From positions 1 through 44,367 of the forward strand of contig JAHWKI010000001.1 in NCBI GenBank assembly GCA_019347975.1: a stretch of 44,367 nt of DNA, in the 5' to 3' direction. The DNA is from Gemmatimonadota bacterium. Lineage in GTDB: Bacteria; Gemmatimonadota; Gemmatimonadetes; Longimicrobiales; RSA9. A program made the translations under genes and the position numbers. The notes beneath the pieces were generated by a model. The model was not told where the DNA came from and searched no databases. It saw nothing but the letters and a program-made list of their open reading frames with translations. Positions within the stretch are counted from its first letter, which is position 1, and each line of letters opens with the position of its first letter. Below, piece by piece: positions 1 through 44,367 of this stretch.

Positions 1-1098
1 CGCCTGGTCGAGGAGGAACTCGTGCGTGAATCGATCGGCGTAGGCGTGGAGGAGGACGCAGTCGGCGTCCCGGCCGTCGCGCCCGGCGCGCCCCGCCTCC
101 TGGTAGTAGTCCTCCAGGGTAGAGGGGGTGTTGTAGTGGACCACGAGTCGCACGTCGGGCTTGTCGATCCCCATGCCGAACGCGTTCGTCGCCACGACCA
201 CGCGCAGGCCCCCGGCCATGAAGGAGTCCTGGAGCCGCTGGCGCTCTCCCGCCCCGATGCCGGCGTGGTAGCCGCCGGCGGGGACACCCCGCCGGTTCAG
301 GAGGTGGGCGACCGCATCCACCGACTTCCGGGTGGTGGCATAGACGATGGCGGACCCACTCCCGCCCCCGCGCCGGCGATCGCCGAGCAGGCGGACGAGG
401 AGGTCATCCTTCTCGCCATCGTTCTTCGCGGCGAGGACGTGCCAGAGGAGATTCGGGCGGTCGAACCCTTTGGCCACGACGACGGGCCTCTGGAGTCGCG
501 TATGGCGCGCGATATCCTCGCGGACGCCCGGGGTGGCGGTGGCGGTGAGCGCCATGGCCGGGCACCCGAGACGCTCGCGAACATCGCCGAGGCGCATGTA
601 GGCCGGGCGGAAATCGTGGCCCCACTGGGAGATGCAGTGCGCCTCATCGACGACGAAGAGCGACACTCGGAGCCGGTCGAGCCGCTCCATGAAGGAGCGG
701 GCGGCGAAGCGCTCGGGAGCGACGTAGAGGAGCCGGGTCTCCCCTCTCTCGACGGCCTCCAGGCGCTCCCTCGCCTCTTCGGGCTGGAGGGTGGAGTTGA
801 TGAAGGTGGCAGCGATGCCCGCGCGCCGGAGCCCGTCGACCTGGTCCTTCATGAGGGAGATGAGCGGGCTCACCACCAGCGTGGTCCCCGGGAGGAGCTG
901 GGACGGGATCTGGTAGCAGAGGCTCTTCCCGCCACCGGTGGGCATCAGGACCAGGACGTCGCGACCGGCGAGGGCGGCCTCGACCGCGCGGGCCTGGCCT
1001 GGCCGGAAGTCGTCATAGCCGAAGTGGCGCTTCAGGAGGGCGCGGGCGTCGGCGGCGGCCGGCCGGGGCGAACCGGGGGTGCGCGGGATCGTCGTCAT
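1..1098 (-). CDS. recQ: ATP-dependent DNA helicase RecQ, N-terminal ~366 codons. The 3' end runs off the window, so there is no in-window stop and it is missing from the ORF track.
   Basis: Own reverse-complement translation from ATG (cat at 1096-1098): MTTIPRTPG...LLKRHFGYDDFRPGQ...LMPTGGGKSLCYQIP (Walker A)...LFVVDEAHCISQWGHDFRP (DEAH box)...ATNAFGMGIDKPDVRLVVHY...YYQEAGRAGRDG. The frame stays open to position 1 (1098 nt = 366 codons). Confidence 0.9.
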   Translation of the reverse strand, partial: MTTIPRTPGSPRPAAADARALLKRHFGYDDFRPGQARAVEAALAGRDVLVLMPTGGGKSLCYQIPSQLLPGTTLVVSPLISLMKDQVDGLRRAGIAATFINSTLQPEEARERLEAVERGETRLLYVAPERFAARSFMERLDRLRVSLFVVDEAHCISQWGHDFRPAYMRLGDVRERLGCPAMALTATATPGVREDIARHTRLQRPVVVAKGFDRPNLLWHVLAAKNDGEKDDLLVRLLGDRRRGGGSGSAIVYATTRKSVDAVAHLLNRRGVPAGGYHAGIGAGERQRLQDSFMAGGLRVVVATNAFGMGIDKPDVRLVVHYNTPSTLEDYYQEAGRAGRDGRDADCVLLHAYADRFTHEFLLDQA

Positions 1099-1150
1099 GG
1101 GCGGAGAGTGGCTGCGCGGGCGGGGCGGGAGAATGGCGGAACGGGACGGG

Positions 1151-1183
1151 TCGACGACTCGACTACGACTTCGACTTCGAGTG
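1151..1183. repeat. Degenerate hexamer tandem repeat (CGACTN)n, tcgacgactcgactacgacttcgacttcgagtg, in the recQ / DUF4235 divergent intergenic region
   Basis: Read directly. Same unit as at 2536-2555 and, reverse-complemented, at 12154-12189. Confidence 0.6.
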
Positions 1184-1242
1184 GTCCGGGCACCCGGTTT
1201 GCTCGGAGGCGGGCCTGGTGAGGACAACGGAACGGAGGAGCG

Positions 1243-1524
1243 ATGAGCTGGATGGACGAGGAGACCACCTGGCAGGTGGTGGCGGTGGGGAGCGCGGCGC
1301 TGGCGGGGATCGGGGCGCGCGCGCTGATGAACAGCGGGTGGAAGCTGGTGCGCGGGGGCGAGCCGCCCGAGAATCCGGCGGCGCGGTCGGTGGACTGGAG
1401 CGAGGCGATCGCGTGGACCGTGGTAACCGGCGTGGTGGTCGGGCTGATGCGCCTGCTGGCGGAGCGGGGGGCGGCGACCGGCTGGCACAGGATGAAGGGC
1501 CACTACCCGAAGGGCCTGGACTGA
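1243..1524 (+). CDS. Small membrane-associated protein, DUF4235-like
   Basis: 93-aa ORF with GGAGGAG Shine-Dalgarno 4-5 nt upstream of the ATG. The layout (short helix, SGWKLV.G..PP, then hydrophobic C-terminal helix) resembles DUF4235 proteins. Confidence 0.55.
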   Translation: MSWMDEETTWQVVAVGSAALAGIGARALMNSGWKLVRGGEPPENPAARSVDWSEAIAWTVVTGVVVGLMRLLAERGAATGWHRMKGHYPKGLD

Positions 1525-1543
1525 GCCCGCAGAGCCGGCTCAG
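1521..1543. terminator. Hairpin spanning both stop codons of convergent genes (ctgagc-N11-gctcag; inner 10-bp palindrome gagccggctc at 1532-1541)
   Basis: Inverted repeat read directly. There is no clear U-tract. Confidence 0.3.
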
Positions 1544-1755
1544 CCCTGCGACCGGTCCTGCGGGTCGTCGGAAGGATCCCGGCGCGGCGCGAAGCGGATG
1601 AAGATGCCCCCCGCCAGGACGAGCGCGGCGACACCGACCACCCAGTCGTTCTGGAGGATCATGCCGACCAGCGCGAGGAGCGCGCCGACGGTGAAGATCG
1701 CGATCTTCGCCGGCAGCCGGTCGTCGTCCTCCGCATCGCCGCGTCTGAAGAACAC
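1540..1755 (-). CDS. Small two-TM membrane protein, unknown function
   Basis: 71-aa ORF with GTG start 4 nt after the crotonase stop. Two hydrophobic helices flanked by charged termini. Confidence 0.45.
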   Translation of the reverse strand: MFFRRGDAEDDDRLPAKIAIFTVGALLALVGMILQNDWVVGVAALVLAGGIFIRFAPRRDPSDDPQDRSQG

Positions 1756-1759
1756 CGGA

Positions 1760-2536
1760 TCAGCCCCCGCCTTCTTTCTTTTCCAGGAAGCGCTTGACGC
1801 CCGCTATGGTGTCGGGCGTCATGCGGGCGAGCACGTTGACCTCGGCGCCGCGGGCGATGGCCTCCTCGAAGGACAGGCCGTCCATCCCGTAGAGGAGCCG
1901 CTTGATCAGCGAGACGGCCGAGGCCGAGCGGGCGGCGATCTCCTCGGCGTAGCTTCGGACGCCGTCCTCGAACTCCTGCTCGGGGAGGACGCGGTTCACC
2001 AGGCCGAGGCCAAGGGCCTCCTCCGCGCCGATCCGATCGCCCCGGACCACCAGCTCGAACGCCACCTTCTCGCCCACGGCCCTGCGGAGCAGCGCCATCA
2101 CCATGGCGGGAACGAAGCCGAGATGCACCTCGGGATACCCGAAGACGGCATCCTCCCGCGCCAGCACGATGTCGCACGCGGTGGCGAGGCCGGCGCCGCC
2201 GGCGAGGGCGTGGCCGTGAACGGCGGCGAGAATGGGCTTCGGGTGCCGTCGCATGGCGACCAGGAGCGAGCCCAGGGACTCGGCGTCCGCGAGGTTCGCC
2301 GCGGGATCCGACTCGGTGGCGACGCGGCGCAGCGCCTCGAGGTCTGCGCCCGCGCAGAAATCGGGGCCGTCGCCGCGGAGGAGCAGCACGCGAACGTCAT
2401 CGGCGGCCGCGGCATCGGCGAGCTCGATCGTGAGCTCGGTGATGAGCTGGTCATCGAGCGCGTTGCGCTTGGCCGGGCGGGCGAGGGTCAGCGTGCGGAC
2501 GCCGGCATGGGTGGCGGAGCGCAGGGTTGGGGTCAC
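1760..2536 (-). CDS. Enoyl-CoA hydratase/isomerase (crotonase) family protein
   Basis: 258 aa with crotonase motifs ...VLLLRGDGPDFCAGADL... and ...AAVHGHALAGGAGLATACD.... The GTG start overlaps the upstream stop (GTGA). Confidence 0.9.
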   Translation of the reverse strand: MTPTLRSATHAGVRTLTLARPAKRNALDDQLITELTIELADAAAADDVRVLLLRGDGPDFCAGADLEALRRVATESDPAANLADAESLGSLLVAMRRHPKPILAAVHGHALAGGAGLATACDIVLAREDAVFGYPEVHLGFVPAMVMALLRRAVGEKVAFELVVRGDRIGAEEALGLGLVNRVLPEQEFEDGVRSYAEEIAARSASAVSLIKRLLYGMDGLSFEEAIARGAEVNVLARMTPDTIAGVKRFLEKKEGGG

Positions 2537-2874
2537 GACTTCGACTTCGACTTCGCCGCGGGCACGTCGAGCTCGAGGCGGAGCATGGCGGTGCTGAACG
2601 TCTTGCCCTGGGCGTCGGTCATGAGGGAGACGGTGCCGCCCCCGCCGAGGGCGTTGTGGAGGAGGAAGTTGAGGGCGCCGAGGTTGGGGAGCTCGAACCG
2701 CTCGACATCGCCCTTGACCAGGTCGCCGAAATGCTCCTTCACGCGCGCGGCGGTGAGCTGGTCGACGAGGAGAGGGTAGTCCTCCTCGCGGTAGGCGATG
2801 ACGCCGACGTTGACGGTGTCGCCCTTGTCACCGGAGCGGGTGTGGGCCAGGTCGCGGAGGAGGATCTTGGGCAT
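2533..2874 (-). CDS. AtuA-associated small protein (DUF4387-like)
   Basis: 113 aa, MPKILLRDLAHTRSGDKGDTVNVGVIAY.... This is the type of small partner normally found directly downstream of DUF1446/AtuA. The C-terminal AAKSKSKS tail is encoded by the hexamer repeat. Confidence 0.75.
   Translation of the reverse strand: MPKILLRDLAHTRSGDKGDTVNVGVIAYREEDYPLLVDQLTAARVKEHFGDLVKGDVERFELPNLGALNFLLHNALGGGGTVSLMTDAQGKTFSTAMLRLELDVPAAKSKSKS
2536..2555. repeat. (CGACTT)x3 hexamer repeat, in frame, encoding the KSKSKS C-terminus of the DUF4387-like protein
   Basis: cgacttcgacttcgacttcg read directly. It lies immediately next to the stop/start overlap with the crotonase gene. Confidence 0.7.
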
Positions 2875-2900
2875 TCAGGGGCTCGGTCGTTGACGCACGG

Positions 2901-4289
2901 CTAGGCTTCCGTCACTTCCACGCGCAGGTTCGCCTCGATCTCCTCACGATCGATCAACGCGGGCCAGAACGCCATGATCTCCTGCACGCGCGGGCGCCCG
3001 CCGGCGAAGCCGGTGACGGACGGGGGGCCGCTGAGGATGAGCGGAGCGATCTCGCGGGTGAAGCGCTCGACGGGCTCGCGCTCCTGGCTGCGGACGGCGA
3101 TCCGGAGCTCGACCTCGGGGAGGTCCTCGGGCGGCGGCCCGGCGAGGTGGCCGTGGGTGGAGTTCCAGCCGACGAACTCGGTACGGATCTCCTCGAATTC
3201 GAGGCCCATGCGGTCGAGCCGCTCGCGGAGGAGCCGGTCCGCCGCGCTGGCCTTCTTCACGGCATCCGGCCACGAGTAGACGAGCGTGCCCACGGCCTTC
3301 CACCCGGCCGCGTAGGCGATGCTGACCTTGAGGCTTTCGGTCCTCGGCTTGCCTTTCACGCCGCTGACGCGGACGCGGTTCTCGCCGTCGGATTCGAGGC
3401 GGATCGTCGTGAAGTCGGCGACGACATCGGGCGTGATGTACTCCGCCGGATCCCCCATCTCGTACAGGAGCTGCTCCTTCACGACCGCGGGGTCGATCCG
3501 GCCGCCGGTGCCCTCGTGCTTGGTGACGACGAACGTGCCGTCGGGGTACGCCTCGATGATGGGGTAGCCGACACCGGCCAGGTCGGGGACGTTCTCCCAG
3601 TCGATGAGGCAGTTCCCGCCGGAGGCCTGGGCGCCGCACTCGTTGATGTGCCCGGCCACGACACCGGCTGCGAGGCGGTCGACCTGGTCGGGCGCCCAGC
3701 CGAAGGCGTGGATCATGGGGGCGTACGTGAGCGCGGTGTCGGTGGCGCGGCCGGTGACGACCACGGTCGCGCCGCGGTCCAGGGCCTGGACGATGGGCTT
3801 CGCGCCGATGTAGACGTTGGCGCTCGCGACGCGGCCGAGCACGTCGGCCAGGGGCCGCCCGGTCTCCATGTGCCGGAGCTCGTGCCCCTCCGCGACGAGC
3901 TGCTCGAGGCGACTCATCAGGTCGTCGCCCACCACGATCCCGATCCTCGCCCGGGTCCCGCTCTTGCCCGCGCTCGTGCGCGCCGCGGCAAGGAGGGCAT
4001 CGCGGCAGCCCTCGAGGTTCACGCCGCCGGCGTTCGTCACCACGCGGACGCCCTTCTCCAGCAGGTCGGGGAAGAGCTCCTCCATGAGGGGGATGAAGTC
4101 GCGGGCGTACCCCTGGGAGGGGTCGCGAGCGCGCTGCTTCTGGAGGATGGACATGGTGACCTCGGCGAGGTAGTCCAGCATAAGGAAGTCGATGGGACCG
4201 CGGCGGACCTGCTCGACGGGCGCATCGAGCCGGTCTCCCCAGAAGCCCTGTCCGCTTCCGATGCGGATCATTTCCGGACCGTCAGTCAT
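2901..4289 (-). CDS. Acyclic terpene utilisation AtuA family protein (DUF1446)
   Basis: 462 aa. N-terminus IRIGSGQGFWGDRLD...IDFLMLDYLAEVTMSIL is typical of AtuA/DUF1446. Followed by its usual small partner. Confidence 0.85.
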   Translation of the reverse strand: MTDGPEMIRIGSGQGFWGDRLDAPVEQVRRGPIDFLMLDYLAEVTMSILQKQRARDPSQGYARDFIPLMEELFPDLLEKGVRVVTNAGGVNLEGCRDALLAAARTSAGKSGTRARIGIVVGDDLMSRLEQLVAEGHELRHMETGRPLADVLGRVASANVYIGAKPIVQALDRGATVVVTGRATDTALTYAPMIHAFGWAPDQVDRLAAGVVAGHINECGAQASGGNCLIDWENVPDLAGVGYPIIEAYPDGTFVVTKHEGTGGRIDPAVVKEQLLYEMGDPAEYITPDVVADFTTIRLESDGENRVRVSGVKGKPRTESLKVSIAYAAGWKAVGTLVYSWPDAVKKASAADRLLRERLDRMGLEFEEIRTEFVGWNSTHGHLAGPPPEDLPEVELRIAVRSQEREPVERFTREIAPLILSGPPSVTGFAGGRPRVQEIMAFWPALIDREEIEANLRVEVTEA

Positions 4290-5685
4290 GGGCGTGCTGC
4301 GCCCCGGCCCGTGTCACCATGCCGGGATTCCCGCGGCTCCGCAGAATGAAGTAACCGGCCACGCCCGCGACCGTGGAGGCGCCGAGGACGCCGACCTTGG
4401 CGAGCTCCAGCGTGGTCGCCGTGAACGCCAGGTTGGCAATGAAGAGGGACATGGTGAAGCCGATCCCGCCCAGCAGTCCGACGCCGACCAGGTGCATGCC
4501 GCGGACCCCCGCGGGGAGGCCGGCGAGGCCCAGCTTCACGGCGATGGCGGCGAAGGCCGCGATCCCGATTGGCTTGCCGATCAGCAGCCCGAGGGCGATG
4601 CCGAGCACGACGGGGCTCCCCACTCCGCCGATGACCTCCGGCTCGAGCGCGACGCCCGCGTTGGCCAGGGCGAAGAGCGGCATGATGCCGAACGCGACCC
4701 ACGGGACCAGGGCGTGCTCGATGCTGAGCAGCGGCGACTGCACGCCCTCCGCGGCTTCCTCCAGTCGCTCCAGCGCGGACTCCTGGCGCTGGGTGAGCGG
4801 GCCGGAGGGGTCGCTCCGCACGCCGTCGGCCTCGAAGGTCTGGAGGTACTCCCGTGCGCTCCCCACGAACTCCATGACGTTGATCTTCGTCCGCGCCGGG
4901 ATCGTGATGGCCAGGAGCACGCCGGCGATGGTCGCGTGGACGCCGGACTTGAGGAAGAAGTACCAGAGGACCACGCCGAGGGCCGCGTAGACCGCCGGGC
5001 GCCGTATGCCGCCGCGGTTGGCGCCGAAGAGAACGATCAGCGTGAGCCCGCCATACATGAGCATGTTCCAGTCGATGCCCTCGGAGTAGAAGAGGGCGAT
5101 GACCAGGACGGCGCCCAGGTCGTCCACGATCGCGAGGGCGGCCAGGAAGATCTTGAGGCCCGTGGGGGCCCGCGAGCCCAGGAGCGCCAGGACGCCGAGA
5201 GCGAACGCGATGTCCGTGGCCATGGGGACGCCCCAGCCGCGCAGCTCGGGCGTCCCGGCGTTGAAGGCGACGTAGATGAGCGCGGGGACGACCATCCCGC
5301 CGATGGCGGCGGCGATGGGGAGGGCCGCCTTCTTGGGCGAGGCGAGCTCTCCGACCAGCACCTCGCGCTTGATCTCGAGGCCGACCATGAAGAAGAACAC
5401 GGCCATGAGGCCGTCGTTGATCCAGTGGTGGAGGGAGTAGTCGAGCTGGATCGGCCCGCCACCGACGACGACGTGCGTTTCCCAGAGGTGGAAATAGCTC
5501 TCGCCCCAGGGCGAGTTCGCCCACAGGAGCGCCAGGGCCGCGCAGATGAGGAGTACGATCCCGCTGGCGGACTCGGCCCGGAAGAACTCGCCGAACGGTG
5601 TGACCAGGCGCCGGACGAGGGTGTGGCGTGTGCCCGGGCGATTGAACCCGGGGAAGTTGGAGTCGGGCTTCCTCGGATCGGTCAC
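4282..5685 (-). CDS. nhaA: Na+/H+ antiporter NhaA
   Basis: 467 aa, multipass. Characteristic LHHWINDGLMAVFFFMVGLEIKRE motif. Overlaps the downstream atuA-like start by 8 nt and the upstream carboxyltransferase stop by 4 nt. Confidence 0.9.
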   Translation of the reverse strand: MTDPRKPDSNFPGFNRPGTRHTLVRRLVTPFGEFFRAESASGIVLLICAALALLWANSPWGESYFHLWETHVVVGGGPIQLDYSLHHWINDGLMAVFFFMVGLEIKREVLVGELASPKKAALPIAAAIGGMVVPALIYVAFNAGTPELRGWGVPMATDIAFALGVLALLGSRAPTGLKIFLAALAIVDDLGAVLVIALFYSEGIDWNMLMYGGLTLIVLFGANRGGIRRPAVYAALGVVLWYFFLKSGVHATIAGVLLAITIPARTKINVMEFVGSAREYLQTFEADGVRSDPSGPLTQRQESALERLEEAAEGVQSPLLSIEHALVPWVAFGIMPLFALANAGVALEPEVIGGVGSPVVLGIALGLLIGKPIGIAAFAAIAVKLGLAGLPAGVRGMHLVGVGLLGGIGFTMSLFIANLAFTATTLELAKVGVLGASTVAGVAGYFILRSRGNPGMVTRAGAQHAHD

Positions 5686-7346
5686 AGCGCCTCCAGGCTG
5701 CCGAAGGGCCCCAGGTGGGGCCCGGGGTTGTGGAGCGAGGCGCGGAGCGCCAGGGACAGGGTGGACCGGACCCGCTCGGGCGGGATCACGGCGTCGACGA
5801 AGCCGCGCGCGGCGGCGTAGCGGGCGTCGAGCTGGCGCTCGTAGTCATCGCGAACGGCGTCCATTTTCTTCTGGAGCTCCTCTCCGGGTTTTTCCTTCCT
5901 CTTCCTGATCTCCTCGAGCTGCGGGCCGAACAGGGCCACGACGGCGCTCTCCCCCTCCATGACGCCCATCCGTCCGGTGGGCAGGGTGAAGATGAAATCG
6001 GGGTCGAAGCCCTGGCCGGCCATGGCGTAGTAGCCGGCCCCCGACGCATGATTGAGCGTCAGGACCATCTTGGGCACTCTGGCCGTGGCCATGGCCTCCA
6101 CGAACCGGGCCCCCGCCCGGATGATGCCGGACTGCTCCGCCTCGACCCCGACCATGAACCCGCTGACGTCCTGGACGAAGAGGATCGGCGTCCGGTGGCG
6201 GCTCATGGTCTCGATGAAGTAGGCCGCCTTCTCGGCGCTGTCCGTGTAGACGATCCCGCCGAACTTCGGCGGACCCCCGGTGGGCGGCTCGATCATCCCG
6301 CGCCGGTTGGCGAGGACCCCGACGGCCACTCCGTCGAGCCGCCCGGTGGCGCAGAGCATCTCGGGGGCCCGATCCGCCTGGAACTCGTCCCACCGCCCGC
6401 CGTCGAGGAGGGCGCGGAGGACAGCTTCGATGTCGTAGGGCTGCCGGTGGTCGTCGGGGATCACGTCGTACAGCGAGCCCGCGGGCTCCGCCGGCGCCTC
6501 CGCCTCGGCCACCGCGGCGCTCGGCGGCTGGTAGGGCAGCTCCTCGATGAGCTGGCGGATGCGGTCCAGGCAGGCGCGGTCGTCGGCCGAGCGGTAGTGG
6601 GCGACGCCGCTGATCGCGTTGTGGGTCCACGCCCCGCCCAGCTCCTCCGCCTCGACGGTCTGCCCGGTGGCGCCCTTCACGAGGTTGGGGCCGCCGAGCC
6701 CCATGAAGCTGGTGCCCTCCACCATGAGGATCACATCGCTCAGCGCCGGAAGGTACGCGCCCCCCGCGATGCAGGGGCCCATCACGGCGGCGATCTGCGG
6801 CACGTGGAGGTACCGACGCATGATGGAGTTGTAGTAGAAGAGCCGGGCCGCGCCGTACTGGCCGGGGAAGACGCCCCCCTGGTAGGGGAGGTTGACGCCG
6901 GCGGAGTCCACCAGATAGACGATGGGGATCCGGCACCGCATGGCCGCTTCCTGGGCGCGGAGCATCTTCGTGATGGTCTCCGGCCACCAGGAGCCGGCCT
7001 TGACGGTGGCGTCGTTGGCGATGACGACGATGGGCCGGCCGTGGACCGTCCCGATGCCCGTGACCACCCCGGCGGAAGGGGCCTGGCCGTCGTAGCGGTC
7101 GTGGGCGACCAGGAGGCCGATCTCGAGGAGGTCGGTGCGCGGGTCCAGCAGGAGCGCGATCCGCTCGCGGGCGGTCAGCTTCCCCGCGTCGTGCTGACGT
7201 CGGATCCGCTCCTCACCCCCGCCCTGCCGGAGCTCCGCCTCGAGCGCCTCCAGCTCGGCCACCAGGCGCCGAAGACGACCATCCGAGCTCCCACCGCGGG
7301 GCGTCGCGCCGTCATCGGCGCCCGCCCGCTCCACCACCCTGGGCAC
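5682..7346 (-). CDS. Acyl-CoA carboxylase carboxyltransferase (beta) subunit, MccB/AtuC/PccB family
   Basis: 554 aa; ...HDAGKLTARERIALLLDP..., ...GPCIAGGAYLPALSDVILMV..., two CT halves. GTG start. Confidence 0.88.
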   Translation of the reverse strand: MPRVVERAGADDGATPRGGSSDGRLRRLVAELEALEAELRQGGGEERIRRQHDAGKLTARERIALLLDPRTDLLEIGLLVAHDRYDGQAPSAGVVTGIGTVHGRPIVVIANDATVKAGSWWPETITKMLRAQEAAMRCRIPIVYLVDSAGVNLPYQGGVFPGQYGAARLFYYNSIMRRYLHVPQIAAVMGPCIAGGAYLPALSDVILMVEGTSFMGLGGPNLVKGATGQTVEAEELGGAWTHNAISGVAHYRSADDRACLDRIRQLIEELPYQPPSAAVAEAEAPAEPAGSLYDVIPDDHRQPYDIEAVLRALLDGGRWDEFQADRAPEMLCATGRLDGVAVGVLANRRGMIEPPTGGPPKFGGIVYTDSAEKAAYFIETMSRHRTPILFVQDVSGFMVGVEAEQSGIIRAGARFVEAMATARVPKMVLTLNHASGAGYYAMAGQGFDPDFIFTLPTGRMGVMEGESAVVALFGPQLEEIRKRKEKPGEELQKKMDAVRDDYERQLDARYAAARGFVDAVIPPERVRSTLSLALRASLHNPGPHLGPFGSLEAL

Positions 7347-7352
7347 CCGGCC

Positions 7353-7769
7353 CTACCGGCTCCCCGCCGTCTGGCGCTCCGCGAACCAGCCGCGGATGTA
7401 CTCGATCGGCTCCATGGTAGGCGTCCCCGGACCGAAGAGGCGTCCGACGCCCTGGGCGGAGAGCGACACCATGTCCTCGTCGGGGATGATCCCGCCGCCG
7501 GTGAGGAGGATGTGGTCGCCGCCCTCCTCGCGGAGGAGCTCGAGAACGCGGGGGAACAGGGTCATGTGGGCCCCGGAGAGGATGGAGAGCGCGACGACGT
7601 CCACGTCCTCCTGAATGGCTGCGTTCACGACCATCTCGGGCGTCTGGTGGAGCCCGGTGTAGATCACCTCGAACCCCGCATCCCGCATGGCGCTGGCCAT
7701 CACCTTGGCGCCGCGGTCGTGCCCGTCGAGGCCGGGCTTCGCGACCAGCACCCGGATCTTTCGTTCCAT
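7353..7769 (-). CDS. Cobalamin-binding small subunit of a split acyl-CoA mutase (IcmB-like)
   Basis: 138 aa. [13 protein letters not shown] carries the DxHxxG B12-binding motif, and ...ALSILSGAH... is typical of this domain. Confidence 0.88.
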
Positions 7770-7887
7770 GCGTACCGTCCCCTTCGTCTCTGCCGTCGAT
7801 CAGGGCGCCAAGGTAATCCACGCGCCTTCGGCCGGGCAACTTGGCGGAGGCCCCCCGTTCTCCTGCCCCCGCGCCGCGCGCGTATGC

Positions 7888-8733
7888 TCAGGATGGGGTC
7901 GCCAGGAGGATCAGCCGCGGGGATGTCGCCTCGAAGGGCGAGCCGTCCCAGTCACCGAGGCTCTGGCGGATCCCGAGCCCCGACGCCTCGACGAGGGCGA
8001 TCACCTCCGTGGCGCTCCGGATCCGCAGCGCGTGTCGCTTCTCTCCCTCCCCGGCGGGTCCTCGCCAGCGCAGCACCTCACGGCAGATGCCCCGTACCGG
8101 GTCGAAGCGGCGGCGGGCCCGGACCTCCGTGCCGTCCTCGAGGAACCAGCGGACGCGAGGGGCGAAGTCCGCCAGGACGTCGTCCCGGTGCATACCCTCG
8201 AGCAGCAGCCGACCTGCGGGCCCGAGCACGCGGCGGACCTCGGCGAGAGCGGCGCGTGCGGGAGCATCGTCGAGGAAGAGACCGAGGCTGGTGGCGAGGT
8301 TCAGGACCACATCGAAGACGCCGTCGCCGAACGGCAGCGCGCGCATGTCGGCGGCCACGAGGGGCGATCGGCCGGTCTCCCCTACCGGGACCCGGCGGAG
8401 GAGGTCGACCGAGAGGTCGGCGCCGGTGATCTCGTGGCCGGCCTGCGCGAGCGGGGCGAGGTGCCGCCCCCAGCCGCAGCCGAGATCGAGGACGCGGTCC
8501 TCCTGCGCGAGTCCGAGGATCTCCCGCAGGGCCGCGACCTCGCGTCGCGCGTCCTCCTCGTCGTGGAACGGCGCGAGGAGGCGGCGGTAGTCGTCGTCGA
8601 AGAAGTCGGCGGGCGCCGTCGCTGGCCGTCGCTCCGACGGCTCCGGCGGGTCAGTCGCGGACGGGCGGTTCATCCCCGTCGTCCGGAATGGCCGCATCGA
8701 GGAGAAGGGCGACGCGGAGGATGCGGCGACCAT
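7888..8733 (-). CDS. Class I SAM-dependent methyltransferase
   Basis: VLDLGCGWGRH is SAM-binding motif I. The ORF start at 8733 overlaps the upstream corC-like gene. In-frame ATGs at 8697 and 8673 are alternative starts. Confidence 0.75.
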   Translation of the reverse strand: MVAASSASPFSSMRPFRTTGMNRPSATDPPEPSERRPATAPADFFDDDYRRLLAPFHDEEDARREVAALREILGLAQEDRVLDLGCGWGRHLAPLAQAGHEITGADLSVDLLRRVPVGETGRSPLVAADMRALPFGDGVFDVVLNLATSLGLFLDDAPARAALAEVRRVLGPAGRLLLEGMHRDDVLADFAPRVRWFLEDGTEVRARRRFDPVRGICREVLRWRGPAGEGEKRHALRIRSATEVIALVEASGLGIRQSLGDWDGSPFEATSPRLILLATPS

Positions 8734-10015
8734 CCATGGAGAGGACGCGGATGCGGCCGCCGGGGAAGTCCACCTCGTCGCTGGCCTTCGCGAGCCGACC
8801 GAGGCGGCCCATGACGTACCCCGCGACCGTGGTGTAGTCCTCCTCGGGCAGGGCGAGCTCGTAGCGCTCGTTGATGTCGCTCACGCCCACCGTCCCGCTG
8901 AGCAGGACGCCCCCCTCGGCGATCTCCAGGATCTCGTCGTGGACCTCCTCGTGCTCGTCCGCGATCTCGCCGACGATCTCCTCGACCAGGTCCTCCAGGG
9001 TCACCAGCCCGGCCGTACCGCCGAACTCGTCCACCACGATGGCGAGATGGATGCGGTCCTTCTGCATGTCCCGCAGCAGGTTCTCGACGCTCTTCCCCTC
9101 CGGGACGAACGTGGCGGAGCGGACGAGGGGCGTGAGATCGAGGACGCCGGCGCGCTGCGCCCGCCAGACCTCGCGGGCGAGCACGACGCCCACGACATGG
9201 TCGAGGGAGTCCTCGTACACGGGGAGGCGCGAGTGGCCCTCGGTGAGAATGACATCAGCGGCCTGCTCCACGGTGTAGCTGGCCGGGATGGCCACCATCT
9301 CGGTGCGAGGCGTCATCACCTCACCGGCAGAGGTCTCGGAAAGGTCGAACACGCCGCGGATCATGTCCACCGGCTCCTTGGAGAGGAGACCGGACTCGTA
9401 GCTCTGGTCGACGAGCATCTCGATCTCTTCCGGCCGGTGCACGCGCTCCATCTCGGTCGCCGCGCGGAGCCCCATGGTCCGGAGGAGCAGGTTCGCGGCA
9501 CCGTTGAGGAGGATGATGAACGGCGTGAAGATGCGGGAGAACACGAGGAGCGGGCCGGCGGTCCAGAGGCTGACCTGCTCCGGGAAGAGGAGCGCGAGGG
9601 ACTTGGGGGCGAGCTCGCCGAACACGATGTGCATCACCGTGATCAGCGAGAAGGCCAGGGCGACGGCGACGCCGTGGGCGGCCAGGATATCGAACGGGGG
9701 TGGGAGTCCGTCGAAGGCCGCGAGAAAGATGACGGCGAGGGTGCTCTCGCCGACCCAGCCGAGGGCGAGGGAGGCGAGGGTGATGCCGAGCTGCGTGGCC
9801 GAGATGTAGTGGTCGAGGTGCGTGATGACCTCGCGGGCCAGGCGCGCTCGGCGGTTCCCGTCCAGCGCCATCTGCTCGATCCGGGTGCGCCGCGCGCCGA
9901 CGAGCGCGAACTCCGAGGCCACGAAGAAGCCGTTGGCGGCGACCAGAAGGAACGCGATGAGGAGACGGAAGAGGATCTCGCCGACGCTGAGCGCGGCGTG
10001 GAGCTCGCCTTCCAT
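8651..10015 (-). CDS. Hemolysin/CorC family protein (DUF21/CNNM TM domain + CBS pair + CorC_HlyC domain)
   Basis: 454 aa. N-terminal 4-TM DUF21-like region, a central CBS region (..IPASYTVEQAADVIL..), and a C-terminal transporter-associated domain. Confidence 0.88.
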   Translation of the reverse strand: MEGELHAALSVGEILFRLLIAFLLVAANGFFVASEFALVGARRTRIEQMALDGNRRARLAREVITHLDHYISATQLGITLASLALGWVGESTLAVIFLAAFDGLPPPFDILAAHGVAVALAFSLITVMHIVFGELAPKSLALLFPEQVSLWTAGPLLVFSRIFTPFIILLNGAANLLLRTMGLRAATEMERVHRPEEIEMLVDQSYESGLLSKEPVDMIRGVFDLSETSAGEVMTPRTEMVAIPASYTVEQAADVILTEGHSRLPVYEDSLDHVVGVVLAREVWRAQRAGVLDLTPLVRSATFVPEGKSVENLLRDMQKDRIHLAIVVDEFGGTAGLVTLEDLVEEIVGEIADEHEEVHDEILEIAEGGVLLSGTVGVSDINERYELALPEEDYTTVAGYVMGRLGRLAKASDEVDFPGGRIRVLSMDGRRILRVALLLDAAIPDDGDEPPVRD

Positions 10016-10040
10016 TAATGTACGACCCGGAGGTCAGCCA

Positions 10041-11789
<1,749 letters not shown>

Positions 11790-11846
11790 CAGCAGTCAGC
11801 GCTCCGTATCGCATGCCCGGCGGCCCGCTTCGGCCCCGAAGGCCTC

Positions 11847-12896
11847 CTACCCGGCGGCGGCGCGCACGATCCGAGCCGCCACCTCGTACGGTGTGACCTC
11901 CCCGGCGTCGAGAGCTTCCAGACTCTTCTCCAGGATGGCTCCTCCCTCGCCGTCCTGCCAGACCCGCAGGAGCAACGACTGATGGACCGCGTCCCGCACC
12001 CGCTCCTCCAGCCGGGCGCGACGCCGCCGCACGAGCTCACCGGTCTCCTCCAGCCACGCGGTATGCGCGTCGAGGGCCGCGAGGAGCTCCGGTAGCCCCT
12101 CTCCTCCCTCCGCCTGGGTGAGCAGCACGGGAATCTCCCATGCCCGGTGCTCCGTCGAAGTCGAACTCGAAGTCGAACTCGAAGTCGTCTTCTTCCCCGC
12201 CCTCCGGAGGTCCACGCCGTGGTGCGCCGGGATGTTCCGCATGGCCTGGCCCATGCGCAGGTGGAGCATCATCTCCACCTCCCTGGCCAGGCGCGGGGCG
12301 CCCGGACGATCGGCCTTGTTGATGACGAAGAGGTCCGCGGCCTCCATGAGCCCGGCCTTCATGGTCTGGATGGAGTCGCCGGATTCGGGGACGAGGACGA
12401 CGACGGTCGTATCGGACGCCGCGGCGATGTCCAGCTCGCTCTGGCCCACACCCACCGTCTCGACGAGGATGACCTCGAAGCCGTACGCGGCGATCACGTC
12501 GATCACCTCGCGGGTCGCCGCGGCGAGCCCGCCGAGGGCGCCGCGCGTCGCCATGGACCGGATGAAGACACCCTCGTCGCTGGCGACGTCGTTCATGCGG
12601 ATCCGATCGCCGAGGAGCGCCCCGCCTGTGTAGGGGGAGGTCGGATCCACGGCGACGACGCCGACGGTCTGACCGCGCTCGCGAAGCAGGCGGATCAGGT
12701 TGGACGTGATGGTGCTCTTCCCCGCCCCGGGCGGACCCGTGATTCCGATCCGGCGCGCGTTTCGGCCGCCGCCGTGGAGCTCGTGGAGGAGCTCCTGGAA
12801 GCCCTCGCGCTGATTCTCCACGATGGAGATCACGCGGGCGAGGGCGGCGCGCTGACCGGCGCGGAACCGGGCGAGGAGGTCATCGTGCTGCGTCAT
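11847..12896 (-). CDS. meaB: Mutase-associated G-protein chaperone MeaB/ArgK family
   Basis: GITGPPGAGKST P-loop and VAVDPTSPYTGGALLGDRIRM signature. The ORF runs up to 12998, but the ATG at 12896 (MTQHDDLLARFRAGQRAALARVISIVEN) matches normal family N-termini. Confidence 0.88.
   Translation of the reverse strand: MTQHDDLLARFRAGQRAALARVISIVENQREGFQELLHELHGGGRNARRIGITGPPGAGKSTITSNLIRLLRERGQTVGVVAVDPTSPYTGGALLGDRIRMNDVASDEGVFIRSMATRGALGGLAAATREVIDVIAAYGFEVILVETVGVGQSELDIAAASDTTVVVLVPESGDSIQTMKAGLMEAADLFVINKADRPGAPRLAREVEMMLHLRMGQAMRNIPAHHGVDLRRAGKKTTSSSTSSSTSTEHRAWEIPVLLTQAEGGEGLPELLAALDAHTAWLEETGELVRRRRARLEERVRDAVHQSLLLRVWQDGEGGAILEKSLEALDAGEVTPYEVAARIVRAAAG
12154..12189. repeat. 12-mer/hexamer tandem repeat gtcgaagtcgaactcgaagtcgaactcgaagtcgtc, in frame inside meaB (encodes TTSSSTSSSTST)
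   Basis: Read directly. Reverse-complement orientation relative to the repeats at 1151 and 2536. Confidence 0.75.
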
Positions 12897-12906
12897 GTAT
12901 GGGGCG

Positions 12907-12935
12907 AATGTCCGGAGCGCGGCGGGATCTGTCAA
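12907..12935 (-). promoter_or_regulatory. Candidate sigma70-like promoter for meaB: TTGACA-17 nt-GACATT, ending ~10 nt before the 12896 ATG (would give a near-leaderless mRNA)
   Basis: tgtcaa at 12930-12935 and aatgtc at 12907-12912 on the plus strand, 17-nt spacer. Sequence match only. Confidence 0.25.
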
Positions 12936-13009
12936 ACGCCCGCGGTGATCCGTCCGAGGTGGCCGGAAAGGCGGTGGCAGGTCAATATGCGGGTTCATTT
13001 TTCCGGGAG

Positions 13010-13954
13010 GTGCGGCTGAGATCCAGGGCCAGGAGGTGGATCCTCGTGATGGGGGCGATGAGCGGCCTGTCCGCCTGCGAAGACGGGACGGAGCCGCTGG
13101 TGACGCGCCCCAGCCCGCTGGCGGGGGCCTCCTTCTATGTGCCCTACCCCTCCGACGCCTCGAGACAGGCCGAAGCGTGGCGGGCCGACCGGCCGCTCGA
13201 CGCGGCGGCGATGGACAGGATCGCTTCGGAGCCGAGAGGGGTGTGGCTCACCGATTCCGATCCGCTGCCGGAGCTGACCGGGACGCTCGCGGCGGCGGAG
13301 GAAACCGGCACGGTCCCGGTCTTCGTCGCCTATTACATCCCCCAGCGGGACTGCGGGGGCGAGGGGGCGGCCACGCCGGCGGCGTACGCCGAGTGGATCC
13401 GGACGGTGGCCTCGTCGCTGGAGGGACGGGAAGCCGTCGTGGTGGTGGAGCCGGACGCACTAGGGCACCTCGAGTGTGAGGGGGTGCGGCGAGCGGAGCG
13501 GCTGGCCGTGCTGCGGGACGCGGTCACGGTGCTGAAGTCCGCCGGGGCGGTCGTCTACCTGGACGGCGGACACCCCGACTGGCTGAGAGTGGCGGACGCC
13601 GCGGAGCGGCTCGAAGCGGCCGGGATCGACGACGCGGACGGCTTTTCGCTGAACGTCGCGAACTTCGTCGACACCGGTGAGAACGTGGAGTACGGGCAGG
13701 CGGTGGCCGCTCTCCTCGGGCCGACGGGGTTCATCATCGACACGAGCCGCAACGGCGCCGGGAGCGCTCCGGACGGTGAGTGGTGCAACCCTCCCGGCCG
13801 GAAGCTCGGCGCCGCTCCGACGACCGAAGCTCTCTACCCGGCGGTCGACGCCCTCCTGTGGATCAAGCGGCCAGGCCAATCCGACGGCACCTGCAACGGG
13901 GGCCCCCCCTCCGGGGAGTGGTGGCCGGAATACGCGCTGATGTTGGCCGGCTGA
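13010..13954 (+). CDS. Glycoside hydrolase family 6 (beta-1,4-glucanase-type), lipoprotein, no CBM
   Basis: Both GH6 signatures are present: VAYYIPQRDCGGEGA and VVVVEPDALGHL. Also FIIDTSRNG and LWIKRPGQSDG. A GTG start at 13010 gives VRLRSRARRWILVMGAMSGLSAC (lipobox LSAC). The ORF track starts it at 12899. Confidence 0.85.
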   Translation: MRLRSRARRWILVMGAMSGLSACEDGTEPLVTRPSPLAGASFYVPYPSDASRQAEAWRADRPLDAAAMDRIASEPRGVWLTDSDPLPELTGTLAAAEETGTVPVFVAYYIPQRDCGGEGAATPAAYAEWIRTVASSLEGREAVVVVEPDALGHLECEGVRRAERLAVLRDAVTVLKSAGAVVYLDGGHPDWLRVADAAERLEAAGIDDADGFSLNVANFVDTGENVEYGQAVAALLGPTGFIIDTSRNGAGSAPDGEWCNPPGRKLGAAPTTEALYPAVDALLWIKRPGQSDGTCNGGPPSGEWWPEYALMLAG

Positions 13955-14057
13955 GCCGCGTTCGGCCCCTTTCGGCACGACATTTGACCTGATGTCAGAG
14001 GACCGCTCCGGGCCGGGCGCGGGTATGTGCCCGTAGACCCTTCAAGGAGGCAACCTC

Positions 14058-15146
14058 TTGCGGCATAACGAGAAAAGGCACCACGCCGAGCGGCGGCGCC
14101 ACCAGGGGCCGTGGTGGAAACCGGACCGGCGCAGCATCGCGCCCGCGCTCATGGGCGGACTCTCGACCCTGATTCCGGGGCGTGCGGCCCCGGCGGCGCC
14201 CCCGGCCATGGCGGCGTCCGAGCCGGGACGGGAGCCACCGGAGCGGGAGGTCGCGACCGCGACGAGCAAGCTCACCCGGACCACACTGCACGTCCCTCGC
14301 AATGAAAAGGCGGAGCGACAGGTCGCGAGCTGGCGCAAGAGCCGCCCCGAGGACGCGCGGCTGCTCGAACGCATGCTGTCCCAGCCGACGGCGTCCTGGT
14401 TCGGAGACTGGAACCGGGACGTACGGGCGGACGTGAACCGGCTGGTCACGGAGGCGGCGAAGAACGGCTCCGTTCCGGTCATGGTGGCGTACAACATCCC
14501 CAACAGGGACTGCAACCAGTATTCGGCCGGCGGCGTCGGTGACGCCGCGGAGTACCGGAGCTGGGTGCGCCAAGTCGCCGCCGGGATCGGGGATCGTGAC
14601 GCCGTGGTGATCCTCGAGCCGGACGCGGTGGCGCTCGTCTCCTGCCTGACGCAGGAAGGCCAGGCCGAGCGCTTCTCGCTCATCCGCGAGGCCGTCTCGC
14701 TGCTGAAGAAGGAGAGCGGTGCGACCGTCTACATCGACGCCGGTCACGCGCGGTGGGTCCCGGAAGAGGAAATCGCCCAGCGTCTGCACCTGGCCGGGGT
14801 CGACCTGGCGGACGGATTCGCGCTGAACGTTTCGAATTTCCTCGGCACGGCGGAGAACACGGCGTACGGTGAGCGCGTGGGCCGCCGACTGGGGAACCCG
14901 CACTTCGTGATCGACACCAGCCGGAACGGCGGGTCGGTGGCGGACGGGGAATGGTGCAATCCCGCTGGCGCGGCTCTCGGCCAGACCCCGACGACGGAAA
15001 CACGGCATCCGCTCCTGGACGCGCTGCTCTGGATCAAGCGGCCCGGAGAGTCGGACGGGACGTGCAACGGCGGCCCGCCCGCGGGTGAGTGGTGGGGTGA
15101 ATACGCGCTCGGGCTCGCCCGTGGGGGGACGCGCCTGGCCGGCTGA
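14058..15146 (+). CDS. Glycoside hydrolase family 6, second tandem paralogue
   Basis: VAYNIPNRDCNQYSAGG and VVILEPDAVAL signatures; FVIDTSRNG; LWIKRPGESDG. TTG start 7 nt after AAGGAGG (14044-14050). The N-terminus has an RR-containing signal-like region. Confidence 0.85.
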   Translation: MRHNEKRHHAERRRHQGPWWKPDRRSIAPALMGGLSTLIPGRAAPAAPPAMAASEPGREPPEREVATATSKLTRTTLHVPRNEKAERQVASWRKSRPEDARLLERMLSQPTASWFGDWNRDVRADVNRLVTEAAKNGSVPVMVAYNIPNRDCNQYSAGGVGDAAEYRSWVRQVAAGIGDRDAVVILEPDAVALVSCLTQEGQAERFSLIREAVSLLKKESGATVYIDAGHARWVPEEEIAQRLHLAGVDLADGFALNVSNFLGTAENTAYGERVGRRLGNPHFVIDTSRNGGSVADGEWCNPAGAALGQTPTTETRHPLLDALLWIKRPGESDGTCNGGPPAGEWWGEYALGLARGGTRLAG

Positions 15147-15173
15147 CGACTTCAAGCAAGAAAGCGAGCTTCT

Positions 15174-16418
15174 GTGCACTCTGGAAATACGTGGGTCCTG
15201 GGATCCGCGGCGGCGTGGGCGCTGCTGTCCGTCGTGATCGTGGCCGCTCCGGTATGCGGGCAGGGGGACCAGGGGCGGTCGGGCCCGCTGGGTGAGTCGG
15301 TGGACGGTCCGATGATGGACGCCGCGCGCACCGCCTGGCGGTTCATCGAGGAGAACACCGACGAGGGGACCGGGCTGGTGCGGGCGACGCCGAACTACCC
15401 GAACGCCACGACCTGGGACATGGGGAGTGGTCTCGCGGGGCTGTACTCCGCCCACGAGCTGGGCATCATCAATGACGCGGAATACGGGCGGCGGATGGGA
15501 CAGATGCTCGCCACCCTCGCGGAGCTGCCGCTCTTCGACGGGGTCGCCTACCACAAGGTCTACGCGGTGGCGAACGGCGCGATGGTGGACAACGAGGGTG
15601 ATCCGGACCGCGACGGGTACGCGTGGTCGGCCACCGACCTGGGCCGCTTCCTCCTCTGGCTGGCGATCATCGAGCGGTCGGACCCGGAGCACGCCGAGCT
15701 GGCGCGCCGTGTGGCCCGGCGGGTGGATCCATCCCGGATCATCAAGGACGGGTACCTCTACGGTGAGGACAACACCCGCTCCCAGCCCTTCCTGGAGGGC
15801 CGGATCGGGTACGAGCAGTACGCGGCGCGGGGGTTCGCCGCGTGGGGCTGGCGCGCGGAGAAGGCGCTGAACCTGATGACCAACGCCGATCCCGTCGACG
15901 TCTGGGGTTACACGATCTATGAGGACGGGCGAGGGCTGGACCGCGTCGTGAGCGAGCCGTTCGTGCTGATGGGTCTGGAAACCGGCTGGGACGACTCGAC
16001 CCGCGCGCTGTCCGGCCGGCTGCTGGACCTGCAGGAGGAGCGCTACAAGCGGACAGGCCAGGTGACCATCGCCAGCGAGGACGCCGTGGACGTCGCGCCC
16101 CACTACTTCTACTACTACTGCATCTACTGCAACGGCAAGCCGTTCGTGGTCGACATCCACACGCCGGGACAAACGCTGGACGAGCCGCGGTGGGTCAGCA
16201 CGAAAAACTCCTTCGGGTGGCACGCGCTCCTGCCCCGGCCGTACACCGAGCTGGCGGTCGAGACGGTGCAGCCGGCCCGGACGTCCCGCGGCTGGCAGTC
16301 GGGCGTATTCGAGAAGAGCCACGAGCCGACGGGGACCCATGACGTCAACACCGCGGCGATCATCCTGGAGGCGGCGCTCTACGCCAAGCGGGGCGCGCCC
16401 CTGCTTCCGGAGGGCTGA
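15174..16418 (+). CDS. Secreted DUF3131-like protein (probable alpha/alpha-barrel glycoside-hydrolase-like fold)
   Basis: 414 aa, GTG start, signal peptide WVLGSAAAWALLSVVIVAAPVCG. ...ATTWDMGSGLAGLYSAHELGII... resembles DUF3131 family proteins from memory. Not verified by search. Confidence 0.55.
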   Translation: MHSGNTWVLGSAAAWALLSVVIVAAPVCGQGDQGRSGPLGESVDGPMMDAARTAWRFIEENTDEGTGLVRATPNYPNATTWDMGSGLAGLYSAHELGIINDAEYGRRMGQMLATLAELPLFDGVAYHKVYAVANGAMVDNEGDPDRDGYAWSATDLGRFLLWLAIIERSDPEHAELARRVARRVDPSRIIKDGYLYGEDNTRSQPFLEGRIGYEQYAARGFAAWGWRAEKALNLMTNADPVDVWGYTIYEDGRGLDRVVSEPFVLMGLETGWDDSTRALSGRLLDLQEERYKRTGQVTIASEDAVDVAPHYFYYYCIYCNGKPFVVDIHTPGQTLDEPRWVSTKNSFGWHALLPRPYTELAVETVQPARTSRGWQSGVFEKSHEPTGTHDVNTAAIILEAALYAKRGAPLLPEG

Positions 16419-16433
16419 GGGCGGCGCCGGGCC

Positions 16434-17672
16434 CTACGACCCGGCGGAAGCGCCTTCACAGGGGAGCGGACGTCCCTCGGCGCTCGGGTCGCCGTCCCCC
16501 GGCAGGACTTCGGACGGAGGCGGACCGCCCAGCGCGGCGTAGGCGTCCAGGAACGCCCGGGTGATCTCGTCGCGGGGGCAGGGGCGCGTGAACGGGACCA
16601 TGACCACGGTCGGTCTCGGAGCCTCCCGCACCTGACGAGCGAATCGGGCGACGCCCTGCGGATCGGCCGGGTCGTACGGCTGGAACCGGAAGGGAACGCC
16701 GTACTGCTGGAAGAGCCGCTTCCCCTCGGCGATCCACTCCCGCTGCTCCGGGTCGGCAGGGTCCATCATCATGAGGACGGTCTCCACCTGTCCGCCGAAG
16801 AGCTTGCTGAAGCCCTCGCGCTCGTTCGGATAGGGGACCACCCAGAGGTCCTCCGCGAGGACCTGGAAGTTGCCGCGCTCCATCAGGAAGCGACCCTCGG
16901 CGACCCGGTCGGCGAAGGTGCGGGGCGCCTTCAGGTCGCCGGCCGTGGCGACGCGGGCCTCCCCCATGCGCTCGACCATGGCCTTCACGACGTTGGCCCG
17001 GTCACGCCCGAGGCCGCAGTGCACGTAGTACTTCCCCGTTCCGCGCTCGACCAGGCCGCGGATCGTTTCCAGCGCCCCCTCGTTGTCGCTCACCCACGGG
17101 AGCATGGGCGCGTGCACGAACGGGATCCCGACGTTCCGGGCCGCTTCCTTCTCCGCGCGGATCCCCTGCAGCTCGATGGGGACGACGGCCGGGTGCTGGA
17201 GTGAGACGACGGCCGTGAAGCCGGCCTCCTTCAGCTCGCGCAGCCGCGCTTCGTCGGGGTAGGCGCCGAACACGAACTCCGGCCCCGCATCGAGGGCGAT
17301 CCGCGACTCCTCGCCGCCCGCTATGGCTGCGTACCTCGCGGGGTTGGACCACCCCCACAGCGCCAGCGATGCGAGCATGGTCGCGACGGCCGGGATGGCG
17401 AACCGCCCCGCTCCGCCGCGGAGGGACCGTCGCCACAGCCAGAGCGAGAGGAAGAACGAGCCGATGACGAACGCGGCCATGACCGCCCACATGGCGTAGG
17501 CCTCCATCCCGGCCGCGGCGCTGTCGCGGAGGAGGCCGGTCACGCCCCGCGCCGCGAACAGGAGCACCGCCGTCCCGGTCGCGAAGCCGATCATCAGCCA
17601 GAGGTACAGGAACAGCCCGACCTCCACCCAGCGCCGACGATCCGCCCGCGGGTTCCGCTCACCAACGCTCAT
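16434..17672 (-). CDS. 3-TM membrane-anchored dual-specificity/PTP-like phosphatase (CX5R) with a C-terminal degenerate phosphatase-like half, paralogue 2
   Basis: YYVHCGLGRDRANVV is the HCxxGxxR P-loop. N-terminal TM region GFATGTAVLL. The ATG at 17672 overlaps the upstream stop (ATGA). The ORF track extends it to 17720. Confidence 0.7.
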   Translation of the reverse strand: MSVGERNPRADRRRWVEVGLFLYLWLMIGFATGTAVLLFAARGVTGLLRDSAAAGMEAYAMWAVMAAFVIGSFFLSLWLWRRSLRGGAGRFAIPAVATMLASLALWGWSNPARYAAIAGGEESRIALDAGPEFVFGAYPDEARLRELKEAGFTAVVSLQHPAVVPIELQGIRAEKEAARNVGIPFVHAPMLPWVSDNEGALETIRGLVERGTGKYYVHCGLGRDRANVVKAMVERMGEARVATAGDLKAPRTFADRVAEGRFLMERGNFQVLAEDLWVVPYPNEREGFSKLFGGQVETVLMMMDPADPEQREWIAEGKRLFQQYGVPFRFQPYDPADPQGVARFARQVREAPRPTVVMVPFTRPCPRDEITRAFLDAYAALGGPPPSEVLPGDGDPSAEGRPLPCEGASAGS

Positions 17673-18829
17673 GATGCCGCCTCCGCCGCCTGCGCGGCTC
17701 GACCTCGCTCCCCCACCCACGCGCTCCGGAAGGTCCCGGCGATCGCCGATTCCCGTCCCGTCCCCGTGAACGGCACGATCACGGTCAGGGGTCGGGGAAG
17801 CCGGCGGGCGGTGCGCGCGATCTCGCTCGCCGCGGCCCCGTCTCCTCCGTCGAGGCTGCGGACGGTGTGCGGCACGTCGAACTGCGTCAGGAGCTCACGC
17901 GCGCTGGCCAGCCACTCCGCCTGCACCGGGTCTGCGTCATCCAGGAGGAGCAGCACGTGCTCCACCTGGCCGCCGAGCATGTGCCCGAACATCTCGTGCT
18001 TGTTCGGATAGGGGACGACCCACACCCCCTCCTCCAGCTCGATCGGCGGACCGCGCTCCAGGTCACCCAGCCCCTCCGCCTCGCGGTCGGCCCACGTGAG
18101 CGCGTCCTCGGTCGCCCCGTCGGAAGCCACCCTCCCGCCCATGCGCTCGATCACGCGCTGGACCACGCTCACCCGATCGCGGCCGAGCCCGCAGTGCACG
18201 TAGTACGTCCCTCCGTCCGCGCTCCTCACCAGCTCCCGGATCGTCTCCAGTGAGCGCTCGTTGTCGCTCACCCACGGCAGCATCGGGGCATGGACGAAAC
18301 GGATCCCCAGCTCCTTCGTCCACTCCTTCTCCCGCGCGATCCCTTCCGGCTCGAACGGCACGACCGCCGGGTGCTGCAGTGACACCACCGCCGTCACCCC
18401 CTCCTCCTTCAGCTGCTGCAGCCGCTCGCGGTCCGGGTAGGGTCCGAACAGGAACTGGCTCCCCGACTCCGTCACCATACGCTCACCGCCCCCCTCCACC
18501 CCGGCCACCGCGGAGTAGACGACAGGGTTCCGCCACCCCCAGAGCGCCAGCATGGCCGACCCCGTGACCGCGACCACGACCAGCCCTCGCACCGGGCGCG
18601 ACGGGTGTCGCAGGATGAGAACCCTGGTGAAGTAGAGCGCCAGCAGAAACGAGCCGCCGATGAACGACAGGATCACGACCAGCATCGCGGCGCGCTCTGC
18701 GCCGGGGGCGTCGAAGGCTTCGGTCACCCAGCGGGTCGGGCCCAGCAGGACGACCGTGCCCGTCGCGAATCCCACCATGAGCCATACGTACGCGAAGAGC
18801 AGGAATCGGGGGACAGAAGGACGATTCAT
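17669..18829 (-). CDS. 3-TM membrane-anchored dual-specificity/PTP-like phosphatase (CX5R) with a C-terminal degenerate phosphatase-like half, paralogue 1
   Basis: YYVHCGLGRDRVSVV P-loop. Colinear with paralogue 2 (GFATGTVVLL, AVVSLQHPAVVP, FVHAPMLPWVSDNE, WVVPYPN). Confidence 0.7.
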   Translation of the reverse strand: MNRPSVPRFLLFAYVWLMVGFATGTVVLLGPTRWVTEAFDAPGAERAAMLVVILSFIGGSFLLALYFTRVLILRHPSRPVRGLVVVAVTGSAMLALWGWRNPVVYSAVAGVEGGGERMVTESGSQFLFGPYPDRERLQQLKEEGVTAVVSLQHPAVVPFEPEGIAREKEWTKELGIRFVHAPMLPWVSDNERSLETIRELVRSADGGTYYVHCGLGRDRVSVVQRVIERMGGRVASDGATEDALTWADREAEGLGDLERGPPIELEEGVWVVPYPNKHEMFGHMLGGQVEHVLLLLDDADPVQAEWLASARELLTQFDVPHTVRSLDGGDGAAASEIARTARRLPRPLTVIVPFTGTGRESAIAGTFRSAWVGERGRAAQAAEAAS

Positions 18830-18855
18830 GTGTGGCCGCTGGGGCGCGAGTCAAA

Positions 18856-18867
18856 AAACAATTGTTT
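18856..18867. promoter_or_regulatory. Perfect 12-bp palindrome AAACAATTGTTT in an AT-rich island of the divergent phosphatase/OMP intergenic region. Candidate operator.
   Basis: Read directly. An adjacent imperfect inverted repeat gcatgtgcaacgcgtatgc lies at 18877-18895. Confidence 0.4.
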
Positions 18868-19008
18868 CTGACGAATGCATGTGCAACGCGTATGCCACGT
18901 TATGGCCGCAGCCGCGGAGCCGGGCGACGTGGCAGACTCTTTGCTTCACAGCACCGCTCACGGCCGATCGGGGATCGGCGGAACCGTCATGAATGAAGGA
19001 AAACGGCG

Positions 19009-19722
19009 ATGAGAAGTGCGTATAGACTGAGTGGGCTGGGAGCGTTGGCTGTCGTGATGGGGCTCGGGGCGGCTCCCGATCGGCTGGAGGCGCAGCTCGA
19101 CTGGACCTCGGCGTCGACCGTGGAGACGGCCGGGGACGACGTGACGTTGATCTACACGCAGCTGAGCGTGAAGCCGGACCGCCGTGGCTTCGTGCCCGTG
19201 GCGTCGGTGAGCCTGTACCGGCTGGAGACCGCCTCCGGCGGCACCTGGTCGACGACGCCGGCGGTCGGAATGGAATACCGCGCGCGGACCGGCATGGTGA
19301 GCGGGAAGGTGGGCTACAGCTTCAAGAGCGACGACGTGGTGGTGCCCTTCTTCGGCGGGAGCGGATCGGGAGTGACGACGAGCCTGCACGGGGAGCACTG
19401 GGGCACGGGACAGTTCGGCCTTCAGGGGATCGGCTCGTACAACTGGGGCTCGGACTACCTGTGGAGCCGTGCGCGGGGAACGGCCCGGGTGAGCGACCTG
19501 CGGGAGGGGGCGCTGCACGTGGGCGCCGAGTACGTGTGGCAGGGGGAGCTGGACAGCCCCGCCGGAGCGACGGGGTACCGGGCCACGCAGTTCGGACCGG
19601 TCGTGCAGTACATCACCCGTGACGGGGGTCCGATCGTGGCCGTGGGCGGGGGCTGGAAGGACGACAACCTGGGAGAGGACGACACCTGGTACGCGAAGGC
19701 GGAGCTGGTCCTCTCCTTCTGA
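19009..19722 (+). CDS. Small outer-membrane beta-barrel-like protein (possibly BcsS-like)
   Basis: 237 aa. Signal peptide ...LGALAVVMGLGAAPDRLEAQ, alternating hydrophobic/aromatic beta-strand pattern, Gly/Tyr-rich, C-terminal ...AELVLSF (terminal Phe typical of OMPs). Confidence 0.55.
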   Translation: MRSAYRLSGLGALAVVMGLGAAPDRLEAQLDWTSASTVETAGDDVTLIYTQLSVKPDRRGFVPVASVSLYRLETASGGTWSTTPAVGMEYRARTGMVSGKVGYSFKSDDVVVPFFGGSGSGVTTSLHGEHWGTGQFGLQGIGSYNWGSDYLWSRARGTARVSDLREGALHVGAEYVWQGELDSPAGATGYRATQFGPVVQYITRDGGPIVAVGGGWKDDNLGEDDTWYAKAELVLSF

Positions 19723-19734
19723 CCCGGGTGGCGG

Positions 19735-20481
19735 TCAGCGCAGCAGGAGCCACGCGACGAAGGATGCGGCGACCTGGACGGTGAGGTTGTCGAGGCCGTG
19801 GCTGCTGAAGGCCTCGACCGCCGCGCCGGCCGCGCCGCAGGCGAGGCCGACGCCGAGGGCGAGGGGGAGGGCGAAGCCGAGGCCAAGGAGGACCGCAGCG
19901 GCGGCCGCGGTTCCGACGAACAGCACCGCGCCGCTCCCTTCGAGGCTGCGGGTCGCCCTGACGCCGGCGAGCGAGGGGACCTCGTAGCGGTGCTTTCCCC
20001 AGCGGGTCCCCACCGGCTCCCCGACCGCGTCGCCCCACCCCGTGACCATGTAGCCGACCGGGGCGAACGCGAAGAAGAGCAGGTTGCTGATCACCCCGCC
20101 GAGTGCGGTGGTGATGAGAGGGACCACGATGAAGAACGTTCGGTGCGGCGCATCGGTTGGACGCGCCATCGCCTCGTAGAACGGGAACCCCGAGCCCTTC
20201 AGGATGCCCACCACCACGACGGCGGCCGTGACGCTCCCGAAGACCACCACGCCGCTGAGCCCCCAGATCAGCTGGACGACGCCCGCAGCCGAGATGATGA
20301 TGAAGTGGAAGATCTTGCGGGTGTACGGCGCGCGCACGCCGCGCCGGATGCGAAGCCACCCCACGAGCGCCGCGGCCGCCGCCGCATAGAGGAGCGCGAG
20401 CGGGACGCCCGCGACCAGTTCTGTGGTCGAGGGTATGAAATCCCGTAGCCATGCGGGCAGCTGCGCGGCGAGCGCTTCCAT
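19735..20481 (-). CDS. Polytopic membrane protein of the CTP-dependent polyprenol/phytol/dolichol kinase - CDP-diglyceride synthase superfamily (COG0170-like)
   Basis: 248 aa, ~7 TM. The GWGDAVGEPVGTRWGKHRY...RSLEGSGAVLF motif pattern is typical of Sec59/VTE5-type kinases. Starts 25 nt after the bcsA-like stop. Confidence 0.6.
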   Translation of the reverse strand: MEALAAQLPAWLRDFIPSTTELVAGVPLALLYAAAAAALVGWLRIRRGVRAPYTRKIFHFIIISAAGVVQLIWGLSGVVVFGSVTAAVVVVGILKGSGFPFYEAMARPTDAPHRTFFIVVPLITTALGGVISNLLFFAFAPVGYMVTGWGDAVGEPVGTRWGKHRYEVPSLAGVRATRSLEGSGAVLFVGTAAAAAVLLGLGFALPLALGVGLACGAAGAAVEAFSSHGLDNLTVQVAASFVAWLLLR

Positions 20482-20506
20482 GAGGTACGTTCCGAGTGAG
20501 GCGGTC

Positions 20507-22849
20507 TCAGCCGACGGCGGGGATGGGGCCTGACCCGTTCAGGCGCCTGAGCCCCACCGAGAAGACGATACCCATGGGGGTGTCCATGGCATGCACGGCG
20601 ACGGCCTCGCCTTCGCCCTCCACCGTTCCGGCGGTGAACCGGACGAGCCCGCCGGGCGGCGGCGGCTGCGACAGGATGAGCCGCGCGCCATCCGAGCTCA
20701 TCTCCTCCAGGTAGCCGAGCTGCGCAGCGGTGCCCGTCTCGGCGCCATGCTCGTCCGGGAAGAAGACGTGTGCCGGGAGCCGAACGGTCTGGCGGGCGGC
20801 GCGCCGCGGGTCGGCGAGCAGCCTGCGAACCGGCTCCAGCGGGCGCTTGGTGTCGCGGAACTGGAGACGGTGCAGCGGCACGGCGTGGTGGGTGCAGTGC
20901 AGGTCGATGGCGTCCCGATCGTCGGGGGCCAGCGGATCCAGTCGCACCCCGTAGTCGTAGTACCGCTGGCTGCGCACGGTGATCTTCTCGCGGTGGACGA
21001 CCTCTCCTCTGACCTCGACGGGCCGGGTCTCGAGCGGGAGCACGAACCGGACACGTGAGCCGCGGTGGAATCGTTCGGCGGCCCGGAAACCCATCCCTTC
21101 CGGATTCAGATCCGTCGTGAGCACGACCACGCGGCGCGCGCGCTCGTCCTCGAGCCCTTTGTCGTCGAGGTCCTCCTCCGGGGCATCCTCGTCCTCCGCG
21201 TCACGAGACGGGATGATCTCCCCCTCGACGGCCATGAGGGCACGGAACCGCTCGTCCACGCGCTGCTGCCGGAACTCGAGGCTCAGCCGCACGACGTAGG
21301 CGGCGAAGTAGACGTTGTACGCGATCCAGAGGAAGTTGAACCAGAACGCGCCCGAGCCCCACCCCGGGGCGCTGTACTCGATCCATCCGCGCGCGTAGGC
21401 CACCGTCCCCCACACCACCGCGAGGATACTGACGACGAGGAGAACCAGCTGGGGAAGATAGCTCCGCAGGGGGACATCGCCGCTGGTCTTCGGCGTCACC
21501 TCGAATTTGAGCTTGCCGCGAGCGAAGAATCCCCTGATGGCCATGGTGTAGATCCAGAACTTGGCCATGTTGTAGCGCTCGGCGATCAGCATGAATCCCG
21601 TTCCGCGGAACAGGAGCTCGAACATGGCGAGGTTCAGGAGGAGGTACGGAATGAAGCGGATCAGGAAGTCCGCTTCATCCACCCAGATGGGTAGAACGCC
21701 GGTGAAGAAGAAGATGATCGGCGCGACATACAGGATCAGCTTGAGCGGCCCGTCGAGATAGGAGATCGTGGAGTCGAAATAGCAGATCCGCTGGGGCCAG
21801 GTGAGCCCCTTCCGGAAGAGCGGGTTGTACTTCCGGAGCACCTGCATGGACCCCTGCCCCCAGCGAAGGCGCTGGACCATGTACTGCCCGGCCGAGGCGG
21901 GAGCGAGCCCGTAGGCGAGGCTCTCCCCGTAGTAGATGGACTTCCAGCCGCGGGAGTGGAGGACGAGGGAGGTCTCCATGTCCTCCGTGATCGTCTCGGT
22001 GGAGAAGCCGCCGATCTCCTCGATGGCCGTGCGGCGGATCACCCCGCAGCTGCCGCAGAAGAACGCCGCGTTCCAGTGGTCCTTCCCCGGCTGGAGCAGC
22101 GAGAAGAAGATCCGCTGCTCTTCCCACAGCCGCCGCCCCTTCTCGTTCACGCTGTAGCTGAACGAGTTGGTGTTGTAGAAGTCCTGCGGCGACTGGACGA
22201 AGGCCACGTCGGGCTCTTCGAAGAAGCCCAGGAGGCTATCCAGCATGTGCGGGAGCGGGACGTGGTCGGCATCCAGCTGGAGGATGAACTCGCCGGACGT
22301 CTCCTTCAGCGCGTTGTTCAGGTTCCCGGCCTTGGCGTGCTCGTTCCCCTGCCGTCGGATGTAGCCGACACCCAGCTCCGAGGCGAGCTCACGCAGCGCG
22401 TCGCGCTTGCCATCGTCCAGGATGAACGTGCGGTGCGGGTACCGGATCGCACGGGCCCCGATCACCGTGCGCCTGATGATCTCCAGGGGCTCGTCGTACG
22501 TCGTGATGAAGACGTCGACATCGAGTCCCTCCGGGGCCGGTGGCGAAGTGCGCCGGTTCAGCGTCCAGACGGTGAACGTGGTCAGCAGGGCCGAGAACAG
22601 CACGTAGGTCTCGGCGGTGACCAGGGGGATCGAGAACCACCAGGCATCCCAGTTCAGCGTCCAGCCCCACCGCCAGATGATGTAATAGGCGCTGTAGAGG
22701 AGGGTCAGGACCGCGAAGAGCCGGACCAGCACCTCCGCCCAGGGCCGGAGGTGCGGCGTCGGGTCCCCCTTACTGCGGACCGGTACGTCGGAGGACTCGC
22801 GCGGCGACCCATCACCGGCACCGCGGAGGCCGCGGGGAGAGGCTTCCAT
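20507..22849 (-). CDS. bcsA: Cellulose-synthase-like processive GT2 (BcsA-type) with two C-terminal PilZ-like modules
   Basis: 780 aa. Motifs: FITTYDEP, ILDDG, HAKAGNLN, QLDADH, FFCGSCGVIRR, TEDMETS, QRLRWGQG. C-terminal RVDER...DLNPEG and RRAAR...EMSSDG (RxxxR / [DN]xSxxG-like). Confidence 0.88.
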   Translation of the reverse strand: MEASPRGLRGAGDGSPRESSDVPVRSKGDPTPHLRPWAEVLVRLFAVLTLLYSAYYIIWRWGWTLNWDAWWFSIPLVTAETYVLFSALLTTFTVWTLNRRTSPPAPEGLDVDVFITTYDEPLEIIRRTVIGARAIRYPHRTFILDDGKRDALRELASELGVGYIRRQGNEHAKAGNLNNALKETSGEFILQLDADHVPLPHMLDSLLGFFEEPDVAFVQSPQDFYNTNSFSYSVNEKGRRLWEEQRIFFSLLQPGKDHWNAAFFCGSCGVIRRTAIEEIGGFSTETITEDMETSLVLHSRGWKSIYYGESLAYGLAPASAGQYMVQRLRWGQGSMQVLRKYNPLFRKGLTWPQRICYFDSTISYLDGPLKLILYVAPIIFFFTGVLPIWVDEADFLIRFIPYLLLNLAMFELLFRGTGFMLIAERYNMAKFWIYTMAIRGFFARGKLKFEVTPKTSGDVPLRSYLPQLVLLVVSILAVVWGTVAYARGWIEYSAPGWGSGAFWFNFLWIAYNVYFAAYVVRLSLEFRQQRVDERFRALMAVEGEIIPSRDAEDEDAPEEDLDDKGLEDERARRVVVLTTDLNPEGMGFRAAERFHRGSRVRFVLPLETRPVEVRGEVVHREKITVRSQRYYDYGVRLDPLAPDDRDAIDLHCTHHAVPLHRLQFRDTKRPLEPVRRLLADPRRAARQTVRLPAHVFFPDEHGAETGTAAQLGYLEEMSSDGARLILSQPPPPGGLVRFTAGTVEGEGEAVAVHAMDTPMGIVFSVGLRRLNGSGPIPAVG

Positions 22850-22940
22850 GTATCGGTGGTAATGGCAAAACCCAAGCCATACGCTATACCCGAGCGCACA
22901 GCGTTCCCCGGAGCGCTGCCGGGTTGCGGATCGGAAGGGG

Positions 22941-24605
22941 CTATTCCCGGCGACGCTCCCGCTGCCCCAGTCCGCGGGCGTGCCGCATGGGGTTCTCCAG
23001 GAGGTGGGTGGGCAGGAGGAGGACGATCATGAAGAGAAGGAAGGCGGCGACGAGGCCTCCGGCGAGGACCCACCAGCTGGGGACCGCGATGAAGACGATG
23101 GCCGAGATGAGGGCCATGGTCGCCGCGAAGAGGGAGAGCTGAATGCGGCGGACCTGGAGGGAGAAGAAGCGCTCGATCTGCATGAGATCGCGGGAGTGGA
23201 TGCGAACGCGGAGCTCCTCGCGGTCGAGGCGCTGGACGATGTCGCGAACGCCGGTGATGACGGACCGGGCGTCGTCGAAGACGTTGCGCGCGATCTCCGA
23301 CGGCTGTCGCGCGGCGACCCGCAGCAGCTCACCTTTCATCCGGCGGACGACGGCGCGGGAGATATCGAGGCCGTTGAACGCGGGATCGTAGCGGAAGCCG
23401 ATCCCTTCCAGGAGGGCGGCGGCGCGGAAGAAGTAGACGAGCTCGCGGGGGAGCATGAGCGGCCAGGTGTAGAACGTGTCCATGATCTCGGCGACCAGCT
23501 CCTGGACGCGGTGCTGGCCGAGGTCGCGGGCGCGCTCGACGGTGGCGAGGATCTCGGCGGCGGCATCACGGATCTCCGCGCGGGAGATGTCGGGGTCGAT
23601 CATCCCGAGCTCGTACATGCCGTTGATGATGCCGTCGACGTCCTCCCGGGCGGCGGCGAGGGCGATGCGGATGATGGTGTCGCGGGTGGGGGGCCGGAGC
23701 TGGACGACCATCCCCCAGTCGAGGAAGACGATGCGTCCCCGGGCATCGACCAGGAGGTTCCCGGGATGGGGGTCTGCGTGCATGATGCCCTCGACGAGGA
23801 GCATGCGGAGGTAGACCTCGGTGAGGGTCTCCATGAGGCCGCGGAACCGCAGCTCGCCGGACGCGAAGCGGGGGGCGAGGCGATCGATCCGCTCCCCATC
23901 CACCCATTCCATGACCAGGACCCGGCGGCGTACGAGCCCCTCGAGGACGGCGGGGGCCATCACGCGGCCATCGTCGCCGAAGTGGGTGAGGAACAGCGCC
24001 ATGTGGCGGGCCTCCTCGCGGAAGTCCATCTCCACGCGCACCCGCACGCTGAACTCCCGGACCACGTTGGTGAGGGCCTTCACGTGGTGGTTCGGGAAGA
24101 GGATGTTGAGGGCGTAGAGGATGCGGAAGGAGATCTCGAGGTCGAGGGCGACCAGGGCCTCGACCCCGGGCCGGAGCACCTTCACCGCGACATGGCGGTC
24201 GCCGACCCGGGCCCGGTGGACCTGGCCGAGGGAGGCCGCGGCGACCGGCTCCCGGTCGAAAGAGGCGAACACCGCGTCGAGGGGCTGCCCCAGCTCGGCG
24301 ACGATCACCGCCTCGATCGCCCCCGGCTCGTCCGGCGGAACGCGGTCCTGCAGGCTCGCGATCGCGCTGAGATACGGCTCGGGGAGGATGTCCGCCCGGG
24401 CGCCGAAGACCTGAGCCAGCTTGATGAACGTGGGCCCCAGGGCCGCGATCGTCGCCGTCAGCCGCTGCGCGCGGCGGCGATGCCTCTCGAGCGGGAGACG
24501 GCGCGGACGGCCGAAGAGGAGCCAGCGGCGCCGGTCGCGAAGGAAGGCGACCAGGAACGGAAAAAGCCTCAGCGCGATGCTGACGCTCCGGCGCCAGCGC
24601 CTCAT
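22941..24605 (-). CDS. ubiB: ABC1/UbiB (AarF) atypical kinase family protein
   Basis: ...LGPTFIKLAQVFGARADILP..., ...AAASLGQVHRARV..DRHVAVKVLRPG.... C-terminal TM helices. The ATG at 24605 overlaps the mgtE stop (ATGA). The ORF's N-terminal extension to 25121 is rejected. Confidence 0.85.
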   Translation of the reverse strand: MRRWRRSVSIALRLFPFLVAFLRDRRRWLLFGRPRRLPLERHRRRAQRLTATIAALGPTFIKLAQVFGARADILPEPYLSAIASLQDRVPPDEPGAIEAVIVAELGQPLDAVFASFDREPVAAASLGQVHRARVGDRHVAVKVLRPGVEALVALDLEISFRILYALNILFPNHHVKALTNVVREFSVRVRVEMDFREEARHMALFLTHFGDDGRVMAPAVLEGLVRRRVLVMEWVDGERIDRLAPRFASGELRFRGLMETLTEVYLRMLLVEGIMHADPHPGNLLVDARGRIVFLDWGMVVQLRPPTRDTIIRIALAAAREDVDGIINGMYELGMIDPDISRAEIRDAAAEILATVERARDLGQHRVQELVAEIMDTFYTWPLMLPRELVYFFRAAALLEGIGFRYDPAFNGLDISRAVVRRMKGELLRVAARQPSEIARNVFDDARSVITGVRDIVQRLDREELRVRIHSRDLMQIERFFSLQVRRIQLSLFAATMALISAIVFIAVPSWWVLAGGLVAAFLLFMIVLLLPTHLLENPMRHARGLGQRERRRE

Positions 24606-25975
24606 ATGAGAAAGCGCGTGGCCAGGCCGAGCAGGAGGAAGAAGCCGGCCACGTCGGTGACGGCGGTGACGAACACGGAGGAGGCCACGGCCGGGTCCGC
24701 GCCGACCCGCTCGAGGAGAACGGGGACGAACGCGCCGGCGACCGAGGCCACGATGAGATTCCCCCACATGGCGAACAGAACCACCGCGCCGAGTGCCCAC
24801 GTCCCGAACATGAAGTAGCTCCCTCCGCCGACGATCAGGCCGAGAGCGAGGCCGTTGACCAGGCCGACGACGACCTCCTTGGCGGCGACGCTCCAGCGGC
24901 GGGCGGCGGTCTCGCGGGTGAGGGCGAGGCGGCGGACCGTCACCGCGAGAGCCTGGGTGCCCGCGTTCCCACCCAGCGCGGCGATCACCGGCAGCAGCGC
25001 GGCCAGGGCGAGCATCTGGTCGATGGTGTCGGTGAACTGATAGATGACGAAGGCGCCGAGAGCCGCGGTGAGGGTATTGAGGGTGAGCCAGGGCAGCCGG
25101 CTCCGCACCGCTTCGGTCCACCCGCCCCGGACCTCCTCCTCCGACCCGATCCCCGCGAGGCGCAGGAGATCCTCCGTCTGCTCCGCTTCGATGACGTCCA
25201 TGACATCGTCCCAGGTGATCCGGCCCAGGAGGATGTTGTTCGGCCCCAGGACCGCCACGGACGGCTCGTTGTAGCGCGCGATGAGCCGACCGACTTCCTC
25301 CTGGTCCATGTCCACCGGTACGGTGATTACCGGAGGCTCCACCAGGTCGGCGATGGGGGAGCTCGGCTCGGCGATCACCAGGTCCTGGAGCGTGACGAGC
25401 CCCTGGAGGCGCCGGATCAGGTCGACGACGAAGATGTTGTAGAACTCCGTGTCCAGCTCCCGCGCCTGCCGCCGCACCTCCTGGATCGCTTCGCCCGCCG
25501 TCAGGTGGACGGAGATGGCGACCAGCTCGGTCGTCATGATCCCACCCGCCGAGTCCTCGGGGTAGGCGATCAGCTCCCGGAGCTCGCCCGCCTCGGTGGG
25601 GGCGAGGGTGGCGAGGACGCGCGCCTGGTCTTCGGGCTCGAGCTCTCCGATGAGGTCGGCCGCGTCGTCGCTGCTGAGCTCCCCGATCAGCTCCCCGATG
25701 CGCTCGGGATGGAAGCCGGCGAGGATGTCCTCGGGGTGCTCGTGCGCCTCCATCTCCGCCAGCGTGTCGGAGGCGACCTCGGCCGGGAGCAGGTCGAAGA
25801 CGCGGACGCGCTCCTCGTCGTCGTCCAGGTGCTCGATGAGGTCGGCGATGTCCGACGGGTGGAGGTCGTCCAGGAACGCGGTGAGCGCGATGTCATCACC
25901 GGCCTCGAGGAGCTTTTCCAGCCGGGCGAGGCGCTGCTGGGACTCCTCCACGTGCTGGAGGTCCGGAGTGCTCAA
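24602..25975 (-). CDS. mgtE: Magnesium transporter MgtE
   Basis: N-domain (acidic helices), CBS pair, and C-terminal 5-TM domain ...LLPVIAALGGNAGTQALAV.... A TTG start at 25975 overlaps the DUF502 stop. The in-frame upstream extension to 26764 is Arg/Pro-rich junk. Confidence 0.85.
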   Translation of the reverse strand: MSTPDLQHVEESQQRLARLEKLLEAGDDIALTAFLDDLHPSDIADLIEHLDDDEERVRVFDLLPAEVASDTLAEMEAHEHPEDILAGFHPERIGELIGELSSDDAADLIGELEPEDQARVLATLAPTEAGELRELIAYPEDSAGGIMTTELVAISVHLTAGEAIQEVRRQARELDTEFYNIFVVDLIRRLQGLVTLQDLVIAEPSSPIADLVEPPVITVPVDMDQEEVGRLIARYNEPSVAVLGPNNILLGRITWDDVMDVIEAEQTEDLLRLAGIGSEEEVRGGWTEAVRSRLPWLTLNTLTAALGAFVIYQFTDTIDQMLALAALLPVIAALGGNAGTQALAVTVRRLALTRETAARRWSVAAKEVVVGLVNGLALGLIVGGGSYFMFGTWALGAVVLFAMWGNLIVASVAGAFVPVLLERVGADPAVASSVFVTAVTDVAGFFLLLGLATRFLI

Positions 25976-26637
25976 AGGACGTCGCGCTCCGGGGTGGAGG
26001 CCGGTCGCGCGGCAGCGGCGAAATCGGAGCGGGCCAGAGAGACCCCGCCGGGGGGGACGGCGCCTGCCGACAGGATGTAGGTGAAGCCCTCCTCGACGGT
26101 GACGGGGAGGGGTATCACGCTGTGGCGCGGGACAATGATCAGGAACCCGGTGACCGGGTTGGGCGCAGTGGGGAGGAAGATGGTGACGCCATCCTTCATC
26201 CGGCCGTCGAGGGCCTTCGGCGCGCCGCCGGTGACGAAGCCGAGGGTCCACTGCCCCGGGGAGGGGTACTCGAACAGCACCACCTCCCGGAAGAACTTCT
26301 TCTCGTCTCCACCGAACACGCTGCCGACGATGCGGCGCGTCGCGCCGTAGAGGCGGCTGACGATGGGGACCCGCTCGAGCACGCCGTTCCACCAGCTGAA
26401 GATCTGCGCCCCGATCGTCCGCTCGGCGAGCCATCCGACGCCGAGGAGGAGGAGGACGAGCATGATCAGGCCGAGGCCGGGGATGGTGATGCCGATGGCG
26501 CCGTAGACATGGCGGCCGAGCACCCCGTCGACGGTGCGGAAGAGCCACCACAGGATGTAGAGGGTGACGCCCAGCGGAGCGATGACGATCAGCCCCGCGA
26601 TCAGCCGGCGTCGGAATGCCTTGCCCAGCGTGTTCAT
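25972..26637 (-). CDS. DUF502 family membrane protein
   Basis: MNTLGKAFRRRLIAGLIVIAPLGVTLYILWWLF..., ...IFLPTAPNPVTGFLIIVP.... The ATG at 26637 overlaps the ybeY stop (ATGA). Confidence 0.75.
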   Translation of the reverse strand: MNTLGKAFRRRLIAGLIVIAPLGVTLYILWWLFRTVDGVLGRHVYGAIGITIPGLGLIMLVLLLLGVGWLAERTIGAQIFSWWNGVLERVPIVSRLYGATRRIVGSVFGGDEKKFFREVVLFEYPSPGQWTLGFVTGGAPKALDGRMKDGVTIFLPTAPNPVTGFLIIVPRHSVIPLPVTVEEGFTYILSAGAVPPGGVSLARSDFAAAARPASTPERDVL

Positions 26638-27083
26638 GCGATGCCCAGCTCCTCGAGAATGCGTTCCTGGAGCTTCCACATCGGGCTTTCCTCGCGGCCC
26701 TGCTCCGGGTGGTCGAAGCCGAGGACGTGAAGGGTGCCGTGGATGGCGAGGCGGGCCAGCTCACGTGCGGGCGGCTCGTCCATCTCCGCGGCCTGCCGGA
26801 GCGCCTGCTCCCATCCGATGTAGACGTCGCCGAGGGGCGGATCCCCCTCGTCGTGCAGAGAGAACGCCAGCACGTCGGTGGTGGCGTCGCGGCCCTTCCA
26901 CTGCCGGTTCATCGCGGCCATGGCCGGGTCGTCCATGAGGGCGACCGAGATCTCGCCGTCGTGGACGCCGCGCTCCGCCAGGACCGCCCGAGCCGCGCGC
27001 TCCACGAGGGTCGAGGCGTCGAGGGGACCGAAGGCGGGCGCCGCCGCCGGCGCCCCCTCTACAGTGACGTCGACGGCCGGCAT
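26634..27083 (-). CDS. ybeY: rRNA maturation endoribonuclease YbeY
   Basis: 149 aa; HGTLHVLGFDH zinc-binding motif and TDVLAFS. It is the C-terminal in-frame part of the 514-aa track ORF. Its ATG shares 1 nt with the upstream stop (TGATG). Confidence 0.9.
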   Translation of the reverse strand: MPAVDVTVEGAPAAAPAFGPLDASTLVERAARAVLAERGVHDGEISVALMDDPAMAAMNRQWKGRDATTDVLAFSLHDEGDPPLGDVYIGWEQALRQAAEMDEPPARELARLAIHGTLHVLGFDHPEQGREESPMWKLQERILEELGIA

Positions 27084-29323
27084 CAGGGAACGCCGGCGCC
27101 GGCGCGCTCCGGAGTGCCCTCGGCCTGCGGCTCCTCCCGAGCGGGCGGGTAGTCGATGCGCTGGTGGTACATGCCGCTGAGCACGCTGGCGAACTGCTCC
27201 TTGATCAGCGTGAGCTCGCGGAGGGTGAGCGGAGCCTCGTCGAGCTGCCCCTGCTCGATCTTTCCGCGGACGATCCGGTCCACCAGCTCCCGGATCGCTT
27301 CCGGGCTGGGGTCCGGGAGCACTCGGGCGGCGGACTCCACCGAGTCGGCCACCATGAGGATCGCGGTCTCCTTCGACTGGGGCCGGGGCCCGGGATAGCT
27401 GAAGTCGCGGATGTCGAGCGCGGCGTCGGGCTCCGCCTCCCTGGCCTGATCGTAGAAGAAGCTGATCGGCTGGGTGCCGTGGTGCTCGTTGATGAACGCC
27501 TTCACCTGGTCCGGGAGCTTGTGCTCTTCCGCGAGCTTCAGCCCCTCGATCACGTGGTTGCGGATCTGCGCGGCCGAGGTGGCGGGCTTCAGCCTGTCGT
27601 GCGGATTCCGACCGCCGTGCTGGTTCTCGATGTAGAGGTGAGGCCGGAGCATCTTGCCGACATCGTGATAGTACACCCCCACCCGCGTGAGCAGCGCGTT
27701 GGCGCCGATCGCGCTGGCCGCGGCCTCCGCGAGGTTGGCCACGTTGACCGAATGGGCGTACGTCCCCGGGGCCTCCATGGAGAGGCGTCGCAGGAGCGGG
27801 CGGTTGACGTCCGCCAGCTCCAGCAGGGACTGGTCGGTGGTTATGCGCGTGAAGCCCTCGAACACGGGGAGGAACCCCATGGCCACGAAGGCGCTCCCCA
27901 CCGCGCTCACCGCGCCCCAGCCGGCGGCCAGGAGCACCTCCTCGAAGGACCAGGCCCGGAGGAGCCCGAGCACCACCGCCACCAGCACGTAGCCGGCGGC
28001 GATCAGGCCTATGAAGCTCCAGATCTGCGCGCGGCGACGGACCACGCGCACGCTCAGCGAGGCCACGGCCCCGCCGACCGCGAGCGTGAGGAGCGTGGTG
28101 ACCCCGGTGAGCTCCGCCTGCCCGGTCAGCATGACGGCCAGGATCAGGGACATGGTCAGGGCCAGGCGGCCGTCCCACAGGGTGGCCACCACCAACGCGG
28201 GAAACGCGATGGGGATCAGCGCGGCCGGCGCGTCGTACGTGGCGATCAACGCCGCCGTGGCCACGACGGCCAGCACCAGGCCGCCGAACAGGACCACGTG
28301 GCGGAAGTCCTCGTAAACGGTCGGCCGATAGAAATAGAGCAGCGCGCCGATCAGCGAGAGCGTGATGAGATTGAACAGGAGCGCCCCGGCGGTGCGGGCC
28401 CCGCGCTGCCCCCGGTCGAGTGCACCGAGTCGCTCGAGCTCGGCCTGGTAGGCCTTGAGACGCTCGACCTGCTCCTCCGTCACCCGGTCTCCCGCGGCCA
28501 CGATCCGCTCACCGCGGAGCACATCTCCCTTGCTGGGGCTCACGGCGCCACGGGCGCGCTCCCGGGCCTGCTCGGTGGCGTTCCAGTCGGGGCGGATGCT
28601 GGGGACGAGGAACCGCACGAGGAGCAGCCGCTGGAGCTGCTCGTAACCCGGCCTCGTCACGCTCGGAAGATGGAAGCGGGAGCGGTCGAAGAAGTCGACG
28701 GAGGTGAGGAGCGAGTCCGGCTCGACGACGCGCTCGCGCCCCATCCCCCGCAGCCGCACCCCCTGTGATCCGGCCTCTTCCAGCTCCCCCGCGACCGCGA
28801 TCCCGCGGGGCAGCTCCTCCAGGATCGTCCGCCGCACGGTGGCCCGGAGCCGCCGCCGCTGACTCTCATCCTCGAGGATCTCGACGTCTTCAGCCGACGG
28901 CGGGATCCCGTAGGCGCTCAGCAGATCACGGAGGCGCCGGCGCACCACCGATCTGGCCCCCGTCGACTCGGCCACGCTGTCGGCGCGGACGAAGAACCGG
29001 TCCACCTGCGCCATCATCGAGTCGACGGCCGTGGAGTCGTAAACGAAGATCGGGTTGATGCTGGCGGCGGCGTCCTGCTGGGCGCGGGCCAGCTCCGACT
29101 GCGAGCGGTAGATCGGGTAGGAGACGCCGGCGACGACGTCCTCCCCGGCTACCATCCCGCGCTCCATGAACGGGAAGTCGGGGAGCGGCGCGACCGGAAA
29201 CATGAGCGTGGCGCCGAGCGCCAGGATCAGCAGCAGGGCCGCCCGGGCACCGTGATGCAGCCACGCGTCCCGGGTACCCCCGGGCGGACTGCTGAGAATG
29301 CGGAAGAACTCGCGTGCCGTCAT
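27083..29323 (-). CDS. 7TM-receptor-type HD phosphohydrolase (YqfF/PgpH-like)
   Basis: 746 aa. Extracellular N-domain, 7-TM block, and a C-terminal HD domain with ...GVYYHDVGKMLRP.... The classic phoH-ybeY neighbourhood. Confidence 0.85.
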   Translation of the reverse strand: MTAREFFRILSSPPGGTRDAWLHHGARAALLLILALGATLMFPVAPLPDFPFMERGMVAGEDVVAGVSYPIYRSQSELARAQQDAAASINPIFVYDSTAVDSMMAQVDRFFVRADSVAESTGARSVVRRRLRDLLSAYGIPPSAEDVEILEDESQRRRLRATVRRTILEELPRGIAVAGELEEAGSQGVRLRGMGRERVVEPDSLLTSVDFFDRSRFHLPSVTRPGYEQLQRLLLVRFLVPSIRPDWNATEQARERARGAVSPSKGDVLRGERIVAAGDRVTEEQVERLKAYQAELERLGALDRGQRGARTAGALLFNLITLSLIGALLYFYRPTVYEDFRHVVLFGGLVLAVVATAALIATYDAPAALIPIAFPALVVATLWDGRLALTMSLILAVMLTGQAELTGVTTLLTLAVGGAVASLSVRVVRRRAQIWSFIGLIAAGYVLVAVVLGLLRAWSFEEVLLAAGWGAVSAVGSAFVAMGFLPVFEGFTRITTDQSLLELADVNRPLLRRLSMEAPGTYAHSVNVANLAEAAASAIGANALLTRVGVYYHDVGKMLRPHLYIENQHGGRNPHDRLKPATSAAQIRNHVIEGLKLAEEHKLPDQVKAFINEHHGTQPISFFYDQAREAEPDAALDIRDFSYPGPRPQSKETAILMVADSVESAARVLPDPSPEAIRELVDRIVRGKIEQGQLDEAPLTLRELTLIKEQFASVLSGMYHQRIDYPPAREEPQAEGTPERAGAGVP

Positions 29324-29337
29324 CGCTCGCTCCCCGG

Positions 29338-30381
29338 TCAGGCCTGCCGGCCGATCGCCGGCTTGTCGTCTCGCGCGCGCTCGACATCCGCGGCGGCGTA
29401 GGCGTCGATGATGTCCTTGACGAGCCGGTGGCGGACCACGTCCGCGGGCTCGAGGTATACGAAGCTGATCCCCTCGATGCCGCGGAGGATCGCCTCCACC
29501 TCGAGGAGCCCGGAGTCGGACGGTCGAACCAGGTCGATCTGCGTCTTGTCCCCCGTGATCACCGTCCGGGAGTTCAGCCCGAGACGCGTCAGGAACATCT
29601 TCATCTGGGACGTCGTCGCGTTCTGGGCTTCGTCCAGGATCACGAAGGCGTCCGCAAGCGTCCGGCCGCGCATGTAGGCGAGGGGCGCGATCTCGATGGT
29701 GCGGCTTTCCAGCGCGCGGCGGATGCGGTCGTGGGGGAGCATGTCCTCCAGCGCATCGTAGAGCGGCCGGAGGTATGGGTCCACCTTCTCCTGGAGATCA
29801 CCCGGGAGGAACCCCAGCGATTCGCCGGCCTCGACCGCGGGGCGGGCCAGGATGATCCGCTTGACCCGGTTCTTCAGGAGCGCGTCCACGGCCATGGCCA
29901 CCGCCAGGTACGTCTTGCCCGTCCCCGCCGGCCCGATGGCGATGACGATGTCGTTCCTGGCGATCTCCTCCAGGTACCCGGCCTGCCCTTCCGAGCGCGG
30001 CGAGATGACCTTCCGGAGCCCAGGCAGCAGGATCCGGAGGTCGTCGCGCTTCCCCTCCCCGGCCACGCCGGCGACCTGACCCTGCGTCCCGTTCGGGCCC
30101 TTCTTCGCGCCCGCCGCCTCGACCAGCCGCGCCACGTCGGCCACGCCGAAGGGCGTCTGGAGCCGGGCCATGTCCAGCAGCTGCTGGGCGACGGGGATCG
30201 CCCGCTCCACGTCGCCCAGCTCACCGGAGAGGATGAGGTAGTCGCCCCTCAGGATCACGCGACAGCCCGTCTGGCGCGCCAGCTCCTGGAGGTTCTGGTC
30301 GTTCACCCCTGCCAGCAGCAGGTAGTCGGCCCCCTCCGACGGGAGACGGTGCTGGACGATCGTGTTCTCGGTCTCGGGCAT
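29338..30381 (-). CDS. phoH: PhoH family ATPase
   Basis: AIGPAGTGKTYLAVA Walker A and VILDEAQN Walker B. The ATG at 30381 (MPETENTIVQ) is preferred over the track start at 30471. Confidence 0.9.
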   Translation of the reverse strand: MPETENTIVQHRLPSEGADYLLLAGVNDQNLQELARQTGCRVILRGDYLILSGELGDVERAIPVAQQLLDMARLQTPFGVADVARLVEAAGAKKGPNGTQGQVAGVAGEGKRDDLRILLPGLRKVISPRSEGQAGYLEEIARNDIVIAIGPAGTGKTYLAVAMAVDALLKNRVKRIILARPAVEAGESLGFLPGDLQEKVDPYLRPLYDALEDMLPHDRIRRALESRTIEIAPLAYMRGRTLADAFVILDEAQNATTSQMKMFLTRLGLNSRTVITGDKTQIDLVRPSDSGLLEVEAILRGIEGISFVYLEPADVVRHRLVKDIIDAYAAADVERARDDKPAIGRQA

Positions 30382-30508
30382 CAGGTCCAGGTTCAAATGG
30401 AAGTCGGAATCCCAAGGGTACCCCCGGAATGGTCTACCCGTTTCGCCACACACGCAATACGCGCGCACCACGACCGGGGGGGTCCCGCCCGCCGGCGCGC
30501 GCCCGGCG

Positions 30509-32398
30509 TCACCGTTTGCGGATGTGGAGATCCTTCAGCTCGTCGTCACCGATCGACGCGGGTGCGCCCTCGAACAGCGCCCGCGCGGCCGTCGTCTTCG
30601 GAAAGGCGATCACGTCCCGCAGGCTGGCCGCACCGGTCAGCAGCATCACCAGGCGGTCGAAGCCGAACGCGAAGCCGCCGTGAGGCGGCACGCCGTAGCG
30701 GAAGGCGTCGAGGAGGAACCCGAACTTCCGCTCGGCCTCTTCCTGCCCGATCCCCAGCGCCCGGAACAGGGTGCGCTGGAGCCGGGCGTCGTGGATGCGG
30801 ATCGAGCCGCTGGCCATCTCGTGGCCATTGTACACGGCGTCGTAGGCGCGGGAGCGGAGGCGCGCGTCGAACAGAGCCCTGGCCCCCTCGCCGGCGACCG
30901 TCTCGGAGGCGTGCTCCAGGAGGACGGGCACATCCTCGGGGTGGGGCGCGGTGAACGGGTGGTGAGCGGCCACGAGCCGGTCGGCCTCCGCGTCCCAGTC
31001 GAAGAGGGGGAACTCGGTGATCCACGCCCATGCATGCTTCGACGCGTCCCGGAGACCGAGCCGGTCGCCCAGGTGGCGACGCAGCGCGTCGAGCGCGGCT
31101 TCCGCGCCGCCGAGCCGGTCCGCGTCGGTGGCGCCACCATGGCTCTCCCGGACGGTCGTCGTTCGGCGGAACCGCCCGATCACGACGACGATGACGTCGC
31201 CGACTTCCAGCGCCGCGGCCTCCACCAGGCGCCGGCCGAGCTCGTCGTCCAGCGCCCTGGCGAACTGGCCGGACCAGCCGTCCGACGTCCGCTTCACCCA
31301 GAGGCAGCCGGGAACGCCCGCGGCCTGGGCGACCGGGTTCAGCGCGTCCAGGTCCTTGCGGGACAACACGTCCGCGGCCCCCTTCGCCACCACGCCCTTG
31401 ATCTGCTCGCCCGACTCCCTGACGGCCGAGAAGAGGCGGAAATCGGCGTGCTGGAGCGTTTCGGTCAGGTCCACGAACTCCATCCCGAACCGCAGATCCG
31501 GCTTGTCCGTGCCGTACCAGGCCAGGGCCTCGGCGTACGTGAGGCGCGGGAACGGCGTGGGCAGGTCCACGCCCAGCACCTCCTTCCACAGCGCCGCCAT
31601 CATTTCCTCGCCGACGGTGAAGACGTCCTCCTCGGCGACGAAGGACATCTCGGCGTCGATCTGCGTGAACTCCGGCTGACGGTCCGCGCGCAGGTCCTCG
31701 TCCCTCAGGCACTTCGCGATCTGGAAGTACCGGTCGTAGCCGGAGACCATCAGGAGCTGCTTGTAGAGCTGGGGCGACTGCGGCAGCGCGTAGAACTCGC
31801 CCGGGTGGACGCGGCTCGGCACCAGGTAGTCCCGGGCGCCCTCCGGGGTGCGCCGCGTCAGCATCGGCGTATCCACCTCCCAGAAGCCGCGGTCGGTGAG
31901 GTGCCGGCGAACGGTCTGGAGGGCACGGTGCCGGGTCTCGAGCGCCCGCTGGAGCGGGGTACGACGCAGGTCGAGGTAGCGGTACCGCAGGCGCAGCTCC
32001 TCCGCCGGGAGCTCCTCCCCCGGCACCTGGTAGACCGGGATCGGCGGTGTCTCGGCCGCAGCGAGCAGCTCCAGCGAACCCACGTGGACCTCCACCTCGC
32101 CCGTGGGCAGCTCCTCGTTCCGCGCGCCGTCCGGCCTCCGCCGGACCACACCCTCCACCGCGATCACGCTCTCCATCCCGAGCGCGGCGCCTCGCTCGAG
32201 CGCATCCGCCGGAGTCCAGTCGGGGCCGAGGGAGAGCTGCACGAGCCCCGACCGGTCCCGCAGGTCGATGAAGAGCACGCCGCCCAGGTCCCGGCTGCGA
32301 TGGACCCAGCCGGCGAGCCGGATGGTCTCGCCGGCGTCGTCCGCTCGCAAGGTTCCCGCGGCCGTCGTACGGTACGCCGTGCCCAGCTCCTGACTCAT
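30509..32398 (-). CDS. aspS: Aspartate--tRNA ligase
   Basis: 629 aa; ...RLAGWVHRSRDLGGVLFIDLRDRSG..., ...FQIAKCLRDEDLRADRQPEFTQID..., ...GGFAFGFDRLVMLL.... Confidence 0.92.
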   Translation of the reverse strand: MSQELGTAYRTTAAGTLRADDAGETIRLAGWVHRSRDLGGVLFIDLRDRSGLVQLSLGPDWTPADALERGAALGMESVIAVEGVVRRRPDGARNEELPTGEVEVHVGSLELLAAAETPPIPVYQVPGEELPAEELRLRYRYLDLRRTPLQRALETRHRALQTVRRHLTDRGFWEVDTPMLTRRTPEGARDYLVPSRVHPGEFYALPQSPQLYKQLLMVSGYDRYFQIAKCLRDEDLRADRQPEFTQIDAEMSFVAEEDVFTVGEEMMAALWKEVLGVDLPTPFPRLTYAEALAWYGTDKPDLRFGMEFVDLTETLQHADFRLFSAVRESGEQIKGVVAKGAADVLSRKDLDALNPVAQAAGVPGCLWVKRTSDGWSGQFARALDDELGRRLVEAAALEVGDVIVVVIGRFRRTTTVRESHGGATDADRLGGAEAALDALRRHLGDRLGLRDASKHAWAWITEFPLFDWDAEADRLVAAHHPFTAPHPEDVPVLLEHASETVAGEGARALFDARLRSRAYDAVYNGHEMASGSIRIHDARLQRTLFRALGIGQEEAERKFGFLLDAFRYGVPPHGGFAFGFDRLVMLLTGAASLRDVIAFPKTTAARALFEGAPASIGDDELKDLHIRKR

Positions 32399-32754
32399 GT
32401 CGCTCCAGCGCTCCTTCGAAGGAAACCTCGCGCGACGAGGAAGAACGCCAGCGCGCCGAGGACATCCGCCACCCAGTCCATGGGATCCCCGGACCGGTGT
32501 GGAATCCGGGCCTGTCGCAGCTCATCGGTAGCGGCGACGACGGCGACGAACGTCAGGCCGGGCCACCCCCACCCGCGACCGCTCCACCGACCGGCCGCGG
32601 CGGCCAGCGCACCGCCGAGCCCGTAGGCGAGGAAGTGGGCGACCTTGTCCCAGCCGGCGGGGAGGTCCACACCGCGCACGTCGGAGCCGCCGACCAGGAG
32701 CACCCCGGCCGCCCAGAGGGCGAGCGGGAGGTAGGCGAAGACGAGGCGCATCAC
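32395..32754 (-). CDS. VanZ-like family membrane protein
   Basis: 119 aa. ...DKVAHFLAYG... and ...DPMDWVADVLGA... are VanZ-like. Has 4-nt overlaps with both neighbours. Confidence 0.6.
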   Translation of the reverse strand: MMRLVFAYLPLALWAAGVLLVGGSDVRGVDLPAGWDKVAHFLAYGLGGALAAAAGRWSGRGWGWPGLTFVAVVAATDELRQARIPHRSGDPMDWVADVLGALAFFLVARGFLRRSAGAT

Positions 32755-33221
32755 GCGCGCTCGGCCTCCTGGAGCACGCGGATGAACTCCCCGGCGTCCC
32801 CGGCATCCATCAGACGCTGCCGCATCTCCTGCTGCCGGACGATACGCGAGATCCGGCTCAACGCCTTGATGTGGGCGCCGGCGGCGGTCTCGGGCCCCAC
32901 GAGAAGGAAGATGATGCGCACGGGCTCGCCGTCGAGCGCGTCGAAGTCGATCGGATCGCGGGTCACGCCGGCGGCGATGGCGAGGCCGGAGCAGGCGGGG
33001 GTCTTCCCGTGAGGGATGGCCACGCCGCTGCCGATGCCGGTAGAGAGGATGGCCTCCCGCTCACGGACGACGCGGAGGACCTCGGCGGGATCCTCCGCGC
33101 AGCCGTCTCCGACAAGGAGGCCGACCAGCTCCTCCAGGAGATCATCCTTCGTGGAGGCGGACAGGGGGACCTTCACCCGCGCCGCCGAGAGCAGATCCGA
33201 AAGCAGGACCACCGCTTGCAC
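32751..33221 (-). CDS. ptsN: PTS EIIA-type-2 domain protein (nitrogen regulatory EIIA-Ntr, PtsN-like)
   Basis: 156 aa; ...STGIGSGVAIPHGK... with the phospho-His. GTG start. Confidence 0.8.
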   Translation of the reverse strand: MQAVVLLSDLLSAARVKVPLSASTKDDLLEELVGLLVGDGCAEDPAEVLRVVREREAILSTGIGSGVAIPHGKTPACSGLAIAAGVTRDPIDFDALDGEPVRIIFLLVGPETAAGAHIKALSRISRIVRQQEMRQRLMDAGDAGEFIRVLQEAERA

Positions 33222-33269
33222 CAGAGTCTTCTACCGTGCGAACAATCGGCGCTAAGTTAACCCCGGCCC

Positions 33270-34367
33270 ATGACACGGACAACAGAACGTATCGACCTGC
33301 TCGGGCTCGTCCCGGACGACGCGCGCGCCGCCCTCGAAGGCCACTTCGCGGGCCGGGGCGTGGCCTCCTATCGTGCGCGCCAGACGCTGGAGCGACTCTA
33401 CGCGGGGCTCGCGGCCTCCTTCGAGGAGATGACGGAGCTCCCCGTGGCGGAGCGCGAGGCGCTGACCGTCGCGTTCGATCTGAAGACGCCCGGGGTCGCC
33501 CGGGTGCAGGTTTCCGCCGATGGCACCACGAAGCACCTCTGGCGGATGGAGGACGGGGAGCTGGTGGAGTCGGTCCTGATCCCCAGCGGGGACCGTCTCA
33601 CGCTCTGCATCTCGAGTCAGGCGGGGTGCGCGATGGCGTGCGTGTTCTGCGCCACCGGGTGGTCGGGCTACCGGCGCAACCTCACGGCGGGCGAGATCGT
33701 GGCGCAGTACCGTGGTGCGCGACAGTGGGCCGGAGAGAACGGCCGCGGGGCCATCACGAACATCGTGTACATGGGGATGGGCGAGCCCCTGATGAACCGC
33801 GGCCCCGTGATGGACTCCTTGACGATCCTGAACCGGGCCTACCGCGTGGGCGCCCGCCGCATCACCGTGTCGACGGTGGGGATCGTCCCGGGGATCCGGG
33901 AGCTGGCCGCCCGTGAGGAGCAGTTCCGCCTAGCCGTGTCCCTCCACGCGCCCAACCACGAGCTGCGCCGGAAGATCGTCCCCGTGGAGAAGAAGTACCC
34001 GCTCCCGGAGCTGGTGGAGTCGCTGAGGGCGTTCGATGCGGCCGGAGGACGGCGGATTACGTTCGAGTACGTCATGATCGACGGGATCAACGACGCGCCG
34101 GAGCTCGCGGACCAGCTCGCGGAGATCGCCCGGGAGTTTCGCGCCCACGTGAACCTGATCCCGTTCAATCCCGTGCCCGGCACGGGGTGGGAGCCGTCGT
34201 CGCCACGGGCGCTGCGGCTGTTCGCCGGGCGGCTCGACGCGGCGGGAGTGAACGCCACGGTGCGCGAGCCGCGGGGTCAGGACATCGCGGCTGCGTGTGG
34301 GCAGCTGGCCGCCGAGCACGAGATGACGCCCCCCAGGCCCTTCATCGAGCTGACCGCGGGCCGCTGA
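33270..34367 (+). CDS. rlmN: 23S rRNA/tRNA (adenine-C2)-methyltransferase RlmN (radical SAM)
   Basis: 365 aa; CISSQAGCAMACVFCATG (CxxxCxxC) and ...NIVYMGMGEPL.... Confidence 0.92.
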   Translation: MTRTTERIDLLGLVPDDARAALEGHFAGRGVASYRARQTLERLYAGLAASFEEMTELPVAEREALTVAFDLKTPGVARVQVSADGTTKHLWRMEDGELVESVLIPSGDRLTLCISSQAGCAMACVFCATGWSGYRRNLTAGEIVAQYRGARQWAGENGRGAITNIVYMGMGEPLMNRGPVMDSLTILNRAYRVGARRITVSTVGIVPGIRELAAREEQFRLAVSLHAPNHELRRKIVPVEKKYPLPELVESLRAFDAAGGRRITFEYVMIDGINDAPELADQLAEIAREFRAHVNLIPFNPVPGTGWEPSSPRALRLFAGRLDAAGVNATVREPRGQDIAAACGQLAAEHEMTPPRPFIELTAGR

Positions 34368-34382
34368 GGGCTCGCGGCGGAG

Positions 34383-34895
34383 TCAGGGTCCGCGCCCCCG
34401 GATCAGGGGCCACTCCTCGACCAGACGATCCAGGGTCGCGGGCCAGTCTCCCCGCGCCTCGTAGGTGAGGCGATGGAAGCCACGGAGGCAGGCGAGGGTG
34501 GAGAGGCTGATCAGCGCATCGGCACGGACGATCGCGCCGTAGGCCTCCGAGGGCGTGAGGTGCTCCTGGAACAGCTCCCAGATGCTCCGTCGCAACAGCA
34601 TGTACTCCGTGTAGAGGTAGCTCTCCTGGAACCCCTGCTCCTGCCGATCGCTGCCGTGTTGAGCCGACTCGCCGGTGAGCGCGCGGGCGAGGTCCCGGTC
34701 CACCCGTGGCGCGAAGGTCGCCCGTGCGAGGGCGCGCAGCACGGCCGGGAGGTGATCGAAGTCCATGTTCGAAGGGAGCGAGAGCCAGACCTCGTTCTGG
34801 CCGATCTCCCGCCACTCCTCGATGATGCCCGCCGCGAGCTTCTCGGCGTTCTCCTCCATCAGCGCCGGGAGCTCCTCCACGCCGGCGGTGCTCAC
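34383..34895 (-). CDS. Stand-alone RsbRD_N-like sensory domain protein
   Basis: 170 aa from a GTG overlapping the pspC stop (GTGA). ...DHLPAVLRALA...HGSDRQEQGFQESYLYTEYMLLRRSIWE... resembles the RsbRD N-terminal domain. The track ORF's upstream 160 codons are rejected. Confidence 0.5.
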   Translation of the reverse strand: MSTAGVEELPALMEENAEKLAAGIIEEWREIGQNEVWLSLPSNMDFDHLPAVLRALARATFAPRVDRDLARALTGESAQHGSDRQEQGFQESYLYTEYMLLRRSIWELFQEHLTPSEAYGAIVRADALISLSTLACLRGFHRLTYEARGDWPATLDRLVEEWPLIRGRGP

Positions 34896-35107
34896 AAATC
34901 CGGCCGCGTGCGAGGCGCCTCGGGCATGAGAAACCAGAGGATGATGTACGCCAGTGTGCCGGGGAATCCGGCGGAGAGCACGGAGACCACGACGTAGGAG
35001 ACCCGCACGATGGTCACATCCCAGCCGAGCCACTCCGCGAGCCCGCCGCAGACGCCGGCGATCATGCGCTGGTTCCGCGAGCGCATCAGCTTTCGACCTT
35101 CCGCCAT
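34892..35107 (-). CDS. PspC domain-containing membrane protein
   Basis: 71 aa; RSRNQRMIAGVCGGLAEWLGWDVTIVRVSYVV is the canonical PspC domain. GGGAGG Shine-Dalgarno upstream. Confidence 0.78.
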   Translation of the reverse strand: MAEGRKLMRSRNQRMIAGVCGGLAEWLGWDVTIVRVSYVVVSVLSAGFPGTLAYIILWFLMPEAPRTRPDL

Positions 35108-35133
35108 GGTAACCTCCCGCTGTGTATCCGTGA

Positions 35134-35160
35134 CCTGCGCGCCGACGGTCGGCGCGCAGG
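35134..35160 (-). terminator. Perfect 12-bp-stem / 3-nt-loop GC hairpin (cctgcgcgccga-cgg-tcggcgcgcagg) between the CpxP-like gene and pspC. Terminator/attenuator-like, with no U-tract.
   Basis: Inverted repeat read directly. Confidence 0.45.
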
Positions 35161-35187
35161 ATCAGGGCCGCGGCCGCGCGACGGCGC

Positions 35188-35751
35188 CTAGTGTCCTGGA
35201 TGCCCGCTGTGCTCCGCCTGGGCGGCGGCGCCATCCGCCGACCTCGTGCCGTAGCCTCGGACGTCCCGGTACCGCATCCGCTGGTGCTCCGTGAGCAGTG
35301 GCGCGGTCTGCAGGTGGGCCTGCAGGTGCGCGTTTCGCAGCCGGCCGCGGAGGGTGCCCAGGGCAACCGTCCGCTCCGCGACATCGGTCCGCGTCGCCGC
35401 CCCGCTGCCGAAGAGCCGGTCCAGCTCCCGCTCTCCCTCGACGATGGCGCTTCCGAGCCGGACCGCCTCGGTGTTCATCGCCTCGAAGATGGCCTGGACG
35501 CGGACGCGCTGGTCGCTGTCCAGCTCCAGCGCCTCGGCGGCGTCCAGGACGTGGCGGGGGCCAGGGAGCCCGTTCAGCTCCGCCGCGAGGGCGAACCCCA
35601 TGCCTTCACCCGCGAGCAGGCCGGACACCTCCGCCTCGTCGAGCGCCTTGATGGCCCGGCTCTCCTCGCCCGCGTAGGGGGAAGGGGCGGCGCTCCCGCC
35701 GCACCCGATGGCGGCCACGGCCAGAATGGCCGCTCCGACGACGGTTCTCAT
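35188..35751 (-). CDS. Periplasmic Spy/CpxP/ZraP-like (LTXXQ-motif) lipoprotein with a His-rich C-terminus
   Basis: 187 aa. Signal + AAIGC lipobox-like, helical, LTEHQ (LTXXQ), C-terminal EHSGHPGH. Confidence 0.55.
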   Translation of the reverse strand: MRTVVGAAILAVAAIGCGGSAAPSPYAGEESRAIKALDEAEVSGLLAGEGMGFALAAELNGLPGPRHVLDAAEALELDSDQRVRVQAIFEAMNTEAVRLGSAIVEGERELDRLFGSGAATRTDVAERTVALGTLRGRLRNAHLQAHLQTAPLLTEHQRMRYRDVRGYGTRSADGAAAQAEHSGHPGH

Positions 35752-35810
35752 CCCGGCAAGATACCGAGCGTGAGCGGGGCTGTCACCGTGGACGCGAGGC
35801 GGGGCGGAGC

Positions 35811-36347
35811 TCAGCCCACGCCCGCAGCGGCCAGGACGCGGCGGACGAAGGCGGACTTCCCCTCGAGGTACGCCGGACGATCCAGCGGATGGCGGCGCGC
35901 CAGCTCGAGCTTCAAAGCGGCGTACTCACTCGCCAGCACCGGGTCCCTGCGGAGCGCGTCCCGGAAGAGCAGCGTCACCCGGTGGTGCCGGGAGCCGGGC
36001 TCCGCGAGCGACAGGTGGTGCGTCCGCGCGGTCCCCCGTCGGCGGCGGAAGTAGAGACGATCGGGGATCTCCTCGTCCGGGCGAAACTCGTAGCCGAGAC
36101 GGGTCAGCGCGGGCACGAGCGCTCGCGCTGTCTGGAAGTCCGGGACCGCGGCGAGGAGATCCAGGATCGGCTTCGCGGGCAGTCCCGGTACGGCGGTGCT
36201 GCCCACGTGATGGACGGCCAGGATCTGCCCGCCGAGCGCCTGACGGAGCTCCCGGGCGGCGGCGCGGAAGAGAGCGGCCCAGCGCTCATCGTGAGGGACC
36301 AGGACCACGGTCCCGGACTCCAGCCCCAGCGCGTGTGGCTCAGCCAT
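35811..36347 (-). CDS. GrpB family protein (UPF0157)
   Basis: 178 aa from the ATG at 36347; ...VHHVGSTAVPGLPAKPILDL..., ...HHLSLAEPGS..HHRVTLLFRDALR.... Confidence 0.8.
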   Translation of the reverse strand: MAEPHALGLESGTVVLVPHDERWAALFRAAARELRQALGGQILAVHHVGSTAVPGLPAKPILDLLAAVPDFQTARALVPALTRLGYEFRPDEEIPDRLYFRRRRGTARTHHLSLAEPGSRHHRVTLLFRDALRRDPVLASEYAALKLELARRHPLDRPAYLEGKSAFVRRVLAAAGVG

Positions 36348-36704
36348 GGGAAAGAAAGTACGCGGGACGGCACATCTTTGCGTCTCATCCGTGTGGAGCT
36401 TCCGGAGCGCAGACCGGCGCGGGTTCGCTGAACACGCGTTCCCCCAACGACTTGCCGGGTCGCGACCGGACGCTCGACCGGTCGGGCCCTCCGTTTGCCG
36501 CAAGGTCCCGCCGGCGAGCACCGCCCGCCATCACAACCGAACGACAGTGCGAACAACGCTGCTCAGAGCGAAGCCGTCGAAAGGCGGTGGCGCAGAGCTT
36601 CGGGGCTAAAGCGACGATCGTCGCCATGCCAGCCGGGCCGCCAGCGAACCCCCCGGGGGGCTGGCGCGCCATCCCTCCGCGGTATCCCAATCCAGGAGGC
36701 GTCG
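36348..36704 (+). promoter_or_regulatory. Long (357-nt) palindrome-rich intergenic/leader region upstream of the membrane protein + vWA operon
   Basis: ggtcgcgacc at 36458-36467. Hairpin cgaccgg-N8-ccggtcg at 36463-36484. Perfect 14-bp palindrome gcgacgatcgtcgc at 36611-36624. C6G6 palindrome at 36649-36660. AGGAGG at 36694-36699. Confidence 0.35.
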
Positions 36705-37979
36705 ATGTTCGAGTCCCTTCTCCAGAACCTGCCGGAAGCCTGGCGCGAAGGCGCCGCGTTCCTCGCGGGGCTGGTCAGCTGGATCCCGGCCTGGCAGGGG
36801 CACGTGCTCCGCACGGTGCTGACGCCGGACGGCTCCTGGGTGGTGCTGGCGGCGTCGTGGACGCTGCTGGGGCTGCCGGCGCTGCTCCTAGTCGTCGCCA
36901 TCTGGTCGACCATGCTGTCCGCCTACACGCTCCCCTTCCGCTCCGGCCGCGGGGCCTACGTGCGGACGCTGGCGTTCTCCTGGTGGGACGCCGGACGCGG
37001 GATCGCGGTCTACTGGGCGGGCATCGTGAAGTTCGTCCTGCTGGCGGCGGGGCTCCTCTGGTCGGGGCTGCGGTACGCGGTCGTGGTGGTGCTGCGCGTC
37101 GCCGGATCGCTGTTCACGACCCCGGCGGCCGCGCTGGACTGGACGGCGAAGCGCTACTTCAAGCCCGGCGTCCCGTGGCTGGCGTTCGTGCTGATCCTGG
37201 GGTGGGCGGCGCTGGAGGCGGCGATCTTCACGTTCACGCTGCGGCCCACGATGTACGAGGTGCTCTACGACATCACGGGCGCGGCGCCGAACACGATCGT
37301 GCTCTCGGGGATCCTTTACGCGTTCCTGTTCCTGCTGATCGCCGGCAGCTTCGCGGTGATCCACGCCCTGACGGAAGCCATCGAGCAGCGCAGGATCAAG
37401 GACATCCTGGGGATGGTGATCGTCGAGCTGCTCGTGATGTTCTTCGAGGTGATCTTCCTCTACCGCGAGCTGATCGACGCCATCACGCCCTGGATCGCGC
37501 AGCAGACGGGCGGCGAGGTGCGGCTCGGCCTGTTCTCGACCCTCGCCATCGCCTCCTTCGGCTGGGTCGGGATCCGCGCGATGACGTGGTTCCTCTTCGG
37601 CCGCTACGGCACGCCCGCCCTGATGGCCATCCTCTCGCGGCAGACCCTGAACATGGGGAGCGACGCGGGTGCGCCGGTGGCGTCCGAGGCGTTCGCGTGG
37701 TGGAAGGAGATGGTGGACGATCTGAAGCGGGAGCAGGCGTGGCTCCGCGGCCAGGCGGACCGGCTGGCGGAGGCGCTGGTGCTCCCCATGCTCCAGCTCC
37801 TGGCCGCGGCGCTCAACTTCGCGCTGGTGCTGGTCAGCTCCCGCCCCGCCTTCGAGCTGCCGTTCCGCAGCCTCGAAGAGGCGATGACGCGGTTCCCGGC
37901 CCCCGGCGCGCGCGGCGCTTCGTCGCGGGAGCCGGCGGCGCGCGGGCGACTCGTCCCCGAGCCGGCGAAGGAGAGCTGA
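36705..37979 (+). CDS. Multipass (about 7-8 TM) membrane protein, no recognisable family
   Basis: The ATG at 36705 lies 5 nt after AGGAGG. 424 aa, with repeated hydrophobic helices and an amphipathic/coiled C-terminal segment (WWKEMVDDLKREQAWLRGQADRL). The track ORF starts earlier, at 36495. Confidence 0.7.
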   Translation: MFESLLQNLPEAWREGAAFLAGLVSWIPAWQGHVLRTVLTPDGSWVVLAASWTLLGLPALLLVVAIWSTMLSAYTLPFRSGRGAYVRTLAFSWWDAGRGIAVYWAGIVKFVLLAAGLLWSGLRYAVVVVLRVAGSLFTTPAAALDWTAKRYFKPGVPWLAFVLILGWAALEAAIFTFTLRPTMYEVLYDITGAAPNTIVLSGILYAFLFLLIAGSFAVIHALTEAIEQRRIKDILGMVIVELLVMFFEVIFLYRELIDAITPWIAQQTGGEVRLGLFSTLAIASFGWVGIRAMTWFLFGRYGTPALMAILSRQTLNMGSDAGAPVASEAFAWWKEMVDDLKREQAWLRGQADRLAEALVLPMLQLLAAALNFALVLVSSRPAFELPFRSLEEAMTRFPAPGARGASSREPAARGRLVPEPAKES

Positions 37980-37980
37980 C

Positions 37981-38925
37981 ATGGCCAGGCGACAGGATCG
38001 GGCCGGCACGAGCGGCGCGGGACGTTTCCTGCGCTTCACCGGTCTGCGCGTGCTGCTCCTGGGGACGCTGAGCTGCGCCCCCGCTCCGGAGGCGGAGCTG
38101 GTGCCCCGCAGCACGCTCTTCGTCGGCGTGGACGTCAGCGGGTCGTTCCAGAAGGGCGGCCGTTACGACGACGCGATGGCGTTCGCGGCCCACTACATCC
38201 ACGCTCATCTCGCGGGTGCCGGCGGGCTGGAGCAGCCGCGGGCGCTGTTCGTCGGCGCCATCGGGGGGGAGAAGCCGGGGCAGCCCCAGTCCTTCCACCC
38301 CGTCCACGATTTCGAGGGGAAGCCCGTCGAGCAGATCGAGGCGGACCTGCGCGAGTGGTTCCGGCCCAACGACAACTATACCGATTTCACCGCATTCTTC
38401 GAGCGCGCGGCCACGCTGGTGAAGCGCCAGAACCTGGTTATGGCGCCGGTCACGCTGGTGCTCCTCACGGACGGGATCCCGGACGTGGGACCCGGCGGTC
38501 CGCCCATCGACGAGGCCGCGCGCTACGCGAATATCGACATGGACGCGCTGGAGTACCTGGCGCGCAACATCACCGTCCGGGTGCTGTATCCGGATCCCAC
38601 CGTCGCGGTGCACTGGGAGCGGAGCATCCCGCGCGAGCGCGTCCGGATGTGGACGGTGGACGCGAACGTGATGAAGGGCTGGCGGGAGCAGCTCCAGGTC
38701 GCCGATGAGGCCATGGAGGCCGCGGCCGCCGTCGAGAGAGGGATTGCCGCCGCTGAGAGCGGGGGCGAGGCCGGAGCCGACGGCGCGCTGGCAGGCGACC
38801 GGGCGGGCGGCGAGGTCGCGCGGGCGGGATTCATGCCCTCGCCGCGCGAATCCGGCGAGCAGCCGGACCTCTGGCGCTGGATCCTGGACAACGTCGACTT
38901 CCGCGTCAGACGGTCGGTTCTGTAA
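37981..38925 (+). CDS. von Willebrand factor A (vWA) domain lipoprotein
   Basis: The ATG is 1 nt after the upstream TGA, with AAGGAG upstream. Signal ...LLLGTLSC. MIDAS DxSxS in LFVGVDVSGSF, and LVLLTDG. Ala/Gly/Glu-rich linker, then a conserved-looking C-terminal DLWRWILDNVDFRV. Confidence 0.72.
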   Translation: MARRQDRAGTSGAGRFLRFTGLRVLLLGTLSCAPAPEAELVPRSTLFVGVDVSGSFQKGGRYDDAMAFAAHYIHAHLAGAGGLEQPRALFVGAIGGEKPGQPQSFHPVHDFEGKPVEQIEADLREWFRPNDNYTDFTAFFERAATLVKRQNLVMAPVTLVLLTDGIPDVGPGGPPIDEAARYANIDMDALEYLARNITVRVLYPDPTVAVHWERSIPRERVRMWTVDANVMKGWREQLQVADEAMEAAAAVERGIAAAESGGEAGADGALAGDRAGGEVARAGFMPSPRESGEQPDLWRWILDNVDFRVRRSVL

Positions 38926-39001
38926 CGACGACGGCGTGGAAGCCCTCCTGAACGGAAGGCGGCTGGAACGATCCGGTGGTCTCGTCGAAGGCCGTCGTCG
39001 T
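38925..39001. terminator. 11-bp inverted repeat (acgacgacggc ... gccgtcgtcgt) with a 55-nt spacer between convergent genes
   Basis: Read directly. The long spacer makes terminator function uncertain. Confidence 0.25.
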
Positions 39002-39048
39002 CCCCGATCCAGGGATTCCGGCCCTCACGATCCGCATCGGGTCTCCGG

Positions 39049-39612
39049 CTAATCCAGGTAGTACGCGATCTCGATGCGCCGAACCACGCCATCCGCCAGG
39101 TGGAAGGTCACCGGCTCCTCGATGTGCTCTCCGCAGTCGTACACCAGCGACTGCCTCGTCCGCCTCGTCGGCTCTCCGAGGGCGGCGATGACCCGGTCCT
39201 CGGGGACCCCCACGCCGATGGCGGGATAGGCCAGGAACCGGCTCTCCGTCACCGTCACGTGATCCACCATGTCCTCTCCGCCGCCCGGCTTCCGCAGGCT
39301 GGCGGTCAGTCCGGAATAGTGGACCACGAACAGGGAGTCGACGCGACCGCGGACGTGGCGGTTCGGCTCCGTGCTGGCCACGACGCTGTCGGGCGCGCCG
39401 AACTTCCGCTCGAGACTCGACCGCACGGGCTCCACCGCGAGGATGGTGCGGGCGAGGTCCTCGCAGGCGATCTCCTCCACGGCGGCGGGCTCCTGCCGGG
39501 GCTCGGCGGGGACTTCGCCGCGCCCGCGCGCGTCTTCCGGTGGAGGGCTCTCCGGCGCGCAGGCCGCCGCGGCCGCCAGGAGCGCCAGGCCTATCAGTCC
39601 ACGTGCTCTCAT
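39049..39612 (-). CDS. Lipoprotein, unknown function
   Basis: 187 aa from the ATG at 39612: MRARGLIGLALLAAAAACAP.... The track ORF extends to 39822. Confidence 0.55.
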   Translation of the reverse strand: MRARGLIGLALLAAAAACAPESPPPEDARGRGEVPAEPRQEPAAVEEIACEDLARTILAVEPVRSSLERKFGAPDSVVASTEPNRHVRGRVDSLFVVHYSGLTASLRKPGGGEDMVDHVTVTESRFLAYPAIGVGVPEDRVIAALGEPTRRTRQSLVYDCGEHIEEPVTFHLADGVVRRIEIAYYLD

Positions 39613-39790
39613 GCTCGGGGTTCCGGTGTGGGAGAAGGTATCGGCAAGGTGCGCCGGCTCCGCTGGCGGTGCAACGGTAGCCGCTCCGGATGCCGGCGAG
39701 GACCCGCCGTGCCGCCGAGCTTGCCGGACCGTACGCTTCTTGTATCGTTCACCCGGAAACAGGCGTCGCGATGCCGCACCCGGGGGTTGG

Positions 39791-40411
39791 ATGACCAGGT
39801 ACGACCAGAATGGCAGGGACAAGCAGCAGCCCCCGGGAGAGCGGCCGCCAGGGGAGGTCGACTGGGACCATGTGGCTCAGTTCTACGACTCCGACGACTT
39901 CCTCTTCGGTTCGGTGGCGCCGTTCGTCGCCGACGGGATCCTGCTGCGACAGCCGGTGGTCCTCCTCTCGACCGCGGCCCACCGGGACGGCTTCCGCACC
40001 AGGCTCGCCCAGGCGGGCGTCGACTGGCAGGAGGCCCGCCGCACGCGACGCCTCCGCTGGATGGACGCCCGGGTCGTGCTGGAGAGCATCATGGTCGGCA
40101 GGATCCCCGATCCGGGTCGCTTCGAACGCCATGTCGGCTCGGTGATCCGGGCGGCGGTGGCCGCCGCCGACGGAGCGCGCATCCGGGCGTACGGCGAGCT
40201 GGTGGACCTGCTCTGCGAGGGGAAGGCGGAGGCGGCTCTCCGCCTGGAAGACATGTGGAACGAGCTCGCCCGGTCGCTCCCCTTCTCCCTGCTCTGCGCC
40301 TACTCCAGGGGGAACATCTACCAGGAGACCAGGGATCAGCGGATCCGGCAGGTCTGCGACTGCCACGCCCGTGTCCTTCCGTCCGAGGACGGGGTCCCGG
40401 CGGGTCGATAG
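39791..40411 (+). CDS. Stand-alone MEDS domain protein
   Basis: 206 aa from the ATG at 39791. DHVAQFYDSDDFLFGSVAPFVADGI... and ...RAYGELV... follow the MEDS pattern (from memory). Confidence 0.55.
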   Translation: MTRYDQNGRDKQQPPGERPPGEVDWDHVAQFYDSDDFLFGSVAPFVADGILLRQPVVLLSTAAHRDGFRTRLAQAGVDWQEARRTRRLRWMDARVVLESIMVGRIPDPGRFERHVGSVIRAAVAAADGARIRAYGELVDLLCEGKAEAALRLEDMWNELARSLPFSLLCAYSRGNIYQETRDQRIRQVCDCHARVLPSEDGVPAGR

Positions 40412-40590
40412 CCATCCTCTTCAGGACAGCCTCACCGCCGGATTCGCCGCTGCGGCGCGGCCCTTGCCGCGATATCGACGCTACCACGCAACCCAGGGCC
40501 CCGCGCCCGTCGGGTTGCTCGCCGCGGCCCGCCTGCCCTAGTGTGCAGCCGGACCTTCTTCCCCGTCGATGAGAGCGGATCACAGCGGAA

Positions 40591-41229
40591 ATGAAGCGCC
40601 GGACCCTCCTCGTGGCTGTCGCCGCGCTCGCGTCGTGCGGACCGGAGACCGAGCCGCCGCGCACCGTACAGCCGGGCGCGCCGGGCGAAGCATCACGAGA
40701 GGCGGACCCGCGGGCGGCTCAGCCGTCACCCGCGCGGCACACGCCCGCCGACGCGGCGTTCATGGCCGCCATGATCCCCCACCACGCGCAGGCGCTGGTC
40801 ATGACCGACCTGGTGCCGAAGCGGACGGAGCGGCAGGACATTCACATGCTCGCGGAGCGGATCGACGCATCCCAGCAGGCGGAGATCGCGCAGATGCGGC
40901 GATGGCTGGAATCGCGCGGGGAAACCGCCCCGCCGGCGGCGCACGTCGGGCACGGGGACCACGAGCCGGCCGCGAGCGAGGCCCACGGCATGGCCTCGCC
41001 GGACGAGCTGGCCCGGCTCGCCGCCGCGCGCGGGCCCGCGTTCGACCGCCTGTTCCTGGAGCTGATGATCCGCCACCATGAGGGGGCGCTCCGGATGACG
41101 CGGGACCTCCTCGCGACGGAAGGCGGAGGCCAGGAGCCGGAGCTCTTCCAGCTCATCTCGCACATCGATGCGGACCAGCGCGCCGAGATCGCGCGCATGC
41201 GGCGCATGCTGAACGCTCAACTTCCATGA
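40591..41229 (+). CDS. DUF305 family (four-helix, metal-associated) lipoprotein
   Basis: 212 aa; ALASC lipobox. Duplicated F(M/L)..MI.HH..A... and Q..EI..M..W/ML motifs. Confidence 0.85.
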   Translation: MKRRTLLVAVAALASCGPETEPPRTVQPGAPGEASREADPRAAQPSPARHTPADAAFMAAMIPHHAQALVMTDLVPKRTERQDIHMLAERIDASQQAEIAQMRRWLESRGETAPPAAHVGHGDHEPAASEAHGMASPDELARLAAARGPAFDRLFLELMIRHHEGALRMTRDLLATEGGGQEPELFQLISHIDADQRAEIARMRRMLNAQLP

Positions 41230-43052
41230 GGATCATGATGAACGACGCAGCCTCACACCCGCGGGAGCGGGCCTTTCGCATCCCTGCCCTGCTGGTGGGG
41301 GCGCTCCTCGCCGCCGCGTGCGCCGGGCCGCCGGCCGGGGGGGGACCGTCCCCCTCCGTGGACCGGCCGAGCGGGGCCGGGGACCCGCGGGTGGGGCTCG
41401 ACGCCGGGTGGATGGATGCCGAGTCGGCCATCCGGAACATGGAGCATGTCGCCAGCAGGCCGCGTCCCGAAGGGTTCTACGACGAGGCCGACCTCGGCAA
41501 CATTCTCCTCGCGAACTCCGACATGGCGTACCGTGGGAACCTGCTGTTCATGGGCAGCTTCCACGGCTTCCAGATCTGGGACATCACGAATCCGGCGAGC
41601 CCGACGCTCCGGACGACCGTGGTCTGCCCCGGCGGGCAGGGCGATCTCTCCATCCACGGCGACCTTCTGTTCATGTCGGTCGAGATGCCCAATGCCCGGG
41701 TGGACTGCGGCACCGAAGGCAGCTTTGAGCCGGGGGCGGATCCCGACCGCTTCCGGGGCGTGCGGATCTTCGACATCAGCGACATCGGGACGCCGCGGCA
41801 GGTCGGCGGTGTGCAGACGTGCCGGGGATCCCACACCCATTCCCTCGTGCCGGACCCCCGTGACGCCTCCCACGTCTACATCTACGTCGCCGGCACGTCG
41901 GACGTGCGTCCGGACGCGGAGCTGGAAGGCTGTACGGCGCTGGAGCCGGAGGAGGACACGACCTCGGCGCTCTTCCGGATCGAGGTGATCGAGGTGCCGC
42001 TGGCCGCGCCGCAGAACGCCCGGATCGTCAACATGCCGCGGATCTTCGCCGTAGGCGAGGACGTGGCGGGGCTCTGGCCCGGCGGTGCGGAGCGGGAGGG
42101 GGCGCAGACCACCGCCCGAACGGATCAGTGTCACGACATCACGGCCTTCCCTGCCTTCAATCTGGCCGCGGGGGCGTGCTCCGGGAACGGGCTCCTGCTG
42201 GACATCTCCGATCCGCTCAACCCGGTGCGGGTCGAGGAAGTCTTCGATCCCAACTTCGCGTACTGGCATTCGGCGACCTTCAACAACGACGCGAGCAAGG
42301 TCATCTACACGGACGAGTGGGGCGGCGGCACGGCCGCCCGGTGCCTCCGCAGCGACCGCCACAACTGGGGCGCGAACGCCATCTTCGAGCTGCGGGGGCG
42401 CGAGCTCCGACACCGGAGCTACTACAAGCTCCCGGCGCCCCAGACGGAGGCCGAGAACTGCGTCGCCCACAACGGCTCGCTCGTGCCGGTCCCGGGCCGG
42501 GATATCATGGTGCAGGCGTGGTATCAGGGCGGCATCTCGGTCTTCGACTTCACCGACGCGTCCCGTCCCTTCGAGATCGCCTTCTTCGATCGCGGTCCCA
42601 TGGCCGACGAGCTGCTGCTGGGCGGGTTCTGGTCCGCCTACTGGTACAACGGCCGGATCTACGCCTCGGAGATGGGGCGCGGCCTGGACGTCTTCCGCCT
42701 GACCCCGAGCGAGCACCTCTCCGCCAACGAGATCGAGGCCGCGAGCCTGGTGCAGTGGGACGTGTTCAACCCCCAGACGCAGCCCCGCGTGGCCTGGCCC
42801 GCACACCCGGCGGTCGCCGGCGCGTACCTGGACCAGCTCCGGCGCGCCGGCGCGGTGTCAGCCAGCCGGGTGGACGAGATCGCCTCGGAGCTCGACCGGG
42901 CGGTGTCGCTCGGCGACGCGGCCGCCCGGAGGGAAGCGCTGACACGGCTCGCCTCGACGGTCGAGGGGCTGCGGAGCGGCGCATCGGGGATCGACGCGCG
43001 ACGGCTCGACTCCCTGACCGGCACGCTCCGCGACCTGGCTTCCGGCCGCTGA
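41226..43052 (+). CDS. LVIVD-repeat beta-propeller lipoprotein
   Basis: 608 aa. ATGA overlap with the DUF305 stop. AAAC lipobox. Repeated ...G.L.F....GFQIWDI..P..P... type blades. Confidence 0.68.
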   Translation: MRIMMNDAASHPRERAFRIPALLVGALLAAACAGPPAGGGPSPSVDRPSGAGDPRVGLDAGWMDAESAIRNMEHVASRPRPEGFYDEADLGNILLANSDMAYRGNLLFMGSFHGFQIWDITNPASPTLRTTVVCPGGQGDLSIHGDLLFMSVEMPNARVDCGTEGSFEPGADPDRFRGVRIFDISDIGTPRQVGGVQTCRGSHTHSLVPDPRDASHVYIYVAGTSDVRPDAELEGCTALEPEEDTTSALFRIEVIEVPLAAPQNARIVNMPRIFAVGEDVAGLWPGGAEREGAQTTARTDQCHDITAFPAFNLAAGACSGNGLLLDISDPLNPVRVEEVFDPNFAYWHSATFNNDASKVIYTDEWGGGTAARCLRSDRHNWGANAIFELRGRELRHRSYYKLPAPQTEAENCVAHNGSLVPVPGRDIMVQAWYQGGISVFDFTDASRPFEIAFFDRGPMADELLLGGFWSAYWYNGRIYASEMGRGLDVFRLTPSEHLSANEIEAASLVQWDVFNPQTQPRVAWPAHPAVAGAYLDQLRRAGAVSASRVDEIASELDRAVSLGDAAARREALTRLASTVEGLRSGASGIDARRLDSLTGTLRDLASGR

Positions 43053-43063
43053 CGGCGGGCCGG

Positions 43064-43627
43064 TCAGCTCATCGGCCACAGCCAGCCGAAGACGACGCCG
43101 GTGAGGAGCGCGTAGATCAGCCCGTCCACCGTGTTCTTCAGCGTGGTGCTCCACTTCCGGCCGAACCAGATGGACTCGGACCAGCTCCCGAGGCCGTACG
43201 CCAGGAACGCGGCCGTCGCGGTGAAGCGGAAGACCTCCAGGTACTCCGCGCCCGGTCCGACGGCCCGGCTCGCCGTGTAAGCCGCGAAGATGCTCACGAG
43301 GAGATTGAAGACGAACCAGGAGCCCAGCTGCTTGCCCATCCCGGTCTGCCCCGCCGGAAGGACCGTGATCATGGCGACGGGGCCCCGCGCCACCCGCTCC
43401 TTGAACTCCGGCGTCCCCATCGCCTTCATGCTGCCGGCGTAGGGCATCGTGTAGTTGCCGGGGGGGACATTGCCCCGCCGGATCGCCTCGGCCACGCCCT
43501 CCTCGCCCGGGATCGGCGTGTAGTCGCCGGCGTGATAGCCGAGGAACATGTGGATGACCGAGCTGGCCACGAAGACCAGCACGCTGGCCAGGAGAATCGG
43601 GAGCCACAGCGAAAGCACCGTCACCAT
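43064..43627 (-). CDS. Membrane protein, unknown function
   Basis: 187 aa from the ATG at 43627 (MVTVLSLWLPILLASVLVFVASSVIH...), about 4 TM. The track ORF's upstream extension to 43894 is Arg/Gly/Pro-rich. Confidence 0.55.
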   Translation of the reverse strand: MVTVLSLWLPILLASVLVFVASSVIHMFLGYHAGDYTPIPGEEGVAEAIRRGNVPPGNYTMPYAGSMKAMGTPEFKERVARGPVAMITVLPAGQTGMGKQLGSWFVFNLLVSIFAAYTASRAVGPGAEYLEVFRFTATAAFLAYGLGSWSESIWFGRKWSTTLKNTVDGLIYALLTGVVFGWLWPMS

Positions 43628-43728
43628 CGCCACCTCACCGTGAGGGACCGGACCGTCGAACGCGAACGAATGTGCCGTGCCCCGCGCCGGGACGCCAGAA
43701 GCCCGTGGCCGGACTGGACGGGCGGCGG

Positions 43729-44265
43729 CTACCGCTCCCGGTCGAGCACTCCCCTCAGGCGCTCCGCCAGCCCCTTCCGCTCCCGGGGTGCCGGGGGCCA
43801 GTCCTCCCCGAGGACCACGGTCACGTCCAGGAGGAGCGTCGAGTCCGGAACGGTGGCGACGCTGTCGATCTCCAGCGACGTAGCCACCGCCCACGCCCGC
43901 TCCGGTGACCCGGTCCGGTCCAGCACCACCGACCGGCCCCGGTCGAAGTTCGTCGCGTTGCCGAAATAGACCACATCGAACCCGAGCCCCCGCAGCCGGT
44001 GCGTGGCGTCCCGGGCCAGCCCCGATGTCCCCGCCCCGTTCAGCACCTCCACCCGGATCTCCGCCGGATCCCCGATCGCACGCGCCGACGGCGTGACCGG
44101 CTCCGCGCCGTCCCCGCCCGCCAGCCGGGCGAAGAGCGAGACGGCGAAGGCCGCGACGAGACCCAGCGTCAGGAACAGCGCCACCGACGCGCCTCGGCCG
44201 CCGCGGCCTCCCGCGCCGACCGGCCGCCGCCCCCGGCTCTTTCCGCCCCCGCCCTTAACGGCCAT
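43729..44265 (-). CDS. LytR_C domain-containing membrane-anchored protein
   Basis: Basic Gly/Arg N-terminus, one TM, then IRVEVLNGAGTSGLARDATHRLRGLGFDV (LytR C-terminal domain pattern). ATG at 44265 or 44274. Confidence 0.7.
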   Translation of the reverse strand: MAVKGGGGKSRGRRPVGAGGRGGRGASVALFLTLGLVAAFAVSLFARLAGGDGAEPVTPSARAIGDPAEIRVEVLNGAGTSGLARDATHRLRGLGFDVVYFGNATNFDRGRSVVLDRTGSPERAWAVATSLEIDSVATVPDSTLLLDVTVVLGEDWPPAPRERKGLAERLRGVLDRER

Positions 44266-44367
44266 CCCCCACAACCCCGTTCCAGAACGCCACCGTCTCG
44301 GTGCGCAGGGGCTTCTTCATGTCCAGGAGACGCGCGATCCGCCGCGACGCCACTTCCCGGATCACGT
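44255..44367 (-). CDS. 3' end of an unidentified gene whose 5' part lies beyond the window
   Basis: Own translation: ...VIREVASRRIARLLDMKKPLRTETVAFWNGVVGDGR*, with a TAA stop at 44255-44257 overlapping the LytR_C start region. Confidence 0.35.
   Translation of the reverse strand, partial: VIREVASRRIARLLDMKKPLRTETVAFWNGVVGDGR

Follow-up and report, generated by a model that had tools for sequence, protein, structure and literature searches.

Gene content of the cluster

In which polysaccharide system does a cellulose synthase-like enzyme act when its usual partners, BcsB and BcsC, are not encoded beside it? We analyzed a conserved, previously uncharacterised cluster in which a barrel, hydrolases and phosphatases stand in their place. 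The cluster lies in a 44-kb stretch of DNA from a soil Gemmatimonadota bacterium (the window), of which the 31 main open reading frames (ORFs) were scanned with Pfam. The features are listed in Table 1, and all nine genes are backed by GC3 frame analysis. An initial annotation had proposed a distinct module for β-glucan synthesis, processing and export, and the genes and motifs that it named within the locus were all found where it had placed them.

Table 1. Features of the synthase locus, with positions in the window.
Feature	Position	Strand	Evidence
GH6 paralogue a, probably a lipoprotein	13010..13954	+	Pfam Glyco_hydro_6, E 1.4e-56
GH6 paralogue b	14058..15146	+	Pfam Glyco_hydro_6, E 3.8e-62; signature motifs
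Secreted DUF3131 protein	15174..16418	+	Pfam PF11329, E 1.7e-95, 320 bits; signal peptide
Membrane-anchored PTP/DSP-like phosphatase, paralogue a	16434..17672	-	CX5R motif HCGLGRDR
Membrane-anchored PTP/DSP-like phosphatase, paralogue b	17669..18829	-	AlphaFold2, Foldseek
Predicted 12-stranded outer-membrane β-barrel, remotely BcsS-like	19009..19722	+	AlphaFold2, Foldseek, hhalign
Multi-pass 'phytol kinase'/COG0170-like membrane protein, 248 aa	19735..20481	-	Homologue names, weak family matches
BcsA-like processive GT2 synthase, tandem C-terminal PilZ	20507..22849	-	Motifs; Pfam GT2, Cellulose_synt and PilZ
ABC1/UbiB-like kinase	22941..25121	-	Pfam ABC1, E 6e-65

Consistent with the annotation, Pfam gave no match to BcsB, BcsC or TPR proteins, BcsG, BcsE, BcsQ or GH8 among the 31 main window ORFs, nor to HlyD. 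The same scan detected no diguanylate cyclase in the cluster and no GlxA-type copper oxidase or LPMO among the scanned window ORFs. The description of the flanks was borne out in part: methylmalonyl-CoA mutase and MeaB genes lie on the left, and ABC1/UbiB-like and PhoH genes on the right, but the 'mgtE' gene assigned to the right flank was not found among the scanned ORFs there, which Pfam identified as a DUF502 and a 7TM-HD protein. The ABC1/UbiB-like gene lies 92 nt upstream of the synthase gene on the same strand. Its homologues occur within a few kb of the cluster in two related loci (L003 and L094) and are missing from most others; we regard the kinase as a neighbour of doubtful membership in the glucan system.

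The synthase

The translated synthase contains every motif of the BcsA-type set with which it had been annotated (TYDEP, ILDDG, HAKAGNLN, QLDADH, FFCGSCGVIRR, TEDMETS and QRLRWGQG), and the gating-loop motif FxVTxK is present as FEVTPK. Residues 44-539 match E. coli BcsA and BcsA structures (E 6.6e-83), and the identity to E. coli BcsA is 35-36% (35% over the core of GT and TM segments). The identity to a CrdS-like GT2 of Agrobacterium was 32%, and that to a GT2 encoded on Sinorhizobium pSymB was 41%, over the GT domain only. Because the synthase is about equally similar to all three enzymes, similarity does not fix the linkage type of its product. With a TIGR03030 score of 425 bits against a cutoff of 699, it falls below the NCBIfam equivalog cutoffs for BcsA. 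In a phylogenetic tree with weak deep nodes, the synthase fell into a separate clade that included neither E. coli BcsA nor the CrdS-like enzyme.

Both PilZ-like modules of the initial annotation were recovered, the first by Pfam (E 2e-8) and the second, which is sub-threshold in Pfam (E 0.018), by its RxxxR and ExSxxG motifs, conserved in ~20 relatives. Pairs of RxxxR and [D/E]x[S/N]xxG motifs are conserved in relatives for both modules.

BcsA-like GT2s also make non-cellulosic β-glucans, without BcsB or BcsC, in the curdlan system CrdASC, where the partners are CrdA and CrdC, and in the mixed-linkage system BgsAB, where the partner is the HlyD-like BgsB. We take the Agrobacterium and Sinorhizobium enzymes above to be probable homologues of these synthases. 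The window resembles the two systems in having a BcsA-like GT2 without local BcsB or BcsC, but they are not known to have the PilZ tandem or the DUF3131, GH6, barrel and phosphatase genes.

Hydrolases and the nature of the product

The GH6 genes, annotated as tandem paralogues, both match Pfam, and both family signatures are readable in each (YYIPQRDCGG and VVVEPDAL in paralogue a). Paralogue a has no certain start: its reading frame begins at 12899, a GTG lies at 13010 and the calls in relatives are near 13046. Judging from an LSAC lipobox that follows RRWILVMGAMSG, paralogue a is probably a lipoprotein, and paralogue b possibly carries a Tat-type signal (DRRSIAPAL...AMA). Paralogue a is kept in two relatives (L105 and L107) at 74-88% identity, and GH6 genes adjoin the synthase/DUF3131/barrel set in L003, L005, L006, L094 and L113. 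Note that GH6 occurs in a minority of loci; many synthase loci have none, and a GH26-like gene takes its place in Longimicrobiales-type loci.

The DUF3131 protein, whose annotation as secreted agrees with its Pfam match and signal peptide, is a putative periplasmic glycoside hydrolase and the partner that accompanies the synthase most consistently. The family has many invariant acidic residues, and its genes adjoin those of BcsA-like GT2s in Gemmatimonadota, Vicinamibacterales, Pantoea and Nostoc. Its sole sequence-profile match in the PDB was weak (E 0.009), to 8wy1, deposited as 'Glycosyltransferase 36', which we believe to be the cyclisation domain of a cyclic β-1,2-glucan synthase. GH144, GH162 and GH192-194, related (α/α)6 families, are β-1,2-glucanases (PMC12102758).

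These features bear on the product, which is probably a β-glucan with β-1,4 links. It is possible, though we consider it the less probable case, that the synthase makes something other than cellulose, such as a mixed-linkage, β-1,3- or β-1,2-containing glucan or a modified or amino-sugar polymer, with DUF3131 as a dedicated hydrolase or transglycosylase. The position of the synthase outside the BcsA equivalog cutoffs and the E. coli BcsA branch would fit such a product, as would the contact of DUF3131 with 8wy1, the β-1,2-glucanase activity of the related families and the exchange of GH6 for a GH26-like gene. PIG-L and DUF5009 genes that follow the synthase gene in L004-L006 and in Nostoc likewise hint at a modified or amino-sugar polymer. 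However, the FFCGS, TED, QxxRW and FxVTxK motifs match BcsA, and GH6, whose characterised members cleave β-1,4 glycans (PMC9040799), has been recruited repeatedly.

The outer-membrane barrel

The 237-residue protein, noted earlier for its signal peptide and C-terminal ELVLSF, both of which we observed, is predicted to be an outer-membrane β-barrel. Its AlphaFold2 model (pLDDT 89) has 12 strands after the signal peptide, and the Foldseek matches listed were outer-membrane barrels throughout. Comparison by hhalign with a protein encoded in the equivalent position elsewhere, which scores above the Pfam threshold for CBP_BcsS, suggests a remote relationship to BcsS (93% probability, E 3e-7).

The barrel family is small, with only 42 clusters. 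In two metagenome-assembled genomes with 81% shared nucleotide identity (L009 and L011), the barrel and synthase ORFs are fused in frame, and even the homologue that has diverged furthest has DUF3131 and two GH6 genes at its flanks; one homologue has no synthase nearby. The barrel is the candidate outer-membrane component of the glucan system. We know of no demonstrated case of polysaccharide export by a 12-stranded barrel.

The phosphatase-like pair and the 248-residue membrane protein

The two PTP-like proteins, annotated as tandem CX5R phosphatases with three TM helices, both have these helices and the HCGLGRDR motif. Paralogue a comprises 412 residues from Met17 of its ORF, the length also called in relatives, and gives a weak Pfam match to PTP-SAK; its start overlaps the stop of the upstream paralogue b as ATGA. 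In paralogue b, modelled by AlphaFold2 with pLDDT 90, the three TM helices are N-terminal. The top-ranked Foldseek matches in the PDB, including each of the first 16, were PTP-fold or dual-specificity phosphatases, with DUF442, AtPFA-DSP1, TpbA, KAP, DUSP26 and the plant phosphatase 4kyq among the structural matches. Judged by how charges are distributed, the topology is N-in, C-out, and the catalytic domain probably faces the periplasm. Homologues of the PTP-like proteins form more than 515 clusters.

The 248-residue protein, annotated as COG0170-type, is encoded 25 nt past the synthase stop on the same strand. It has no Pfam match of its own; homologues at 60-76% identity are named 'phytol kinase' by JGI, and family members give only weak matches to CTP_transf_1. 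In P0165 and P0173, from other organisms, its counterpart is fused C-terminally to PTP-like proteins with a coherent predicted topology. The PTP-like gene adjoins a 60% identical homologue of the 248-residue gene in Vicinamibacterales, and the two genes co-localise in many loci. The phosphatase and 248-residue genes are therefore a real linked pair. A sister PTP subfamily (B) always follows a DAGK_cat lipid-kinase gene, and a PAP2 lipid phosphatase is additionally present in the Vicinamibacterales clusters. The fusion to a phytol-kinase-like domain and the pairing with DAGK_cat and PAP2 point to lipids.

Conservation of the neighbourhood

Gene order is unchanged in close relatives (87-96% identity), and the synthase, DUF3131 and barrel genes are repeatedly found together across Gemmatimonadota and Longimicrobiales, which answers a check that the initial annotation had proposed. 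Ten synthase loci from these groups contain the barrel in eight cases, DUF3131 in seven, GH6 in three and a PTP-like gene in two; in L001, the closest genome relative, the synthase stands alone, with neither GH6 nor PTP-like genes. Among 11 well-flanked loci of PTP subfamily A, the GT2 and the barrel are each found in all 11, DUF3131 in 10 and the 248-residue gene in 7. Vicinamibacterales carry the same accessory set around a different GT2 without PilZ, and Pantoea, Nostoc and Klebsiella have clusters of GT2 and DUF3131 as well. Since the genes are linked again and again in loci independent of one another, the co-localisation is beyond chance.

The same data bear on whether two modules merely travel together, the synthase, DUF3131 and barrel forming a polysaccharide system and the PTP-like and 248-residue proteins serving general envelope-lipid housekeeping (for example of undecaprenyl-phosphate) that is often encoded nearby. 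Orthologues of the 248-residue protein (68-75% identity) are often found in unrelated housekeeping contexts, including peptidoglycan-recycling or MprF-like ones without any synthase; PTP subfamily B and DAGK_cat sit amid dap/asd housekeeping genes, and most synthase-anchored loci lack a PTP-like gene. We nevertheless think such an arrangement unlikely. Subfamily A adjoins a BcsA-like GT2 and a barrel in every well-flanked locus, this linkage spans two phyla and two GT2 lineages that are only 29-30% identical, and in the window the 248-residue gene follows directly on the synthase gene.

Proposed mechanism

Starting from the observed gene content, motifs, predicted folds, conserved neighbourhoods and gene fusions, we favour, with reasonable rather than high confidence, an exopolysaccharide module that depends on a synthase and is conserved in Gemmatimonadota. 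Its β-glucan synthesis would be gated by c-di-GMP, and it would be Bcs-like with different partners and include a lipid-phosphate pair. Of the distinct module first proposed, the conserved neighbourhood and the linked phosphatase/kinase pair stand; the occurrence of 248-residue orthologues elsewhere and the minority status of GH6 weaken it as a whole.

Binding of c-di-GMP to the tandem PilZ domains would open the FxVTxK gating loop of the GT2, which would polymerise UDP-glucose into a β-glucan, most likely β-1,4-containing, and pass it through its own membrane channel. In the periplasm, DUF3131 and the two GH6 enzymes, one of them a probable lipoprotein, may trim or release the chain, a role equivalent to that of BcsZ in Bcs systems and CslZ in Streptomyces. 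The BcsS-like barrel would be the candidate exit or anchoring point, replacing BcsC. The two periplasm-facing Cys-phosphatases and the COG0170-type protein may act jointly on a membrane lipid phosphate; their likeliest job would be to recycle a carrier or primer of the polyprenyl (di)phosphate type, supporting or modifying glucan synthesis. This lipid-phosphate step, which we infer throughout, is the weakest part of the mechanism.

Comparison with known systems

As in proteobacterial Bcs systems (BcsA-BcsB-BcsZ-BcsC, types I-III), the window encodes a processive GT2 with the full motif set, gating loop and C-terminal PilZ, and a periplasmic glycoside hydrolase and an outer-membrane β-barrel beside it. 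The nearest relative of the barrel is BcsS of type I operons, an accessory protein without assigned function (PMC8892547). Unlike Bcs systems, the window has no BcsB, TPR-BcsC or GH8 match among its main ORFs and has DUF3131 and GH6; its synthase, below the equivalog cutoffs, has two PilZ modules instead of one, and the cluster further includes PTP-like phosphatases and a protein resembling phytol kinase. As a cellulose synthase-like enzyme here joins a barrel, hydrolases and phosphatases instead of BcsB and BcsC, the cluster looks like a new variation on known modes of bacterial polysaccharide secretion.

Split bcs loci are known, and with 44 kb of the genome visible, bcsB and bcsC might lie outside the window and serve this synthase, the local accessory genes being incidental. 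We consider such a split Bcs system improbable. BcsB and BcsC are unmatched among the 31 main window ORFs in Pfam, and the corresponding Pfam families are absent from the genes listed for Pfam-labelled or annotated loci of relatives and from the scanned conserved neighbours; for the majority of the remaining loci, the screen used the proteins of this cluster alone. In the tree above, E. coli BcsA, which is linked to BcsB, branches apart from the synthase clade, and a dedicated barrel is tightly linked to the synthase, to the point of fusion in two genomes.

The Streptomyces CslA-GlxA-CslZ system likewise combines a BcsA-like synthase without BcsB with a GH6 lipoprotein, CslZ, which is CBM-less, encoded beside cslA and needed for glycan deposition (PMC9040799); in the window, the lipobox of GH6 paralogue a matches this arrangement. 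Unlike Streptomyces, the window host is diderm, with an outer-membrane barrel, a PilZ-gated synthase and no GlxA-type oxidase or LPMO among the scanned ORFs, and the Csl locus as described has neither the DUF3131 nor the phosphatase genes of the window.

A BcsA-like GT2 combined with DUF3131, as in the window, is also encoded on Pantoea stewartii pDSJ10 and Nostoc flagelliforme pNFSY07 and in accessory block 3b of Klebsiella pneumoniae, there with one to three DUF3131 genes immediately adjacent. These 'cellulose synthase + DUF3131' loci are uncharacterised. Identity between their GT2s and the window synthase is just 29-33%, PilZ is not annotated in them, and the loci have no annotated gene for a BcsS-like barrel, a PTP-like protein or GH6. 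The Vicinamibacterales, Nostoc and Pantoea loci contain STAS, anti-sigma-kinase or SpoIIE-type regulators, whereas the window has no partner-switching regulators.

The PTP-like proteins share the CX5R Cys-phosphatase fold with DUF442, TpbA, PTPMT1 and LSF2/SEX4. PTPMT1 is a lipid phosphatase, LSF2 and SEX4 are glucan phosphatases, and TpbA of Pseudomonas aeruginosa provides a precedent for a PTP-fold enzyme working in the periplasm. That they are signalling phosphatases tuning c-di-GMP or exopolysaccharide in the manner of TpbA, or glucan phosphatases of the laforin/SEX4/LSF2 type, would fit their structural matches (TpbA and product-bound 4kyq, presumably LSF2, are among the best), the predicted periplasmic catalytic domain and the PilZ gating of the synthase, but is very doubtful, with the gene retained in Vicinamibacterales beside a PilZ-less GT2, no diguanylate cyclase in the cluster by Pfam and the lipid-related fusion and pairings described above. 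The window proteins differ from all of these enzymes: the domain sits on a three-TM anchor, is followed by an extra α/β domain and, in its homologues, is fused to or paired with lipid-kinase-type genes.

Gene content of the cluster

The window has a G+C content of 70%, and the gene set of the region was backed by third-position GC. On its left, the cluster is flanked by genes for methylmalonyl-CoA mutase and MeaB. The right-flank ORFs scanned against Pfam encode ABC1, DUF502, a 7TM-HD protein, PhoH and AspRS, and the mgtE gene that the initial annotation had placed there was thus not confirmed. Among these ORFs, the ABC1/UbiB-like kinase (726 aa, with an extended, very basic N-terminus and a TM helix at the C-terminus) shares the strand of the synthase and is encoded 92 nt upstream of it, and ABC1 homologues lie a few kb from the cluster in two other loci (L003 and L094) also. 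The kinase was considered as a member of the system and left out, because it is seldom nearby in other loci.

Genes of the cluster and its immediate flanks (window coordinates)
Feature	Position	Strand	Support or remark
MeaB	11847-12998	-	third-position GC
GH6a	ORF 12899-13954	+	start likely 13010 or ~13046
GH6b	14058-15146	+	Pfam GH6
DUF3131	15174-16418	+	Pfam
PTP-like gene, paralogue 1	16434-17672	-	third-position GC
PTP-like gene, paralogue 2	17669-18829	-	third-position GC
237-aa gene (barrel)	19009-19722	+	third-position GC
248-aa gene	19735-20481	-	third-position GC
Synthase	20507-22849	-	Pfam GT2 + Cellulose_synt + PilZ
ABC1 kinase	22941-25121	-	Pfam ABC1

A Pfam scan of the 31 main ORFs of the window (all but a few small ones) gave no match for BcsB, BcsC/TPR, HlyD, BcsG/E/Q or GH8. 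Within these 44 kb of the genome, this bears out the initial annotation, which had described a cellulose synthase-like locus without BcsB, BcsC/TPR, BcsG/E/Q and GH8. The BcsB-type family was also absent from the gene listings of the related loci that were Pfam-labelled or annotated, and from the conserved neighbors scanned. Compared with the Bcs secretion system, the window has GH6 and DUF3131 instead of the GH8 enzyme BcsZ, and a 12-stranded barrel without a TPR region instead of the TPR-containing porin BcsC. The recurring GH6 genes parallel CslZ of Streptomyces, which is a GH6 lipoprotein (PMC9040799). In contrast to the Streptomyces CslA-GlxA-CslZ system, no copper radical oxidase of the GlxA type was found in the window ORFs scanned.

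A BcsA-like synthase with tandem PilZ modules

The motifs that had been quoted for the synthase at the outset could all be read in its translation, which contains the GT2 catalytic motifs (D, DxD, TED, QxxRW), HAKAGN and FFCGS, as well as the gating-loop motif FxVTxK in the form FEVTPK. The first PilZ module (RVDER and DLNPEG, an S-to-N variant of DxSxxG) was significant by Pfam and the second (RRAAR and EMSSDG) was sub-threshold; the RxxxR and [D/E]x[S/N]xxG pairs of both modules are conserved across ~20 relatives. Relative to the catalytic subunit BcsA, the second PilZ module is an extra feature.

Residues 44-539 of the synthase matched BcsA structures (E 6.6e-83), with an identity of ~35% to E. 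coli BcsA. Scores against the curated BcsA equivalogs were below cutoff (TIGR03030, 424.8 bits vs 699.1; PRK11498, 339.4 vs 992), the matches being limited to the GT and TM core. In an NJ tree of this core, the synthase fell within a Gemmatimonadota clade (bootstrap 64-88) that stands apart from E. coli BcsA and an Agrobacterium CrdS-like enzyme (bootstrap 90). The deep nodes of the tree are weak (22-40), so that it cannot settle the product of the synthase. Assignment of the product by tblastn against plasmids was likewise abandoned, since cellulose, curdlan and mixed-linkage relatives were not separable. A look-up of the exact synthase sequence gave no record. The closest relatives in genomes were Gemmatimonadota MAGs (≤56% identity), and the next in line were from Longimicrobiales, Dormibacterota, Geobacteraceae and Terriglobales; in metagenome contigs, identity reached 60% (L038).

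Conservation of the gene neighborhood

The initial annotation had read the block as a possible module, and its neighborhood proved to be conserved: close relatives have the same gene order, and the association recurred from synthase, PTP-like and barrel starting points. Contigs from sequencing runs at 87-96% identity matched the window exactly in gene order, including the MeaB flank. Around the synthase in 10 Gemmatimonadota/Longimicrobiales genome loci, the gene for the 237-aa protein was adjacent in 8 and DUF3131 in 7, often in two copies; GH6 was found in 3 and the PTP-like gene in 2. One of the 10 (L001) has the synthase alone.

A metagenome scan anchored on the PTP-like gene yielded 65 loci in two groups, subfamily A, which is closer to the window, and subfamily B. 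Among the subfamily A loci with flanks of 4 kb or more on either side (n = 11), a BcsA-like GT2 and the barrel were present in all 11, DUF3131 in 10 and the 248-aa gene in 7. Subfamily B loci (L051, L054-L075 and others, e.g. L068:9028-11218) are without GT2, barrel, DUF3131 and 248-aa gene. Here the gene immediately upstream of the PTP-like gene is always one for a lipid kinase of the DAGK_cat/YegS type, and the context is one of lysine-pathway genes (asd, dapB, dapA, aspartate kinase) with no polysaccharide genes near. From the barrel side, the most divergent homologue is flanked by DUF3131 and two GH6 genes; an exception is the homologue in L114/L115, which has no synthase nearby.

Beyond these lineages, clusters in Vicinamibacterales carry DUF3131, two ankyrin-repeat proteins, a PilZ-less GT2, PAP2, a 248-aa homologue, a PTP-like gene, a BcsS-like gene and regulators of the partner-switching type. 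Identity between their GT2 and the window synthase is only 29-30%, and the accessory set is thus common to two GT2 lineages. GT2 combined with DUF3131 was also found on the Pantoea stewartii plasmid pDSJ10, with three DUF3131 genes, and on pNFSY07 of Nostoc flagelliforme, with PIG-L, STAS, SpoIIE and anti-sigma genes; the combination is known from an accessory block of Klebsiella pneumoniae (PMC12974863). The link of DUF3131 to BcsA-like synthases extends over at least five phyla, with Klebsiella and Pantoea among the carriers.

In three Gemmatimonadota loci (L004:7468-10241, L005 and L006), the synthase is directly followed by genes for an acyltransferase-like membrane protein (DUF5009) and a PIG-L deacetylase, and the Nostoc PIG-L gene occupies the same position (L109:13284-13991). 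This arrangement is a hint of polymer modification, or of amino sugars in the polymer, in the lineages concerned.

The 237-aa protein is a predicted outer-membrane barrel

Only 42 clusters make up the family of the 237-aa protein, and all of them lack both a Pfam domain and a name. The AlphaFold2 model (pLDDT 89) has a signal peptide followed by 12 beta-strands. Foldseek returned 43 PDB matches at E ≤ 1e-3, and every one listed is an outer-membrane barrel; they include OmpG, intimin/invasin, autotransporter beta-domains, a COG4313 channel, an oligogalacturonate porin, FapF and the polysaccharide 'secretin' entry 4y25. The 237-aa protein is therefore predicted, from its model, to be an outer-membrane beta-barrel.

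The window protein gave no Pfam match to PF17036 (CBP_BcsS) even at E ≤ 10. The gene in the equivalent position of a Vicinamibacterales cluster (L031) passes CBP_BcsS (26.3 bits vs 24) and aligns with the window barrel family at 93% hhalign probability, and a divergent member of the barrel family matched this L031 gene directly by tblastn (E 5e-5). Together these results make the 237-aa protein a putative remote relative of BcsS rather than a demonstrated member. The cluster would give BcsS-like proteins a role that can be tested.

In two Longimicrobiales MAGs with 81% nucleotide identity to each other, the synthase ORF lacks a stop codon and runs in frame into the barrel gene (L009:1367-4624 and L011:9947-13039), with the Met and signal peptide of the barrel gene retained. 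The two ORFs are either true fusions, whose products may be cleaved at the internal signal peptide, or share an artefact of assembly or annotation. With the caveat that both are MAGs, we take these ORFs as fusion-type evidence for a probable functional link between synthase and barrel. A presumed fusion of the same kind in L038 was rejected, the long ORF being an upstream read-through.

GH6 and DUF3131 proteins

Both GH6 paralogues scored above the PF01341 cutoff (193 and 211 bits vs 27) and contain the signature motifs PxRDC and EPD. DUF3131 (PF11329) was matched over its full length (320.6 bits vs a cutoff of 20.3; profile positions 2-367 of 367). Comparison of the DUF3131 profile with PDB sequences revealed no close solved relative. 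The sole match was marginal, to 8wy1 ('Glycosyltransferase 36'; E 0.009), which we believe to be the cyclisation domain (GH189) of a synthase of cyclic beta-1,2-glucan. In the related (alpha/alpha)6 families, the enzymes are beta-1,2-glucanases (PMC12102758).

These enzymes might be read as catabolic, GH6 and DUF3131 degrading cellulose beside an unrelated synthase. As a main explanation this was discarded, since the linkage turns up in many lineages with shuffled gene orders.

The PTP-like phosphatases and the 248-aa protein

The PTP-like family comprises >515 clusters in Gemmatimonadota, Vicinamibacterales and Longimicrobium; some members are named 'PTP superfamily phosphohydrolase (DUF442 family)' by JGI. 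The Pfam score was sub-threshold (22.6 vs 27), and the P-loop HCGLGRDR (CX5R) was invariant in an alignment of 74 homologues. The AlphaFold2 model (pLDDT 90) consists of three N-terminal helices followed by alpha/beta domains, and the 16 top-ranked fold matches were all PTP or DSP phosphatases (probability 1.0). The matches include periplasmic TpbA and the plant phosphatase 4kyq, presumably the glucan phosphatase LSF2. Loop charges (positive-inside rule) indicate an N-in topology that would place the catalytic domain in the periplasm. The two paralogues overlap by ATGA at 17669-17672, the upstream stop meeting the downstream start, and may thus be translationally coupled. Both copies of the tandem are found in the close relatives L105-L107 and also in L002, and most loci have a single copy.

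The 248-aa protein had no Pfam match, and its family profile found none among PDB sequences; only 2 of 40 family members and the L033 homologue weakly matched CTP_transf_1, the profile for polyprenol (dolichol, phytol) kinases of the COG0170 type, at E 0.004-0.012. JGI names homologues at 60-76% identity 'phytol kinase'. In an exhaustive phmmer search, many of the best relatives proved to be the C-terminal domain of longer proteins (480-990 aa), and Pfam matched none of the ten long proteins scanned. These were first guessed to be synthase fusions and turned out to be PTP-like fusions: in P0165 (752 aa) and P0173 (981 aa), the two in which the N-terminus was read, it is a PTP-like module of the same family as that of the window. 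Both consist of a 3-TM PTP-like phosphatase, one or two extra soluble repeats and the phytol kinase-like membrane domain, and would be topologically coherent given the predicted N-out start of the 248-aa domain.

A 248-aa homologue with 60% identity immediately precedes the PTP-like gene in Vicinamibacterales, downstream of PAP2 in the same gene row. Against a fixed partnership, 248-aa orthologues at 68-75% identity occur in other Gemmatimonadota in unrelated contexts, beside NamZ/GH3 or MprF-like genes. Considering the fusions, the pairing with DAGK_cat and PAP2 and the predicted opposite-face topology, a lipid phosphate is the most plausible substrate of the putative phosphatase-kinase pair. 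Through the fusion, a polysaccharide synthase would be tied to lipid-phosphate metabolism.

A probable BcsA-like module with substituted partners

The cluster is best interpreted as a module around a BcsA-like, c-di-GMP-gated beta-glucan synthase in which BcsB, BcsC and GH8 have been replaced. Its core would be DUF3131 and the BcsS-like barrel, surrounded by a variable shell of GH6 (duplicated here) or a GH26-like gene, PIG-L/DUF5009 and the PTP-like/248-aa pair. Both product and export route are what we infer: the recurring GH6 genes point to probable beta-1,4 links, and our working hypothesis is that the barrel may act as a channel. A BcsA-type synthase without BcsB and BcsC at its locus bears on the true contribution of these 'essential' partners. 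Searches of the literature outside subscription journals turned up no account of such a cluster in Gemmatimonadota, and two surveys of Bcs and EPS operons do not describe one either. There is next to no work on the matrix polymers of Gemmatimonadota and Vicinamibacteria, which are abundant in soil, and the cluster provides a candidate for a c-di-GMP-controlled glucan in them.

As to how the phosphatase-kinase pair might serve the synthase, our preferred guess is recycling of a carrier or primer. This connects to earlier proposals that cellulose-like synthesis in bacteria involves lipid-linked intermediates (see the review PMC8892547), which would become open to experiment if the link is functional. 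A more far-reaching reading, which we consider unlikely as a whole, is that a dedicated carrier-lipid cycle serves the BcsA-like synthase, with the BcsS-like barrel as a minimal exit pore replacing BcsC. The periplasm-facing Cys-phosphatase would dephosphorylate a lipid in the outer leaflet, and the lipid would flip and be re-phosphorylated inside by the cytoplasm-facing phytol/polyprenol kinase-like protein. In some organisms, both are parts of a single polypeptide. If such a cycle existed, a polyprenyl-phosphate lipid would serve the glucan as primer, as anchor or as the source of its decoration.

In three loci (L010, L018 and L019, e.g. L019:11288-12712) from Geobacteraceae, another deltaproteobacterial MAG and Terriglobales, the tandem-PilZ synthase gene is directly followed by one for a PMT/GT-C-type membrane glycosyltransferase. 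Enzymes of this type use polyprenyl-phosphate sugars, a further hint of lipid-linked chemistry around the synthase clade.

Elsewhere in the window, we detected a c-di-GMP-I riboswitch (RF01051) at 36557-36645 (+), with 57.8 bits vs a gathering score of 35 (E 7e-9). It lies just upstream of an ORF for a multi-pass membrane protein without a Pfam match (~36705-37979), which is followed by an ORF (37981-38925) for a lipoprotein-like protein of 314 aa with a DVSGS (MIDAS-like) motif. The riboswitch, the membrane protein and the DVSGS protein are a second c-di-GMP-controlled unit in the window.

Follow-up and report, generated by a model that had tools for sequence, protein, structure and literature searches.

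Tandem membrane-anchored proteins with a Cys-phosphatase domain and a degenerate second copy, predicted to face the periplasm beside a BcsA-like synthase in a Gemmatimonadota bacterium

The window analysed here, by which we mean the whole stretch of 44,367 nucleotides from contig JAHWKI010000001.1 of a Gemmatimonadota bacterium, contains two colinear minus-strand genes, A and B, which encode membrane-anchored proteins with a DSP-fold domain followed by a second, degenerate copy of the same fold. The features on which the analysis bears are the following.

12743 to 15146, plus strand: two tandem GH6 glycoside hydrolase genes (Pfam E=2e-56 and 4e-62)
15174 to 16418, plus strand: DUF3131 protein (Pfam E=2e-95), a conserved cluster member with a homologue in 17 of 60 loci
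16434 to 17672, minus strand: gene B, 412 aa from its ATG, a paralogue of A with the same architecture
16578 to 16865, minus strand: pseudo-DSP domain of B, residues 270-365, by alignment to A
16959 to 17303, minus strand: catalytic DSP domain of B, residues 124-238, by alignment and sub-threshold Pfam matches, with P-loop HCGLGRDR at 16998-17021
17349 to 17621, minus strand: three TM helices of B, residues 18-39, 60-79 and 92-108, mapped by alignment to A
17669 to 18829, minus strand: gene A, an ORF of 386 aa with an ATG start, encoding three TM helices, a DSP and a pseudo-DSP
17675 to 18043, minus strand: pseudo-DSP domain (residues 263-358) and C-terminal helix of A, from the model and hhalign
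18134 to 18481, minus strand: catalytic DSP-fold domain of A, residues 117-232, from Foldseek and sub-threshold Pfam DSP matches
18173 to 18196, minus strand: P-loop HCGLGRDR of A, with the nucleophile C213, R219 and the invariant D218
18533 to 18805, minus strand: three TM helices of A, residues 9-30, 48-67 and 83-99, from hydropathy and positive-inside statistics, with the N-terminus predicted inside and the C-terminus outside
19009 to 19722, plus strand: predicted outer-membrane protein of 237 aa with a signal-peptide-like N-terminus and a C-terminal Phe, a conserved neighbour of the phosphatase with a homologue in 19 of 60 loci
19735 to 20481, minus strand: polytopic membrane protein of 248 aa, named 'phytol kinase' by JGI, fused to the phosphatase in other lineages
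20507 to 23026, minus strand: BcsA-like processive GT2 synthase with PilZ (Pfam GT2, Cellulose_synt and PilZ; E=8e-83 to E. coli BcsA; the TIGR03030 CelA match is below cut-off)

The gene pair is as the initial annotation had described it: both ORFs lie exactly at the coordinates given there, and the TGA of A and the ATG of B share the tetranucleotide ATGA (junction ...gca tcATGAgc...). The two products are indeed paralogues (49% identity over 370 aa, E=2e-109), and in the alignment of homologues B retains every family-invariant residue. A recent tandem duplication was considered and rejected: A and B are placed apart in the tree, and the pairs found in other genomes mix paralogues of more than one type, which makes the paralogy an old one. 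The tandem arrangement of A and B is a lineage-specific feature, not the rule in the family. A scan of positions 16300-19100 returned no promoter-like sites and two terminator-like matches, mutually overlapping and inside gene A, which is the level expected by chance.

The search with A retrieved 515 homologues, and the family amounts to 276 clusters at E<1e-30; neither Pfam nor NCBIfam has a model for it. It is a small family without a characterised member. Residue conservation and charge statistics were calculated over 117 aligned homologues, fusions and P-loop variants were counted among 150 representatives, and gene neighbourhoods were compared at 60 loci. For the distant members that come from Bacteroidota and from unclassified MAGs (L054, L060, L061), the neighbouring genes are unrelated (K+ transporter, MCP and DnaB-like genes, among others), and these members are for this reason uninformative on function.

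The assignment of the first soluble half to the DSP fold comes from structure. In the AF2 model of A (pLDDT 90.7) this domain has the alpha/beta DSP fold, and Foldseek matches it with probability 1.0 to DUF442, PRL-1, PFA-DSP1, LSF2, SEX4 and TpbA, with TM scores of the DSP matches of about 0.5 when normalised to the target. By sequence the resemblance is faint: the Pfam DSP models give nothing above the cut-off of 27 bits for A and B (22.6 bits for PF22785, about 18 bits for PF22784), NCBIfam has no phosphatase-family match, and a PDB sequence search with either protein found nothing significant. The model places strand 208-212 and helix 217-229 on either side of the HCX5R P-loop, in the arrangement of PTP and DSP enzymes, and none of the 117 aligned homologues, B among them, departs from the octapeptide H212-C213-G-L-G-R-D-R219. 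The active CX5R half that the initial annotation had proposed is supported. The same cannot be said of its candidate general acid, the Asp of PMLPWVSDNE: Asp189 is present in both A and B, but the position is D in only 42 of the 117 homologues (A in 38, S in 23), and for this lack of conservation in the family we regard it as an unlikely general acid and rejected it. The invariant acidic alternatives are D218, inside the P-loop itself, and E160.

An Asp in that position of the loop gives the motif HCxxG[K/R]DR, which reads as the signature of the MptpB-type atypical lipid phosphatases. These enzymes have the signature HCXXGKDR, use its Asp in catalysis and lack a WPD loop (PMC3091653). The P-loops of the family are close to this pattern: HCYLGKDR, which fits it exactly, occurs in 58 of the 150 representatives and HCYLGRDR in 41 (HCYLG[KR]DR in 99 of 150), while the loop in the window, HCGLGRDR, differs by K to R. 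As in MptpB and LipA, the candidate acid lies within the P-loop and no WPD or D-loop Asp is conserved. Beyond the loop, however, no homology to the MptpB-like enzymes, whose domain has the conserved regions C1-C5, can be detected (Pfam Y_phosphatase3 is unmatched at E<=1), and those enzymes are soluble or secreted and single-domain, whereas A and B have a membrane domain of three helices and, in addition, a second DSP that is dead.

The best structural matches are in fact the DUF442/COG3453 proteins (PDB 3gxg, 3gxh and 2f46, and the N-terminal domain of Blh), with TM scores of about 0.5-0.57, target- or domain-normalised. The one characterised DUF442 domain, that of Blh, is a sulfur transferase (PMC5823870, PMC9163753), and one may ask whether A and B are sulfur transferases with rhodanese-like chemistry and not phosphatases at all, since JGI names some family members 'DUF442 family' and the sole NCBIfam match, for B, is to Blh (18 bits for a cut-off of 625). 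We consider this very improbable. Pfam DUF442 is unmatched even at E<=1 and 3gxg is matched in sequence at E=1.3, sulfur-oxidation genes are absent from every neighbourhood examined, and the HCxxG[KR]DR loop with its catalytic-type Asp is a phosphatase feature (PMC3091653). Membership of A and B in DUF442 as such (PF04273/COG3453) was rejected on the same sequence comparisons; the DUF442 proteins are moreover small and soluble, unlike A and B.

The second soluble half had been described as a degenerate pseudo-phosphatase, and this description holds. The two halves were compared through the order of their secondary-structure elements, by hhalign, and with a separate model of domain 2. Both have the order b b a b a b a b a, the PYPN of the second half aligns in register with the PYPD of the first (hhalign E=0.004), and the second half modelled alone finds DSP-fold structures as its best matches, with LSF2 at the top; at the position of the P-loop it has neither Cys nor Arg. 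Receptor-type PTPs and myotubularin pairs likewise have a dead copy of the fold behind an active Cys-phosphatase domain, although these are eukaryotic and cytoplasmic and related to A and B only at the superfamily level. In the myotubularins, too, the acid is an Asp of the P-loop (PMC3091653). The glucan phosphatases laforin, SEX4 and LSF2 share with A and B the DSP fold, the association with glucan metabolism and the structural matches, and the presence of LSF2 and SEX4 among the best Foldseek matches was counted against a lipid substrate. They differ in the composition of the P-loop and in their location in plastid or cytosol rather than, anchored to a membrane, in the bacterial periplasm; A and B have no carbohydrate-binding module by Pfam, their second domain being DSP-like in fold.

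Three hydrophobic helices at the start of both proteins, as first proposed, are recovered as three hydrophobic peaks in the family profile (at residues of about 21, 58 and 90). The mean number of K+R over the 117 homologues is 2.9 before TM1, 2.6 in loop 1, 4.7 in loop 2 and 1.0 after TM3, and the inside-minus-outside charge bias is positive in 99% of them. In the fusion proteins described below the chain continues after the soluble part with a TM helix and a strongly basic loop (K+R 5.7), and in one member (P0247), the single GGDEF fusion seen, a GGDEF domain precedes TM1. On the basis of the positive-inside bias, the basic loop of the fusions and the N-terminal GGDEF domain, the extracytoplasmic location suggested by the initial annotation is supported, and the soluble domains of A and B are predicted to face the periplasm. 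As further support for this location, the catalytic Cys is the only Cys of the soluble part in 110 of the 117 homologues. The TM bundle is conserved as well: of the residues shared by at least 90% of sequences, most lie in the outer half of TM1 or of TM3, a pattern that was counted in favour of the explanation preferred below. The implied rarity of periplasmic Cys phosphatases had been overstated, as TpbA (PA3885) of Pseudomonas aeruginosa is a periplasmic DUSP (PMC2691606).

With regard to partners, the most general one at the 60 loci is a lipid kinase, if the 248-aa protein is counted as a putative kinase. At 31 of 60 loci the gene immediately before the phosphatase, on the same strand, encodes a DAGK_cat/YegS-type lipid kinase; this adjacency is restricted to one order, Gemmatimonadales, and could for that reason be inherited synteny. 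Elsewhere the place is taken by homologues of the 248-aa protein, which JGI likewise names 'phytol kinase': in Vicinamibacterales loci, as well as in L065 and L066, they immediately precede the phosphatase gene, and 15 of the 150 representatives are fusions of the phosphatase with a full-length homologue (E of about 1e-100). The protein has no Pfam match, whether searched as a single sequence or with 38 family members, no NCBIfam match, and no PDB match by sequence or profile; its putative assignment as a kinase comes from the JGI label and from motifs. The fusions and adjacency point to it as a probable functional partner of the phosphatase. A YbjG-like PAP2 undecaprenyl-diphosphatase homologue lies within the cluster at 3 loci.

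These neighbours bear on whether A and B might resemble TpbA in function as well as in fold and predicted location, that is, whether their substrate could be the periplasmic segment of some signalling or synthase protein, whose dephosphorylation would control c-di-GMP or the synthase and the output of exopolysaccharide. TpbA, which is among the structural matches, is a periplasmic DUSP tied to exopolysaccharide, controlling c-di-GMP and Pel (PMC2691606, PMC4409338); the synthase in the window has a c-di-GMP-binding PilZ domain, and P0247 carries its GGDEF. That one fusion has to be set against 15 kinase-like fusions, however, and the neighbourhoods examined show neither a conserved tyrosine kinase nor an obvious, conserved phosphoprotein partner. 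TpbA is a soluble, single-domain protein exported by a signal peptide, with a reported protein substrate, TpbB, while the A/B family is two-domain and membrane-embedded, with three TM helices in place of the signal peptide, has lipid-kinase partners and a P-loop of the lipid-phosphatase type. We regard a protein substrate as improbable.

The association with glycan loci that had been proposed is real and is seen in Gemmatimonadota, Longimicrobiaceae and Vicinamibacterales alike: the phosphatase has a BcsA-like synthase, DUF3131, GH6 or GH26-like hydrolases and the outer-membrane protein as neighbours in about 40% of loci (a literature search on the function of DUF3131 returned nothing). A BcsA-like or GT2 synthase lies within 5 kb of the phosphatase in only 24 of 60 loci, in addition to the window, and in more than half of the 60 the synthase is out of reach while the lipid-kinase neighbour is kept. 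Where the two are close they can be very close: in some loci the phosphatase gene starts 3-260 nt past the synthase gene, and the slot directly after the synthase is occupied by the phosphatase in Longimicrobiaceae and in L001, L030 and L067. From this position, from the failure to find BcsB among the window ORFs scanned, and from a conservation of the TM region unusually high for a simple anchor, one could argue that these proteins are mainly structural subunits of the synthase, surrogates of BcsB whose tandem alpha/beta domains guide the glucan and whose helix bundle packs on the synthase, with catalysis secondary or absent. The invariance of the P-loop Cys, Arg and Asp in 117 of 117 homologues argues for catalysis, many loci have no synthase, and BcsB is not among the structural matches; this explanation appears quite improbable to us.

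Co-localisation with the synthase and glucanases would suit a glucan substrate equally well, and a glucan role is still a live rival. A and B would then be periplasmic glucan phosphatases like laforin, SEX4 or LSF2, removing phosphate, or the remnant of a phosphate-linked substituent, from the beta-glucan, with the pseudo-DSP as a glucan-binding surface. The conserved hydrolases and DUF3131 of the cluster, the loci with an adjacent synthase, and the Foldseek matches (LSF2 and SEX4 for domain 1, LSF2 for domain 2) speak for such an enzyme. Several observations weigh on the other side, though, and we judge it unlikely. The kinase neighbour is present where the synthase is out of reach, as seen above; the fusion partner is a polytopic membrane enzyme, not a carbohydrate-binding module; CGLGRDR does not appear to fit the P-loop signature of glucan phosphatases, C-zeta-A-G-psi-G-R; and no source of glucan phosphomonoesters is known in the ATP-free periplasm, which also counts against it.

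Between the two substrates named in the initial annotation, glucan phosphate and lipid carrier, the evidence leans toward lipid: lipid-kinase fusions and adjacency, the PAP2 neighbour and a P-loop of the lipid-phosphatase type (PMC3091653) together make a membrane lipid phosphate the most likely substrate as judged from the sequences. We propose tentatively, with the odds somewhat against it, that A and B are periplasm-facing phosphatases of lipid phosphates or pyrophosphates, that they are coupled to a kinase which faces the cytoplasm, and that they serve the glucan machinery. The analysis shows the architecture and fold, the invariance of the catalytic residues, the predicted topology, the fusions and the gene neighbourhoods; in the scheme that we infer, including activity, substrate and lipid cycle, A and B would be integral-membrane, Cys-dependent PTP/DSP phosphatases with the catalytic domain on the periplasmic face of the inner membrane. 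Cys213 would attack a phosphate held by Arg219, the acid would be Asp218 of the P-loop, on the pattern of MptpB and the myotubularins, and the pseudo-DSP domain and conserved three-helix bundle may bring the active site to the outer leaflet or up against partner proteins. The substrate would be a membrane lipid phosphomonoester or pyrophosphate, of the polyprenyl-P/PP or phosphatidate type; its neutral lipid alcohol product could receive a new phosphate on the cytoplasmic side from the partner kinase, the 'phytol-kinase-like' protein of 19735-20481 here and DAGK_cat in Gemmatimonadales. This couple of phosphatase and kinase would have been recruited to a gene cluster for the synthesis and export of beta-glucan by a BcsA-like system. 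A further point against a lipid substrate is that no requirement for a lipid carrier is known in BcsA-type synthases.

By analogy, the lipid phosphatase proposed here may be compared to the PAP2 enzymes (PgpB, YbjG, BcrC) and BacA/UppP, integral membrane enzymes that act at the outer face on polyprenyl or glycerolipid phosphates, and PAP2 genes do co-occur in some phosphatase clusters. Folds and chemistry are unrelated, the nucleophile of PAP2 being His and that of the CX5R enzymes Cys. A more specific version of the proposal, which is doubtful and which we advance as speculation, is a trans-bilayer lipid shuttle of phosphatase and kinase, a flippase-independent recycling dedicated to a possibly lipid-primed BcsA-like glucan system. 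In the outer leaflet the periplasmic Cys-phosphatase would remove the phosphate(s) from spent polyprenyl-P/PP or phosphatidate, the neutral alcohol would flip spontaneously, and the fused or adjacent CTP- or ATP-dependent kinase would re-phosphorylate it on the cytoplasmic side. A literature search for CX5R enzymes acting on undecaprenyl lipids gave nothing relevant; an undecaprenyl-phosphate phosphatase activity has been found in S. aureus and never assigned to a protein (PMC5723303).

If the proposed function is correct, these proteins would represent an unrecognised class of bacterial envelope enzyme, an inner-membrane Cys phosphatase of the PTP fold with its active site in the oxidising periplasm, which bears a dead copy of itself and cooperates with a lipid kinase across the bilayer. 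They would be a third, non-homologous type of outer-face lipid phosphatase besides PAP2 and BacA, and could bear on the origin of free undecaprenol. Should the shuttle exist, they would provide the first molecular candidate, in bacteria outside Staphylococcus, for an activity of the S. aureus type (PMC5723303). For abundant and poorly studied soil phyla (Gemmatimonadota, Vicinamibacterales), the finding would imply an unexpected lipid-linked step in synthase-type beta-glucan production.

The initial annotation described a colinear pair of phosphatase genes with an ATGA overlap at 16434-18829, and this is borne out by two minus-strand ORFs and by the database entry. The pair, designated genes A and B, belongs to a glucan cluster that extends from 12743 to 23026 (in plus-strand reading order) and is flanked by housekeeping genes. 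The features of the cluster and of its synthase side are as follows.

12743-15146, plus strand: two tandem paralogous GH6 genes, adjoining the DUF3131 gene in the BcsA-like cluster
15174-16418, plus strand: DUF3131 gene
16434-17672, minus strand: gene B, 412 aa counted from the ATG that overlaps the TGA of A
17669-18829, minus strand: gene A, 386 aa
19009-19722, plus strand: 237-aa predicted outer-membrane protein with a signal-peptide-like N-terminus and the end ...ELVLSF
19735-20481, minus strand: 248-aa polytopic membrane protein
20507-23026, minus strand: BcsA homologue with a PilZ domain
22944-25121, minus strand: ABC1/UbiB-type ORF
24602-26908, minus strand: MgtE

For gene B a longer GTG-started ORF is also listed; the ATG is the start in the database entry. 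The predicted outer-membrane protein has no family match; a C-terminal Phe is typical of outer-membrane beta-barrels. The usual endoglucanase of bcs clusters is a GH8 enzyme, and in related clusters a GH26-like gene replaces GH6. A and the outer-membrane protein gene are transcribed divergently, and the 179 bp between them (18830-19008) include an AT-rich stretch, gaaacaattgttttttgac; the GC content of the genome is 70%. A scan of this region found no sigma-70-type promoter. The ABC1/UbiB-type ORF, which encodes an atypical kinase, is the immediate upstream neighbour of the synthase gene, its 3' end overlapping the longest synthase ORF by ~80 nt, and its homologues occur near the cluster at three other loci (L030, L031, L035). 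A minus-strand housekeeping block at 2901-13247 (AtuA, an NhaA-type antiporter, a carboxyltransferase, a B12-binding domain protein, a CNNM/CorC transporter, the methylmalonyl-CoA mutase large subunit and MeaB) is unrelated to the phosphatase finding.

A and B share 49% identity across 370 residues. They are not sisters in a small tree, where A clusters with single-copy genes such as that of the homologue P0006 and B forms its own clade; tandem pairs in other genomes are combinations of other paralogue types. A tandem arrangement is uncommon. Close relatives of the window apart, it was seen at a single locus, L007, of the 61 taken from species-representative genomes.

The architecture of the proteins was derived from an alignment of 117 homologues and from an AlphaFold2 model (pLDDT 90.7, pTM 0.81), and consists of four parts (residue numbers of A): three N-terminal helices, an alpha/beta domain (117-232), a linker, and a second alpha/beta domain (263-358), which is closed by a long helix in the model. 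Foldseek matches domain 1 to DSP-fold phosphatases with a probability of 1.0, including DUF442 (3gxh), PRL-1, AtPFA-DSP1, LSF2, SEX4, TpbA, KAP and Siw14; a sulfur transfer function of the DUF442 type is nonetheless highly improbable. The proposal of an active half plus a dead half is correct, because domain 2 repeats the strand and helix order of domain 1 but has Pro-Phe-Thr at the position of His-Cys-Gly. The PYPN of domain 2 aligns in register with the PYPD of domain 1 (hhalign E=0.004), and the top matches of domain 2 alone (model pLDDT 90.9) are the DSP structures LSF2, DUSP26, Siw14, SsoPTP and DUF442, with TM 0.5-0.57, weak E-values (0.004 or worse) and Rossmann-like folds among the matches. 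Longer members (P0256, P0253, P0257, P0284) contain a third module of ~110 aa (…IGPRPxxxEF…GGPWYLYG…), absent from A and B, that resembles another degenerate DSP half; in P0253 the pair of pseudo-DSP and third module is repeated.

The HCGLGRDR loop is identical in 117/117 homologues, and in a separate set of 150 family representatives the P-loop variants include HCYLGKDR (58), HCYLGRDR (41) and HCGLGRDR (16). The WVSDNE Asp that had been put forward as a possible general acid did not hold up, being Asp in only 42 of the 117 homologues; the invariant acid is Asp218, within the P-loop. The MptpB-type atypical lipid phosphatases, whose signature is HCXXGKDR, lack a WPD loop; their P-loop Asp is catalytic and the Lys contacts the head group of the lipid. 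Myotubularins (HCSDGWDR) likewise have a P-loop Asp (PMC3091653). Fold and P-loop place the family in the PTP/DSP superfamily; it lacks a conserved D-loop Asp and falls below all curated family thresholds. Domain 1 is hardly recognised by sequence models: on A and B the top Pfam matches reach 22.6 and about 18 bits, where the cut-off is 27, NCBIfam yields no phosphatase-family match, and none of the homologues found in the homologue search carries a precomputed Pfam domain. Membership of DUF442, of the MptpB-like ALPs or of the glucan phosphatases is not demonstrable.

Predicted topology puts the soluble domains outside the cytoplasm along three independent lines, in support of the initial annotation: charge bias, natural fusions, and a GGDEF fusion. 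In the 117 homologues K+R averages 2.9 before TM1, 2.6 in loop 1, 4.7 in the TM2-TM3 loop and 1.0 after TM3, and 99% of the sequences show a positive-inside bias. In the fusions P0253, P0257 and P0284 the helix that comes after the soluble part leads into a loop, RxRRxxRAPYTRK, with K+R 5.7, compared with 0.8 in the segment preceding that helix. In P0247 a GGDEF domain, which requires cytoplasmic GTP, is N-terminal of TM1 with no helix between. The catalytic Cys is the sole Cys of the soluble part in 110/117 homologues, which suits an oxidising compartment. TpbA of P. aeruginosa provides a precedent for a periplasmic Cys phosphatase (PMC2691606); that the present proteins are TpbA-like regulators appears improbable.

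Neighbours were counted at 60 non-redundant loci. A BcsA-like or GT2 synthase lies within 5 kb at 24 loci, DUF3131 at 17, a homologue of the outer-membrane protein at 19, GH6 at 7 and a GH26-like gene at 8; further examples carry the same gene set, and at L067 the phosphatase gene begins 3 nt past the synthase gene. The slot right after the synthase gene is occupied by the phosphatase gene in several genomes. In Vicinamibacterales clusters a BcsS-like protein takes the place of the outer-membrane protein; at two of these loci (L002, L066) the synthase is a shorter GT2 (~520 aa) without PilZ, whose top Pfam match is Glyco_transf_21, two conserved uncharacterised proteins (~295 and ~340 aa) adjoin DUF3131, and sugar-1-phosphate nucleotidyltransferase, STAS and anti-sigma-kinase genes are also present. 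At Longimicrobium-type loci a 208-aa ORF without a family match overlaps the end of the phosphatase gene (L001, 11191-11817; likewise L016, L055 and L062). The scanned ORFs of the window did not include a BcsB; a mainly structural role of the phosphatases as a BcsB surrogate is very doubtful. The tight linkage of the gene to synthase and hydrolases would suit a glucan phosphatase, but the numerous synthase-free loci, and fusions that are to a membrane enzyme, make this rather unlikely.

A DAGK_cat/YegS-type lipid kinase gene lies directly upstream on the same strand at 31/60 loci, all 31 from Gemmatimonadales, some of which also have the synthase cluster. In Vicinamibacterales the directly upstream gene is a homologue of the 248-aa protein (60% identity), and at 3 loci a YbjG-like PAP2 gene is in the same operon as the phosphatase. 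Fifteen of the 150 family representatives, from lineages other than that of the window, have a full-length homologue of the 248-aa protein fused to the phosphatase C-terminus (E about 1e-100). This protein is more conserved than the phosphatase (60-75% identity across three orders), with the invariant motifs YTRKxFHF, GWGDAxGEPxG, RSLEGS and SSHGLDNLTVQ. JGI labels its homologues 'phytol kinase'; Pfam, NCBIfam and PDB searches with the protein gave no match at all, and we take GWGDAxGEPxG and RSLEGS to resemble motifs of the CTP-dependent polyprenol/DAG kinases Sec59, VTE5 and Dgk1. One free-standing copy is adjoined by MprF-like lipid genes. The proteins occur fused and next to lipid kinases of two unrelated types, have a PAP2 gene as a neighbour and a P-loop of the lipid-phosphatase type, and their helix bundle is conserved, most of all in the outer halves of TM1 and TM3. 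Together these features lead us to suggest, tentatively but as the likeliest reading, that they may be periplasm-facing lipid phosphate or pyrophosphate phosphatases, which would be paired with a kinase facing the cytoplasm and would have been recruited to the beta-glucan synthase cluster. Overall, the observation made in the initial annotation is confirmed, and its interpretation is partly supported.

When 1.84 billion representative proteins were searched with the family profile, 276 clusters matched at E<1e-30, a number that rises to 757 at E<1e-3, and the family is therefore small. Every genome match is a MAG, assigned to Gemmatimonadaceae, Longimicrobiaceae or Vicinamibacterales or, in a few cases, to Bacteroidota, Wallbacteria or unclassified bacteria. 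We found in the literature no published family that combines a three-helix anchor, an active DSP, at least one pseudo-DSP and an optional fused lipid-kinase-like domain. In S. aureus an undecaprenyl-phosphate phosphatase activity has been detected and never attributed to a protein (PMC5723303); the phosphatases described here are candidates for this type of activity in bacteria other than S. aureus.
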